From: an uncultured Bacteroidales bacterium
Lineage (GTDB): Bacteria; Bacteroidota; Bacteroidia; Bacteroidales; VadinHA17
Direction of reading: 5' to 3'
NCBI GenBank assembly: GCA_963828395.1
Contig: CAWHED010000004.1
Span: 237,541-301,540, forward strand
Length of the DNA stretch: 64,000 nt
The position numbers and the translations under genes were made by a program. This document shows, piece by piece, positions 1 to 64,000 of the stretch. How positions within the stretch are numbered: the stretch's first letter is position 1; the number at the start of each line of letters is the position of its first letter. Below the pieces are notes generated by a model. The model saw only the letters and a program-made list of their open reading frames with translations. It was not told where the DNA came from and did no database searches.

Positions 1-10145: not shown

Positions 10146-10859
10146 ATGCTAAATACTAAAAATAAAAAGCCGAACAGATCACTGAACCCCTCTGAATTTA
10201 TGAAGTCTGTCTTCAGCGACAGGGCGAGAACAAACCTTCTGAAAAAATATGAACAGAAGGCGATAGCCTGGCTGCTGCAACGCATTCCTCCCGCCATTAC
10301 TTCAAATGCTCTGACGGGTATTGGTTTTTTTGGAAGCATTATAGTGGCCGCAAGCTTCATTCTTGCGGCATATTTCAGTAAATATTACCTGTTGCTGGCC
10401 GTCCCGGGATTTATGATCAGCTGGTTTGGAGATTCACTCGATGGAAGACTGGCCTACTATAGGAATATACCAAGGAAACGCTACGGCTTTACACTTGATA
10501 TTACTATTGACTGGATAAGTATCATAATCATCGGATACGGTTATATTATTTATGCCAAAGGTGTCTGGGAGCTTTTAGGATACGGTTTCGTGGTCATGTA
10601 TGGCTGGGAAATGATCATTGCATTGATGAGATACAAGATCACGGAGAAATATTCGATCGACTCCGGTCTGCTCGGCCCTACAGAAGTAAGAATAGTCATT
10701 GCCGCGATTATGGTGGCTGAAGTTTTTCTGCCGGGATCACTTCAATTTTCAGCAGGGGTCGTGGTTGTTGTCCTGTTTTTTGTCAACATAATAGACACCA
10801 GGAACCTGCTGAAGGTGGCTGATGCGATTGATAAAAAAGAAATACATGATAAATTATAA
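10146..10859 (+). CDS. CDP-alcohol phosphatidyltransferase family membrane protein
   Basis: There are multiple TM segments and a motif GDSLDGRLAYYRN...GFTLDITIDW resembling DG(x)2AR...G(x)3D(x)3D. It starts 3 nt after the upstream stop. Confidence 0.65.
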   Translation: MLNTKNKKPNRSLNPSEFMKSVFSDRARTNLLKKYEQKAIAWLLQRIPPAITSNALTGIGFFGSIIVAASFILAAYFSKYYLLLAVPGFMISWFGDSLDGRLAYYRNIPRKRYGFTLDITIDWISIIIIGYGYIIYAKGVWELLGYGFVVMYGWEMIIALMRYKITEKYSIDSGLLGPTEVRIVIAAIMVAEVFLPGSLQFSAGVVVVVLFFVNIIDTRNLLKVADAIDKKEIHDKL

Positions 10860-10891
10860 CCTGTCCTTTTGACCCGCCTAACTGACAAATT

Positions 10892-12010
10892 ATGGGAGAA
10901 ATAGTAATTAAAGAAGTCCTTACGCGCAAAGATCTCCGCGATTTTATTTTTCTGCCTGAAAAAGTTCACAGGAATGAAGACTGGCTTCCTCCGATCTATA
11001 TGGATGAATGGGAATTATTTGACAGAAAGAAGAACAAGTCATTCAAATATGCAGATGCCAGGATGCTGGTGGCTTATAAGGACCGTAAGCCGGTCGGCAG
11101 GATAATGGGACTGATAAACAGGAGATATAACGAAATTAACAATGAGCAGCATGGCCGGTTTTGCTTTATGGAGTGCTATAACGACCGGGAAGTATTTCAT
11201 GCTCTTATAAGCACCATTGAGGATTGGGCAAGGCAAAACGGGATGGTCAGGATTGTCGGACCACTTGGGTTTTCCGATAAGGATCCCCAGGGATTCCAGA
11301 CCGAAGGGTTTGAATATCCGCAATTCATAACCAGCGCAAACAATTCTCCGTACATGAACAAACTGGTCGAGGATGAGGGATACACTAAAAAGATCGATCT
11401 GGTAAACTACCTGGGAGACATACCGAAGGAATTTCCCCTCGTCTATGAAAGGGTGCTCGAGAGAGTGAAAAGAACGGAGGATTTTAAAATTGTTGAATTC
11501 GCCAGCAAGAAAGAAATTAAACCATACATTATTCCGGTTCTTGAGCTGATGAATGAGACATTTGCCGAGATTTACGGTTTTGTTCCGCTCACCGATAAGG
11601 AAAAAGCAGATTTCGCCGCCAGATATCTTTTTATCCTCGATCCGAAGTTTCTCAAGATAGTTGAAAAAGAAGGTCAGCTCATAGGATTTGCCATAGGTAT
11701 ACCGGATTTAAGTGACGGAGTAAAAGCCGCCAGGGGCAGGATGTTTCCCTTTGGTTTTATTAAAGTGCTTCGCGCATCAAAAAGATCAAAGAAACTTATG
11801 TTGATGCTTGGCGGAGTGAAAAAGGAATTTCGAGGCAAGGGGATAGATGTATTGATGGGAGTAAAGATCCTGCAGGATGGCATCAACACCGGTATGAAGA
11901 CACTAAACAGTCACATTGTACTTGAAGACAACCTCAGGATGAGAGGTGAGTACGAGAGAATTGGCTGCAAGGTGGTCAAGAAATTCAGGATCTACCAGAA
12001 GGATCTTTAA
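10892..12010 (+). CDS. GNAT-fold N-acyl/acetyltransferase family protein (function unknown)
   Basis: The N-terminal pattern is IKEVLTRKDLRDFIFLPEKVHRNEDWLPPIYMDEWELFD and the GNAT-like core is VGRIMGLIN...FCFMEC. It is the third gene of a tight same-strand trio. Confidence 0.5.
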   Translation: MGEIVIKEVLTRKDLRDFIFLPEKVHRNEDWLPPIYMDEWELFDRKKNKSFKYADARMLVAYKDRKPVGRIMGLINRRYNEINNEQHGRFCFMECYNDREVFHALISTIEDWARQNGMVRIVGPLGFSDKDPQGFQTEGFEYPQFITSANNSPYMNKLVEDEGYTKKIDLVNYLGDIPKEFPLVYERVLERVKRTEDFKIVEFASKKEIKPYIIPVLELMNETFAEIYGFVPLTDKEKADFAARYLFILDPKFLKIVEKEGQLIGFAIGIPDLSDGVKAARGRMFPFGFIKVLRASKRSKKLMLMLGGVKKEFRGKGIDVLMGVKILQDGINTGMKTLNSHIVLEDNLRMRGEYERIGCKVVKKFRIYQKDL

Positions 12011-12121
12011 CGAATAAAGGCAACCATTCTTGGCTGACAGGCTTTGGCCCGGTGAAATTTCCGAAGAAAAAGAATTTAACTATGCTGCTGCCTTGATGAA
12101 GTTTCTTGTTGAACTGGATTG

Positions 12122-14390
12122 TTAATCCTGATATAGTTTTTTGGTTTTATCTATTGACCATCCTGTTTTTAAACCGATCACGAAAATAGCCAGGGCGACA
12201 GATCCGGCTGAAAATACAGTATCGCCAACGATCCTCAGCCACCGTAAGGTTTGTAGTGTTGGATCCTGCATAAATTCGGATGAACGAGCATACCACATTC
12301 CGAACTTAATACTTGCAATGGTTTGTAACACTCCGACAGGAAGAAGGCTTATGAGTAACATTAACATTAATCCTGCATTTAATGACCAGAATGCAACGCT
12401 CAGTAATTTTGTCTTCCATACATATTTAATTGTCAGTCCCTTAAGTACAAACAGCATCAATCCGATTCCCAGCATTCCAAAAACTCCGAACAGTGCCGCA
12501 TGCCCATGTAACGGGGTAGTGTTAAGTCCCTGCATATAATACAAAGCTATTGGCGGATTGATCAGAAAGCCAAATAACCCCGCACCGACAAGGTTCCAGA
12601 AGCTGACTGAAATAATGAAATAGATCGGCCATTTGTAGGATTTTACCCATGCTGTTGCCCTGCTAAGCCGTAGATTATGATAAGCCTCAAATCCCATGAA
12701 TACAAGCGGAACGACCTCAAGAGCGCTGAAAGATGCACCAAGGGCAATAATCGCAGGTAGGCGTTCCTGCAAAATAAAGATGATGGAATGTACCAATAAC
12801 CCCGCCAACCATATAAACAATGGTCGCAAAAAGCACCCCTGTTGTTGCATATTTAATGTTCAGCAATCCCATTCTTACAAACAGGAACGCAGCGATCACT
12901 GTTGCAAATACTTCAAAGAAACCTTCCACCCACAGGTGCACCACCCACCAGCGCCAGTATTCTGCAATTGATAAATGCGTCTGTCTTCCCCACATCAGTC
13001 CGGCACCATAGAATCCTGCAATTGCAACCGAAGCTATAATAAACATTATCAAAAGCTGACGGCTTTCAGACGGCTTTATCAGTGCAGGCCACAGGGCACG
13101 GAACATTAAAAAGAGCCAGATAATAAAACCGGCAAAAAGAAATATCTGCCAGAACCTTCCTAAATCGACATATTCATAACCCTGGTGACCAAACCAGAAA
13201 TTCTGAACCAGTCCGAGTTTCTGCATTACACCCATCCATTCACCGGCTATTGAACCGACGACAATTACCAAAAGAGCAAAAAAGAGCACATTCACTCCCA
13301 ACCGTTGGTATTTTGGTTCATACCCTGATACAGCCGGAGCAATATAAAGTCCGGCAGCAAGCCATGAGGTGGCTATCCAGAACAGAGCAAGCTGAACGTG
13401 CCAGGTCCGTGAAACTGAATAAGGCAGGATGTTGTCGAGGCTTATACCATAGAAGCCTTTGCCTTCAACTCCATAATGAGCTGTTATCACACCAAACAAG
13501 GATCTGAACAAGAATGAGACCAACCACAACCCAGTAATATTTCAGCGTTGCCTTCATCGAAGGAGTAGGATTTAAACCACCAAGCGGATCATTCTGCGGT
13601 AACAGGGATTTGTCAAGCACATCGGATCTGTTTCTTGCATTATAATAAGCCAGTAGTCCGATTCCGACAAGAAGCATAATTACACTGAATCCTGTCCATA
13701 GTACTATCCCGGCTGATGGTGTATTTCCGATGACCTGATCGGGTGGCCAGTTACTCGTATAGGTGATGTTTGATCCCGGTCTTTCGGTTATGCAAGCCCA
13801 GGCAGCCCAGAAGAAAAAGGCATTCATATTATGCATACGGCCAGGATCTTTTATCGAATTGGCAGGTATAGCATAAGAAGCTCTCTCATTTTCAAGTGAA
13901 GGATCATCCATAAAAAGTCCCTGGTAATGGTTACTGTTGCTTCTGATCGCTTCAGCTCTCTCGTCTGAAACTGTAAGGATCCCGGTTTTGCTATCATATG
14001 TATTTAAACGTAAAGCTTTCTGTAATCTCACTTTCAGCATAGCCTGCTTTTCAGGATCAAGATTGTTGAACATGAATCCCAAAATCTTTTTTGGACCATT
14101 TATCAAGCAAGAAAGAGTGTTTCTTTATGAAGCCAGTCAGCCGACCAGTCAGGTGCAACATAAGCACCATGTCCCCAGACAGTACCAATTTCCTGTCCTC
14201 CTATTGACTGCCAGACATTCTGTCCGTCTTTAATTTCCTGCGAAGTAAACAGCACATTACCACTTTCTGTCATGACTTTCTCGGGGATAGGGGGCTTTTG
14301 CCTGTAAATCTCATGTCCGAAAAATATCAGGACAGAAAAACAAATTGCAGTGATAAGTGCAAAACCGATCCAGAGTGTTTTCGTTTTCAT
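12122..14390 (-). pseudogene. norB: Quinol-dependent nitric oxide reductase (qNOR, heme-copper oxidase family) split into 4 ORFs by three +/-1 frameshifts
   Basis: ORFs 14390-14103, 14106-13465, 13529-12717 and 12850-12122 are collinear pieces of one qNOR: GHGAYVAPDWSADWLH; ...KYYWVVVGLILVQIL|FGVITAHYGVEGKGFYG; ...GTFHHLYFAGTPT|AIIALGASFSALEVVP; HGHAALFG. The junctions lie at ~14103-14125, ~13490-13505 and ~12750-12765. Confidence 0.85.
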
Positions 14391-14504
14391 CTTGGTGAAA
14401 GATTAGATTAAAAAGACTTGAAAAAAATCAGGTATATAAAGTTAAGCAGGTATTCTTAATTAACCTATTTCTTTCCAATTCTTGTTTGTACAGGGAGCTC
14501 ATAG

Positions 14505-14563
14505 TAAAAACAAAAAAGCAGCCATTTACGGCTGCTTTCTGTGGGCCCAGCTGGGCTCGAACC
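14505..14563. repeat. 59-bp direct repeat of 14641-14699, covering the terminator hairpin plus the 3' 22 nt of tRNA-Ile2
   Basis: 57/59 identical: taaaaacaaaaaagcagccattt[a/g]cggctgctttc[t/c]gtgggcccagctgggctcgaacc. Identity ends inside the T-arm. Confidence 0.9.
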
Positions 14564-14640
14564 GATGCGAGCGTAAAAAAATGATCCGGTGGATCATTTT
14601 AGCGAAGCAGTCAGAATGCAGGGGGGCTTCGAGCCCATGC

Positions 14641-14671
14641 TAAAAACAAAAAAGCAGCCATTTGCGGCTGC
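14641..14671 (-). terminator. Rho-independent terminator downstream of tRNA-Ile2
   Basis: Minus-strand sequence GCAGCC-GCAAAT-GGCTGC is followed by TTTTTTGTTTTT. Confidence 0.7.
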
Positions 14672-14677
14672 TTTCCG

Positions 14678-14752
14678 TGGGCCCAGCTGGGCTCGAACCA
14701 GCGACCCCCTGATTATGAGTCAGGTGCTGCTAACCAGCTGAGCTATGGGCCC
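14678..14752 (-). tRNA. tRNA with anticodon CAT, most likely tRNA-Ile2 (lysidine type). Elongator Met is not excluded.
   Basis: It folds by hand: acceptor GGGCCCA/TGGGCCC, anticodon arm CCTGA-CTCATAA-TCAGG, T-arm GCTGG-TTCGAGC-CCAGC. The C4:G69 and C5:G68 pairs and the GGTCGCTGGTTC segment resemble E. coli ileX. The D-stem has one mismatch. Confidence 0.85.
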
Positions 14753-14800
14753 TGTTAAACAGGTGGCAAATATAATAAAATATTTTAAATCGAGACGTAA

Positions 14801-14822
14801 CGACGCCCAACCCCGGGCGTCG
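14801..14822 (-). terminator. GC-rich hairpin downstream of the aldolase/mtnA operon
   Basis: CGACGCCC-aacccc-GGGCGTCG forms an 8-bp stem 20 nt past the stop at 14842. The T-tract is only loose. Confidence 0.4.
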
Positions 14823-14841
14823 CTGCACCGGAGCAACGGGT

Positions 14842-15438
14842 TCATTTGTTAATATACTCGAACAGCACACTGCCCGCCTCGTCAAGATCGTTGCCGAAGG
14901 TGATCAGCCCGCCACGGTCGCCGGCCATGACAATAATGCGTTTTTCGAATACATCCGGCTCACTGAAGATGCGGATCATCTCCCGCGCCATCGCCGGCGT
15001 GCCATATTCGACTTTAGGATCGGTGGTAGGTACCTTGTTCATCAACTCTTCCCACAGCCTGGTGGAGTGAACATGAATGACGGCATTGGTGCCCGGATCA
15101 GCTGTGTATATTGCCGCATGCGTGAGCGATTCCGAAGACGCTTTCAGCGGCCCGCTGCACATGACGGCATTGTCATCTATATTGAACGATGAGACTTTAA
15201 CATAATGACCCGGCTCCAGCTCCGGAATATCACCCGTAGACGATCCTGTTATTATGAACTGTTGAGATTTGCCGATACGTGTGCTGATGTTCCCGAAACC
15301 GACCCCGTTCTCAAACGCACCAACGAGATCCATGTTGAAAAGGATCTCCCTCCAGTGATTGATAATCTCATACTGCTCATCCGAGATCACCGGTCCTGAC
15401 TGGCTCCAGTAGCAATTGAACTTGACAAAACCTTCCAT
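14842..15438 (-). CDS. Class II aldolase/adducin-family protein (MtnB-like candidate)
   Basis: GNISTRIGKSQQFIITGSSTG, SSESLTHAAIY and NAVIHVHS match the family pattern. It lies 4 nt downstream of mtnA on the same strand. Confidence 0.6.
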   Translation of the reverse strand: MEGFVKFNCYWSQSGPVISDEQYEIINHWREILFNMDLVGAFENGVGFGNISTRIGKSQQFIITGSSTGDIPELEPGHYVKVSSFNIDDNAVMCSGPLKASSESLTHAAIYTADPGTNAVIHVHSTRLWEELMNKVPTTDPKVEYGTPAMAREMIRIFSEPDVFEKRIIVMAGDRGGLITFGNDLDEAGSVLFEYINK

Positions 15439-15442
15439 ATAA

Positions 15443-16525
15443 TTATGATAATAATTTCATTATTGATTCTTTATCCGCCCGGCATATCCCCCTGTCGGTT
15501 ATGATACCCGTTATCAGTCGCGCAGGGGTTATGTCAAAAGCGTAATTTGAAACGGGCATGCTTTTTTGACATATATATATGCCTTCAATCATCTTTACTT
15601 CATCTTCATCTCTTTCTTCTACCGGTATCTGCTCCGGCCTTTCAATTGTCATATCAAATGATGATACCGGGAATGCCGAATAAAAAGGTATCCCGTTATC
15701 ATATGCGGCGAGCGCCTTGAGATATGTTCCGATCTTGTTCGCCACGTCTCCGTTTGCCGTTGCCCTGTCGCATCCCACTATTACTGCATCAACCATGCCG
15801 TTCTGCATCAGATGACCGCCGGCATTGTCAGTAATGAGGGTGCAGGGTACGCCATGATTACTCAGCTCCCATGCTGTCAGCCGGCTTCCCTGGTTGCGCG
15901 GGCGGGTCTCGTCAACCCATACGTGTACACTGATGCCGTTGTCATGAGCCAGGTAAACAGGCGCAAGAGCCGTGCCATAATCAACACAGGCCAGCCATCC
16001 GGCATTGCAGTGGGTTAATATGTTAACCGTTCTGCCATTTTTCCTGCGGCTGATCTCCTCAATGAGCACAAGACCGTTCATGCCGATACGCCGGCTGTTT
16101 TCTGCCTCGGTATCGCAAATAGCTGCGGCCTCTCTTTGCAAGGTTGCTGCGGCCTCTCTTTGCAGACTGTCTGCGATGGCCTGACTTTCAAACACTTTCA
16201 TCATACGGTCAACAGCCCATGCAAGGTTGACTGCAGTGGGTCTTGTTGCCTTGAGACGGGCTGCATCCGTAAGAACAGATCCTGATATATTTTGTTCATT
16301 GCGGTGTTCAAGAAAGGAGAGCCAGATGCCCCATGCGGCGGCAGCTCCGATGAGCGGAGCACCACGCACTGCCATAGTGCTTATTGCCATGCACACATCA
16401 TCAACGCTTCTGAGCTCCATAAGATCAAAAGAAAAAGGCAGTCTGCGCTGATCAATGACCATGATCGTTGACGCTTTATCCCCGTCCTGCCAGATAGTTC
16501 GGTACTCTCTTTCCCCAACCTTCAT
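15443..16525 (-). CDS. mtnA: S-methyl-5-thioribose-1-phosphate isomerase
   Basis: VIDQRRLPF, MAVRGAPLIGAAAAWG, THCNAG and VGCDRATANGDVANKIGTY match the eIF-2B/MtnA family. Confidence 0.85.
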   Translation of the reverse strand: MKVGEREYRTIWQDGDKASTIMVIDQRRLPFSFDLMELRSVDDVCMAISTMAVRGAPLIGAAAAWGIWLSFLEHRNEQNISGSVLTDAARLKATRPTAVNLAWAVDRMMKVFESQAIADSLQREAAATLQREAAAICDTEAENSRRIGMNGLVLIEEISRRKNGRTVNILTHCNAGWLACVDYGTALAPVYLAHDNGISVHVWVDETRPRNQGSRLTAWELSNHGVPCTLITDNAGGHLMQNGMVDAVIVGCDRATANGDVANKIGTYLKALAAYDNGIPFYSAFPVSSFDMTIERPEQIPVEERDEDEVKMIEGIYICQKSMPVSNYAFDITPARLITGIITDRGICRADKESIMKLLS

Positions 16526-16564
16526 CAGTGAGGTTTCTCAATCGGAATTAATATGTAAAATTAA

Positions 16565-16590
16565 AAATAATAAGTTGAATATTATTATTT
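16565..16590. promoter_or_regulatory. Candidate TetR operator in the divergent mtnA/tetR intergenic region
   Basis: A perfect 9-bp inverted repeat, AAATAATAA-N8-TTATTATTT. It is AT-rich, so a chance occurrence is plausible. Confidence 0.3.
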
Positions 16591-16699
16591 ACAGGGCGTT
16601 GCATACTCCGTCCCGATATCAGTGGCACGCCAGGGTTTTTCTGAAAAACGTTTTTCGAATACCCGGCCCGTTTGTTCCACTAATTTGGAAATTGTTGAA

Positions 16700-16707
16700 T
16701 ATCTTTG
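16700..16707 (+). promoter_or_regulatory. Bacteroidota -7 promoter box (TAnnTTTG) for tetR
   Basis: TATCTTTG lies 18 nt upstream of the ATG at 16725. Confidence 0.45.
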
Positions 16708-16724
16708 CAGAAGATTGGATTATT

Positions 16725-17309
16725 ATGGTCGACAAGGACGAATACAGGACAAAGATCATTCTTACTGCCAGCAGGATCTTCAGTCGTTATGGCTTCAGGA
16801 AGACCACCATGGAAGAGATCTCAAAAGCCCTGAAAAAAGGCAAGAGTTCCATCTACTACTATTTCGGGAGCAAGGAAGATATCTTCGAGGCAGTGGTTCT
16901 GTACGAAGCCAACCAGCTGCGCATACAGCTTACCACCGCCATGAAGCAGGTTGATTCTCCTACAGACAAACTGCGTAATTACATATTTGTGAGGATGAGG
17001 GCTTTTGAGAAGCTTTCAAACTACTACAATGCTGTTTTCGACAAGAATCTTGATCATTACGAATTCATAGAAAGGATAAGGTCCAGGTATGACAGGGAAG
17101 AGCTGGCCATACTGAGACTGCTCGTTTATATCGGTCACCGGCGCGGCATCTTTGATATCCAGGACAGCGAGTACACCGCCATGGCTATGCAGACGATGCT
17201 GAAGGGACTGGAGGTCCCTCTCTTCTGGCGCAAGCGCGAGATAGACATCAATAATCGTCTTGATGCTATTTTACATCTGATTTTTTACGGCATCAACAAA
17301 CGGCCGTAA
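16725..17309 (+). CDS. TetR/AcrR family transcriptional regulator
   Basis: The HTH is FRKTTMEEISKALKKGKSSIYYYFGSKEDIF. The track ORF start at 16455 overlaps mtnA antisense, so I prefer the ATG at 16725 (MVDKDEY). Confidence 0.88.
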   Translation: MVDKDEYRTKIILTASRIFSRYGFRKTTMEEISKALKKGKSSIYYYFGSKEDIFEAVVLYEANQLRIQLTTAMKQVDSPTDKLRNYIFVRMRAFEKLSNYYNAVFDKNLDHYEFIERIRSRYDREELAILRLLVYIGHRRGIFDIQDSEYTAMAMQTMLKGLEVPLFWRKREIDINNRLDAILHLIFYGINKRP

Positions 17310-17315
17310 CCCTGG

Positions 17316-18125
17316 TCATTTCTTCTTTACTTCAGGCTCCGGAATTTTCCTGAACGCCCAGACCAGCAATGCAATTCCTGCAATGATGAATGGTATGCTG
17401 AGCAGCTGACCCATATTGAATTTCATTCCTGCCTCAAAGGCAACCTGATCTTCCTTTACATACTCCACGAGGAAGCGGAAGCCGAACACGAAGATAAGAA
17501 ACAACCCGAACAGTAATCCCGGCCTTTGTTTGCCTTTGTTCTTCCAGTAAACCCTGAGAAGAATAACGAAGGTAAGCAGGTAAGCAAGGGATTCATATAT
17601 CTGGGTCGGGTGCTTGGGTGCGTTCTCACCGTTGCGGAGGAACACAAACCCCCACGGCAGCGTGGTCTCAACGCCATAGATCTCCGAGTTCATCAGGTTA
17701 CCGAGTCGGATCAGTGCACCTGCAAGCGCCACCACAATCACGACACGATCGATGGCCCAGATGAACGGTTTCTTCTCTTTCCTGACAAACAGCCAGAGCG
17801 CTAACAGTATTCCTATGGCAGCGCCGTGGCTTGCAAGACCTCCTTTCCATACCTTGAGTATCTCGATGGGGTTGGCAAGATAATATGCGGGCTCATAGAA
17901 CAAACAGTGACCGAGCCTCGCACCGATAATGGTTCCTACGGCCACATATACCGTAAGCCTGTCAAGAGTTGCATCACCCAGTCCTTCGTTCTTGAAGACT
18001 TTTCTCAGGATGTAATATCCAAAGACAAATCCGGAAGCGAAAAGCAGTCCGTACCACCTGACTGCGAAATTACCGATGCGGAAGATCTCCGGATCGACAT
18101 TCCATGGTATGATCTGAAGAGTCAT
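17316..18125 (-). CDS. lgt: Prolipoprotein diacylglyceryl transferase
   Basis: VRWYGLLFASGFVFGY, GARLGHCLFYEP, GGLASHGAAIG and HPTQIYES are present. Confidence 0.9.
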   Translation of the reverse strand: MTLQIIPWNVDPEIFRIGNFAVRWYGLLFASGFVFGYYILRKVFKNEGLGDATLDRLTVYVAVGTIIGARLGHCLFYEPAYYLANPIEILKVWKGGLASHGAAIGILLALWLFVRKEKKPFIWAIDRVVIVVALAGALIRLGNLMNSEIYGVETTLPWGFVFLRNGENAPKHPTQIYESLAYLLTFVILLRVYWKNKGKQRPGLLFGLFLIFVFGFRFLVEYVKEDQVAFEAGMKFNMGQLLSIPFIIAGIALLVWAFRKIPEPEVKKK

Positions 18126-18224
18126 ATAATGTATGTTTGGAATTCAAAAGTAGTAAAAAAGTCATGTATGGTAGTTCCGGTTGCAATAATTTACATAACA
18201 AAATTTGATGTAAGTTTGCAGACA

Positions 18225-20024
18225 GTGGATGACAGGAGATACATATCAGGCAGGCTGGGTGTGACAGCACTGGTTGTGTTGTTTATTTTGTCCTGTGCCA
18301 AGATAAATTCACCCCTGGGCGGACCGAAGGACCTTGATCCTCCGGTGATACTGAGGAGCCAGCCTGAAAACGGTACAGTGATGTTCCCCGGAAAATCATT
18401 TGTTATAACCTTTGACGAGTTTGTGATACTGGACAAGATCACCGAAAAATTCATGGTGTCACCACCCCTGAAAACAAAGCCTGATGTACGATTGAAGGGA
18501 AAGAGCCTGGTGGTAAGCTGGGAGGATACGCTTACGGACAGCACCACTTACACATTCTATTTCCAGGATGCAATACGTGATAACAATGAGAATAATGCCA
18601 TCCCGAATTTCCAGTATGTTTTTTCAACCGGACCCGTTCTCGACTCCCTCTCGTTGTCCGGTAATGTTTTCGGTGCGTTTGATCTCGAGGTTGTACCCGA
18701 TGTGCTTGTGATGATGTATTCCAATCTCTCGGATACGGCGCCGCGCACGCTGCTTCCTGCCTATATCTCCAAGCCTGAGGTCTCGGGTGGCTTTATGATA
18801 AACAATATCAAGCCCGGCCGCTTCAGGCTTTACGCCCTGAAGGACATTAACGGCAACAAGATGTATGATCTTGAAGATGAGGTTTTTGCTTTCAGTGATT
18901 CAATTATCAACATCACCCCGGATGCATATTACAACATCACTCCTGACACAATAACGTATAAGCCAGAAAACGCTCCTGAAAAGACAAAGGACGACATTTT
19001 CACTTTCGGGGTCCACAGGCTTTATGCCTTTACCAGGGAAGCGAAGAAGCAGTATCTCAGATACACGGAGCGCAAGAGCAGCGGATTAATCGGGTTTGGC
19101 CTTGCCATTCCCTCTGACACCGGGCAGGTCTCAATAGAACTTACAGGCATTGCTACCGATACATGGTATATGGAAAATAATGCCAGGCGTGACACTTTTA
19201 TGGTTTGGATAACCAGTCCGGAGGTTTATGACCGCGATGTCATTGATGCGTTGCTTACTTATCCTTTCACTGACAGCACCGGAACACTCATTCAGAAAAC
19301 CAACTCCGTAATTTTCAGGTTCAGGAAACCGGATGCTCCAAGGTCAGGCGCCAGGAAAATACCTGCACTGTCGCTGGCAACAAACATCAGCGGTAAAATA
19401 AAACCCGGTGCCATCCCGGCTTTCACCGGCCCCGCACCTCTGAGTGAGCCTGACACATCAAAAATAATCCTGACACAAATCGTTGATACTATTAAGACCG
19501 GACTTCATGCGGTACTCGTGAAGGACAGCACCAATTCCCGGCGTATCCTGATGAAAACACCCCTGAAAGCGGGAGGATCGTACACTCTTGAATGCAAGGG
19601 AGGAGCTTTTACCGATATTTACGGAAATGCAACAGATTCAATAGTTTACATAATTACAGTTGGAGTAGCCGAAGACTATGGCAGTGTTAAGGCAAAACTT
19701 ACCGGCTATGAAGGTAACGTGATAATACAGCTTCTTGGTGACAAGGAAAAAGTTCTTCAGGAAGCAGTTGTTAAAAGTCCCGTTGAGGTTAAGTTTGGAC
19801 TGATTGACAAGGGCCGCTACAGGATGAGGGCCATTTATGACATTGACTCCAGCCGGACATGGACTACAGGAGATTTTGGCCTGATGAGAAATCCGGAGCC
19901 GGTAACATATTACCCGGGAGAACTCGATGTCAAGATAAACTGGGATCTGGAACAGGACTGGGACCTGGGAGTCAAGTACCGCAAGGATGTGTCACTGAGG
20001 GCCAAGCCGGCGTCTAAAAAGTAA
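18225..20024 (+). CDS. Ig-like (Big_5/SbsA-type) domain lipoprotein
   Basis: The lipobox is LVVLFILSCAK. PLGGPKDLDPPVILRSQPENGTVMFPGKSFVITFDEFV is typical of a Big_5 N-terminus. The start is uncertain: GTG at 18225, or ATG at 18168 or 18129. The track start at 17826 lies inside lgt. Confidence 0.6.
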   Translation: MDDRRYISGRLGVTALVVLFILSCAKINSPLGGPKDLDPPVILRSQPENGTVMFPGKSFVITFDEFVILDKITEKFMVSPPLKTKPDVRLKGKSLVVSWEDTLTDSTTYTFYFQDAIRDNNENNAIPNFQYVFSTGPVLDSLSLSGNVFGAFDLEVVPDVLVMMYSNLSDTAPRTLLPAYISKPEVSGGFMINNIKPGRFRLYALKDINGNKMYDLEDEVFAFSDSIINITPDAYYNITPDTITYKPENAPEKTKDDIFTFGVHRLYAFTREAKKQYLRYTERKSSGLIGFGLAIPSDTGQVSIELTGIATDTWYMENNARRDTFMVWITSPEVYDRDVIDALLTYPFTDSTGTLIQKTNSVIFRFRKPDAPRSGARKIPALSLATNISGKIKPGAIPAFTGPAPLSEPDTSKIILTQIVDTIKTGLHAVLVKDSTNSRRILMKTPLKAGGSYTLECKGGAFTDIYGNATDSIVYIITVGVAEDYGSVKAKLTGYEGNVIIQLLGDKEKVLQEAVVKSPVEVKFGLIDKGRYRMRAIYDIDSSRTWTTGDFGLMRNPEPVTYYPGELDVKINWDLEQDWDLGVKYRKDVSLRAKPASKK

Positions 20025-20030
20025 ATCATT

Positions 20031-21458
20031 ATGGCGACACGCAGAATGTTTATAAGAAACACTGTCATGGCCGGCGTGGCGCTCAGTGCAGGTATTCCAG
20101 CCTTCTCCTCCGTATCTGCCGGTAAGTGGAATTCCAACAGACCGGCTCCCAAACTGCGAAAATTTCAGAGTAAAGCTGTTGAAGATACTATAAAGGAAGT
20201 CAAATCATTTCTCGGTGATACGGAACTGGCATGGCTCTTCGAAAACTGCTTTCCCAACACTCTTGACACTACTGTCAGCTACGGCGAGAAAGCCGGAAGG
20301 CCTGACACGTTTGTCATCACAGGCGATATTAATGCAATGTGGCTGCGTGATTCCACAGCCCAGGTATGGCCTTATATCTCGCTGACGCCATCCGACAGCA
20401 AGCTCAGGGACCTCATAGCCGGTGTAATTAACAGGCAGGTAAAATGCATACACATCGACCCTTATGCCAATGCCTTTAACGATGGTCCCGGACAGAGCGA
20501 ATGGATGAATGACCTGACGGAGATGAAGCCTGAGCTTCATGAACGCAAGTGGGAGATAGATTCTCTGTGTTATCCTGTCAGGCTTGCTCACGGTTACTGG
20601 AAAGCGACCGGGGACACTTCAGTATTTGATATTTCATGGGCTGAGGCGATGAGGCTTGTTATACGCACCTTCAGACAGCAGCAGCGCAAGGAAGACCAGG
20701 GTCCGTATCACTTCCAGCGGGTTACCGGGTGGCAGACAGACACCGTTGCCGGAGGCGGTTATGGTAATCCCGTGAACCCTGTCGGACTGATAGTTTCTAT
20801 TTTCAGACCTTCAGACGATGCTACCATTTGGCCTTTCCTGATACCGTCAAACTACTTTGCCGTAAAATCGCTCAGGCAGATAGCAGAAATAGCGGAAGCT
20901 GTTCTCAAAGACGCAAAGCTGGGGGCAGATGCCTCTTCGCTGGCAGACGAGGTTGAAACGGCCCTGATAAAATACGCCAGGGCAATACACCCGGAGCATG
21001 GGGAGATAATCGCCTACGAGACAGACGGATATTACAATTACAGTTTCATGGATGACGCCAACGTTCCGAGCCTGCTGGCAATGCCTTATCTCGGGACCAT
21101 AGACCGGAATGATGAGCTGTATCTCAGGACAAGAAATTTTGTGCTGACTAAAAGTAATCCATATTATTTTTCGGGCAAGATGGGCCACGGGATTGGCAGT
21201 CCGCATACAGGAACAAACCGTATCTGGCCAATCGCCATTACCATGAGGGCGCTTACTGCCAATAATGATTATGACATTGTCTCTTCGCTGAAGATGCTGA
21301 AGAACACGCATGCCGCAACCGGCTTCATGCATGAATCTTTCATGAAGGATGATCCGACACTGTTCACCAGAAAGTGGTTCGCCTGGGCCAATACCCTGTT
21401 CGGTGAGTTGGTGCTCGGCACGTACCGCACCCGGCCGGAACTGTTGAAAGAAGTTTAA
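20031..21458 (+). CDS. Glycoside hydrolase family 125 (exo-alpha-1,6-mannosidase-like)
   Basis: There is a Tat-like signal (MATRRMFIRNTVMAGVALSAG). DTFVITGDINAMWLRDSTAQVWPY and the C-terminal WFAWANTLFGE match the GH125 pattern. Confidence 0.8.
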   Translation: MATRRMFIRNTVMAGVALSAGIPAFSSVSAGKWNSNRPAPKLRKFQSKAVEDTIKEVKSFLGDTELAWLFENCFPNTLDTTVSYGEKAGRPDTFVITGDINAMWLRDSTAQVWPYISLTPSDSKLRDLIAGVINRQVKCIHIDPYANAFNDGPGQSEWMNDLTEMKPELHERKWEIDSLCYPVRLAHGYWKATGDTSVFDISWAEAMRLVIRTFRQQQRKEDQGPYHFQRVTGWQTDTVAGGGYGNPVNPVGLIVSIFRPSDDATIWPFLIPSNYFAVKSLRQIAEIAEAVLKDAKLGADASSLADEVETALIKYARAIHPEHGEIIAYETDGYYNYSFMDDANVPSLLAMPYLGTIDRNDELYLRTRNFVLTKSNPYYFSGKMGHGIGSPHTGTNRIWPIAITMRALTANNDYDIVSSLKMLKNTHAATGFMHESFMKDDPTLFTRKWFAWANTLFGELVLGTYRTRPELLKEV

Positions 21459-21546
21459 CCAGAAATGAAAACTATCGAAGTAAAAAGGCTTAACTCAGAT
21501 AAGGTGTATCCTGCCATGGCTGAAGTGTCGGCCAGAACTCGATGAG

Positions 21547-22119
21547 ATGGGCGAAGGACATGCCATCGAAACGGTCAATTGGGAAACGTTCCCGTATAAA
21601 CCCGAAGTGAAATTCAATATTGCCTGGGGAGACAGCGAAATTTACATTAAATATTATGTCAGGGAGACAACTGTCAAGGCAGAGAAAACCCGGACCAACG
21701 AAATGGTCTGTGAGGACTCCTGTGTCGAATTTTTTGTCTCGCCGTCTGATGACGGCATCTATTATAATCTCGAGTGCAATGCTATCGGCACCCTTCTGAT
21801 GGGTTCAGGGCATGGAAGACATGACGGCATCAGGGCCGATGCCAGCGTTATCAGCGGCATTCGTCGCCTCACAACAATGGGTACAGAACCGTTTGCCGAG
21901 ATCAGCGGCGATATCCGGTGGTCAATCACGCTGGCAATTCCTTTAAAAACCTTCTTTCATCATAAGACCGGAGACCTGAGAGGAAAAAGCTTCAGCGCCA
22001 ATTTCTACAAGTGCGGCGACAAGCTGAGCAATCCGCATTATGTGACATGGAATCCCATCGGCACAGAGAAACCTGATTATCACAGGCCTGAATATTTTGG
22101 AAGACTGAAATTCGTCTAG
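21547..22119 (+). CDS. Carbohydrate-binding family 9-like protein, with the N-terminus apparently detached by a frameshift (see findings)
   Basis: VNWETFPYKPEVKF, CEDSCVEFFVSP, YYNLECNAIGT, ANFYKCGDKLSNPHYVTWNPI and YHRPEYFG are present. Confidence 0.7.
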   Translation: MGEGHAIETVNWETFPYKPEVKFNIAWGDSEIYIKYYVRETTVKAEKTRTNEMVCEDSCVEFFVSPSDDGIYYNLECNAIGTLLMGSGHGRHDGIRADASVISGIRRLTTMGTEPFAEISGDIRWSITLAIPLKTFFHHKTGDLRGKSFSANFYKCGDKLSNPHYVTWNPIGTEKPDYHRPEYFGRLKFV

Positions 22120-22262
22120 ATATATTCAGCTCCTTGCAGTCCTGACATTTATTTTCACCGGAAGAATCTAAACCTTATATTTACGTTTGGTTTGATATGT
22201 GATTCTTAGTATAAAGGACTCGTTTGTCTGGTCCTGAACAGAAGAAAAGTAAAAAGAAGTTA

Positions 22263-22655
22263 ATGGATAACTACAGTCTCCCGGAAATGATCAATTATAT
22301 CATAGGCGGCCTTTTCGTTATCATTGTCTTTTCAATAGCATACGCTTATCTCAAGCCCCATAAACTGCATCATTCAAGGCCGCTATCGACCTTTGCGTTA
22401 AAGGCCAGCTACCTTGTTTATCTCCTTGTTACACTGCTTGTCATGTACTTTGCCAGCCTGAAAGGGGGAGGCCTCAGCCAGGTCTTCGACGGCCCGGAAT
22501 TCTTTGTCTTTCTGCTTGTGCTTTTTGTACCTACAATCGGAATTTTTTCAAGAAAAATAACCAATTTCAGTGCAAAGAGGGTACTTTACAATCTTATATT
22601 CACCACGGTGAACATCATTATGACCATTACCGTTCTCATACTCTACAGGTTCTGA
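22263..22655 (+). CDS. Small integral membrane protein (hypothetical)
   Basis: There are four hydrophobic segments. The track start at 22224 is TTG, so I prefer the ATG at 22263 (MDNYSLPEM). Confidence 0.5.
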   Translation: MDNYSLPEMINYIIGGLFVIIVFSIAYAYLKPHKLHHSRPLSTFALKASYLVYLLVTLLVMYFASLKGGGLSQVFDGPEFFVFLLVLFVPTIGIFSRKITNFSAKRVLYNLIFTTVNIIMTITVLILYRF

Positions 22656-22713
22656 ATACTTCTTACAGCTATAATAGATTAAATTTGTTTTTGAAACTGA
22701 AAACTCCACTATC

Positions 22714-24366
22714 ATGATCAAAGAAAGATTTATCACTTATGTAGAGGAGAGCATTATAAAGAACTGGAACAAAGAAGCTCTCTCAAATTACCGGGAAAAG
22801 GGTTATACATATAAGGAAATCGCAGAGATGATTGTCAGGCACCATATTTTCTTTAATGAGCTTGGCATTAAAGAGGGAGACAAGATTGCCCTCGTTGGCA
22901 GGAACTCTGCCAACTGGTGCGCGATGTATCTTGCAGTTGTGACCTACGGTGCGATTGTTGTCCCTATCCTGCCCGACTTCAGGCCGGAGGATATGCAAAA
23001 CATCATCAGCCATTCAGATTCAAGATTGCTCTTCATAGATGACAAGCTGTGGGAGAACCTTGAACCGGACAAGATGAAAGAGATCATGTGTGCCATCAGC
23101 CTTGACACATTCGAAATGACCATGAGCCGGTCGGAAAAGTACACCGGCCTTTATAATGCTAATAACGCCTCGTTCAGCAAGAAGTATCCTGATTTTAAAC
23201 AGGAGGATATAAAATTCTCTGAAATCGACAATGAAAAACTTGCCGTTATAAGCTACACATCAGGCACAACGGGTTTTTCCAAGGGAGTGATGATACCCCA
23301 CAGGAGTCTTGCAGCAAACACCCGTTACGCACAGGCTAACATGCCTCTTGACTCCGGTGATCCCGTCGTCTCGTTTCTCCCGCTGGCACACACATACGGC
23401 TGCGCCTTCGAGTTTCTCTTTCCGTTCACATACGGCTGCCACATCACAATCCTGACAAAGACGCCGTCTCCCCAGATACTTTTACAGGCCTTCAAGGAGA
23501 TCAGGCCAAGGCTGATACTCTCGGTTCCCCTGGTGATAGAAAAGGTGTATAAAAAACAGATCCTTCCTGTCATCTCCAAGCCTCACATGAAGATACTGCT
23601 GAAGGTCCCGGGCATAAAAAAGGTGCTTCATAACAAGATCCGTGAAAAACTGACGGTGAGTTTTGGCGGCCGGTTCAAGGAGATTGTCATTGGCGGGGCA
23701 GCCTTCAACTCTGATGCGGAAAAATTCTTCAAAACCATCCACCTGCCTTTCAGCATCGGTTACGGAATGACTGAATGCGGGCCCCTTATCAGTTACGACG
23801 GGTGGCGGACCAACCGGCTGGGTTCATGCGGCAAATCAGTAGATACACTTGAAGTGAAGATCGACTCACCAGACCCGGAAAAGATCGTTGGAGAGATCAT
23901 CCTTCGCGGCGACAATGTCATGCACGGTTATTACAAGAATGACGCTGCGACAAAAGAAGTGATCGATGATGAAGGCTGGATGCACACGGGTGACCTCGGA
24001 GTCATTGATAAAGACGGTTATATCTATATCAAAGGCCGTAGCAAAAATATGCTCCTGGGCCCCTCAGGAAAAAATATCTATCCGGAAGAGATAGAATCCC
24101 TTATCAATAATTACACTTTTGTGTCCGAATCAGTTGTAATTTCCGAGGAGCACAAGCTTATCGCCCTTATATACCCTGATCAGGAGCAGCTTAATAAAGC
24201 CGGGATCACGGAGGCAACTCTGAACAATGCCCTGGACACCATCCGCAAGGATGTTAATGCTCATTTACCTGAATATATGGCCGTGACAAAATTCCGCGTT
24301 CATCCTGAAGAGTTTGTAAAAACACCAAAGAGGAGCATTAAGCGTTATCTCTATATGAAGGAATAA
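22714..24366 (+). CDS. AMP-dependent synthetase/ligase (long-chain fatty acid-CoA ligase-like)
   Basis: The AMP-binding motif is YTSGTTGFSKGVM, with GYGMTE and GDLGVIDKDGYIYIKGR. Confidence 0.85.
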   Translation: MIKERFITYVEESIIKNWNKEALSNYREKGYTYKEIAEMIVRHHIFFNELGIKEGDKIALVGRNSANWCAMYLAVVTYGAIVVPILPDFRPEDMQNIISHSDSRLLFIDDKLWENLEPDKMKEIMCAISLDTFEMTMSRSEKYTGLYNANNASFSKKYPDFKQEDIKFSEIDNEKLAVISYTSGTTGFSKGVMIPHRSLAANTRYAQANMPLDSGDPVVSFLPLAHTYGCAFEFLFPFTYGCHITILTKTPSPQILLQAFKEIRPRLILSVPLVIEKVYKKQILPVISKPHMKILLKVPGIKKVLHNKIREKLTVSFGGRFKEIVIGGAAFNSDAEKFFKTIHLPFSIGYGMTECGPLISYDGWRTNRLGSCGKSVDTLEVKIDSPDPEKIVGEIILRGDNVMHGYYKNDAATKEVIDDEGWMHTGDLGVIDKDGYIYIKGRSKNMLLGPSGKNIYPEEIESLINNYTFVSESVVISEEHKLIALIYPDQEQLNKAGITEATLNNALDTIRKDVNAHLPEYMAVTKFRVHPEEFVKTPKRSIKRYLYMKE

Positions 24367-24369
24367 TGG

Positions 24370-25047
24370 ATGAGCGTGAAGAAGTATTGTATCATAGTCG
24401 CCGGGGGAAGCGGACGCAGGATGAAATCCGCCATCCCGAAGCAGTTTCTCCTCCTGGAGGGAAAACCGCTGCTGATGCATACTATCGAAAGGTTTCACTC
24501 ATTTGACAGGGACATCGAAATAATTTTAGTCATTCCTTCAGAACATCATTCTCTCTGGAGTGACCTCGTCAGAGAATATTCCTTTGAAATAAGTCATAAA
24601 ATCGTTTCAGGCGGTAAAGAGCGTTTTCACTCTGTCAGGGCAGGACTGGACTGTGTGACCGGAGATTCGCTTGTGGCTATTCATGACGGCGTCAGGCCGC
24701 TGGTGAGTCATGATACCATCTGGCGGTGTTTTGCCGATGCTGAAGAATTCGGCACTGCCGTGCCCTTCATCGAGCCCTCGGATTCCGTCAGGATTTTTTC
24801 GGGAGATGCCAGCAGGCCATGCCTCAGGAATGAGGTGCGGCTCATACAGACCCCCCAGGTTTTCCGCAGCAGCCTGATTTTTTCGGCCTATGACCGCGAC
24901 TATGACCCGTCGTTCACCGATGACGCAACCGTTGCCGAAGCGGCCGGGGTAAAGGTACACCTGACACACGGAAACAGGGAGAACATTAAAATAACCACAC
25001 CAGAAGACCTGACGGTAGCGCACGCACTGATCAGGATCATGAAATAA
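24370..25047 (+). CDS. ispD: 2-C-methyl-D-erythritol 4-phosphate cytidylyltransferase
   Basis: IIVAGGSGRRMKSAIPKQFL, VAIHDGVRP, QTPQVF and ENIKITTPEDL are present. Confidence 0.9.
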   Translation: MSVKKYCIIVAGGSGRRMKSAIPKQFLLLEGKPLLMHTIERFHSFDRDIEIILVIPSEHHSLWSDLVREYSFEISHKIVSGGKERFHSVRAGLDCVTGDSLVAIHDGVRPLVSHDTIWRCFADAEEFGTAVPFIEPSDSVRIFSGDASRPCLRNEVRLIQTPQVFRSSLIFSAYDRDYDPSFTDDATVAEAAGVKVHLTHGNRENIKITTPEDLTVAHALIRIMK

Positions 25048-25064
25048 ATACACAGGGAAACCCT

Positions 25065-26186
25065 ATGGAACAGGAGAGCGTAACTGACTATAAAAGGCTT
25101 GAAGTAAAAAAAGTTGACAAGGCTGATGAGGAGATCATCGGCCTGCTCAAAGAAACCGTCCTGGGGTCCGAAGGGGGTATGCGCTATTCAATGCAGAACA
25201 CCGAAGAGAGAATTAAAGCCTATGGTGACGATCTCTCTTTCATGGCGCTTTACAAGAGGAACAGCCTGAAAGGCGTCATCGGCATGTGCAGGCGCAATAC
25301 GATGAACTGCGGAGTGCCCTACAACTCGACGCACCTGCGTTATCTTTCGGTACAGAACGCTTTCCAGACAGAAAGAGCTCCAGCCCGCAAAGGCGACAGG
25401 CACTCTTATGTTGAGGAGAGCTTAAAACAGAAAATATTTTCGATGTTCAGGGGATCGAACCGCGATGGAGATGACCTGGCAGAACGGACCGGACCACATG
25501 TAATGTATGCCTATGTGGAGAGCCGTAACGAGAGATCAAGAAACCTTATCAACCAGTCCGGGTATGAGTATATCCGTTCCTTTCTCACCATCGCCTTCAG
25601 CCGTTTTGATCCTGAGCCCAATACCTCCGTCACCAGGCTGACCCCGGAGGAAGAGCCTGCCATGACCGGCCTGCTGAACGGGCAGTACCGTAATTACTGT
25701 TTCTATACGGATGAATTTACTTTTGCCGGCCACAGGTACTATGTCCTGAGGAAGAACAATGAGATCGTTGCAGGCGTGAGCGCTATACCCGCACGGTATA
25801 AGGTTGTAAATGTACCCGGCCTGTGGGGATGGCTTATGATGAAAGTATTTCCCGTGACTCCCTTTTTTAAAAGACTTTTTCAGCCGGAAGAGTTCCGGTA
25901 TGTTATTTTAAATGCAATTTACTGCCGTAAGGGAAATGAAGATCTTCTGCCAGATCTGTTTGAGGCAGTATGCGCTGAGGAAGGGTACAATACTGCGCTG
26001 ACATGGCTTGATGATCACTCTGAATTGTTCGATGTCCTGAGAACAAACAGAAGGATGGGTGCGCTGAACAGGCTGCTGAATGCAAAACCGGGCCTGGTAT
26101 ATGCGTATTTTTCGGGATTAACGCAGGAAGAGACAGTGAAATTCTATGAATCTCCTGCATATATTTCAGGATTTGACTTTTCATAA
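25065..26186 (+). CDS. Hypothetical protein (possible GNAT-like fold)
   Basis: It is a long clean ORF embedded in a same-strand gene run. I recognise no motif securely. Confidence 0.4.
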   Translation: MEQESVTDYKRLEVKKVDKADEEIIGLLKETVLGSEGGMRYSMQNTEERIKAYGDDLSFMALYKRNSLKGVIGMCRRNTMNCGVPYNSTHLRYLSVQNAFQTERAPARKGDRHSYVEESLKQKIFSMFRGSNRDGDDLAERTGPHVMYAYVESRNERSRNLINQSGYEYIRSFLTIAFSRFDPEPNTSVTRLTPEEEPAMTGLLNGQYRNYCFYTDEFTFAGHRYYVLRKNNEIVAGVSAIPARYKVVNVPGLWGWLMMKVFPVTPFFKRLFQPEEFRYVILNAIYCRKGNEDLLPDLFEAVCAEEGYNTALTWLDDHSELFDVLRTNRRMGALNRLLNAKPGLVYAYFSGLTQEETVKFYESPAYISGFDFS

Positions 26187-27622
26187 TGAGAAAATTCGCT
26201 TTGCTTATTCTGATGGCGCAGGGGCTGACAGGATTGTTTGCCCAGGAGCCAGATGAACGTTATGTGCCGGAAACAGACCCGCTGGTCCTGGAGAAGCTTG
26301 AACAGTGGCAGGATCTGAAATTCGGACTTCTGATGCACTGGGGTCCTTACAGCCAGTGGGGCATAGTTAAATCATGGTCTATATGCGCCGAGGATGAAGA
26401 TTGGTGCCGCAGGAAAAACCTTGATTATGAAGAATATAAGAAACAATACGAAGCACTTCAGCTGAGCTTTAATCCTGTCAGCTTCAATCCTGAAAAGTGG
26501 GCCGAAGCAGCAAAAAAAGCAGGAATGAAGTATGTCATCTTCACCACCAAACATCATGACGGATTCTCAATGTTTGACACTAAGCTTACTGATTATAAGA
26601 TCACTGACCATTCCTGTCCGTTCAGCGTCAATCCCCGCGCCAACGTGACAAAGGAGATCTTCAATGCTTTCAGGGAGCAGGGCCTGTGGACAGGGGCATA
26701 CTTTTCAAAACCAGACTGGCACAGTGAGTATTACTGGTGGCCCAATTTCGCCACACCGGACCGGAATGTCAATTATAACGTAAAGAACTACCCTGTGCGG
26801 TGGGAGAAGTTTGTCGGGTTCACGCATGGACAGATAATGGAGCTGCTCGGTGGCGACTACGGTAAGGTTGATATTCTATGGCTTGACGGTGGATGGGTTA
26901 AGAAGATGACCGCAGAACAGGAGCAGAGCTATCTTTCTTCACCCGGTAACAGGTTTGTGCGCGTGCAGAATCAAGATATACGGATGGATGAGCTTGTTTC
27001 AAAGGCCAGGCAGAAACAGCCCGGACTGATAGTGGTCGACAGGGCGGTGTACGGTAAAAACCAGAATTATCTGACCCCTGAGAACAGGGTTCCTGAAAAG
27101 GCACTTCCTTACCCATGGGAGTCTTGCATCATTGCAGGAGGAGGGTGGGCATGGGTGCCTGACCCTCACTTCATGCCGGGCCGTGAGGCAGTGCAACTGC
27201 TGGTTGACATTGTTATCAAGGGCGGGAACCTGCTGCTTAATATTGGTCCGGCCCCTGACGGCACCTGGCCCGAAGGTGCTTACAGCCTGCTCGAAGACAT
27301 AGGCAAATGGATGAATATAAACGGCGAAGCTATCTATGGCACCAGGGCGATGGCCCCGTACAAGGACGGCAAGGTATGCATAAACAGAAAAGGCGATAAT
27401 ACGTGGTACCTGTTCTATCTGGCTGACGAGGGCGAGAGTATGCCTGCTTCTGTAACCATGAATGGCCTGACGCTTCCGCAGGGGTCTGTGGTGACAGTGA
27501 CCGGTACAAAAACAAAGTGTTCATGGCTGAACGGAACAGATTCATTCACGGTAAATATTCCTTCTAAAGTCAGAAAAAACCCACCCTCAGACTATGTATG
27601 GGTAATGAAGATTGAATTCTGA
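26186..27622 (+). CDS. Alpha-L-fucosidase, GH29
   Basis: A signal peptide is present. KFGLLMHWGPYS, TKHHDGFSMFDT and LWLDGGW match the family. Confidence 0.85.
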   Translation: MRKFALLILMAQGLTGLFAQEPDERYVPETDPLVLEKLEQWQDLKFGLLMHWGPYSQWGIVKSWSICAEDEDWCRRKNLDYEEYKKQYEALQLSFNPVSFNPEKWAEAAKKAGMKYVIFTTKHHDGFSMFDTKLTDYKITDHSCPFSVNPRANVTKEIFNAFREQGLWTGAYFSKPDWHSEYYWWPNFATPDRNVNYNVKNYPVRWEKFVGFTHGQIMELLGGDYGKVDILWLDGGWVKKMTAEQEQSYLSSPGNRFVRVQNQDIRMDELVSKARQKQPGLIVVDRAVYGKNQNYLTPENRVPEKALPYPWESCIIAGGGWAWVPDPHFMPGREAVQLLVDIVIKGGNLLLNIGPAPDGTWPEGAYSLLEDIGKWMNINGEAIYGTRAMAPYKDGKVCINRKGDNTWYLFYLADEGESMPASVTMNGLTLPQGSVVTVTGTKTKCSWLNGTDSFTVNIPSKVRKNPPSDYVWVMKIEF

Positions 27623-27891
27623 ATGGACACCCCGTAAAAACGTGCCACACAGACCTTATATTGATGCTTTGCAGCATCCTGATCTGTGTGGCCTGACAGG
27701 GAAATGGGGGGAAGAACCACCTGTCATGTTCAAAAAAAATATTTTTATTCCGTTTACGATCCGGTTTAGCAATCATAAAGATTGGACAAAATACCATGGT
27801 ACCAAAGGGATTTACCGACCGTTGTATGAACTGGTGCTTCTAATGTACGAAGGCGCCTTTTTAAAAGATAATTATATTCCGGGACCCATGC

Positions 27892-28650
27892 CTAGAAGTC
27901 AGCAATACGGGTTTTCATGTGGTCCAGCAACTGTTTGACCTTGTCTCGTGAAATTTCGCAGCGAAACTCTTTGTCGCCCTTGATGAATATGCATTGTTGC
28001 GTTTTTGTATCTATGCGTGAAAGGTATACAGTGTTGATTATGCATGACCGGCCTGTCCTGTAGAAGTGATTACCGAGATGTTCTTCCAGTGCACCCAGAA
28101 GGACTGTCACGGTTTCGGTCCGTCCGGAGATAAAATGAAACGTAGAGTAATTTCCGTCAGCAGTAATGAAAACAACCTCTGCCGGATCGATGAATACCAC
28201 TCCTGTCACGCCCCTGAAAATAAGTACTTTATCATTGTTAAAAAGTGAGGTTATCTTGTCCAGGGAATCCATCCTGCCGTTAGCATTGAACCGGTTAAAT
28301 GTCGCCATCAGGCGCTCGGGGTCAATGGGTTTAAGCAGGTAATCGAAGGCGGCATATTCAAACGCCTTGATAGCATATTCGTCATGAGCCGTGGTAAAAA
28401 CAACATGAGGATTTACCTTCCTTTTTACCCTCAGATCATTGAGGATATCAAAGCCTGACACTGACGGCATGCGTATATCCAGAAAGAGAATATCAGGGTC
28501 ATTTTTAATTATCAGATCCACGGCAGCAGCCGGATCTGTTGTAGATTCAATCACTGTGGCTATGCCGGTAGCTTCTATAAGATTGGCCAGCAGGTCAAGC
28601 GCCTCCTGCTCATCCTCCACGATGATGGTTTTTATAATCTGGTCATTCAT
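27892..28650 (-). CDS. LytTR-family two-component response regulator
   Basis: The receiver domain shows IIVEDE...LFLDIRMP. The C-terminal part is LytTR-like (FYRTGRSCIIN). It overlaps the kinase gene by 4 nt. Confidence 0.88.
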   Translation of the reverse strand: MNDQIIKTIIVEDEQEALDLLANLIEATGIATVIESTTDPAAAVDLIIKNDPDILFLDIRMPSVSGFDILNDLRVKRKVNPHVVFTTAHDEYAIKAFEYAAFDYLLKPIDPERLMATFNRFNANGRMDSLDKITSLFNNDKVLIFRGVTGVVFIDPAEVVFITADGNYSTFHFISGRTETVTVLLGALEEHLGNHFYRTGRSCIINTVYLSRIDTKTQQCIFIKGDKEFRCEISRDKVKQLLDHMKTRIADF

Positions 28651-31646
28651 AGACGGTCAGGTTTGATGTGACGTTGTTTTGTATTCATGACGATATCAAA
28701 AGTATAATTTGCCGGAAGAAATCCATGTACCTCTGTACCTGATGGCTTACCGTTATCATAAAGGTCTTTAAAGGTCAGCGATGCCTTCTCGCTGTTGACC
28801 TTGTTCAGCATTTCCATACCGCTTATAATGTTCCTGAGCCCGAGCCCCGCTCCGCCCGAATTTACCTCAGAGGCTGCCTTGCGGCCAATGCCATTATCAC
28901 GGACAATAAATTCATTTCCATTTCTCACATTATGTATTGTTATTTCTATCATGCCTTTGTCTTTCTTATTTTCAATTCCATGCTTGACGGCATTCTCAAC
29001 AACCGCCTGAAATACCATCTTTGGAACCAGCATGTTCAGATCAACATCTTCAGCAACATTTATACTGTAATCAAACCTGTTGCCATAACGAAGTTTCTGA
29101 AGTTCAAGGTAGCGTGTGACGAATTCCACCTCCTCCCTGATAGGTTTAAGCAGCAGGGAGCTGTCTGTCAGCACTGATCTGAGGAGGCCGGAAAGTTTAA
29201 GGAGATAGGTATAAGCTTTTTCTTTTTCGCCCTTCATGATCAGGGAGCCGATGGAAGAAACGGCATTAAAGGTGAAATGCGGATCGAGCTGGTTGATGAC
29301 AGCACTTAATTGCATTTTGTAGCTCTCGGCCTGCAGCCGGGCTGTCTCAACCCTTTTTCTGTTAACGCGGTGGCGGATCTGTAAGCTGAGCAGGGCAATC
29401 AGGGCAATAGCCATTAACGAGGCAGCCATCTTTATGCTAAGCTTCTGGAAGAAGGCAGGTACAACATCTATAAGCAGTTTTTGGGGTTCCGGTGTCACCG
29501 TGCCGTCGCTGTTAAATGCGTTCAGCTCAAAGGTATATTTACCCGGAGGGAGGTCGGTAAGGGTAACAGACCGTTCTGCTGTTTTCGGCGACCAGGCATC
29601 ATGCAGTCCCGGTAATCTGTACTGATAGGTGATATCTTCCGGGTATCTGGTTGAGATTCCGGTAAAGTTTATCTTAATGTCATTAGTCAGGCCGCTGACC
29701 GACAGCCTGTTTCCTGTATGATAAAAGAGGGAGGAGTCAAGGACAGAAACCCACCCGGAGGCGTCGCCGGGAATTTCCGCCGACGTTATGTGTGTCAATG
29801 GAGGATTCGTTTTTTTCTTTATCCTTTCCGGATAGAAGCAGATTAGTTTGTCTGATGTCAGCAGCCACCATCTTCCGTTTGCATCCTTTACAATGCCATT
29901 GTCCTGGCAGTCGATGCCGTTGTAGCCCCGGCTGCGTCCCAGAATGGTAAAATAATCCGACTGCCCTGAATAATATTTATCAAGGTCAATGATGCACAGA
30001 TCCAGCATGCGACCCACAAGAAGGCAGTGATCGCCAAGATCGCGGATGACATTGGCGGGGCGGTTCATCCCTTCAGCCAGGGCTGGTGTGAAAACAAGGT
30101 TATCAGGATCACAGATTAAAATCCCGTCAGATCCGGCACACCATATTCTTCCGGTATAATCCTTCAGGATACTCCATACCATCTCTGCCGGTGCAGGCGC
30201 GGACCGGAAAGGAGTGAAGCTTTTCCCGTCAAAAAGGACAATACCGTAATGCCCTGCCAGCCAGTATTTGCCATTATTATCTCTTGCAATCCCTTCGACC
30301 ACGCCAAATTGTGAAGCTGACATCTCAGGATAGAATTCTGTTTTCTCTCCCCTGACGTGATATAATCCCATATCAGTACCAATCAATACAGATTTGTCAA
30401 CAGGATCTTCATAGATGATGCATACCTGCACTCCTTCGGGAATTGGCTTAAATTTCCTGAATTTCATTCCATCCCGGATAAGCACTCCATGGTTGACTGA
30501 AAGCCATACTTCTCCATTTGAAAGGGTCGTACTTCCTCTGAAGAAGACGGGATCGTTCACAAAAAGACCCTTATAATCATCTTTTGAAATAAATCTGTTT
30601 CCGTCAAAGTACTGCAGTTCTCCGTAGATTGATCCAATCCACAGTCCGCCGGCAGGATCAGCTGCCAGTGCCCAGGGATTGGAAACAAGACCGTCGTCTT
30701 CATCGTATTCTATGAAAGCATCTGACACCATCCTGAAAATCTTCGTATCAGTCATCATCCACAGGGTGCTGTCACGGTCGATCATGTAGAAGATCACACC
30801 GCCATAAATCCATTTAACATTGTTGCTCTCCGGATGTAACTCATTAAGGATGCTCTCAGGATTGTAACGGAGCCGGCCTCCCATGTCTGCCAGGGAAGCC
30901 GGACTGTAATTTCCGGTAAAGTATAAGCCGTTCAGGTTATCCCGGGAAGAGGAAGTCCTCCCGGTAATTTTCAATATGGCGTCTTTGACCTGTATTGGGG
31001 TTAAAGGTTTTTTTCCGATGACAGAGAGAACTCCTTTTCTGAATCTGGAGAGAGCCACATCCGGGCCGGTAAGATAAAGGGATGAGTCTTTGCTGTCAAA
31101 AGCGGCAATGACCAGCGAATCTCGTTGCAGGACAGGATTCCTTTTGCTGTAGTCATAATACATGCCGGAATCAAACAAGATAATCTTCCTGTGATCCCTT
31201 GAATTCTCGGTCAGAAAAAAAGCTCCCGGCTTGCCGGTCATACATTCGAAACCCACCTGTTTAATTTTAAGCGAATCAGGAGTCGGGTGGCTGTGAAATG
31301 TTTTTCCCGTGAAGTATGCCAGGCCTTTTGGGGTGACAGCCCAGATAGTGCCGTCGACATCTTCTATGATCCGTGAGACGATGTTTGACGGCAGGCCGTC
31401 TTTGCGGTAGAAAGAAGTAAATGAATGTCCGTCGAACAGTGTGAGGCCGTTGCGGGTGTTCATCCAGATATATCCGCGGCTGTCCTGCATTCCCCCCATC
31501 GTCTCCAGCTGTGGCAGCCCGTCGTCGCTGGTGTATTCCCTGAAGGGATAGGTCTGGGCACGTGAGGAGAGGCTCATGGCGAACAGCACAAGTGACAGAA
31601 ATGCAACTAATGGTATTCCCGGAAAGCATCTCTCCTTTTCCTTCAT
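28647..31646 (-). CDS. Sensor histidine kinase with periplasmic beta-propeller/Y_Y_Y repeats (LytS/YesM-type His_kinase + HATPase)
   Basis: Propeller-like repeats occur (DGLPSNIVSRIIEDVDGTIWAVT). One TM segment precedes LDPHFTFNAVSSIGSLI (His_kinase) and ENAVKHG...GLGLRN. Confidence 0.85.
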   Translation of the reverse strand: MKEKERCFPGIPLVAFLSLVLFAMSLSSRAQTYPFREYTSDDGLPQLETMGGMQDSRGYIWMNTRNGLTLFDGHSFTSFYRKDGLPSNIVSRIIEDVDGTIWAVTPKGLAYFTGKTFHSHPTPDSLKIKQVGFECMTGKPGAFFLTENSRDHRKIILFDSGMYYDYSKRNPVLQRDSLVIAAFDSKDSSLYLTGPDVALSRFRKGVLSVIGKKPLTPIQVKDAILKITGRTSSSRDNLNGLYFTGNYSPASLADMGGRLRYNPESILNELHPESNNVKWIYGGVIFYMIDRDSTLWMMTDTKIFRMVSDAFIEYDEDDGLVSNPWALAADPAGGLWIGSIYGELQYFDGNRFISKDDYKGLFVNDPVFFRGSTTLSNGEVWLSVNHGVLIRDGMKFRKFKPIPEGVQVCIIYEDPVDKSVLIGTDMGLYHVRGEKTEFYPEMSASQFGVVEGIARDNNGKYWLAGHYGIVLFDGKSFTPFRSAPAPAEMVWSILKDYTGRIWCAGSDGILICDPDNLVFTPALAEGMNRPANVIRDLGDHCLLVGRMLDLCIIDLDKYYSGQSDYFTILGRSRGYNGIDCQDNGIVKDANGRWWLLTSDKLICFYPERIKKKTNPPLTHITSAEIPGDASGWVSVLDSSLFYHTGNRLSVSGLTNDIKINFTGISTRYPEDITYQYRLPGLHDAWSPKTAERSVTLTDLPPGKYTFELNAFNSDGTVTPEPQKLLIDVVPAFFQKLSIKMAASLMAIALIALLSLQIRHRVNRKRVETARLQAESYKMQLSAVINQLDPHFTFNAVSSIGSLIMKGEKEKAYTYLLKLSGLLRSVLTDSSLLLKPIREEVEFVTRYLELQKLRYGNRFDYSINVAEDVDLNMLVPKMVFQAVVENAVKHGIENKKDKGMIEITIHNVRNGNEFIVRDNGIGRKAASEVNSGGAGLGLRNIISGMEMLNKVNSEKASLTFKDLYDNGKPSGTEVHGFLPANYTFDIVMNTKQRHIKPDRL

Positions 31647-31809
31647 AATCAGCAGTATTACCGGTAAATATACCTATTATTGCAAATAAAAGAAAACTCT
31701 TGAAACACAAGTTCAGGCGGTTTCTTCTTTAATTTAAAAGGAATATCAGACGCATCGGTTTATTAAGAATAACCCATACAAATACGCCTTTATAAAGATT
31801 AAATAGCCT

Positions 31810-32115
31810 CTAATCCTTAACACACTGAACTGCCAGGCTGGAATTTATATTAACACAGTCCTTCTCCACCGCGCTTACCCCGCTGTTCATTACCCGGCAG
31901 GAGCTCTCGTCAGAGCTCCACCGGAGAACTTGTACACTAATGTTATTGACTGTTCCATTGCTTAAATGGAAACCACCCGGGAAGGCCGTAAAACCACTGC
32001 TGTTATTACTTTCAAGGCCATTACCAATAGCACCTGGTGTTGTATTTATACTCCAATTTGAGGTGGCTGCCATGGGTATAGTGATGACCGCTCCACTTAC
32101 CTCGTAGCCATAACC
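31810..32115 (-). pseudogene. 5'-truncated remnant of a FISUMP (Fibrobacter succinogenes major paralogous) domain protein
   Basis: Only the C-terminal half is present: W...SGFTAFPGGF...WSS...AVQCVKD (the family ends in vRCvkD). The reading frame is closed by a TAA at 32116-32118. There is no signal peptide or N-terminal half. Confidence 0.6.
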
Positions 32116-32282
32116 TTAACAGATGAGAAATAGACCGTAAATATTTGTCATCAAATATTTCAAATTAATCAATCTATTTAATTTGTTGATCAAAATGTCA
32201 GAGAAATTCATTTAAGATTCATGCCATTAGAACTATTTTGTGTCTAAACTGTTAGATTAAAGTTTCACTAAAACTAGAAAAG

Positions 32283-33242
32283 ATGAAAAAATTAACCTAT
32301 TTATTTGCGAGTCTAATTATGGTCGCATTAATAGTTTCCTGCTCTAAGGACGCTACTACAGATGACAATGCAATGTTAAAGGGGGCAGTCGTTATTGGCC
32401 CCAGCTTTCCAATCTCTGACGGTCCTGATGGTATTCCTGTGGACATGGAAGGGGATAGTGATGATGGTATTCAACCAGAGATTATTGATGGGGCAAACCC
32501 TGGTGGAAACAGAACCTGTGAGGATGTTGGATGGGCATTTATGAGTGATTATAGTTGGTTTGACTTATGTGGTGACAAACTTGACTATTCTGACGGTGCT
32601 TTTACCGGGACATTTTCTGATGGTCTTAATGTAACTGTAACTGATGGCAAATTTGTTTCTTTTGAAATGGAGAACTGTATTATGATTGGAGACAATTATT
32701 ACAAAGTTGGTGCTGTCATTGTCAAAGGAAGTAATGCCGCAAATGTTTATTTCTATGAGGATGGTATACTAAGTGACGGAGGCCTCTCTGCTCCACTGAA
32801 TGCAAATGGCAAGCCTGCCGGACTAAGCAATCTTACTTTCTGCTTTGTTGAATGTGAAATACAATCTGATCTGGTTGTTGGCTTTAAGTCTTATATGAAT
32901 GGTGGTACTAACTGGGTAACCACAGGAGCATTTATAACTTCTTATCCTTTAACCCTGAACGCCAGCTATAAGTTATACTTGGACTATTGGGGAGGTGAAC
33001 AGGAAGCTATTGAGGTTGGGAACCTTACTATAACAGATCTTTATCCGACGGATGGCTACTGGGAAATAACAGTTGATAATTATATTATGCCTACTATGCA
33101 ATTCACACAGCCTTTCCTTTATGTGGGCCCAGCTGCTGGTTTTAACACGGACTTTCACAACTATCCATATCCTCTTCCAAAAGATCCTATTGACCCAACG
33201 GACACATGGAGATATACATTAAATTATCAATTACCTTTATGA
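32283..33242 (+). CDS. Hypothetical lipoprotein
   Basis: The lipobox is LIMVALIVSCSKD. The gene is AT-rich and I recognise no family. Confidence 0.6.
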   Translation: MKKLTYLFASLIMVALIVSCSKDATTDDNAMLKGAVVIGPSFPISDGPDGIPVDMEGDSDDGIQPEIIDGANPGGNRTCEDVGWAFMSDYSWFDLCGDKLDYSDGAFTGTFSDGLNVTVTDGKFVSFEMENCIMIGDNYYKVGAVIVKGSNAANVYFYEDGILSDGGLSAPLNANGKPAGLSNLTFCFVECEIQSDLVVGFKSYMNGGTNWVTTGAFITSYPLTLNASYKLYLDYWGGEQEAIEVGNLTITDLYPTDGYWEITVDNYIMPTMQFTQPFLYVGPAAGFNTDFHNYPYPLPKDPIDPTDTWRYTLNYQLPL

Positions 33243-33283
33243 GTTAGTTTAATGATGAAATAATATTTAATATATTCACCCAG

Positions 33284-33317
33284 AAGAGGTCATCTTAAAA
33301 ATGGCCTCTTTTTTTTG
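33284..33317 (+). terminator. Rho-independent terminator
   Basis: AAGAGGTCAT-cttaaaa-ATGGCCTCTT is followed by a T8 run. Confidence 0.75.
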
Positions 33318-33375
33318 TTTAGGTTGAAACGAAAAGCCCTTCCGCATTCTTATAAATAGGGTTAGGCGGGCGTTC

Positions 33376-33450
33376 AGGGGCGTACTGTAAAAGAACCAGG
33401 GACCTCTTGCCTGTCAAACAAACGCACTAAACCAACTGAACTAACGTCCC
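33376..33450 (-). pseudogene. Degenerate tRNA-Val(GAC) copy (non-functional)
   Basis: It is 75 nt and collinear with the intact tRNA-Val at 36603-36677, with 10 mismatches. The mismatches destroy the T-stem/T-loop (TTCTTTT instead of TTCGACT) and the anticodon stem. Confidence 0.8.
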
Positions 33451-33848
33451 GGCTGTGGTCACAGGATTTATTTCTTCATGCTGCAAAACCGTGACCCTCT
33501 TGAGATCAGTATTGTATTTGTGAAGTGTACGCTGACCGTTACACAATCATATGCCGAGAAATTACAAGTAACAAATTTTAAGGTTATTCAAAGGAACTCA
33601 TTGGCCGCATTGACCATTAAAATGGGGAATGGATTCGAAAATATCAGTAATCACACAAATAGGTGTGAATTATATAAATCCTTTTTGTTTTTATGTAACA
33701 ATTCCCCTGATCTAGAGTCCTAATTTTGTTAGGTGATAACTTCATTATTGCCACACAAAAGGCCAATGTATTAGGTGCTTGGGGAAAATCAGATCTCATT
33801 TGGTAACCGAAGTGTTGGGTCAGTTAGAATGCAAATTATTGAGTCAAG

Positions 33849-34838
33849 ATGAAAAGGACCTTTATATTGTTGATTTTATGCAACATTTCCTTAATTCAAT
33901 ACGGGCAGATTATAGCTGATCATAGAGTAGTTGATTTATATGATGATATACCACAACAATGGATTGATGCTGTAAAGAAAATGTGGGTTTCAATACCTGG
34001 AGAATCTCATAGTCTTGGGTATAGAACCGGATTAAATTTACTTGAAGTCTTAGATCCCGCCTATGATGTTAATGTTAAAGAATCCGGGACACCTGAAGCA
34101 TATACAACAAATCATTTAAGAGCGAGTAAAGCTACAAGGGATGATTGGGGCGGATGGTCTTATAGTTGTGGAGAAGATGGTTGGTGGACAAATTCTGCTG
34201 CAATTACAGGTATAGAAAATAGTATTACATATTGTAACACAAATAATTTGGAAGTAGCGGCGATAGGTTTTGGATGGTGCTGGGATGCAATAGCAGGATC
34301 TCCAACTACAAATGTTGATCCAGTTTATGGAGTACATTGGTATGGCTGGTCACAGGGAAGTCCAACAGGAGATAGTTCCTGGGGGCTAGAATCTAATGAT
34401 TATGCACAAACATCAAATTCTGTAAGTCTTGATACATATTTAGCGGCTACGCAAGCATATGTTGATTATTGTAACGCAAAAGGATATAATACAAAAGTAT
34501 TCTTTACGACAGGTCCGGTTGATACATATTATTATGGAGAAGCCGGATATCAGGGTCATCTCAAATATGAGAGGATAAGAGATTATGTTAAGGCAAATTC
34601 TACAAGAATACTTTTTGATTATGCTGATATATTGAGTTATGATGATAATGGGTCAACAAGCGCAACAACCTGGAATGGTCATACATATCCTAATATAACC
34701 AACACTAACTTGTCTCCAACAGTAGATGCCATGCATATTTCAAATGCAGGAGCATTAAGATTGGGCAAGGCGATGTGGTGGATGCTGGCAAGGATTGCAG
34801 GATGGGATGGCGGGATGATTATCCCAACAGAAACCTAG
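33849..34838 (+). CDS. N-terminal part of an amber-interrupted secreted protein, possibly an SGNH-like esterase domain
   Basis: A signal peptide is present (MKRTFILLILCNISLIQYGQ). GESHS early and DAMH near the end are reminiscent of SGNH blocks I and V (weak). The ORF ends at a TAG that is in frame with the next ORF. Confidence 0.6.
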   Translation: MKRTFILLILCNISLIQYGQIIADHRVVDLYDDIPQQWIDAVKKMWVSIPGESHSLGYRTGLNLLEVLDPAYDVNVKESGTPEAYTTNHLRASKATRDDWGGWSYSCGEDGWWTNSAAITGIENSITYCNTNNLEVAAIGFGWCWDAIAGSPTTNVDPVYGVHWYGWSQGSPTGDSSWGLESNDYAQTSNSVSLDTYLAATQAYVDYCNAKGYNTKVFFTTGPVDTYYYGEAGYQGHLKYERIRDYVKANSTRILFDYADILSYDDNGSTSATTWNGHTYPNITNTNLSPTVDAMHISNAGALRLGKAMWWMLARIAGWDGGMIIPTET

Positions 34839-36536
34839 CTGGGCGTAACTACAGATTGGAACACCGGTTCAAACTGGTACAGTGGTACTGTTCCCACCGC
34901 TGTAACTAATGTGATAATACCTTTGGCCACAATACAGCCGGTTGTTACAACCTTACCAGTAGCCACATGTAATAATATGACTATAAGCTCCGGTGCCTCT
35001 CTTACCATAAATGCAGGCTGTGCACTCACGGTGAATGGTAATTTATCCAACTCTGGCACACTCACCATTTTGTCGGCTGCCACTGACATGAACGGTTCTC
35101 TGATTGTGAAGGGTTCGAGTACTGGTGCTGTAACATATAGCCGTTTTTTACGTCCGGAAAATAATGCCGGAGATCTGCATTACATCTCTTCTCCGCTTGG
35201 CGGCCAGTCCGTCTCCGGATTTACTACAGCAAACAGCTCTAAAATTGACATCCTTGATTCTGACTATCAGATATGGCAATGGAATGAAGAGTCCTTAACC
35301 GACAACTGGCAAATTGTTTCTTCTTCCAGCAGTTTAGTAACTGGAAAAGGGTACAATATTGACCAGAGAACCGGAAGTGATGGTCTTTTAATTTTTACAG
35401 GCTCTGTTGTCAATTCGGCTACATTCACCTCAACCTCACCTTATAAAAACGGGTACACTGCCAGAACCACTCTGTACGACTACGGTTATAATAATCCAAA
35501 TCTGATCTGGTCAGGGACCAGAAACTGGACAAACTATGGCGGCGGAGGATGGAACCTGATGGGTAATCCGTTTACTTCAGCAATGAATGCAGCAACTTTC
35601 ATTGCGGCCAACGACAATAGGTTTGACCCATATTATCAGGCGCTATATGTCTATGACGGATTAAGTGGTGTATACAAATATGCTGCTGCAGAAACACCGG
35701 GATATCCTGGAGGTGGATCATACGGGAATTATGTACAGACGGGGCAGGGATTTTTTGTACTCGCTCTTTACGATGGCATCGTGTTCAATTTTAACTCAAC
35801 CATGCAAGTGCATAATACAAGTGTCACGCTGTGGAAATCAGCCCTGGCTGAAGAACCATGGCCGGGATTGCAGCTGAAAGCTAAATATGGCAGCAATGAA
35901 AGCCTGACCACCATTGTCTATAATAGTGAAATGACTACGGGCCTTGATCCCGGATATGACGTTGGCCAGTTCAGTACAGGTCCTGCTGTTGAGATATATA
36001 CAACTCTTGCAGCAAATGACAACAATGTGAATTTTGCCCGCCAGGCACTGCCTGTAACCGATTGCGACAAGTATATTGTGGCAGTGGGAATTGATTCCGA
36101 AAATGGCGGCGAGGTTACTTTCTCAGCCTATATTGTTCCGCTTGAGAATTATAATTTCTGGCTTGAAGACCGTAAAACCGGGACCTTCACTGCTCTTAAT
36201 AGTGATACATATACAGTAACCCTGCCAGCTAATACATACGGAACAGGACGGTTCTTCATCTATGCTTCAATAAATACGCCTACTGCAATCACAACGCAAC
36301 CAACCGTCCCGGATATACATATCTGGACATATAATGACAAGGTGATCATCAAAGGTGACGTTAGTGACAAGGCTTTATGCGAGGTGTATGATATAAGGGG
36401 AAAGATAGCCCTGGAAGTCCGCCTCTCCGGCGGGGAGTTAAACACTGTTAACGTACCTGCAGGATCAAAAGGCATTTATCTTGTCAGGGTTGTTGACGGG
36501 ATAAGTGTTTATAATACTAAGGTCGTATTTTTGTAA
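34839..36536 (+). CDS. C-terminal part of the same gene: T9SS-sorted surface protein, paralogous to the C-terminal half of CDS 2-3457
   Basis: It is in the same frame as 33849-34838 and open immediately after the TAG. LGVTTDWNTGSNWYSGTVP, NLMGNPFTS and GQGFFV are present. The T9SS CTD is CEVYDIRGKIALEV...KGIYLVRVVDG...KVVFL. It has no signal peptide and no credible start (the track uses a GTG at 34911 inside the conserved motif). Confidence 0.7.
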   Translation: MGVTTDWNTGSNWYSGTVPTAVTNVIIPLATIQPVVTTLPVATCNNMTISSGASLTINAGCALTVNGNLSNSGTLTILSAATDMNGSLIVKGSSTGAVTYSRFLRPENNAGDLHYISSPLGGQSVSGFTTANSSKIDILDSDYQIWQWNEESLTDNWQIVSSSSSLVTGKGYNIDQRTGSDGLLIFTGSVVNSATFTSTSPYKNGYTARTTLYDYGYNNPNLIWSGTRNWTNYGGGGWNLMGNPFTSAMNAATFIAANDNRFDPYYQALYVYDGLSGVYKYAAAETPGYPGGGSYGNYVQTGQGFFVLALYDGIVFNFNSTMQVHNTSVTLWKSALAEEPWPGLQLKAKYGSNESLTTIVYNSEMTTGLDPGYDVGQFSTGPAVEIYTTLAANDNNVNFARQALPVTDCDKYIVAVGIDSENGGEVTFSAYIVPLENYNFWLEDRKTGTFTALNSDTYTVTLPANTYGTGRFFIYASINTPTAITTQPTVPDIHIWTYNDKVIIKGDVSDKALCEVYDIRGKIALEVRLSGGELNTVNVPAGSKGIYLVRVVDGISVYNTKVVFL

Positions 36537-36550
36537 GTATTCCTGAAAAG

Positions 36551-36598
36551 AAATAAAAAAGCCCTCCTTCATCCTGGTGTATCCGGACTTCGGAGGGC
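36551..36598 (-). terminator. Hairpin plus T-tract downstream of tRNA-Val
   Basis: On the minus strand, GCCCTCC...GGAGGGC is followed by TTTTTTATTT. Confidence 0.5.
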
Positions 36599-36602
36599 AT
36601 TG

Positions 36603-36677
36603 TGGGGCGTACTGGAGTCGAACCAGTGACCTCTTGCCTGTCAAGCAAGCGTTCTAAACCAACTGAACTAACGTCCC
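36603..36677 (-). tRNA. tRNA-Val (anticodon GAC)
   Basis: Hand fold: acceptor GGGACGT/ACGCCCC (one A:C mismatch), D-arm GTTC/GAAC, anticodon arm CTTGC-TTGACAG-GCAAG, T-arm ACTGG-TTCGACT-CCAGT. Confidence 0.88.
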
Positions 36678-36713
36678 GGCCGGGCAAAGATAAAAAAAAA
36701 TTGAAATTGACGA

Positions 36714-38237
36714 TTACTCGATCATCACCGGTGTGTTGAACGAGAAGAGAAACGATGATCCCTTCCGCGGAAGGGACTCAACCCAGATACGGCCTTTCAT
36801 CAGCTCCGCCAGGCGCTTGCATATCGCCAGCCCGAGACCGGCACCCTGCACCTTGGGCACATCCTCGTTCCAGTACTGAACAAAGGGCTTGAAGATGTCG
36901 TCAAGCCTGTCAGGCTGAATACCCTGCCCGGTGTCACTGACGAAATATGTAATTGCATACCTGTTCTCGTTGCGGGCGATCTTATAACCGAACTTAATCT
37001 CTCCTTTTTCTGTGAACTTGATGGCATTGCCTATCAGGTTACTGAAGATCTGGCTCAGCCGTAACTCGTCGATATACTGATATACTTTTTGTTTGGTTTT
37101 GTCAATAACAGGCGTTAACACAAGGTTCTTTTTCCCTGCAGCTTCCAGCTCATAGGCTATCGAAGGAGCCATTGCGGAGATGAAACCGTTAAGCTCAACA
37201 TTCGTATATTTTATTTCCATGCTGTTGCTCTCAATACGCGACATGTCGATCATGTCGTTGATAAGCCTCAGCAGACGCTGTGAGTTGATGTCGATGAGGC
37301 TGACCATCTCCGCCTTCTCCTCTTTAGTTGTTTTCATCGACGTGAGGATATTGACAAACCCCATCATCGCATTCAGCGGTGTTCGTATCTCATGACTGAA
37401 ATTGGCAAGGAAAGTTGTCTTGAGCCTGTCGGACTCTTCAGCCTGCCGCCGTGCCATTATCAGGTCATCCATGATCTTCTGCGTCTCGGTGATGTCCTGG
37501 CAGGTACCATAACGGTAAAGCTGCCTTCCGTTCTCATCATACTTCACGTTTGAGTTGACAGCGATAGCCTTGACCTTACCTGAAGGAGTGATGATCCTGT
37601 AATGCATGGAGTACGACTCTTTCCTGTGTTCTATGGCATCCTCAATCGTGGAGATAAGAAACGACCTGTCTTCCGGATGAGTGTATGAAATATTATCCTG
37701 GTAAGTAATTGAGAGGGCCGTGGGCTCATCCATGTATATCCGGCCTATTTCTTCTGATCCGATGTATCTTTCTGTCTCCGGACGATACTCCCACCATCCG
37801 AAGTGACCGATGCGCTGTGCCTCCCTGAGGTGCTCTTCGTTCAGCTCAAGGGTCCTGCGGATCCGGTATTCCTCGGTCATATCGCTTATCAGGCTGACAT
37901 GAAACTTTTCAGAGAAGCGGGTCTCTATCTTAACAGTGATGATAGTCCCGTCCTTGCGCCGGGCCGGCCTGACCGACTGTTCGTCAGACTTTGATTTTAA
38001 TACCGGTCCGGTCACTTCAGGTTCGGTAGACAGGTCGAGGGGGGTCATCTTTTTCAGCTCCTCCCTGCTGTATCCGAACAGCTCAGTGGCTGCCCTGTTC
38101 ACATTGATAAACCTGTTCGTGGCATTATCGATGAGCATGATGGCATAACCAGTCTGGTTAAAGACCTCCTTATACTTGTTGAAGGTCTTGCCTGCAAGTA
38201 TTTTCTGAAAAAAACGGCCGGATACTAGCCTCGTCAC
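36714..38237 (-). CDS. PAS-domain sensor histidine kinase (cytoplasmic)
   Basis: There are two PAS-like segments, a HisKA domain (FLANFSHEIRTPLNAM) and a HATPase domain (GNAIKFT...DTGQGI...GAGLGLAICK). Confidence 0.88.
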   Translation of the reverse strand: MTRLVSGRFFQKILAGKTFNKYKEVFNQTGYAIMLIDNATNRFINVNRAATELFGYSREELKKMTPLDLSTEPEVTGPVLKSKSDEQSVRPARRKDGTIITVKIETRFSEKFHVSLISDMTEEYRIRRTLELNEEHLREAQRIGHFGWWEYRPETERYIGSEEIGRIYMDEPTALSITYQDNISYTHPEDRSFLISTIEDAIEHRKESYSMHYRIITPSGKVKAIAVNSNVKYDENGRQLYRYGTCQDITETQKIMDDLIMARRQAEESDRLKTTFLANFSHEIRTPLNAMMGFVNILTSMKTTKEEKAEMVSLIDINSQRLLRLINDMIDMSRIESNSMEIKYTNVELNGFISAMAPSIAYELEAAGKKNLVLTPVIDKTKQKVYQYIDELRLSQIFSNLIGNAIKFTEKGEIKFGYKIARNENRYAITYFVSDTGQGIQPDRLDDIFKPFVQYWNEDVPKVQGAGLGLAICKRLAELMKGRIWVESLPRKGSSFLFSFNTPVMIE

Positions 38238-38297
38238 TTTTCCTTAAAGTTAGAATGTAATGCAGCGGTAAAAATATAGTTTTTTCGGATATGCTGT

Positions 38298-40733
38298 TCA
38301 TAAAGCCCCGACACAGGTAAACTTCCGGTAGATGGTCATGCCCTCGTCATCTGTCGCAGTGATAACATGCTCCCCTTCGCTTACCTGAAGCTCTGTCTGG
38401 TGGATATGTTTTGTCATCCCGGTATACCTGTTGTCAAGATGCCAGTAGATGACAGCGTTCCGTCTTCTGTGTGCTATCTCCGGAAGCATAGACATCATCT
38501 GTCCCTGCAGGTTTCGCGGGATAAAGATCCTGGCATCACGGGGAGGGTAAAGGAACTCCATTGATGGCACCTGCCTGTCGTCGATGCAGCCCGGACGGAA
38601 CGGAGGCAGTGTCCGGTAAGAGGGGTTGCGCATGCGGTAGTAATATTCCATTGCCGGGGGGAGGACGAACCATGAACGGCTGATCATCTCCCCGGGTTGT
38701 GCACAGGTGATATTGACCCTGTACCTGCCGGTGGTATCAAGATTGATCACTGTGTGGTAAGGACATGCATTGCTTCTCAGGCCGTTCTCCGGCACCCACT
38801 CTTCACGTTTCTCCGTGCAGCCGGGACCAGGCCTGTATCCGCTTGCCGCGCATACCTCTGTGAGGGTCATGCCTTCCCCGGGACGGGTGAACCATCCGTG
38901 CGGCTGCAGCAGCCGGAAGATGTCAAAGAGCACCGGTGCGGCAGATGATATACCTGAGAGACCCGGCCTGCCTTCGCCGTCAGCATTACCGGCCCATACG
39001 GCAACCACGTATTCAGGTGTCGTACCTATAGCCCATGCATCGCGATAGCCGAAGCTCGTTCCTGTCTTCCATGCTATATCAGGCATGCTGCCGAAGTACT
39101 GCCACCCGGTCTCCGTTTCGGGTCGGTTGACGCGCCGCAGAGCCTCATAGGTGAGCCAGATGGCTGGGGCAGAGAGCGTTGTCTGAGAGGAGTTAGTGAT
39201 GATGGATGAGGTCTCTGATTTGCGATTTGCTATTTGCGATTTGCGATTTAAAGTGTCAGAGCCGGCTACCGGCTTATGACTGAAGTCTCCGGACTGAGCA
39301 GGGGATCTCTCAGTTATGAGCACCGGCATGTGCCAGTCTTCAGCATGATAGTCTTTCCCGGCATTTATGTTATTCAGTACCCGCGCCATGGAGGCATAAA
39401 CCCCGGCAAGCTCCCAGAGACTTGTCTCGCCTCCGCCGAGGATGAGCGAGAGACCATAGTGTGATGCAGGCTTGTCGAAGGTGGTGAACCCTATCCTGTG
39501 CAACAGGCTAAGGAAACGCTCTTCATTCATTATCTGGAGCATGCGCACTGCCGGTATGTTCAGCGACCGTGCCAGGGCGTCGCCGGCAGGCACGGCGCCG
39601 CTGTAGGTGAAGTCGGAGTTCTCAGGACGGAACCCCGGGAAACGTGTCGGTATATCCGGAATAAGAGCATTGGGAAGTATATCACCGGCAGTGAGCAGAC
39701 CCGCATATAGGAAAGGTTTCATGATGCTGCCGGTGCTGCGGGGTGAAGGTACAATATCAACATCGCGGCCGTGCCTGCCGGCGGTGTCGGCTAAAGTGCT
39801 GTTACCGGCATAAGCCAGGACATTGCCGGTAGCAACCTCAACTATCAGTGCGGCGGCATTGTGTATGAGGTTACCCTCAAGCACTGCCTGGTGACTGTTA
39901 ACCAGAGCGGCGACCTCACTTTGCAGCATGGGATCAACAGTCGTCCGTACTCTCTTACCAGGGTAGTCAATCCATAAGCGGCTGGTGAGGTGCGGGGCAA
40001 GCGATGGCATTTGCACTGCCGCTCCCGGAAGCGGCTCACTTTCGGCAAGCGAACAGGTGAGGCTGTCGATAATACCGCGCTGAGCCAGCAGAAGCAACAA
40101 AGCGTCTCTTTTAGACTGCAAACGCTCCGAATGCCGTCCGGGATAAATAAGTGATGGTGCATTGGGAAGCACCGCCAGCGTGGCCGCCTCGGCCCAGGTC
40201 ATATCGTTGCTGCTGCGTCCGGTATAACGCCATGCAGCAGCCTCGAGGCCGACGGTGTTACCTCCGAAGGGCGCATTGGCGGCATACAGGATCAGTATTT
40301 TATTTTTTGAACGGAACAGCTCCAGCTTAAGCGCGGAGAGCATCTCAATGATCTTGCCTGAATATGTCCTGTCAGGATTGCCGCGAGCCAGTCGCGCCAC
40401 CTGCATTGTAATTGTGCTTCCTCCGCGAACTGTCTCGCCCGCCATGATATTGTCAGCCAGGGCTTTGATCACGGCTACCGGATTAACCCCGGGATGCCAC
40501 CTGAACCACCTGTCCTCATAATTTATAAGGCAGGTTACATATTTATCCGGAAGGCTGTCGGGCGGCGGGAACCTCCACTGGCCGTCGGCGGCCACTCGGG
40601 CGCCTAGCAGGGAGCCGTCGGCAGCTTCAACAACAGTCGAAAGCGGCGTATCGAATGAAGGCATCGGCGCCACAAGCACTGATAATATCAGTATCGCTGC
40701 GGCGCCGATGATTATCCTTACCCGACGTTTCAC
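38298..40733 (-). CDS. pbpC: Penicillin-binding protein 1C
   Basis: GT51 motifs are present (RFRWHPGVNP, GGSTITMQVARL), along with transpeptidase motifs SIMK and KTGTS and a C-terminal PBP1C domain. It overlaps the A2M gene by 4 nt. The linker carries a heptamer-repeat-encoded insert. Confidence 0.88.
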   Translation of the reverse strand: MKRRVRIIIGAAAILILSVLVAPMPSFDTPLSTVVEAADGSLLGARVAADGQWRFPPPDSLPDKYVTCLINYEDRWFRWHPGVNPVAVIKALADNIMAGETVRGGSTITMQVARLARGNPDRTYSGKIIEMLSALKLELFRSKNKILILYAANAPFGGNTVGLEAAAWRYTGRSSNDMTWAEAATLAVLPNAPSLIYPGRHSERLQSKRDALLLLLAQRGIIDSLTCSLAESEPLPGAAVQMPSLAPHLTSRLWIDYPGKRVRTTVDPMLQSEVAALVNSHQAVLEGNLIHNAAALIVEVATGNVLAYAGNSTLADTAGRHGRDVDIVPSPRSTGSIMKPFLYAGLLTAGDILPNALIPDIPTRFPGFRPENSDFTYSGAVPAGDALARSLNIPAVRMLQIMNEERFLSLLHRIGFTTFDKPASHYGLSLILGGGETSLWELAGVYASMARVLNNINAGKDYHAEDWHMPVLITERSPAQSGDFSHKPVAGSDTLNRKSQIANRKSETSSIITNSSQTTLSAPAIWLTYEALRRVNRPETETGWQYFGSMPDIAWKTGTSFGYRDAWAIGTTPEYVVAVWAGNADGEGRPGLSGISSAAPVLFDIFRLLQPHGWFTRPGEGMTLTEVCAASGYRPGPGCTEKREEWVPENGLRSNACPYHTVINLDTTGRYRVNITCAQPGEMISRSWFVLPPAMEYYYRMRNPSYRTLPPFRPGCIDDRQVPSMEFLYPPRDARIFIPRNLQGQMMSMLPEIAHRRRNAVIYWHLDNRYTGMTKHIHQTELQVSEGEHVITATDDEGMTIYRKFTCVGAL
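39219..39246. repeat. Four tandem TTTGCGA heptamers (one TTTGCTA variant) inside the pbpC coding sequence
   Basis: The sequence is tttgcga tttgcta tttgcga tttgcga. It is translated on the minus strand as NRKSQIANRKS. The same heptamer array occurs at 51528-51548. Confidence 0.9.
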
Positions 40734-43700
40734 TTCTGCCCGGTGACAGTCACTTCGCGGCCGGGACGACGTGCGGTGACACCCTCGTCGTACATAGCCT
40801 CACACACAACGGCAGGCATGGAATAGAATCCTCTGTAAGATGCCGTGAGGATGATGTAAAACTTCTTCGTCTCACCTCCCCTGAGGCCGAAATAGGTGTA
40901 GACACGGTCATCTCGGAAATCGCGGTAGTCATAGCCGCTCTCTTTAAGCAGCAGGTTAGCCTCAAAGAGGCGGGTATTCTGTATTTCCCATCCTGCCGGG
41001 ATCATCTGGGTCAGCGCGAGGTTATTGATCTGACGGAATGTTGTGTTTGTAACAGTCACCAGCATCATGAACCCGCTGCCCTGTGGCAGTGAGGCAACAT
41101 CGACAGGCTTCTGTTCCATATCCATGTAATCGACTTTCATTGTCAGGTTATTTTCTGTTACCGTCTGATCAGTGGTCTGCGGCACACCCTCCTCGGTGAA
41201 GGTCACAAACAACGGTTTGTCACTCTCATTCACTATTGTCAGCTTGTTCGAGGCTACGGGTTTCAGGGTGCGCATTATGCCTCCCTCTGCTGATGACAGC
41301 TGCTCCGTTTTGCCGTTGAAATCAAATGACACCTTTAAAGGTTTGCTGTTGTCACCCTTCATCGCCTTGCTGAAGTTCATGTATGAGAATAATCCCCATG
41401 CAGTTGTCTGGGTGCTGTACCACTGGTCGCGGCTCAGCGCAGTGGCTATCTCCTTCAGAAGTTCCAGTGCCTCCGTTGTATTGCCGATGGTTGTGAGGGT
41501 GTATAGTATTATCGACTGATCCCTCAGGGTGCTGCCGTAATAGTATGATGAATAATCATTATCAGGCCGAAAATTTCTGACGTCGATGAGGCTCTGTGCC
41601 ACCTCGGGACGCCCTGTGGTGGCGTAGGCTGCTGCCAGGAACCACCTTGCCAGGGAAGGCAGATCGGCTGTCTCGCGCATGCGGTTCATCGCACCCTTGT
41701 CGGGAGAGCCTGCAAGAGCAAGGGTAAAGAGCCTGTAGGCCTGATCATTGGCGGTGTACCGGTACTGAGGCTGGTATCTCCATGATGATGCCGCGGCACG
41801 CTGATAAGAAGTCCACTTACTCAGGAACCCTGCCGGCAAAGTATACCCGGCCTTCTGCGCTTCAATGGCAAAATGACCTGCATAAGATGTCACCCAGTCG
41901 TCAGGATACGAGCTGCCGGGCCACAGTACCAGAGCCCCGGAAGCTATCTGCCTTGCGGCTATACTCCGCAGGGCTTCCTGTACATTATTGCGGATAAGGG
42001 CAGGATCAGGCAGATTATTTCCAAGCAGGTCCGGAAGGTAGATCTGAGGGAAGGCGGCTGAGGTGATCTGTTCGGTGCAGCCGTGCGGGTACGAGGTGAG
42101 CCATCCCAGGCGGCGGCTCAGGTTGACCGATGGCAGGGAGAAGATCTCTGCTGTGGCTGATGAGGTGCCGGCGATGCCGAAGGGGACGAAGCTCTTTAAG
42201 AACTTCTCTCCCGGAGCAATGGTCTTTGTCTCTGACCTGCGATCAGGCGGGTTTGGAATGCGGACCTCCACCTCCATGTTATACGTGGCCGTCTCGCCGC
42301 CACCGGCAGCTGTTACCTGCATCACTGCCTTGCCCGTCTGCTGTGCCGTGGTCAGGAGCAGCTCCAGATCCTTCTCTCCCGGCTCAGTGAAGCGGACCGT
42401 ACCTGATGGCTGGGTGAATGTTATCATCTCATTGCCTGTTGCAGAGACGTTCACCTCGCTTATTTCCTTTTTCTGTGCAAAAACTGTTACGGGCAGCGCT
42501 ACCCTGTCTCCAGGCGACAGTACCCTTGGCGCAGTTGCCAGGATCATAAGCGGATCGGAGACGATGACGCTCTTCCCGGCAGAGCCGAAAGTATTTCCTT
42601 CTCCTGCCGCAGTGACCATCACCCTGACAGATCCGGTGTACTGGGGCAGCCTGATCTTATGTGTTCCGGTCTTACCCTGTTCAATGGTGAAGGGCCCCAT
42701 GAAACGCACCACAGGCACAAAACGACGTGCCCTGTTCTTGCTCTGATCAATGGCAGCCTCACTGCCGCCAATAGCGAAGATGCGACCCAGCTTTCCTCCG
42801 AATGCTCCGAAGACAATATCATAAAGATCCCATGTCTTTACTCCGAGCGCATGCTTGACGAAGAACCACTTCCACGGATCAGGTGTTTTAAACCCTGTCA
42901 GATCCAGCAGTCCCTCATCCACCACGGCAAGTGTATATGTCATTGCCTGTCTGTTCTGTTCTGTGACTTTTATCTCCACCTCCTGCTGTGACCTTATCTG
43001 GTCCGCCATGCTGATCAGGGGCACAAGTCGTGAAGAAGGATCTTCAACCGATACTGGTATGACACCGTAGAGTCTTATAGGTGCATCATTAACTGTCTGT
43101 GAGTGAGGCTGAAGCATAGTAACATAGAGATATGCATTGGGAGCCATGGCCTTTGTGGCAGTGACCTTTACCTCCGTGTTGCCCGCCACGGTATTCACCT
43201 GGGTTATGTCAAGCAGGCCTGTGCTGTTCTCAATGGTAATGATGGCGCGTCCATCTGCCGGTGATGGGAATGTAAGGCTTATCTGGTCACCCACATTATA
43301 TTTGTCCTTGTCTGTATTGACTTGAAGCAGGCTTGCACCGTCGTTTCCGCCGGGCTTCATGCCGTAATCCCACGGCCAGTCCACAAGCACAATCATCCCG
43401 GTTGAATGTCCGGAGGGCAGGGTGGCCCTGACAAGATAACGACCCCATTGCTCCTTATCTACATTGAATGAGATTTTCCCCTCCCCGCCGGATGTGGTGA
43501 CAGTCCCGTTGAAGATATTGTTGTTACGGTCACGTGTAATGTACGAACCGAGATATTCATTATCTGATTCCCACCACCAGCGATAATCGAGCTTGTAAAC
43601 ATTAATCTCCACCTCGCTTTTTACAGGCTTTCCGGTCTTATCAAGAGTAACCAGCCTCACCTCGTTGGGACGGTCAGTGAAGAGGACACGGCCCGTGGCG

Positions 43701-46288
43701 CCGAGAGCGGGGATATTCATTCCCACGAAGGCGGGATAGGGTGCGTATGGAAGCACCGTCTGGTTGATGCTGGCGTCACCACCCTTTTCAAACACCCGTG
43801 TTGTGAAGACAGCGTTGAGCATTCCCGGGGCATTGAGCTCGTCATCGGGCGTGAATGTCACAGTGGCCTCTCCCGAGCTGTTTATATTACCATCAAAGAT
43901 CGTCTGGCTCTCAAACCAGAACTGGGATGCAGGGTCATCGAAGTTGTACTGCCCGTATTTGTCAAAGGATGTCTTCACCGGCCTGAGAAGCAGATCAACA
44001 GTCGACTTCATATCTTTCGCCGTTGTCCCGTTGAGCCATGACACCTTCATGGTTCCTTTTATTATTTTGCTGTCACCTCCGGCTATGGCCGACGGGAAAT
44101 CGAGCTTTATCTTCAGCCTGTTGGGCTTGACGGTCTCTACCTTTATTGTCTTTGTGAAAGTGGCTCCTCCGATGCGCACCTGTGCCGTGTAGTTACCTGT
44201 CACCGCATCGGCAGCGGTGACGGATGTAAATGTGATGAAGCCCTTGTTGTCAAGATTAACTACCTGGTCATCGATACGCTGTCCCATGGGATTAGACAGC
44301 TCAAAATGCACCGGATGACCTGCCGGAAGAGTGCCGGCAACACTCCTGACAATAACTCCTAAAAAGACAGTGTCACCGGGACGTCTGACATCGCGCTCGG
44401 TGAAGAGAAATGCCCTGATACCGTCCTGCGGGGTCTCGCCGGCGACATCGAAAGAGCTCATTGACAAGGCCATACCATCATTGAGCGACAGGTAATTGCG
44501 GTTCTCATCCTTGCGTGCAATCACCAGGAAGGGCTTCCTGGGGCAGGAGAGCGCCGCGGTACCTGATTTATCTGTAGTGGCGGTGCCCATCCGCTGCATC
44601 TGGTAATCATATATCTCGGCCGTTGCGCCCTCGACAGGCGCTGCCGTGCGCAAATCGTTTATGAAAACACGCAGGTTGTTGTCTGTGCCGCTCTTCGCCA
44701 TGATACCCAGGTCAGAAGCAAGTATATTGCTGACAAGCTTCTTATCGGGACTGTAAAAAGCATCGCTGCAGGGATTTTCATTCTCACGCCAGTCATAGGC
44801 GTACTGATAAAACAGACCCTCTTCAGAGAGGGAGTAATAATCCTCGGAGCTTTCCCATGCCCTGTCGAGATCAGCCTGTTCAAGCATCTCCTCGTACTTT
44901 GAGGTCTTGCGGGTACCTGTACAGGGATAGAGCGAATATGACGGCCGCATCCCGAGCTCAATGCGGTAAAGGATACCCTGCTCAGGTTTGATATAATTGG
45001 CAAGATCGATGGTAAAAAGATTGTACCTGTTCGGATCGAATCCCGCACCGGTGGTGAGGTCAATACGACCACGGTAAACGGGACGCCCGAACTGTTTGAT
45101 GTTGCCGTATGCGTTGGCTTCTCCCATGCTGTTCTGCTGCAGGAAATAGGGCAGGTTATTTTCGAAGATCTTAATGACGGTGAGATCCACTGCGCTCAGG
45201 TTGGCAGCCATGAAGGGAAAGATCAGGTTACCTGAGGAAGGCATGATGACACCCTTGCCGGCAGATCTCAGTCCGGGCTCCACCGGTGTGAAGTTAATGC
45301 TCCTGGTGACGGATTCACCAAGCCTGTCGCCCCGGGTATTGCGCAAAGATCCATCGACTGTTATTTCAGTGACGCCAACGACATTATCACCGGGGATGAC
45401 AAGCAGTTTGTTGGCTTCCACACTGATGGTCAGAGGGTGAATGGGGTTCATTGTAACCACGCCCTCAAGTTCATTACCGGCGTTTAACAGATCTGAGAAG
45501 AATATCTCGATGCTTTTGCTGTCGCCGGCGTTGACCTTCACTTCGGTAACGGTGAAGACGCCTTCTGCAGGAATGGCAACACTCTGGTCGCCTTTGGTCT
45601 TGATGCCGAATTGATTACCGTTCCAGACGACTGTCAGCACGTTCTCTTCCCTGCCTCGTTGTATCTTTTCAATAGCGAAGACATGATTGTTATTGTTATC
45701 ATGATCCCAGGTGATCTTTTCACTTCGTCTGCCGGTGCTGGCCGTGAGATATTTTTCTACCTCTGACGGGTCAATGAAGTCGGATGTGACAAGCGTGCCG
45801 GTAAGGGAATATGTGCTACCGTCAGGCAGGTCACAGGTGACCGGATTAAGGGTAACGGAGAAGTTCTTCTCTATCGTACTGAAGGCCAGAGGGAAGAGGC
45901 GAAGCTGTTCTTCCACCGACCCGAGTTTGCTGAGATCGAGGGTTCCCTGGTACGAAGTCGCGGACTCCAGCGGTTTCGAAGGCTTGAAAAGGAGGGTCAT
46001 GTCATCAGCCCATTCCGTCGTTCCTTTTAATGAGGGAGTGAAGGAAAACAGACCCTGTGTTTTGGTTTTGTCAGCGGCGGCGGCAAACTCAGGCGTAAAA
46101 ACGATCTGCACCGTGCTTCCCGCCGGAACAATTCCGGAAGTGTAAGCAGCAATATATTTGCTAAATCCTTTATCTATTACAGTGACAACAGGGGTAGTGT
46201 CAGAGCCCTTCTTCTCCTGCGGGCCTCTGCCGCATGAAAGAGCAATGACGGCCATAATGGCCGTAAGTGAAAGAAGACGACGGTTCAT
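40730..46288 (-). CDS. Bacterial alpha-2-macroglobulin family lipoprotein (YfhM/ECAM-like) with a thioester motif
   Basis: The lipobox is IALSCG. The protein is 1852 aa. The thioester site is GCTEQ (SYPHGCTEQITSAAFPQ). It is paired with pbpC in the classic way. Confidence 0.88.
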   Translation of the reverse strand: MNRRLLSLTAIMAVIALSCGRGPQEKKGSDTTPVVTVIDKGFSKYIAAYTSGIVPAGSTVQIVFTPEFAAAADKTKTQGLFSFTPSLKGTTEWADDMTLLFKPSKPLESATSYQGTLDLSKLGSVEEQLRLFPLAFSTIEKNFSVTLNPVTCDLPDGSTYSLTGTLVTSDFIDPSEVEKYLTASTGRRSEKITWDHDNNNNHVFAIEKIQRGREENVLTVVWNGNQFGIKTKGDQSVAIPAEGVFTVTEVKVNAGDSKSIEIFFSDLLNAGNELEGVVTMNPIHPLTISVEANKLLVIPGDNVVGVTEITVDGSLRNTRGDRLGESVTRSINFTPVEPGLRSAGKGVIMPSSGNLIFPFMAANLSAVDLTVIKIFENNLPYFLQQNSMGEANAYGNIKQFGRPVYRGRIDLTTGAGFDPNRYNLFTIDLANYIKPEQGILYRIELGMRPSYSLYPCTGTRKTSKYEEMLEQADLDRAWESSEDYYSLSEEGLFYQYAYDWRENENPCSDAFYSPDKKLVSNILASDLGIMAKSGTDNNLRVFINDLRTAAPVEGATAEIYDYQMQRMGTATTDKSGTAALSCPRKPFLVIARKDENRNYLSLNDGMALSMSSFDVAGETPQDGIRAFLFTERDVRRPGDTVFLGVIVRSVAGTLPAGHPVHFELSNPMGQRIDDQVVNLDNKGFITFTSVTAADAVTGNYTAQVRIGGATFTKTIKVETVKPNRLKIKLDFPSAIAGGDSKIIKGTMKVSWLNGTTAKDMKSTVDLLLRPVKTSFDKYGQYNFDDPASQFWFESQTIFDGNINSSGEATVTFTPDDELNAPGMLNAVFTTRVFEKGGDASINQTVLPYAPYPAFVGMNIPALGATGRVLFTDRPNEVRLVTLDKTGKPVKSEVEINVYKLDYRWWWESDNEYLGSYITRDRNNNIFNGTVTTSGGEGKISFNVDKEQWGRYLVRATLPSGHSTGMIVLVDWPWDYGMKPGGNDGASLLQVNTDKDKYNVGDQISLTFPSPADGRAIITIENSTGLLDITQVNTVAGNTEVKVTATKAMAPNAYLYVTMLQPHSQTVNDAPIRLYGVIPVSVEDPSSRLVPLISMADQIRSQQEVEIKVTEQNRQAMTYTLAVVDEGLLDLTGFKTPDPWKWFFVKHALGVKTWDLYDIVFGAFGGKLGRIFAIGGSEAAIDQSKNRARRFVPVVRFMGPFTIEQGKTGTHKIRLPQYTGSVRVMVTAAGEGNTFGSAGKSVIVSDPLMILATAPRVLSPGDRVALPVTVFAQKKEISEVNVSATGNEMITFTQPSGTVRFTEPGEKDLELLLTTAQQTGKAVMQVTAAGGGETATYNMEVEVRIPNPPDRRSETKTIAPGEKFLKSFVPFGIAGTSSATAEIFSLPSVNLSRRLGWLTSYPHGCTEQITSAAFPQIYLPDLLGNNLPDPALIRNNVQEALRSIAARQIASGALVLWPGSSYPDDWVTSYAGHFAIEAQKAGYTLPAGFLSKWTSYQRAAASSWRYQPQYRYTANDQAYRLFTLALAGSPDKGAMNRMRETADLPSLARWFLAAAYATTGRPEVAQSLIDVRNFRPDNDYSSYYYGSTLRDQSIILYTLTTIGNTTEALELLKEIATALSRDQWYSTQTTAWGLFSYMNFSKAMKGDNSKPLKVSFDFNGKTEQLSSAEGGIMRTLKPVASNKLTIVNESDKPLFVTFTEEGVPQTTDQTVTENNLTMKVDYMDMEQKPVDVASLPQGSGFMMLVTVTNTTFRQINNLALTQMIPAGWEIQNTRLFEANLLLKESGYDYRDFRDDRVYTYFGLRGGETKKFYIILTASYRGFYSMPAVVCEAMYDEGVTARRPGREVTVTGQK

Positions 46289-46308
46289 AATATAAGTATT
46301 TGAATTTT

Positions 46309-47232
46309 TCAGACAGCAGTGATCTCGGCCCTCAGCTTCGCAATATAATCGCGTATCTCATTCAGCGTCCCCACAGTGACAGTCATCTCCGTGCCGGAAG
46401 TTGTTATGACCTGGCGCGTCGTGTCTATCCTGACGTCTCCCGGCTGATAGTAAATTTCAAACGTGTCAAACCAGCGATTGAGGTACTTCAGTTTCTTGGT
46501 GTAAAAGACCACCATCGGATCGTCATAATAATTTTTCATGAAGCTGAGCAGCGATATGAGCGAGTACTTCTGTTCGGCTATCTTGCCAACGACCTGCGGG
46601 TCGGGATTTTCAGGATCATATGCCAGCTGTGTGGCAAGGTACATCGCCTCCACCCATCCGCCCATGAGCATCAGTCCCAGGGTCCCCTCGCTTCCTTCCA
46701 GGCGCAGGTGTGTATCTATTTTTTGATAGGCATCATTCATCAGCCCGGTGAGAGTGTCGGCGTTATTGATCTCAGCGTCAAGGCTCCTGATGGCATCTGA
46801 AAGAAAGGTGTCAGGCATGTTCAGCCGTTCGCTCAGGGTCTTGATGGTGCTGAAATAATTCACTGTCTGCCTGTTGATGCCGAAGAGCTTCATGTAACCC
46901 ATGTCGACGCCATAGACCCCGAGGTTCATTGCGGCCTTGTAGCTGCTCATATAAAGATCCTGGTACTCGGTGGCCAGGATTGCCGTGTCATTGTAATGCA
47001 ACCCGAGCCTTTCAAAAATATTACACACTTCCACCGGAGTCAGCAATCCGTAATAGATCTCCCTCATCTTTGAGGTATCCTGGGGAGAGTCCGGAATGTA
47101 TGTGGAAAATACGGGGGTGGGTATATGAGTAGCCTTGTCTGCCCTCTTACATGAAGCGGAGAATATCAGCACCGCACACAACGTAATGAAAACAGGGAGG
47201 GTTTGTCTCATGGCAGCGGAATTTTTCCACAA
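46309..47232 (-). CDS. Hypothetical lipoprotein, first gene of the A2M-pbpC operon
   Basis: The lipobox is LIFSASCKR. It lies 20 nt upstream of the A2M start. I recognise no family. The true start may be Met8 (47211). Confidence 0.6.
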   Translation of the reverse strand: MWKNSAAMRQTLPVFITLCAVLIFSASCKRADKATHIPTPVFSTYIPDSPQDTSKMREIYYGLLTPVEVCNIFERLGLHYNDTAILATEYQDLYMSSYKAAMNLGVYGVDMGYMKLFGINRQTVNYFSTIKTLSERLNMPDTFLSDAIRSLDAEINNADTLTGLMNDAYQKIDTHLRLEGSEGTLGLMLMGGWVEAMYLATQLAYDPENPDPQVVGKIAEQKYSLISLLSFMKNYYDDPMVVFYTKKLKYLNRWFDTFEIYYQPGDVRIDTTRQVITTSGTEMTVTVGTLNEIRDYIAKLRAEITAV

Positions 47233-47265
47233 GTTAAGAAAAAAAAGACTTTCCGGCCAGCGCGA

Positions 47266-49206
47266 TTATAATACAATGCGTCCGCCGAGGCCGGAGGATA
47301 TTTTTTTCTGGAGCGAGGTCATTGTTTTATATCGCTCCTGCAGTGCGGCTATCTTCTCATCATCGCCGGCGGCTTCGGTCATCGCCCTGCGCAGTTCCTT
47401 CTGCATTATCTTGATTTTGTCGCTCTTGAACACGAGGACTGTGTCAGGTACTATTTCCTTCAGTTTCATCTCTTCAGTCTCGACATAAGCACCTCGTGAG
47501 CTCCATATCTTACTGAGCGTATACTGTTCAGTGAGCATGTCGACAGCGATGGCACTGATGGCCGGGTCAGGATGGTGCACGAAATGCCTGTCTCCGGGGA
47601 AAAGACCCTGCGACACATTAAAGGTTATTTCTGAAAAGATAGAGGCAAAGAGCGGGTCGTCAAACAGCAGCTCGTCCTCGGTAATCTGCGAGATGATATA
47701 GTCAGCCACGGTGGTTATGGTCTCAGTCCCTGTCTCCTTGTCGACCACGCGCGACAGCACCTCGTCGCCATAACGTATGAGCAGCCGGAGAAGCTCTTTC
47801 TCGGAGTAAAATGATGTCTCTTCTTTTTTCTTCTGCTTCTGTGCGGTTATCTGGGGTGATACAATGGCATCCTGCACGGGCCACGAGTTGCGGTCGCGGA
47901 AGCTCTGCTGCTTACGCAGCTTCATCACCTCGTCAAGGACCACCTCTTCGGGCATGCTAAGCTGAATGCTGCACTCCTTGATATATACCGTGCGTGTTAT
48001 CTGGTCAGGGATGACGGCTATTGAACGCACCACCTCCCTTACCAGGTTGGCGCGTCTTACGGGATCGTTATGCGCCTCATCGAGGAGCAGGCTTGTCTTA
48101 AATCTTATGAAGTCGGTCTCGTTCTCTTTGAGATATCTCCTGAACTCTTCCTCGGATACTTTTTTGGAGTATGAATCAGGATCTTCGCCATCTGGAAGCA
48201 TGACTATGCGGACATTCATGCCCTCCTCGAGCACCATGTCGGTGCCGCGCACGGATGCCTTCACCCCTGCCGGGTCTCCGTCGTAGAGCATGGTGATGTT
48301 GGGGGTGAAGCGCTTGATGAGGCGTATCTGCTCCTGAGTGAGGGCGGTGCCTGATGATGCAACGACATTCTCAACACCGGCCTCATGCATCGACAGCACG
48401 TCGGTGTAACCCTCGACTAAATAGCAGCGGTCCTCGCGTGTTATGGCCTGGCGTGCCTGGAAGATGCCGTAGACAATACGGCTCTTATGGTAGATCTCTG
48501 TCTCAGGCGTGTTGACATACTTGGCAGCCCTGGGATCGTGTTTGATGATCCTTCCCCCGAAACCCAGCACCTGTCCTGAAAGAGAGTGGATGGGGAACAT
48601 GATGCGGCCGGCGAACCTGTCAAAGAGATAACCCTCCTTGTCAATGGTGAGTCCGCTCAGGACCATATAATCAGTCTTGTAGCCAGCCGACAGGGCCTTC
48701 TGGGTGAAGTCGTCGCGCTTCTCGTTGCAGTAGCCTACATCAAATTTATGCAGCACGGCATCGCGGAAGCCGCGTTCGCGGAAGTATGACAGGCCCAGCG
48801 CCATGCCCTCGTGGCCGTGGAAGAGGTTCTCGGTGAACTGCCTTGCGGCGTACTGTGTAACCACAAGGATACTCTCACGCTCGTTCTGTTTCTGTATCTC
48901 CTCGGCTGTGACCTCCTTCTCCTCTATCTCGATGTTGTATTTCTTTGCCAGATAGCGGAGCGCTTCGGGATAAGAGAGGTGCTCATGCTCCATGATGAAG
49001 TTGACGGCGTTGCCGCCCTTGCCGCAGCCGAAGCACTTGAAGATGCCCTTGGCGGGCGAGACGGTGAACGACGGGGTCTTTTCGTTATGAAAAGGACATA
49101 GTCCCAGGTAGTTGACGCCTCTCTTTTTCAGCGACACGAACTCCTGCACCACCTCGGTTATCTGGGCAGCGTCGAAGATGCGTTCTATTGTTGAGTGGTC
49201 GATCAT
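47266..49206 (-). CDS. dnaG: DNA primase
   Basis: The zinc finger is CPFHNEKTPSFTVSPAKGIFKCFGCGKGG and the Toprim motif is LVEGYTDVL. I prefer the start MIDHSTIERI (49206) over the track Met at 49215. Confidence 0.93.
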   Translation of the reverse strand: MIDHSTIERIFDAAQITEVVQEFVSLKKRGVNYLGLCPFHNEKTPSFTVSPAKGIFKCFGCGKGGNAVNFIMEHEHLSYPEALRYLAKKYNIEIEEKEVTAEEIQKQNERESILVVTQYAARQFTENLFHGHEGMALGLSYFRERGFRDAVLHKFDVGYCNEKRDDFTQKALSAGYKTDYMVLSGLTIDKEGYLFDRFAGRIMFPIHSLSGQVLGFGGRIIKHDPRAAKYVNTPETEIYHKSRIVYGIFQARQAITREDRCYLVEGYTDVLSMHEAGVENVVASSGTALTQEQIRLIKRFTPNITMLYDGDPAGVKASVRGTDMVLEEGMNVRIVMLPDGEDPDSYSKKVSEEEFRRYLKENETDFIRFKTSLLLDEAHNDPVRRANLVREVVRSIAVIPDQITRTVYIKECSIQLSMPEEVVLDEVMKLRKQQSFRDRNSWPVQDAIVSPQITAQKQKKKEETSFYSEKELLRLLIRYGDEVLSRVVDKETGTETITTVADYIISQITEDELLFDDPLFASIFSEITFNVSQGLFPGDRHFVHHPDPAISAIAVDMLTEQYTLSKIWSSRGAYVETEEMKLKEIVPDTVLVFKSDKIKIMQKELRRAMTEAAGDDEKIAALQERYKTMTSLQKKISSGLGGRIVL

Positions 49207-49223
49207 GGGTCTCAAAGTTACTG

Positions 49224-49260
49224 AAAAGTCTGAGACCTTCCGATCTTCAGTCCTTCAGAC
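49224..49260. repeat. Degenerate short-period array of the TCAGAC/GTCTGA family
   Basis: The sequence is aaaagtctgagaccttccgatcttcagtccttcagac. GTCTGA and TCAGAC form its inverted ends. Confidence 0.5.
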
Positions 49261-49301
49261 ATTATTATCAATAATGCTTTTTGGAGAAAGCAAAAAATGA
49301 T

Positions 49302-49309
49302 TATATTTG
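49302..49309 (+). promoter_or_regulatory. -7 promoter box (TATATTTG) for ATPase-1
   Basis: It lies 20 nt upstream of the ATG at 49329. It is embedded in the inverted repeat AAGCAAA (49288-49294) / TTTGCTT (49306-49312). Confidence 0.5.
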
Positions 49310-49328
49310 CTTAATAGAAAAAGCAACA

Positions 49329-50522
49329 ATGGATCAACTATTTGAAAAATACTACAGATTACTTGACAATATCTCGATGGATTTCATAAGGGGCTATGCT
49401 GGTATAATTAACTGGAAGGCCCGTATGATTGGCATTAGAGGAGCGCGTGGTGTGGGTAAAACAACTCTGCTGCTGCAGTACATGAAAAAGAACTTCCCCC
49501 GTGATGGCTCTTCTCTGTATGCAAACCTTGACAATATATGGTTCTCGGAGAACAGGCTGACCGACCTGACAGACAGGTTTGTAAAACAGGGTGGTCACTT
49601 CCTTTTTCTGGACGAGGTGCATAAATATCAGGATTGGTCGCAGGAATTAAAAAATATTTATGATGATTATCCTGGGTTGAAAATAGTTTTTACTGGTTCA
49701 TCACTGCTTGAAATCCGGAAATCGAGGGTTGATCTCAGTCGCCGGGCTGTTGTTTATAATATGCGGGGACTCTCATTCAGGGAGTATCTGAATCTAACTC
49801 TCGGCCTTGACCTTCCGGTTGTCAGGCTTGAGGATATCCTTGCCAGTCCCGTGGATCAGGCACAGGAGATATTGAAAAAGGTTAAGCCTCTGAAGTACTT
49901 CAGCTCCTACCTTAAATCGGGCTATTATCCCTTCTTTCTTGAGGTTCCCGAGTTGTATTTCCACAGGTTGGAAGAGATAATCAATCTGATTATTGAAACG
50001 GAATTACCTCTCCTGAGGAAGGTCGAGGTGGAGAATGTCCCAAAAATGAAGCTTCTGCTTAAAATCCTTGCCGAGTCCGCACCATTCATACCGAATATTG
50101 TAAAGCTGAGCGAGAGGTCAGGTCTGACGCGTAACACAGTCATCTCTTATCTTGGGTATTTGGAAGAGGCACATTTGGAAAAGAACCTGTACAGGAATTC
50201 AAAAGGAATAACCAGGTTACAAAAGCCAGACAAGATTTATCTTGAGAACACTAACCTCATGCATGCCCTGTCTCCTGTCGGAGTCAACATCGGTAACCTC
50301 CGGGAGACCTTTTTTGTAAACCAGCTTAGCGAAAATCATATTGTTGAATACGCAGAGGAGGGAGATTTTACGATTGACGGACAATTTATTTTTGAAACGG
50401 GCGGCAAAACAAAAGGATTCGGTCAGATAAATGGTATCAGCAACAGTTATATTGTTGCTGACGGGATCGAATACGGGACCGGAAACAGGTTACCGCTCTG
50501 GCTGTTCGGATTCTTATACTGA
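49329..50522 (+). CDS. P-loop ATPase (AAA_14/DUF4143-type) with a C-terminal PD-(D/E)xK-like module (ATPase-1)
   Basis: Walker A is GARGVGKTTL and Walker B is FLFLDEVH. The C-terminus has GDFTIDGQFIFETGGKTK. The track start at 49281 is TTG, so I prefer the ATG at 49329. Confidence 0.75.
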   Translation: MDQLFEKYYRLLDNISMDFIRGYAGIINWKARMIGIRGARGVGKTTLLLQYMKKNFPRDGSSLYANLDNIWFSENRLTDLTDRFVKQGGHFLFLDEVHKYQDWSQELKNIYDDYPGLKIVFTGSSLLEIRKSRVDLSRRAVVYNMRGLSFREYLNLTLGLDLPVVRLEDILASPVDQAQEILKKVKPLKYFSSYLKSGYYPFFLEVPELYFHRLEEIINLIIETELPLLRKVEVENVPKMKLLLKILAESAPFIPNIVKLSERSGLTRNTVISYLGYLEEAHLEKNLYRNSKGITRLQKPDKIYLENTNLMHALSPVGVNIGNLRETFFVNQLSENHIVEYAEEGDFTIDGQFIFETGGKTKGFGQINGISNSYIVADGIEYGTGNRLPLWLFGFLY

Positions 50523-50960
50523 TTAGCCGGGCTTTTTCCAAATAATCTTTTTCCCGAAGCCCAGCCTGTTGTCAGTGAGCTTGATGTGATTAAGCCCGAT
50601 GACCCATAGGTGCAGCTCCGTAAGAGCAGCATAAGGGAATCGTCGGAGATAAATTTTTTTGGCACGACTGAGATCATCACTTAAAGGTTCACTGATGATG
50701 CCCGTGAATTGAATTCCACGTATCCTGCCAACGCGCCAGGTTTCAAGGGCGATGGTTCCGGCAACGGAAGGATTGGCAAGGAATTCGGAGCCGTGGCGGG
50801 TAGTTGTGTCGGTGGTGATGACAAGGGTATTATTCTCCTCGTCCCATGCATAAAAGCAGGATGCGCACCAGGGACCGCGGTCACTCACCGTGGCTATGCT
50901 GAGAACATGGTGCCTCCGCAGCAGAGTCTTTATGCGTTTATGCAATTCTACTCGTTCCAC
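50523..50960 (-). CDS. Pyridoxamine 5'-phosphate oxidase-like (YhbP/UPF0306-type) protein
   Basis: HHVLSIATVSDRGPWCASCFYAWDEENNTLVITTDTTTRHG is present. Confidence 0.6.
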   Translation of the reverse strand: MERVELHKRIKTLLRRHHVLSIATVSDRGPWCASCFYAWDEENNTLVITTDTTTRHGSEFLANPSVAGTIALETWRVGRIRGIQFTGIISEPLSDDLSRAKKIYLRRFPYAALTELHLWVIGLNHIKLTDNRLGFGKKIIWKKPG

Positions 50961-51522
50961 CGGAATGTATCAATAGTGAATCCTGCCAGTGTAAGCACCC
51001 TGTCTGTTACTGTGGCCACCAGCTCGTCTATGGTCTGCGGCCTGCTGTAAAAGGAAGGTGTGGCAGGACAAATAACAGCACCGGCCTCGGTGAGCAGCTT
51101 CATATTGTTAATATGTATCAGACTGTACGGTGTCTCGCGGGGTACAAGTATCAGCCGGCGCCGCTCTTTCAGCATCACATCCGCAGCACGGGTGATGAGG
51201 TCGTCGGAGACGCCATGTGCTATCCTGCCAACCATCCCCATTGAAGCCGGACAGATTATCATGGTGTCATACGATGATGAACCGGAAGCAAAAGGTGCAT
51301 TGAAGTCCTTGTTGTCCCATAGTTTCTCGGTGCCTGACGGCACATAAACGGAGCCTGTCTCATATAGCATAATCTCTTCCGCATTACCGGTCAGAATTAC
51401 CGCAACTTCTGATGGGGGTTCCGGCAGCTCACGCAGCGTTTCAGCAGGCTCAGGGCATATATCGCCCCACTGGCGCCCGTGATGGCAACCACTATTTTGC
51501 GTTTATTTGCAGCTAAAGACAT
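50948..51522 (-). CDS. ubiX: Flavin prenyltransferase UbiX, interrupted by a 1-nt frameshift
   Basis: The N-terminal piece (51522-~51440) reads MSLAANKRKIVVAITGASGAIYALSLLK. The second piece (frame of ORF 51370-50948, open upstream) reads TLRELPEPPSEVAVILTGNAEEIMLYETG...ICPASMGMVGRIAHGVSDDLITRAADVMLKERRRLILVPRETP. The total is 575 nt, which is 3n-1. Confidence 0.85.
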
Positions 51523-51527
51523 GGTAA

Positions 51528-51548
51528 TTGCGATTTGCGATTTGCGAT
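51528..51548. repeat. Three tandem TTGCGAT/TTTGCGA heptamers immediately upstream of the ubiX start
   Basis: The sequence is ttgcgat ttgcgat ttgcgat followed by ttttt. It ends 5 nt from the ubiX ATG (minus strand). Confidence 0.9.
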
Positions 51549-51552
51549 TTTT

Positions 51553-51664
51553 CTCAATCTTTCAACCCTTCAACTTTTTCAACCCTTAACGTTCTCAACC
51601 CTTCAACTTCTCAACCTTCAACTTTTCAACCCTCCGACTTTTGACTTTCAGACTTTAGACTTTC
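51553..51664. repeat. Tandem array of about 14 units with an ~8-nt period (TTCAACCC/TTCAACTT grading into CAGACTTT)
   Basis: The sequence reads ctcaatct ttcaaccc ttcaactt tttcaaccc ttaacgtt ctcaaccc ttcaactt ctcaacc ttcaactt ttcaaccc tccgactt ttgacttt cagacttt agacttt. It fills the ribE-ubiX gap and contains the ribE stop codon. Confidence 0.9.
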
Positions 51665-52256
51665 CAAATTGCTGCCTGACAATCTTCGCAATATACTTCC
51701 CGAGTATGTCAAACTCAATGTTCACCACCGTACCCTTTTCGATCTGGTGAAAGTTAGTAACCTCATGCGTGAACGGTATTATAGCCACCTCAAATGAGGT
51801 ATCCTTTGAATTGACAACCGTGAGGCTGACGCCGTTGACACTTACGGATCCCTTTTCGACTGTGAGATGTTCCGGGGATTTAGGTTCATATTCAAAAGTG
51901 TAGTACCATGACCCTTCCGCTTCCCTTACAGAGGTGCATATGGCGGTGAGGTCGACATGACCCTGTACCATGTGACCGTCGAGACGGCCGTCGAGGCGGG
52001 TGCTGCGTTCGAGGTTCACCTTGTCGCCCGGCTTCAGCAGACCGAGGTTGGTCTTGTCAAGCGTCTCGCGTATGGCAGTCACGGTATAGGTGTCGCCCTC
52101 TTTTTTCACTACTGTGAGGCATACGCCGTTATGCGATATGCTCTGGTCGATCTTCAGCTCACCGGTGAATGAGCATCGCATGGTGATATGAATATTATCC
52201 TTTTCGTGTTCAATCCGCACCACCGGTGCGGCTTCCTCTACTATTCCCGAAAACAT
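51648..52256 (-). CDS. ribE: Riboflavin synthase (alpha chain)
   Basis: MFSGIVEE..., SHNGVCLTVV and two lumazine-binding repeats (VNLERS, SVSVNGVSLTVV) are present. I prefer the start at Met27 of the track ORF. Confidence 0.9.
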   Translation of the reverse strand: MFSGIVEEAAPVVRIEHEKDNIHITMRCSFTGELKIDQSISHNGVCLTVVKKEGDTYTVTAIRETLDKTNLGLLKPGDKVNLERSTRLDGRLDGHMVQGHVDLTAICTSVREAEGSWYYTFEYEPKSPEHLTVEKGSVSVNGVSLTVVNSKDTSFEVAIIPFTHEVTNFHQIEKGTVVNIEFDILGKYIAKIVRQQFGKSKV

Positions 52257-52526
52257 TGCTCGTACTTTTGAATCGGGGTAAAGATACGAAATGTTATTGC
52301 CTGAAGAATAGATCAGGCAATAGGCAACAGTCAATAATGGCTTAAGGAGAGTTTTGAGCCTTAAGTTCGAAAAAGTGTGTTAAAATCACATTTTTATGTT
52401 CATAAAAGTGTAAAAGATTAACACAAATATGAACTTAAGGATTTAATGCAAATAAGTTTCTCCTATATTTCAATTATGCATCAAACCGGGTGCAAAACAT
52501 AAATAAAAGACAGATTCAATAATTGT

Positions 52527-52567
52527 TTTATTGTAACAGCGGTTACTGTAATGGCGGTTACAATAAA
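52527..52567. repeat. 41-bp palindromic element, copy A (upstream of ATPase-2)
   Basis: TTTATTGTAAC-agcggttactgtaatggcg-GTTACAATAAA has 11-bp perfect arms. It ends 5 nt before the -7 box. Confidence 0.85.
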
Positions 52568-52572
52568 TTTCC

Positions 52573-52580
52573 TATATTTG
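52573..52580 (+). promoter_or_regulatory. -7 promoter box (TATATTTG) for ATPase-2
   Basis: It lies 20 nt upstream of the ATG at 52600. Confidence 0.5.
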
Positions 52581-52599
52581 ACGGATTAAAGAAAAGGCT

Positions 52600-53910
52600 A
52601 TGGAATTCATTGATCGTGAAAATGAGTTGAAACTCCTGGAAGGGATACGGAAAAGGTCTGAGAAATCCGGCATCCTGACCGTCATTACCGGACGGCGAAG
52701 AATTGGCAAGACAACATTAACAATGAAGGCATTCGAAGGGCATCCCTTTGTCTATTTCTTTGTTGTAAGGAAAAATGAAATATTACTTTGCCAGGAATTT
52801 ATTGAAGAAATCAACAGGGGTCTCAAGATCGACGTTCTGGGGGAGTTCAACAGTTTTGCGCGATTGTTTGAATACCTCCTGGTTCATTCCCAAACCCACC
52901 CTTTCACTCTTGTGATCGATGAGTTTCAGGAGTTTTTAAATGTAAGCAGTGGCATATATGGTGAAATGCAAAAATTGTGGGACAGGTATAAGGCGACAGC
53001 AAAAATAAATCTCATTTTATGCGGTTCGGTTTTTTCGATGATGAAAAAAATCTTTGAGAATGAAAAAGAACCATTATTTGGAAGGGCAAATGAGCGCATC
53101 AGCCTGCAGCCATTCAGTGTCGATGTTTTGAAAAACCTTCTCAAAGGACGTTTCACCGATATTAAAAATAAAGATATCCTTGCATTCTATACGATTACCG
53201 GTGGCGCTGCCAGATATGTTGAGCTCTTCTGTGACAAGGATATTTACACATTTCCACAAATGCTGGACGAAGTATTCAGGGAAAACTCCTTGCTGATTGA
53301 TGAAGGTAAAAATGTACTGATTGAAGAGTTCGGCAGGGATTATGCTATTTATTTCTCCATATTGTCTCTCATTTCTTCCTCAAAAACATCCAGACCTGAT
53401 ATAGAGTCAATACTTCAGAAGGATATTGGCGGGTATCTTGACAAGCTGGAAAATGAATATATGCTAATCAGGAGTGTCCGGCCCGTCCTGGCAAAACCCG
53501 GAGGGAGAATTCAGAGGTATACTATTAATGACAATTTTTTATCGTTCTGGTTTCGTTTTGTTTACAAGTACCGCAGTGCAGTAGAAATAGGTAATTTTAA
53601 ATATCTTAAGGCAGTGGTTAAGCGTGATTTCGATACATATTGTGGCCTGTTTCTTGAGAAATATTTCAGGGAGAAGATTGTATTGAGTGGAGAGTATACG
53701 TCAATAGGGAGCTATTGGGAAAAGGGTAACCGGAACGAAATCGACATTGTCGCAATTGATGATATGAACAAGAAGGTTCTTATTGCAGAGGTAAAAATGA
53801 AAAAATCAAGCTTCAGACCTCGGATTTTACGGGAAAGCGCCAGAAACCTGGTGAATAAGTTTGGAGAGTACCAGGTTGAATACCAGTCATTTTCACTTGA
53901 TGGAATCTGA
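52600..53910 (+). CDS. P-loop ATPase (archaeal-ATPase/DUF234-type) with a C-terminal PD-(D/E)xK-like module (ATPase-2)
   Basis: FIDRENEL is present. Walker A is GRRRIGKTTL and Walker B is TLVIDEFQ. The C-terminus has NEIDIVAIDDMNKKVLIAEVKMKK. Confidence 0.78.
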   Translation: MEFIDRENELKLLEGIRKRSEKSGILTVITGRRRIGKTTLTMKAFEGHPFVYFFVVRKNEILLCQEFIEEINRGLKIDVLGEFNSFARLFEYLLVHSQTHPFTLVIDEFQEFLNVSSGIYGEMQKLWDRYKATAKINLILCGSVFSMMKKIFENEKEPLFGRANERISLQPFSVDVLKNLLKGRFTDIKNKDILAFYTITGGAARYVELFCDKDIYTFPQMLDEVFRENSLLIDEGKNVLIEEFGRDYAIYFSILSLISSSKTSRPDIESILQKDIGGYLDKLENEYMLIRSVRPVLAKPGGRIQRYTINDNFLSFWFRFVYKYRSAVEIGNFKYLKAVVKRDFDTYCGLFLEKYFREKIVLSGEYTSIGSYWEKGNRNEIDIVAIDDMNKKVLIAEVKMKKSSFRPRILRESARNLVNKFGEYQVEYQSFSLDGI

Positions 53911-53975
53911 AAACCCGGCATAATTTCCCCGGGCGAAGGAAACGCAAACCAGAATAAACTCAGCACCATAATTTA

Positions 53976-54015
53976 TTTATTGTAACAACGGTTACCGTAA
54001 CGGTGGTTACAATAA
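53976..54015. repeat. 41-bp palindromic element, copy B (downstream of ATPase-2)
   Basis: TTTATTGTAAC-aacggttaccgtaacggtg-GTTACAATAA. The spacer is 15/19 identical to copy A, in the same orientation. Confidence 0.85.
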
Positions 54016-54288
54016 GTTCAAAAAGTCAGAAACGGCAATCAACATCAATCCCTGGTTTTAATTATCATGTAAAAATCAATGCATACGGTGTGACAAAGAG
54101 TTGTAAGTATAGTTTAAACATTTCTTGTTCAGAAAGAAAATTGAAACCATACTTACAAAAAAGTGTGATTTTGTGGAAAGTTGCAAGTATACTTATAACT
54201 AATTCCGTTGTTATGCATTTATGCAGTTCGAATGCAAATCTGCATAAATGGGGTCTACCGAGGGGAAGGTTCTAAGGCTTTTGAATTT

Positions 54289-54318
54289 CGACCCTCAGAC
54301 CCTCAGACCCTCAGACTT
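54289..54318. repeat. TCAGACCC octamer array (3.75 units) at the ileS 3' end
   Basis: The sequence is cgaccc tcagaccc tcagaccc tcagactt. The reconstructed ileS stop (54311-54313) lies inside the last unit. Confidence 0.9.
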
Positions 54319-57300
54319 TTTCTACCAGCACTTTCACCATCTGCTCTTCGATATCAATCTCCTTTGCCCCGGCAGCTGAGAGTTTATCAGAAGAGGCCAG
54401 AGAGATCTCCAGCGCCAGAGTCTGGGAGGCGATATAGTCAGAGTGCTTATTAACAGCAACAGATACAAACGGCAAATCCTCAATGACAACCCTGATTTTG
54501 TCGGTGACCTCGAAGCCGAGAGTCCTTGCGGATGTTCTGTATGCGGTTCACAAACTCACGGGCGATGCCTTCATGAAGCAGTTCCCCGGTGACGGTTATG
54601 TCAAGCGCAACAGTCAGCCGGCCTTCATTGGCGACAAGCCATCCGGGGATATCCTCCGAGATTATTTCAACATCATCAGTGGTTATCTGGTAAACCTCAC
54701 CGTCAAGCTTCAGGTTCCGTGTTCCGAGTTTCTCGAATTCTGCTATCTCTGACTGAGTAAGGGCCAATATGGCAGCTCCCGCTTCCTTCATCTTCTTCCC
54801 GAAACGGGGACCAAGAAGCTTGAAATTAGGCTTGACTTTTCTTACCAGCAGGCCGGATGTGTCATCGACATACTCGACATCCTTGACATTGACTTCGGTC
54901 AGTATCAGCGATTTGACAGCTTCAAAGCTGCTTTTAAAGTTACCGTCAGTAACAGGTACCATTATCCTGGCAAGCGGCTGGCGCACCCTGATGTTCACAC
55001 GCCGTCTGAGAGCCAGGATCATCGACGACATCTTCTGCGCGATCTCCATCCTCTCCTCAAGGGCTTTGTCAATCAGCTTCTCATTATATGACGGAAATGC
55101 CGTAAGATGCACCGAGCCCTCTTTATCTCTGCCGCTGACCGGGTTGAGATCGGTGAAAATGCGGTCAGTGAAGAAAGGTATGACGGGTGAAGCCAGTTTA
55201 GCCACTGTTTCAAGACATGTATATAGTGTCTGGTAGGCCGAGAGCTTGTCTTCGTCCAGTCCGCCGCCCCAGTAACGCTTCCGGTTGAGGCGCACGTACC
55301 AGTTCGAGAGGTTCTCGGTGACGAACTCCGAGATAGCCCTGCCTGCAGGAGTGATGTCATAATCGTCATACCGGTCGGTGACCTCTTTGATAAGGGTATT
55401 CAGCAGCGAGATGATCCACCGGTCTATCTCAGGCCTTTTCTCCATCGGCACCTGCGGCTCGTTCCCGGTGAACCCGTCAACGTTAGCATACAGGGCAAAG
55501 AAGGAATAAGTATTATATAAGGTACCGAAGAACTTACGCTTCACCTCTTCCACTCCGGAAATGTCGAAGCGGAGGTTATCCCACGGCTGCGCGTTGGTGA
55601 GCATGTACCACCGCAGCGGGTCGGAGCCGTGCTGATCGATGGTGCTGAAAGGATCAACAGCGTTTGCGAGCCGCTTCGACATCTTGTTACCGTTCTTATC
55701 GAGCACGAGGCCGTTGGAGATGATATTCCTGAATGAGACCGAATCGGATATCATTGCGGCGATGGCATGAAGGGTGAAGAACCATCCTCGTGTCTGGTCA
55801 ACACCTTCGGCGATGAAGTCGGCAGGAAATTTTTCCGGGAAATCAACTTTGTTCTCGAAGGGATAATGTGCCTGTGCATAGGGCATGGCTCCCGAGTCAA
55901 ACCAAACGTCAATGAGATCCGTCTCGCGTTTCATGGGTCTGCCGGTTCTGCTGACGAGGATGATCGCGTCAACGAACGGACGATGCAGGTCGAGCAGTGA
56001 ATAGTTTTCCAGGCTGTTGTCGCCCTCGGCGAAGTTTGCCAGGGGATTATGGGTCATATAACCTGCATCGACGCTGCGTGATATTTCCATCTTGAGCTCA
56101 GCTACTGACCCGATGCATATTTCTTCCTGACGGTCCTCAGTCATCCAGATCGGCAGGGGAGTACCCCAGAAGCGTGAGCGCGACAGGTTCCAGTCGACCA
56201 GGTTCTCGAGCCACTTGCCGAAGCGTCCGCTGCCGGTGCTCTCGGGCTTCCATTTGATAGTGTTGTTAAGCTCTATCATACGGTCGCGCAGCGCTGTGGT
56301 GCGTATGAACCACGAGTCAAGGGGGTAATACAGAACAGGTTTGTCGGTGCGCCAGCAGTGCGGATAGGTATGTATCTGTTTCTCTATGCGGAAGGCTTTT
56401 CCCTCCTGTTTGAGCATCACAGCGATGTCAACGTCGAGGGTGGGGTCAGTTTCCGTAAGGGATTCGTCATATTCGTTCTTGACATAGCGGCCTGCAAACG
56501 GACCGTATGTTGTTGTATTTACGTGCGTGGCCGTGAACGCCTGGTCAAGATCCTCGAGCGGCACCATGCGACCGCGGCGGTCGACAAGCGGTCCCTGAAA
56601 GCCGTCTGACATCACCACCATAAGTGGCGGGATGCCGTTCTCACGACCTGCACGGTAGTCGTCGGCGCCGAAGGTGGGCGCAATATGTACAATGCCGGTA
56701 CCGTCGACGGTGGTGACAAAATCACCTGTGATAACACGGAAGGCGCCTTCGCCCGGATCAACCCAGTTGATGAGCTGCTCATAGTCGATGCCCTTGAGCT
56801 CCGAGCCCTTGTATGTGCCTGTGACTTTGTATTCCAGCTTTTTGTCAGGGGCAAATATAACAGGTATAAGCTCTTCAGCCAGTATGACAGTGATCGGTTC
56901 GGAGGTATAGGGATTTGTGGTTCTGACCTTTGCATATTTAATATCCGTACCAACAGCCAGGGCAGTATTTGACGGGAGGGTCCACGGCGTGGTGGTCCAT
57001 GCCATGATCTTCACTCCCGCTGTGTCTATGTCTTTGAAAAGGAATTCCGAGTGCGCGTTTCGTTTTACGGTAAAGAGCGCAATGCAGGTTGTGTCCTTCA
57101 CATCGCGGTAGCAGCCCGGCATATTGAGCTCATGCGAGCTCAGGCCTGTGCCTGCTGCCGGGGAGAAGGGCTGTATGGTGTAACCCTCATAGAGCAGACC
57201 TTTTTTATAAAGCTCCTTCAGCAGCCACCAGAGGGTCTCGATATACCTGTTGTCGTATGTCACATACGGATTGTCCATATCGATCCAGTAGCCCATGTGA

Positions 57301-57713
57301 CGTGTCAGATCCTCCCACACGTCGGTATATTTCATCACATCCTTGCGGCAGGCAGCATTGTACTCCTCCACAGAGATTTTCGTCCCGATATCTTCCTTTG
57401 TGATGCCCAGGGTTTTCTCCACGCCGAGCTCGACTGGCAGTCCGTGGGTATCCCAGCCGGCTTTGCGTTTCACCTCGTAACCCTGCATTGTTTTGTAGCG
57501 GCAGATGGTGTCCTTGATGGCGCGGGCCATGACATGGTGTATACCGGGCAGTCCGTTGGCCGAGGGCGGACCTTCATAAAAGACAAATTCACCCTTGCCG
57601 TTACGACTGCGGAGCGACCGGCGGAAGGTGTCATTATCATCCCACATCTTCAGCACCTCGCTGTTCACCTTTGCCAGGTCAAGACCCTTGTATTCGGGAA
57701 ATCTTTTGGACAT
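54311..57713 (-). CDS. ileS: Isoleucine--tRNA ligase, with an apparent +1 frameshift ~200 nt before the true 3' end
   Basis: The HIGH-type motif is PPSANGLPGIHHVMAR and the KMSKS motif is NKMSKR. The track ORF stops at 54480 after KDSRLRGHRQNQGCH. Dropping one base near 54518 gives KDS-GFEVTDKIRVVIEDLPFVSVAVNKHSDYIASQTLALEISL...VLVEKV*, a typical IleRS C-terminus ending at 54311. I prefer the start MSKRFPEYKGL (57713). Confidence 0.93.
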
Positions 57714-57752
57714 ATAACCTATCTCATTTTTAACAGGGTGCAAAGGTAGTTA

Positions 57753-57792
57753 AAAAGTCTGAAAGTCATAAGAGCTCAGGTCTGAAGGTCAG
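57753..57792. repeat. AAAGTCTG-type octamer array (complement orientation of TCAGACTT)
   Basis: The sequence is aaaagtct gaaagtca taagagct caggtctg aaggtcag. It lies in the ileS/ATPase-3 divergent gap. Confidence 0.7.
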
Positions 57793-57914
57793 TTCAATTA
57801 AAGCCTGAAAACGAACCTCGGTTCTGCCGATTGAATTGTGGCAGCAGGGGTTTATTGAAAAGGATGTTGCCGTGGATATTTTTAAATAAGTTTGCATTTA
57901 CTCAATATAATGAG

Positions 57915-57922
57915 TAAATTTG
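57915..57922 (+). promoter_or_regulatory. -7 promoter box (TAAATTTG) for ATPase-3
   Basis: It lies 28 nt upstream of the ATG at 57950. It overlaps the inverted repeat ATTTACTCA (57896-57904) / TGAGTAAAT (57911-57919). A third TGAGTAAA copy is at 57933-57940. Confidence 0.45.
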
Positions 57923-57949
57923 CTCAACGTAATGAGTAAATTTAAAATC

Positions 57950-59134
57950 ATGTTCCAAAGGCCTGTTATTAAGGATATTGAAACGCGGATGAATCAGGAG
58001 AGAAGCTTCATTCAGTTAATTACCGGTCCGCGACAGATAGGTAAAACTACCCTGGTACTGCAGCTTCTTGATATGCTGAAAGTCGAGTCTCAGTATATAA
58101 CCGCCGACGGTGCCGGCGGATACGGAGAGTCTTGGTTAGAGAAGCACTGGGAAGCAGCGAGGCAAATCATAAAATCAAAAGAAACCGGGGATTTTATTCT
58201 GGCTATCGATGAGATTCAGAAAATTGAAAACTGGAGTGAAACCGTAAAGAAACTGTGGGATGAAGACACAGTAAATCAAATCCGTCTTAAGGTTATTATT
58301 TCGGGGTCATCGAGACTGCTGCTTCAGAAAGGCCTTACGGAATCACTTGCAGGAAGGTTCGAGATTACCTATATGGGACACTGGTCTTATGCAGAGATGA
58401 AGGCTGCATTCGGATGGAGTGCAAATCAGTTCGTATGGTACGGAGGATACCCCGGATCTGCACTGCTGATTGAAGACGAACGGAGATGGAAGCGTTATGT
58501 CACAGACTCTCTTGTTGAAACCAGTATATCGAAGGACATCCTGATGCTTACACGGGTTGACAAGCCTGCTCTTATGCACCGTCTTTTTGAGCTGGGGTGC
58601 AGGTATTCGGGTCAGGAGTTGTCTTTTACCAAAATTCTCGGACAGTTGCAGGATTCGGGCAACACGGTAACACTGTCGCATTACCTGGAACTTCTGGGAT
58701 CAGCAGGCCTCCTCTCAGGGATTGAAAAATATTCCGGAAGCATTATCAGACAGCGTTCTTCCAGCCCTAAATTCGTTGTGCACAACACTGCCCTGATGAG
58801 TTCCTCCGCCATTGAGTCATTTGAGGAGATTACTACCCTGCCCGACCGCTGGGGCCGCTTCGTGGAGTCTGCCATAGGAGCACATTTACTCGATGGGCAC
58901 GTAAAGGGTTTTTATTCACTGTATTACTGGAGAAGGGGCAATGACGAAGTGGACTTTGTTCTGGTCAAAGGAGACAGGATTACTGCCCTGGAGGTAAAAA
59001 GTGGCAGTGTCTCAGGAAGATCAGGATTGAATGCATTTTGCAGCCTTTACAGTCAGGCCAGGGTAATTCTCATAGGCGAAAAAGGGATACCGTGGCAAGC
59101 GTTTCTGAAGATGGAGATTAGTGAGTTTATTTAA
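57950..59134 (+). CDS. P-loop ATPase (AAA_14/DUF4143-type) with a C-terminal PD-(D/E)xK-like module (ATPase-3)
   Basis: Walker A is GPRQIGKTTL and Walker B is ILAIDEIQ. The C-terminus has NDEVDFVLVKGDRITALEVKSG. The start is ambiguous: ATG at 57950 or 57932. The track TTG at 57920 is unlikely. Confidence 0.78.
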   Translation: MFQRPVIKDIETRMNQERSFIQLITGPRQIGKTTLVLQLLDMLKVESQYITADGAGGYGESWLEKHWEAARQIIKSKETGDFILAIDEIQKIENWSETVKKLWDEDTVNQIRLKVIISGSSRLLLQKGLTESLAGRFEITYMGHWSYAEMKAAFGWSANQFVWYGGYPGSALLIEDERRWKRYVTDSLVETSISKDILMLTRVDKPALMHRLFELGCRYSGQELSFTKILGQLQDSGNTVTLSHYLELLGSAGLLSGIEKYSGSIIRQRSSSPKFVVHNTALMSSSAIESFEEITTLPDRWGRFVESAIGAHLLDGHVKGFYSLYYWRRGNDEVDFVLVKGDRITALEVKSGSVSGRSGLNAFCSLYSQARVILIGEKGIPWQAFLKMEISEFI

Positions 59135-59162
59135 TCTTTAATCAATCCTTAGTTAAAAAATC

Positions 59163-59194
59163 CATCAACTTTTCAACCCATCAACTTTTCAACT
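59163..59194. repeat. Two tandem 16-nt units (CATCAACTTTTCAACY) of the TTCAAC family
   Basis: The sequence is catcaact tttcaacc catcaact tttcaact. Confidence 0.85.
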
Positions 59195-59202
59195 ATTTAT
59201 AT

Positions 59203-59210
59203 TACCTTTG
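59203..59210 (+). promoter_or_regulatory. -7 promoter box (TACCTTTG) for the dksA-like gene
   Basis: It lies 28 nt upstream of the ATG at 59238. Confidence 0.45.
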
Positions 59211-59237
59211 CCTATTAAAATTCAAACACCGGTAGCT

Positions 59238-59615
59238 ATGGCAGAAAAGACAAGATATTCGGATGAGGAGCTGGAGGAGTTCAGGCATATTATATTGACC
59301 AAGCTCGAGAAAGCCAGACGCGACTACGAGGTTCTCAAGGCCAGTATCACCCACGAGGATAACAATGATACGATGGACACCTCTCCCACCTTCAAGGTGC
59401 TGGAAGAGGGTGCCACCACACTGTCAAAGGAAGAGGCAGGAAGGCTGGCACAGCGGCAGCTGAAATTCATCCAGCATCTGCAGGCAGCGCTGGTTCGTAT
59501 CGAGAACAAGACCTACGGCATCTGCCGTGATACGGGACAGCTCATCAGCAAGGAGCGTCTCCGCGCCGTGCCCCACGCCACGCTCTCCATGGAGGCCAAG
59601 CTGAGACAAAAATAG
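59238..59615 (+). CDS. DksA/TraR-family regulator (degenerate zinc finger)
   Basis: YSDEELEEFRHIIL and the coiled-coil region are present, with the C-terminal ENKTYGICRDTGQLISKERLRAVPHATLSMEAK. I prefer the ATG at 59238 over the track TTG at 59208. Confidence 0.7.
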   Translation: MAEKTRYSDEELEEFRHIILTKLEKARRDYEVLKASITHEDNNDTMDTSPTFKVLEEGATTLSKEEAGRLAQRQLKFIQHLQAALVRIENKTYGICRDTGQLISKERLRAVPHATLSMEAKLRQK

Positions 59616-59694
59616 TCTTAAAGTCTGAAGTCTGGAAGCCCAAAGTCCAAAGTCCAAAGACCCCTCAGGCTTCAGACCCTCAGACCTGAGACCT
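59615..59694. repeat. Composite array that switches orientation (AAGTCTG/AAAGTCC units, then TCAGACC units), giving a long imperfect hairpin between convergent genes
   Basis: The sequence is gtcttaaagtctgaagtctggaagcccaaagtccaaagtccaaagacccctcaggcttcagaccctcagacctgagacc. It abuts both stop codons (59615 and 59693). Confidence 0.8.
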
Positions 59695-61213
59695 AGTTTG
59701 ATCTCGCGTTCCTGAAGATAATATTGTAAATACTTTTCCAGAAGTACCGGAGGTCGGTGCCGAAATGGTTTTTGTCCCAGGCATCTAAGTATTTTATCTC
59801 GGAGAGCTGTATCTCAAGGAGTCCCGCAGGCATGTCAGCATAGTATGGAGGAATAAGACCAGGTTTGTATTTAATGCGCCGGTTGCGAATCTCATCGGCA
59901 TATAAATTGAAATAGTGCTGTGAAAGAGGCCGTACTCCTATTATCTTCATATCTCCCCGGAAAAGATTGACGACCATCGGAAGTTCGTCGAGCCATATGC
60001 GTCTGGAGAAGCGACCCCATCCGGTAACGCGGAAGTCGTGCCTGAGCTTGCCTCCGGCTTGCAGATCATGAAGGTCATAGACATATTCCTGCAGGAACTC
60101 AGAATAGGGGTGCATGGTGCGCAGTTTGTAGACAATAAAAGTATTTCCGTCGCGACCAATGCGCGGCAAGGCAATGATCATACCGTAACCGCTGCCGTTG
60201 ACAGGCAAAGGCTCTGATTTTCGCTGTGCCCTGATGCACAATATGTTTCCGGCAAACTTTTCCTGCTTTATGGCAAAACCGGCACGGCACAGACGACCCA
60301 GCGCCTCGGCCCGCGAGAGAGGCGCATTGGCACCCCGCGTCATGAAATTCCACAGACCTCTGGTCAGACGCAGACGGGGAGCAACCCTCCTGATAAGAAA
60401 ATCCGGAACAGCAACAAAAAGATAATACAATACCGGTGTAAACTTATGACGCAGGCGGCTGGCACGCTGCTCCAGCGTCTCCACACTGCATAAAAATACC
60501 CCGTCTCCGGTCAGCCTGACATTAACCGCATCAAGGAAGGCATCGATGTCATTAATGCTGTTCATGGGTTTCAGGTTGATGATACCGGAATAGTCTCCCG
60601 GCGCCAGGTTCTGTATGTTAAAAGGCTCTGCCGTTGATACAACGGCCAGACGTGATCCCTCGGCACGGCTTACCATAGACGATAATGCCTCGGCCCTATC
60701 CCGTGAACATCCCTTCTGCAGCCGGAGAGTCAGCTCAGGATCAGGCCTGTTACCGTTGCCGTTCTCCGGATGTGAACGGGCAACCATGGCGCGCTCAGAC
60801 GGCCTGATCAGGTCAGAATCCTGAAGGGAAGCCTTGCTGAATGCCAGCCAGATCATACCCGCCGCCAGCTCCAGAAACGTAGCTGCAAGCGCGGTTCCGA
60901 AGACAACAGTCCTCGAATAACCCAGATCGCGAACGGCAAACAAAATCAGGGCAGCTAAACTGGTGGCAATGAGGTTTGATGTTACAACATAGTAAAAAAG
61001 TGTTCTCAGATTAATGATATGTCCCCTGCCTATCTTGCCGTTCAGAAACGACACCGCTACCCACAGAAGGGCAAGGATAAGGAAGAATGGTGCATGCGAC
61101 GGAACATACTCTTTAAATCCTGTTGGCTTAAACAAGGTCATAACGAAGTATGACACGGCCAGGATGAGAATGTCAAGAAAAAAACTGTAGTTCCGAAAAC
61201 GACGTGTATTCAT
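59693..61213 (-). CDS. Polyprenyl-phosphate sugar phosphotransferase (Bac_transf family, WbaP/initiating enzyme-like)
   Basis: The N-terminus has TM segments. The C-terminus has FIVYKLRTM...LDELPMVVNLFRGDMKIIGVRP...KPGLIPPYYAD. Confidence 0.8.
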   Translation of the reverse strand: MNTRRFRNYSFFLDILILAVSYFVMTLFKPTGFKEYVPSHAPFFLILALLWVAVSFLNGKIGRGHIINLRTLFYYVVTSNLIATSLAALILFAVRDLGYSRTVVFGTALAATFLELAAGMIWLAFSKASLQDSDLIRPSERAMVARSHPENGNGNRPDPELTLRLQKGCSRDRAEALSSMVSRAEGSRLAVVSTAEPFNIQNLAPGDYSGIINLKPMNSINDIDAFLDAVNVRLTGDGVFLCSVETLEQRASRLRHKFTPVLYYLFVAVPDFLIRRVAPRLRLTRGLWNFMTRGANAPLSRAEALGRLCRAGFAIKQEKFAGNILCIRAQRKSEPLPVNGSGYGMIIALPRIGRDGNTFIVYKLRTMHPYSEFLQEYVYDLHDLQAGGKLRHDFRVTGWGRFSRRIWLDELPMVVNLFRGDMKIIGVRPLSQHYFNLYADEIRNRRIKYKPGLIPPYYADMPAGLLEIQLSEIKYLDAWDKNHFGTDLRYFWKSIYNIIFRNARSN

Positions 61214-61274
61214 TTACCCTCTATTCTCGTGCAATATATGACAAATTTACTCCAAGAGTTATCTTTGCATAAAG

Positions 61275-62873
61275 ATGACGCCAATGAGAACATCAACAAA
61301 CTTATCAACACTTATATTATTCTTATTGGTATTTTGCTTCTCTCCGCTCCATGCACAGGTCATCCCCGAGCCGGTCGCCGATGAAAGTATCTATTCATTT
61401 CTCGACGAGCTTGCCGGAGACGGTATCATCGATTTCAACCAGGCTGTGAAACCTTTCAGCAGGAAGATGATCCAGGAACTTCTTGAGGCAGCGGCGGGAC
61501 ACCCTGAAGAAATGACTTCCAGGCAGAAAAAAGAACTGGAGTTTTTGATGGTCTCTTATGGAATGTTGACCGATCCCGGGAAACTGAAGCTGGTTTATAA
61601 TCCTGCCTCGGCTCAATACCGGGATTCCATGTTCAATGTTACCGTGTCACCCATCCTGGGAATGAGTTACGGTTCGGACGGGTCGGTTGCGTGGAAGAAC
61701 GGGGCGAATTTCCGCGGCAGCTATGGAAGATGGGGTTTCTTTGCGGCGCTGCAGGATAACCACCAGGATCCGCTGACCGGCGCTCCTGAATATCTGACAA
61801 GGGAAAGGGGAGGGCATATCAAGAACGGAACCGACTTCTCAGAGATGACAGGGGGTGTCAGTTATATGTGGAAATGGGGCGATGTCTCTTTCCTGAAGGA
61901 TGCACCGGTGTGGGGCAGCGGTTATGCCGGGACGAATATCCTCTCAGGCAGGGCGCCGTCATTTATGCAGCTGAAGTTCCATCTCAAACCTGCGGGATGG
62001 TTTGAGATGACCTGGCTGTACGGCTGGCTCAACTCGATGGTGGTCAATTCGGCACAGTCATACTGGGTGACAAATGCCTACGGCACCGATTACCGCGAAG
62101 TATACCATACCAAATACATCTCCACCAGCCTTTTCACCTTCACACCTTTCCCCCGGTTCAACATATCGGCAGGCAACAGCATAGTATGGTCAGACCAGAG
62201 GCTGTTACCTTACTACCTGATGCCTGTCTTCTTCTATAAGTCGGTCGATCACGGCATGAACTCCGGCATCGACAACAGCAACTCGCAGATGTTCATCGAC
62301 ATAAGCTCACATAATATAAGGCATCTGCATCTGTACGGCACCCTGTTCATTGATGAGCTGTCGACAGCGCGTTTCACCACTTCCGATTATAATTTCTTCT
62401 CCTGGAAGGGAGGCGCCCGTGCCGGCAATTTCAGCTTCCTGCCCAACCTGTGGCTGACGGCTGAATGTACCTTCACCTATCCGCTCACCTTTCAGCATTA
62501 TGTACCCGTGATCACCTACGAGAACCAGGGTTACAATATGGGGCACTGGCTGAGGGACAACAGCAGGAGCTGGTGGTTCGCACTCGACTATAAGCCCATC
62601 AGGGGGATGAACATCCGTTTGTGGCATGAGCGTTCGGAGCGGGGTCCTGACTACCAGGGTCTTGGCGGGCCACGTGTCGGTCTTCCTTATCTTGAGACCA
62701 TTGAGTGGAAGAATGTTTCCACCGGCCTCGAGGTCAGGTACCTTATCACCGGCGGTGTTCAGGTGAAAGCCTCCCTTATAAAAAGCGACATCGAAGGGGA
62801 AGAATCGTGGACCGCCCCGCATTTGTACGGTCAGCATACGATTTTCAGCGGCGGCATCGTATGGGGATTTTAA
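61275..62873 (+). CDS. Outer-membrane protein, capsule-assembly Wzi-like
   Basis: A signal peptide is present (LILFLLVFCFSPLHAQ). The N-terminal helix motif is SIYSFLDELAGDGIIDFNQAVKPFSRKMIQELLEAA and the remainder is beta-rich. The family call is from memory. A TATCTTTG box at 61260-61267 suggests the start may be Met4 (61284). Confidence 0.45.
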   Translation: MTPMRTSTNLSTLILFLLVFCFSPLHAQVIPEPVADESIYSFLDELAGDGIIDFNQAVKPFSRKMIQELLEAAAGHPEEMTSRQKKELEFLMVSYGMLTDPGKLKLVYNPASAQYRDSMFNVTVSPILGMSYGSDGSVAWKNGANFRGSYGRWGFFAALQDNHQDPLTGAPEYLTRERGGHIKNGTDFSEMTGGVSYMWKWGDVSFLKDAPVWGSGYAGTNILSGRAPSFMQLKFHLKPAGWFEMTWLYGWLNSMVVNSAQSYWVTNAYGTDYREVYHTKYISTSLFTFTPFPRFNISAGNSIVWSDQRLLPYYLMPVFFYKSVDHGMNSGIDNSNSQMFIDISSHNIRHLHLYGTLFIDELSTARFTTSDYNFFSWKGGARAGNFSFLPNLWLTAECTFTYPLTFQHYVPVITYENQGYNMGHWLRDNSRSWWFALDYKPIRGMNIRLWHERSERGPDYQGLGGPRVGLPYLETIEWKNVSTGLEVRYLITGGVQVKASLIKSDIEGEESWTAPHLYGQHTIFSGGIVWGF

Positions 62874-62882
62874 ATTTCTTAA

Positions 62883-63035
62883 CCTCTACGAGGTAATTTG
62901 TTTTGTTTTACCGCATGTTCTACAATAATTAATGCTCTACGAGCATTGATTGGTGATGCCATGTCGGTTCTACAATAATTAATGCTCTACGAGCATTGAT
63001 TGGTGAATGCCTCGTAGAGGCTAAAATTATTGTAG
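62883..63035. repeat. Repeat/hairpin cluster upstream of upxY: CCTCTACGAGG (x3 direct, x1 inverted), a 40-bp unit duplicated with a 50-bp period, and a 24/25-nt inverted partner
   Basis: The direct copies gttctacaataattaatgctctacgagcattgattggtga lie at 62917-62956 and 62967-63006. The inverted partner ctcgtagaggctaaaattattgtag lies at 63011-63035. cctctacgagg at 62883-62893 is the perfect complement of 63010-63020. Confidence 0.85.
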
Positions 63036-63056
63036 GACAACCATCCCAAATTTTAT

Positions 63057-63064
63057 TAAATTTG
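63057..63064 (+). promoter_or_regulatory. -7 promoter box (TAAATTTG) for upxY
   Basis: It lies 20 nt upstream of the ATG at 63084. Confidence 0.5.
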
Positions 63065-63083
63065 CCGGGCAATACAGAAAGTC

Positions 63084-63641
63084 ATGGAAGAAAACCAGAC
63101 ACCGGCCGTGAAAGAAGAAATCCCGGCCCTGGTCAAGCCGGAGAAAGGGTGGTATGCGATTTATACACATTCACGTGCAGAGAAACGCGTCAGCGACAGG
63201 CTGACGGAAGCAGGCATTGAGACTTTTCTTCCTTTACAGAAAACCCTGCGCCAGTGGTCCGACCGCAAGAAACTCGTTGAGAAACCACTGATAAGCTCAT
63301 ATGTCTTTGTTAAAGTCGTTCCCCGGGATTTCTTTACCGTACGCAAAACCGACGGCGTTGTCAAGTTCATCATGCTCCAGGGCAAGCCCGTTGTCATTCC
63401 CGAGATCCAGATAACCAACCTGCGCATCCTGTGCGGCAGTGATGCAGAGGTGGCTGTAAGCAGCGACGTTTACGCCAAAGGCGACACGGTAGAGGTGATC
63501 TACGGCTCCCTCACCGGCCTCAGGGGTGAGCTGATAAGGGTGGGAAGAAAACACAAGGTTGTAATACGTATCATACAACCCGGAATGAACCTTACAGTTG
63601 ATATTAAGACCACAGCCATACGTAAACTCGAAAAAAATTAG
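63084..63641 (+). CDS. UpxY-family (NusG-like) transcription antiterminator of a polysaccharide locus
   Basis: The NGN-like part is WYAIYTHSRAEKRVSDRLTEAGIETFLPL...PLISSYVFVKV. The KOW-like part is GDTVEVIYGSLTGLRGELIRV. Confidence 0.8.
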   Translation: MEENQTPAVKEEIPALVKPEKGWYAIYTHSRAEKRVSDRLTEAGIETFLPLQKTLRQWSDRKKLVEKPLISSYVFVKVVPRDFFTVRKTDGVVKFIMLQGKPVVIPEIQITNLRILCGSDAEVAVSSDVYAKGDTVEVIYGSLTGLRGELIRVGRKHKVVIRIIQPGMNLTVDIKTTAIRKLEKN

Positions 63642-63685
63642 GATATTTAGTTCGCTTTAGCTCTGACAAAAAAATACCGACATTA

Positions 63686-64000
63686 ATGAAAAAAATAATC
63701 CCGTTTGTTGCCCTGCTCATACTGGCCGTCTCATGTTCCACCCAGAAAGAACTCTCTTATCTTAATAATCTTGACGAATTGGGCGGTGAGGAATACTTCG
63801 CAATGGAAGTACCTGACTATAAGGTTCAGCCACGCGACATACTGTATGTCTCTGTCAAGGCACAGACACCAGAGGGAGCGCTTACCGAGATGCTCAACGA
63901 CCGTCTTACAAGCTCTGGCGCGTATATTCAGGGCGAAGCACAGCAATATGTTATGGGATACAGCATTGATCCTGAGGGACGTGTGACAGTTCCGCTTTTT
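63686..64000 (+). CDS. Polysaccharide export outer-membrane lipoprotein (Wza-like), 3'-partial (runs off the window)
   Basis: It is not in the ORF track because there is no stop. The ATG at 63686 gives MKKIIPFVALLILAVSCSTQ (lipobox), then YKVQPRDILYVSV (Poly_export motif Y-x-pgD-l-v). The frame is open to nt 64000. Confidence 0.7.
   Translation, partial: MKKIIPFVALLILAVSCSTQKELSYLNNLDELGGEEYFAMEVPDYKVQPRDILYVSVKAQTPEGALTEMLNDRLTSSGAYIQGEAQQYVMGYSIDPEGRVTVPLF

Follow-up and report, generated by a model that had tools for sequence, protein, structure and literature searches.

Polar, hypervariable tandem repeats of 7-8 nt at gene boundaries in an uncultured Bacteroidales bacterium

The window analysed here, a stretch of 64,000 nt from an uncultured Bacteroidales bacterium, contains between 49 and 64 kb the housekeeping genes dnaG, ubiX, ribE, ileS and dksA, together with several ATPase genes and a Bac_transf gene that converges with dksA. 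Short tandem arrays lie in the spacers between these genes (Table 1). A preliminary description had recognized six of them, called A to F here, as a single family of ~8-nt units at gene ends; all six are present, chance was excluded as their origin, and the assignment to one family was supported. TRF recovered 51561-51664, 54290-54316, 59162-59194 and 59636-59694, and arrays A and D were looser, with 2-4 degenerate units recognized by eye and also as GTCTGA matches. In the window, GTCNRARRGTCNRA and GTTGARRRGTTGA were each observed six times, with 0.10 and 0.02 occurrences expected, and a unit-dimer count of six was reached in none of 100 shuffles. Lone GTCTGA hexamers outside the arrays were not enriched (41 vs. 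31.6 +/- 4.9), and our reading of the match list places the GTCTGA excess in the arrays.

Three arrays were absent from the original list (51528-51550, 52315-52336 and 39217-39249). The TRF arrays here have a period of 7-8 and 3.1-9.1 copies. TRF listed 11 arrays for the window. Eight are intergenic (nine when the loose A and D are counted, F giving two rows), another two, short and coding, may be due to chance, and the last is the array in PBP1C, 33 nt long and in frame. By unit type, five loci in the window are GTCTGA-type, two are GTTGA-type and two carry AAATCGC. The claim that no array occurs in the first 49 kb was nearly true, the exceptions being the array in PBP1C and a two-unit GTCTGAAGGTCTGA at 20803-20816, which is antisense within a coding region. 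The clustering is real within the window, since by an informal count 7 of ~10 intergenic spacers in 49-64 kb bear arrays, compared to 0 of ~13 in 1-49 kb.

Table 1. Positions and units of the repeat arrays in the window.
Array	Units	Position	Strand	Context or basis
PBP1C	(GATTTGC)4.7; (AAATCGC)4.7 on minus strand	39217..39249	-	TRF; in frame inside PBP1C (38298-40733, minus strand)
A	small inverted pair, AAAGTCTGAGAC / CTTCAGTCCTTCAGAC	49224..49260	.	between divergent dnaG start (49206) and AAA_14 ATPase start (49329)
before ubiX	(AAATCGC)3.3 on minus strand = (TTGCGAT)3.3	51528..51550	-	TRF and sequence
B	~14 units, GTTGARRR grading into GTCNRA on minus (sense) strand	51553..51664	-	TRF, dimer counts
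before ribE	(AGGCAAT)3.1	52315..52336	+	TRF; 59 nt upstream of ribE start
C	(GGGTCTGA)3 on ileS sense strand	54289..54318	-	ileS ends at the first TGA (54311-54313)
D	loose AAGTCTGA/AGGTCTGA units	57753..57792	+	directly upstream of ileS promoter (TACCTTTG on minus strand)
E	two 16-nt double units (GTTGAAAAGTTGATGG on minus strand)	59159..59194	-	overlaps -33 region of dksA promoter
F, left arm	AAGTCTGA / AAGTCCA units	59616..59659	+	begins directly after dksA stop TAG (59613-59615)
F, right arm	GGTCTGAG units on minus strand	59660..59692	-	begins directly after Bac_transf stop (59693-59695); pairs with left arm

Array B begins within the last codons of ribE (GKSKV*) and occupies the ribE-ubiX spacer. 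As had been claimed, repeat units supply two stop codons: the TGA of one unit ends ribE (51648-51650) and that of another ends ileS. The sense RNA of array B was less structured than all of 200 shuffles (z +2.39). No promoter motif was seen in the ribE-ubiX spacer, so that the array apparently lies inside an operon and is not a strong terminator. The adjoining array at 51528-51550 ends 5 nt before the ubiX ATG (51522); the same arrangement was found before ubiX in the relative L004, and arrays of the AAATCGC family precede start codons in L016 and L009. In the array at 52315-52336 the G-rich strand runs away from ribE, and its AGGCAAT family is common in relatives (1781-1810 and 9916-9945 in L001; 1927-1956 in L004). 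Array C has a degenerate inverted arm at ~54252-54280, with which it forms a weak pairing (dG -30, z -1.6), and at its position L001 has a different array, AAGTCCAAGGTCTGAAAGTCC... Array D is unstructured and its G-rich strand leads away from ileS; the equivalent position in L001 and L004 is taken by a (TGCCTAT)n array. The fold of array A was not significant (z -0.3 and -0.6). Its left half has GTCTGA on the plus strand and its right half on the minus strand, and each half therefore points away from the nearer gene.

Array F was confirmed to change orientation midway (59616-59692), and folding of the same segment confirmed the long imperfect hairpin that the preliminary description had proposed between the convergent genes. 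Its energy is -27.6 kcal/mol (z -3.9) for the plus strand; the minus-strand hairpin reaches -39.8 kcal/mol (z -4.8) and is followed by UAUUUUUGU. The whole array is a 77-nt insertion: in L001, L004 and L002 the two stop codons abut, and comparison with relatives made no target-site duplication evident. At the dksA junction of L130 there is a hairpin of another unit family. In several relatives (L125-L134) a canonical hairpin and T-run come downstream of the array that follows dksA, indicating that the array there is not itself the terminator.

Structure differed with the arrangement of the flanking genes. Convergent spacers with arrays had a median z of -2.5 (11 of 20 below -2), compared to -0.1 for co-directional spacers with arrays; among co-directional spacers, z exceeded +1 in 13 of 38 with arrays and in 10 of 87 without. 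In the window, arrays B, D and E form no hairpin. Rfam gave no match to the arrays and a consensus terminator scan found none in these gaps, which supports the earlier statement that they are not CRISPR, REP or canonical terminators (a short G+C-rich hairpin and a directly following U-run), array F with its minus-strand hairpin before UAUUUUUGU being a possible exception. CRISPR was rejected because the units are 7-8 nt and contiguous without spacers, compared to 24-48-nt repeats with unique spacers. The arrays resemble REP/BIME/REPIN elements in being intergenic, often at 3' ends or between convergent genes, in mosaic spacers, and the 77 nt of array F fall within the ~70-110 nt of the long hairpins that REP inverted doublets form. 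However, REPs are imperfect palindromes of 20-40 nt mobilised by RAYT, while the arms here are degenerate tandem units with no RAYT seen next to the arrays, and A, C, D and F have only units in common, with no longer consensus. Phase-variation repeats, which lie within ORFs or between promoter elements of surface or virulence genes and switch expression by unit number, were also rejected on placement, the neighbours being the housekeeping genes named above and most arrays lying after stop codons. The Neisseria DNA uptake sequence, GCCGTCTGAA, contains GTCTGAA and often forms inverted pairs that serve as terminators after genes; it occurs as single copies over-represented genome-wide, including coding DNA. 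In contrast, the units here are tandem and GTCTGA is not over-represented outside the arrays, and an uptake sequence was rejected.

For the polarity statistics, genes were taken from a crude ORF caller and the arrays were masked. Among arrays within 15 nt of a stop codon, G exceeded C on the gene-sense strand in 46 vs. 11 cases (p = 3e-6), and arrays that had not been used for locus selection gave 23 vs. 6 (p = 0.002). A median of 4-6 nt separated the stop from the array, compared to about 100-120 nt for antisense arrays. Near starts (<=60 nt), the G-rich strand was directed away from the gene in 45 vs. 15 cases. By our own reading every intergenic array of the window fits this polarity, purine content being used for the left arm of F. 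The G/purine-rich strand thus goes 5' to 3' away from the adjacent gene. Directly after a stop codon it is therefore the mRNA strand, and the stop itself often belongs to the array; in front of a start or promoter it is the non-coding strand. A three-frame-stop bias in unselected arrays was not significant (11 vs. 7). By our reading, the published GGGAATC units have no stop codon on either strand, and a filter acting on stop codons is therefore not a general cause of the polarity.

The unit GTCTGARG in three tandem copies was found at no fewer than 118 loci, chiefly from Bacteroidales MAGs, with some from Verrucomicrobiota. By our own tally, 51 of the 80 titled loci belong to Bacteroidota MAGs and 15 to Verrucomicrobiota or other PVC, and among the matches listed several genomes had multiple loci. 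No GTCTGARG array was found inside an ORF in sense orientation. TRF reported 273 arrays of period 6-9 in 794 kb, drawn from few families; the families RRGTCNRA (including GTCTGARG and GTTGARRR), GTCNTGCR, AGGCAAT and AAATCGC recur at many loci in many genomes. The comparison with relatives suggested in the preliminary description was carried out, and the arrays varied in presence, copy number and unit make-up. Across the syntenic region, L001, L002 and L004 have 6-12 arrays per 23 kb, while L003 has none. Unit number differs between L127 and both L131 and L133, whose contigs are ~98.8% identical. The positions of arrays B, C and E are kept in comparison with L001, L004, L002 and L091, while length and sequence vary; array B is orthologous to an array in L004, but the unit composition differs. 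At the 3' end of ribE, arrays persist across species with ~77-86% nucleotide identity to the window there. Close relatives thus differ in the number and kind of units per array, and arrays also arise de novo. In L002, inverted arrays flank a small gene (1385-1484 and 1845-1866).

Arrays also enter a tolerant protein loop in frame. The array at 39217-39249 encodes ...LNRKSQIANRKSE... in a hypervariable loop of PBP1C, and homologues at 89-90% identity are without this insert. In other homologues that loop is occupied in frame by different repeat families, and depending on the genome it contains (AAATCGC)n, (GGACCGCA)15.6 or (ACCGAAT)10.4, or no array.

The window arrays are a new member of a type already described in other bacteria. 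They are tandem, mostly non-coding, recurrent, polar and variable, like the intergenic heptamer-type simple sequence repeats (LSSR/STRR), although polarity and mosaic structure are not in the definition of LSSR/STRR. Cyanobacterial STRR heptamers were reportedly described by Mazel et al. in 1990. As quoted in PMC4679880, Mrazek et al. (2007) described long simple sequence repeats as having units of 5-11 nt, heptamers being commonest, and a sporadic phylogenetic distribution, and polymerase slippage was proposed; the ten repeat-richest genomes quoted there include no Bacteroidales. Rehm et al. 2015 (PMC4692102) reported intergenic heptamers, GGGAATC in Xanthomonas and GGGGA(T/C)T in Nostoc, at many loci and ~90% intergenic. 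The 5' end of their G-rich strand lies near the neighbouring ORF in either orientation (average 28 nt vs. 160 nt), they overlap stop codons, are under-represented between divergent genes and occur in inverted pairs. Their positions are kept between relatives while length and sequence vary, their neighbours have no functional theme, and no function was found (PMC4692102). Our arrays are like these in having tandem units of ~7 nt, the same polarity, stop overlap and inverted pairs. They differ in that the units are 7-8 nt and mostly unable to form G-quadruplexes (GGG tracts number just three in array C and are missing from most units), several unit families are mixed per spacer, many units carry a stop codon, and the hosts are Bacteroidales and Verrucomicrobiota.

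A second close parallel is the TAACTGA heptamer, found as direct repeats in Beggiatoaceae, Cyanobacteria and five Bacteroidetes (MacGregor 2015, PMC4679880). These are likewise stop-bearing intergenic tandem units, patchy across phyla including Bacteroidetes and mixed with other heptamers; close relatives are without the arrays at the same spacer, and in-ORF copies occur only in the stop-free orientation, giving 7-residue peptide repeats. The unit sequences differ here, however, and the sets in BOGUAY (Beggiatoaceae) are mostly just upstream of starts in forward orientation, whereas our commonest family begins at stops.

How such arrays arise and what they do can be read in several ways. The preliminary description had tied them to three ATPase singletons, as target sites or scars of single-gene cassettes (AAA_14/DUF4143 and DUF234 ATPases). 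Among syntenic relatives, the very spacers concerned differ in whether they contain ATPase, AbiEii or HipA genes, and four of the six arrays lie in spacers adjoining an ATPase gene. However, the tie was not supported, because relatives without the ATPase keep arrays E, B and C. Array E is kept in L001 and L004, both without the 57932-59134 ATPase, in a block that is 95% identical, and the insertion point of the ATPase is ~10 nt beyond the array and not within it. In L004, L091 and L002 the 3' end of ribE again bears arrays, irrespective of the genes inserted in its vicinity; arrays B and F adjoin no ATPase, and the same unit families follow the stops of a wide range of unrelated genes in numerous genomes. 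Both ends of the DUF234 cassette bear palindromic direct repeats of 51 nt that belong to the cassette itself, and the AAA_14 gene has 22-nt operator-like repeats of its own. An integron attC or cassette site was rejected on the same grounds, the arrays remaining where the cassette is absent and the cassettes carrying other repeats. The association with ATPases looks incidental, and the cassette reading is largely refuted and extremely improbable. It is also conceivable, though rather improbable, that the arrays are polar insulators. An array read towards a gene would give C-rich, G-poor, unstructured RNA with regular YC for Rho loading, stopping read-through or antisense transcription, and the G-rich RNA of the other direction would be ignored by Rho. 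The polarity holds at both gene ends, G is absent from the 36-nt plus strand of array E, and the plus strand of array B, read towards ribE, has C39/G5; these two strands are unstructured and the scan found no canonical terminators in the gaps. However, Nostoc, like cyanobacteria generally, is not known to have Rho, so that a Rho-based reading of the polarity is not general. The same polarity is found in Nostoc (PMC4692102), and many arrays here are just 25-40 nt, below a typical Rho loading site.

A direct role of the units as protein-binding sites seems quite improbable to us. They would be cooperative platforms with one unit per monomer, bound on RNA by a single-strand binder of cold-shock/OB-fold type or, as duplex DNA, by a ribbon-helix-helix-like protein. 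The period of 7-8 nt equals the footprint of a cold-shock protein, many units have a GTC(T) core, the same unit occurs in Bacteroidota and Verrucomicrobiota, Bacillus CspB prefers GTCTTTG/T (PMC1904285), and MacGregor proposed binding of S1, Csp or CsrA for the TAACTGA repeats (PMC4679880). Nevertheless, the resemblance to the CspB site is just 3-4 bases, the units are degenerate, no candidate protein was identified, and unrelated unit families take equivalent positions, one replacing another at the same site. Active writing or homogenising, whether by templated addition at breaks, by gene conversion between scattered arrays or through mobile hairpin elements of REPIN/MITE type, is in our opinion very doubtful. 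It would fit the insertion of array F, for which relatives have no seed, the different families at one hotspot (the dksA junction and the PBP1C loop), the same few families at many loci, and the inverted arrays around the small gene in L002. Yet no transposase, reverse transcriptase or RAYT was seen next to the arrays, array F has no evident target-site duplication, the arrays share no longer conserved element beyond the units, and the copy-number differences resemble slippage. We take more seriously, while still thinking it unlikely, that the arrays are functionless microsatellite DNA, their polarity then arising incidentally, from a mutational bias linked to transcription or because purifying selection removes harmful orientations. 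They are hypervariable, are lost without obvious consequence (none across the syntenic region of L003) and are tolerated in a protein loop, and published analyses found no function. On the other hand, one octamer is common to different phyla, the ribE 3' end keeps its arrays from species to species, and structure follows context, hairpins occurring only where genes converge.

We therefore consider it probable that the arrays are local members of a lineage-wide, hypervariable class of 7-8-nt tandem repeats, of the long simple sequence repeat or heptamer-satellite type, at gene boundaries, polar and dependent on context. Slipped-strand replication would make the arrays grow and shrink, and turnover by slippage is reasonably well shown. 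Pure slippage from local seeds leaves the recurrence of the same units at unrelated loci in two phyla unexplained, as well as the appearance of 77 nt between abutting stop codons. Selection or a transcription-linked bias may fix the orientation, and the effect of an array would depend on its context. In an operon spacer such as that of array B, it may give an unstructured, C-poor and stop-rich trailer, and facing arrays between convergent genes, as in array F, would pair into a long hairpin, probably ending both transcripts. Arrays D, E and A upstream of promoters would put a C-rich, G-poor, unstructured stretch before incoming transcription and hence may insulate. We suggest that repeats of this kind, which fill non-coding DNA against gene boundaries in many uncultured Bacteroidales and also in Verrucomicrobiota, may function as trailer, spacer, terminator or insulator.

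The short tandem arrays at the gene ends of the window belong to a known, functionally unexplained kind of bacterial repeat, because they obey the polarity rule of Rehm et al. and resemble the heptamer sets of MacGregor. Rehm et al. (2015, PMC4692102) described the same polarity for GGGAATC in Xanthomonas and GGGGA(T/C)T in Nostoc, at a mean of 28 nt to the 5' ORF versus 160 nt to the 3' ORF in any ORF orientation; the repeats overlapped stop codons and a function was not found. MacGregor (2015, PMC4679880) reported sets of the TAACTGA heptamer in genomes that included five Bacteroidetes. Our data establish such a family here, together with its polarity, its hypervariability and a structure that depends on context.

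The six sites listed in the preliminary description were all borne out on reading the sequence, but the list was incomplete, and TRF detected three further arrays (Table). Adjacent unit pairs were far above chance expectation, with GTCNRARRGTCNRA present six times against 0.10 expected and GTTGARRRGTTGA six times against 0.02. The bare hexamer GTCTGA was not enriched, and a reading as DNA-uptake sequences was rejected on this ground. Assembly artefact was also rejected, because many studies, whether assembled with SPAdes, MEGAHIT or from long reads, yielded the same arrays. Rfam returned only two tRNAs in the whole window, and a terminator consensus scan found nothing in the array gaps. A sigma-70 promoter consensus scan was uninformative, the promoters of Bacteroidota being of another type, and a full-text literature search for the array sequences gave unrelated primer matches only. 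A two-unit GTCTGAAGGTCTGA at 20803-20816, antisense within the plus-strand ORF 20031-21458, could be either a chance match or the smallest form of an in-ORF array, oriented so as to be free of stops.

Table. Genes and repeats of the array-bearing parts of the window (dnaG to sugar transferase assigned by Pfam)
Feature	Position	Strand	Remarks
PBP1C gene	38298-40733	minus	
(GATTTGC)4.7	39217-39249		in frame within PBP1C gene, encodes LNRKSQIANRKSE; TRF
dnaG	47266-49206	minus	
Array A	49224-49260		looser set, 2-4 units
AAA_14/DUF4143 ATPase	49329-50522	plus	
ubiX	50948-51522	minus	
(TTGCGAT)3.3	51528-51550		minus strand reads AAATCGC...; ends 5 nt before ubiX ATG; TRF
Array B	51553-51664		TRF 51561-51664, periods 8, 16 and 7
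ribE	51648-52256	minus	
(AGGCAAT)3.1	52315-52336		upstream of ribE; TRF
51-nt direct repeats	52519-52569, 53968-54018		86% identical
ATPase_2/DUF234 gene	52600-53910	plus	
Array C	54289-54318		TRF 54290-54316, GACCCTCA x3.4, perfect
ileS	54311-57713	minus	
Array D	57753-57792		looser set, 2-4 units
22-nt tandem boxes	57896-57939		ATTTACTCAATATAATGAGTAA, two copies
Second AAA_14/DUF4143 ATPase	57932-59134	plus	
Array E	59159-59194		TRF 59162-59194, 16-nt unit x2, perfect
DksA/TraR-type gene (dksA)	59238-59615	plus	
Array F	59616-59692		TRF 59636-59694
Sugar transferase	59693-61213	minus	

The arrays reach into coding sequence. As had been claimed, ribE and ileS both end on a stop codon that a repeat unit supplies through its TGA, and array units encode the last residues of ribE (GKSKV*), where the relative L091 has GKG*. 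Single-base frameshifts were seen at ~54518 in ileS and at ~51403-51436 in ubiX; both genes are otherwise intact and 97-98% identical to relatives, and consensus errors of a long-read assembly seem more likely than pseudogenes. In PBP1C, tandem arrays of the families known from intergenic spacers recur in frame in one surface loop, a hotspot that lies between WHMP... and ...PPLTAPAIWLTYEAL. The resulting peptides repeat motifs such as NRKSQIA, QDRKTAGP and PNTEYRL. An insert is absent from homologues at 89-90% identity, and in other homologues the peptide repeats are translated intergenic unit families. This was confirmed at the DNA level in two further loci, with (GGACCGCA)15.6 at L135 2436-2560 and (ACCGAAT)10.4 at L136 3063-3135. 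For annotation, the arrays account for unusual C termini and stop codons, those of ribE and ileS, and for low-complexity inserts in proteins.

The family is widely dispersed. When one genome per species was scanned, GTCTGARGGTCTGARGGTCTGA was found at 118 loci at least, for a chance expectation estimated well under one. By our own tally, 51 of the 80 titled loci among the matches listed were Bacteroidota MAGs (Bacteroidales, 'Rikenella'-labelled, Lentimicrobiaceae, Saprospiraceae and Chitinophagales) and 15 were Verrucomicrobiota or other PVC; many genomes among these matches had several loci. A phage feature was rejected, because the pattern matched only 2 of 2.9 million viral contigs. TRF on the 93 listed loci with G+C <58% (794 kb) recovered 273 arrays with a period of 6-9, the bulk of which came from a few families (GTCTGAAG/GTCTGAGG, AGGCAAT/AGGCAGT, AAATCGC and GTCNTGCR). 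A single spacer often contained several of these in succession, running from stop codon through (GTCTGARG)n, (GTCNTGCR)n, ..., (TGCCTAT)n to promoter. A ~45-nt element, GCGCTAAAATGACCCACCGGGTCATTTTTTAACGCTCG, with a small hairpin and a T-run, recurs between arrays in many Bacteroidales spacers, and the palindrome TCCGCCAGCTGGCGGA is likewise interleaved (L042, L089, L101, L106, L021 and L080); through these two elements, array spacers are mosaic in a manner similar to BIMEs.

An excess of same-strand 5' neighbours (61 vs 26) was rejected as an artefact, because predicted ORFs crossed the stop-free strand of the arrays. With the arrays masked, neighbour strand counts were balanced (35 vs 29), and the signal sat in distance and polarity instead. 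A stop codon facing the 5' end of the G-rich strand had a median gap of 4-6 nt and was often inside the first unit, whereas one facing the opposite end was ~100 nt away. For arrays of all families within 15 nt of a stop, the gene-sense strand had G>C in 46 vs 11 cases (p = 3e-6); for arrays not used in locus choice, the counts were 23 vs 6 (p = 0.002). Within 60 nt of a start, the G-rich strand pointed off the gene in 45 vs 15. By our own reading, all intergenic arrays of the window fit this polarity, including both halves of A and F; the left arm of F is purine-rich, not G>C.

Structure varied with context. Array F, which had been proposed to pair as a long hairpin, does fold on both strands (-27.6 kcal/mol, z -3.9, and -39.8 kcal/mol, z -4.8, relative to shuffled sequences), with a U-run after the hairpin on the transferase strand. 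Array C showed a weak pairing to an inverted arm that has decayed (z -1.6), array B had less structure than any of 200 shuffles (z +2.39), and A, D and E were unstructured. In the wider locus set, convergent spacers with arrays had a median z of -2.5 (11/20 below -2). The median of co-directional spacers with arrays was -0.1, and 13/38 of them exceeded +1, compared to 10/87 of those without arrays.

The backbone dnaG-ubiX-ribE-ileS-dksA-transferase is conserved across the four syntenic loci compared (L001, L004, L002 and L003), and ileS protein homologues of 97-73% identity occur in uncultured Bacteroidales MAGs. In L001, L004 and L002, a gap of 0-3 nt separates the stop codon of dksA from that of the transferase; in the window the gap is exactly 77 nt, namely array F, for which these three loci contain no seed and a target duplication is not evident. 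In metagenome relatives, the dksA stop codon is the starting point of other arrays (TAG|TCTGAAGGTCTAA...), after which a canonical hairpin with a T-run often comes, and in L130 the hairpin at this junction is made of GTCCTGCR units. Arrays at the ribE 3' end recur in L091 and L002, and the ribE-ubiX array recurs in L004, differently composed. L001 has AAGTCCAAGGTCTGAAAGTCC... in place of the array after ileS, and the place of array D, upstream of the ileS promoter, is taken by (TGCCTAT)n in L001 and L004. The units of L002 are mostly different (GTCCTGCG, ACCGAAT, AAGACAA) and often in inverted pairs, and L003, whose lineage is that of assembly GCA_964488645.1, has no arrays in 23 kb. The count of CCGACCTT units varies between contigs of ~98.8% identity. 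Slippage is well supported as the source of copy-number change, because unit number and make-up differ among relatives; spread to new sites is not explained thereby.

Within 47000-62000, the window and these four loci differ in the single-gene cassettes that their spacers contain (AAA_14/DUF4143 and DUF234 ATPases, AbiEii, HipA and a 23S-rRNA-IVP protein), amid the housekeeping backbone. Different lineages may use the same spacer for cassettes, because the ATPase between dksA and ileS is present only in the window and L003. The preliminary description had linked the arrays to the three ATPase genes and regarded them as possible scars of cassette insertion. Both ideas are unsupported, because the arrays do not follow ATPase genes among relatives (array E is retained within a block of 95% identity in both L001 and L004, which are without the ATPase there) and because the cassettes have repeats of their own. 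A 51-nt direct repeat, palindromic within itself (TTTATTGTAAC...GTTACAATAAA), stands on either side of the DUF234 gene, and the two could be cassette borders or operator sites; similar palindromes flank a decayed DUF234 copy in L004, and none were seen in the L001 spacer. The 22-nt palindromic boxes over the promoter and start of the second AAA_14/DUF4143 ATPase look like an autoregulatory operator, because they also precede the orthologous ATPase in L003. The earlier interpretation is supported in part: the hairpin and the gene-end position stand, and the ATPase link and the scar lack support.

Other repeats were seen elsewhere in the window. The spacer 62874-63083, before a NusG-like gene, holds two copies of a ~45-nt repeat, GTTCTACAATAATTAATGCTCTACGAGCATTGATTGGTGA, and CTCTACGAGG/CCTCGTAGAG inverted repeats. 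Duplicated tRNA 3' portions lie at 14391-14841, adjoining tRNA 14678-14752, and at 33243-33848 and 36537-36713, where a partial copy at ~33.35 kb matches tRNA 36603-36677. The DNA between this tRNA and its copy is low in G+C (0.38-0.43), suggesting the integration of an island at a tRNA gene.

What sets the polarity? G-quadruplex formation was rejected because GGG is missing from most units, and resemblance to the hammerhead core (GUC, CUGA) because the consensus mismatched. A stop-codon filter fails as a general explanation, because the three-frame-stop bias in unselected arrays was only 11 vs 7, which is not significant, and because the published GGGAATC units, by our own reading, have no stop codons. 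The published rule therefore holds for units unable to form G-quadruplexes and, judging from published unit composition and the unselected set, for units without stops, and two obvious explanations are removed. We suggest that growth of the arrays would be driven by slippage, and that their orientation may be fixed by selection or a transcription-linked bias. After a stop codon, an array would act as an unstructured, C-poor trailer closing all reading frames; facing arrays would make a bidirectional terminator-like hairpin, and arrays upstream of promoters would present a C-rich, G-poor stretch to incoming transcription. Loading of Rho at such stretches fits the strand met by incoming transcription, on which G is absent from the 36 nt of array E and the composition of array B is C39/G5. 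However, the polarity is also found in Nostoc, which is not known to have Rho, and Rho loading therefore cannot be general. A cold-shock-type binder, with one unit per monomer, is a lead only; the preferred site of CspB is GTCTTTG/T (PMC1904285).

We consider it unlikely that the arrays function as gene-boundary elements that have a conserved factor, common to Bacteroidota and Verrucomicrobiota, as their reader or writer. The context-dependent structure (convergent hairpins and structure-free operon spacers), the de novo hairpin array between abutting stop codons and the in-frame PBP1C copies of the same unit families are handles for testing a role at transcript boundaries. Decades after their discovery, intergenic heptamer-type repeats still lack an accepted function, and their host range is here extended to a large uncultured Bacteroidales clade and to Verrucomicrobiota. 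If the reading as boundary elements were true, a limited alphabet of 7-8-nt units would be actively propagated to gene ends and tolerant protein loops, and the fixed polarity would turn every array into a one-way signal that might, for instance, let outgoing transcription pass and stop incoming transcription. The heptamer satellites, function-less since 1990, would then gain a function.
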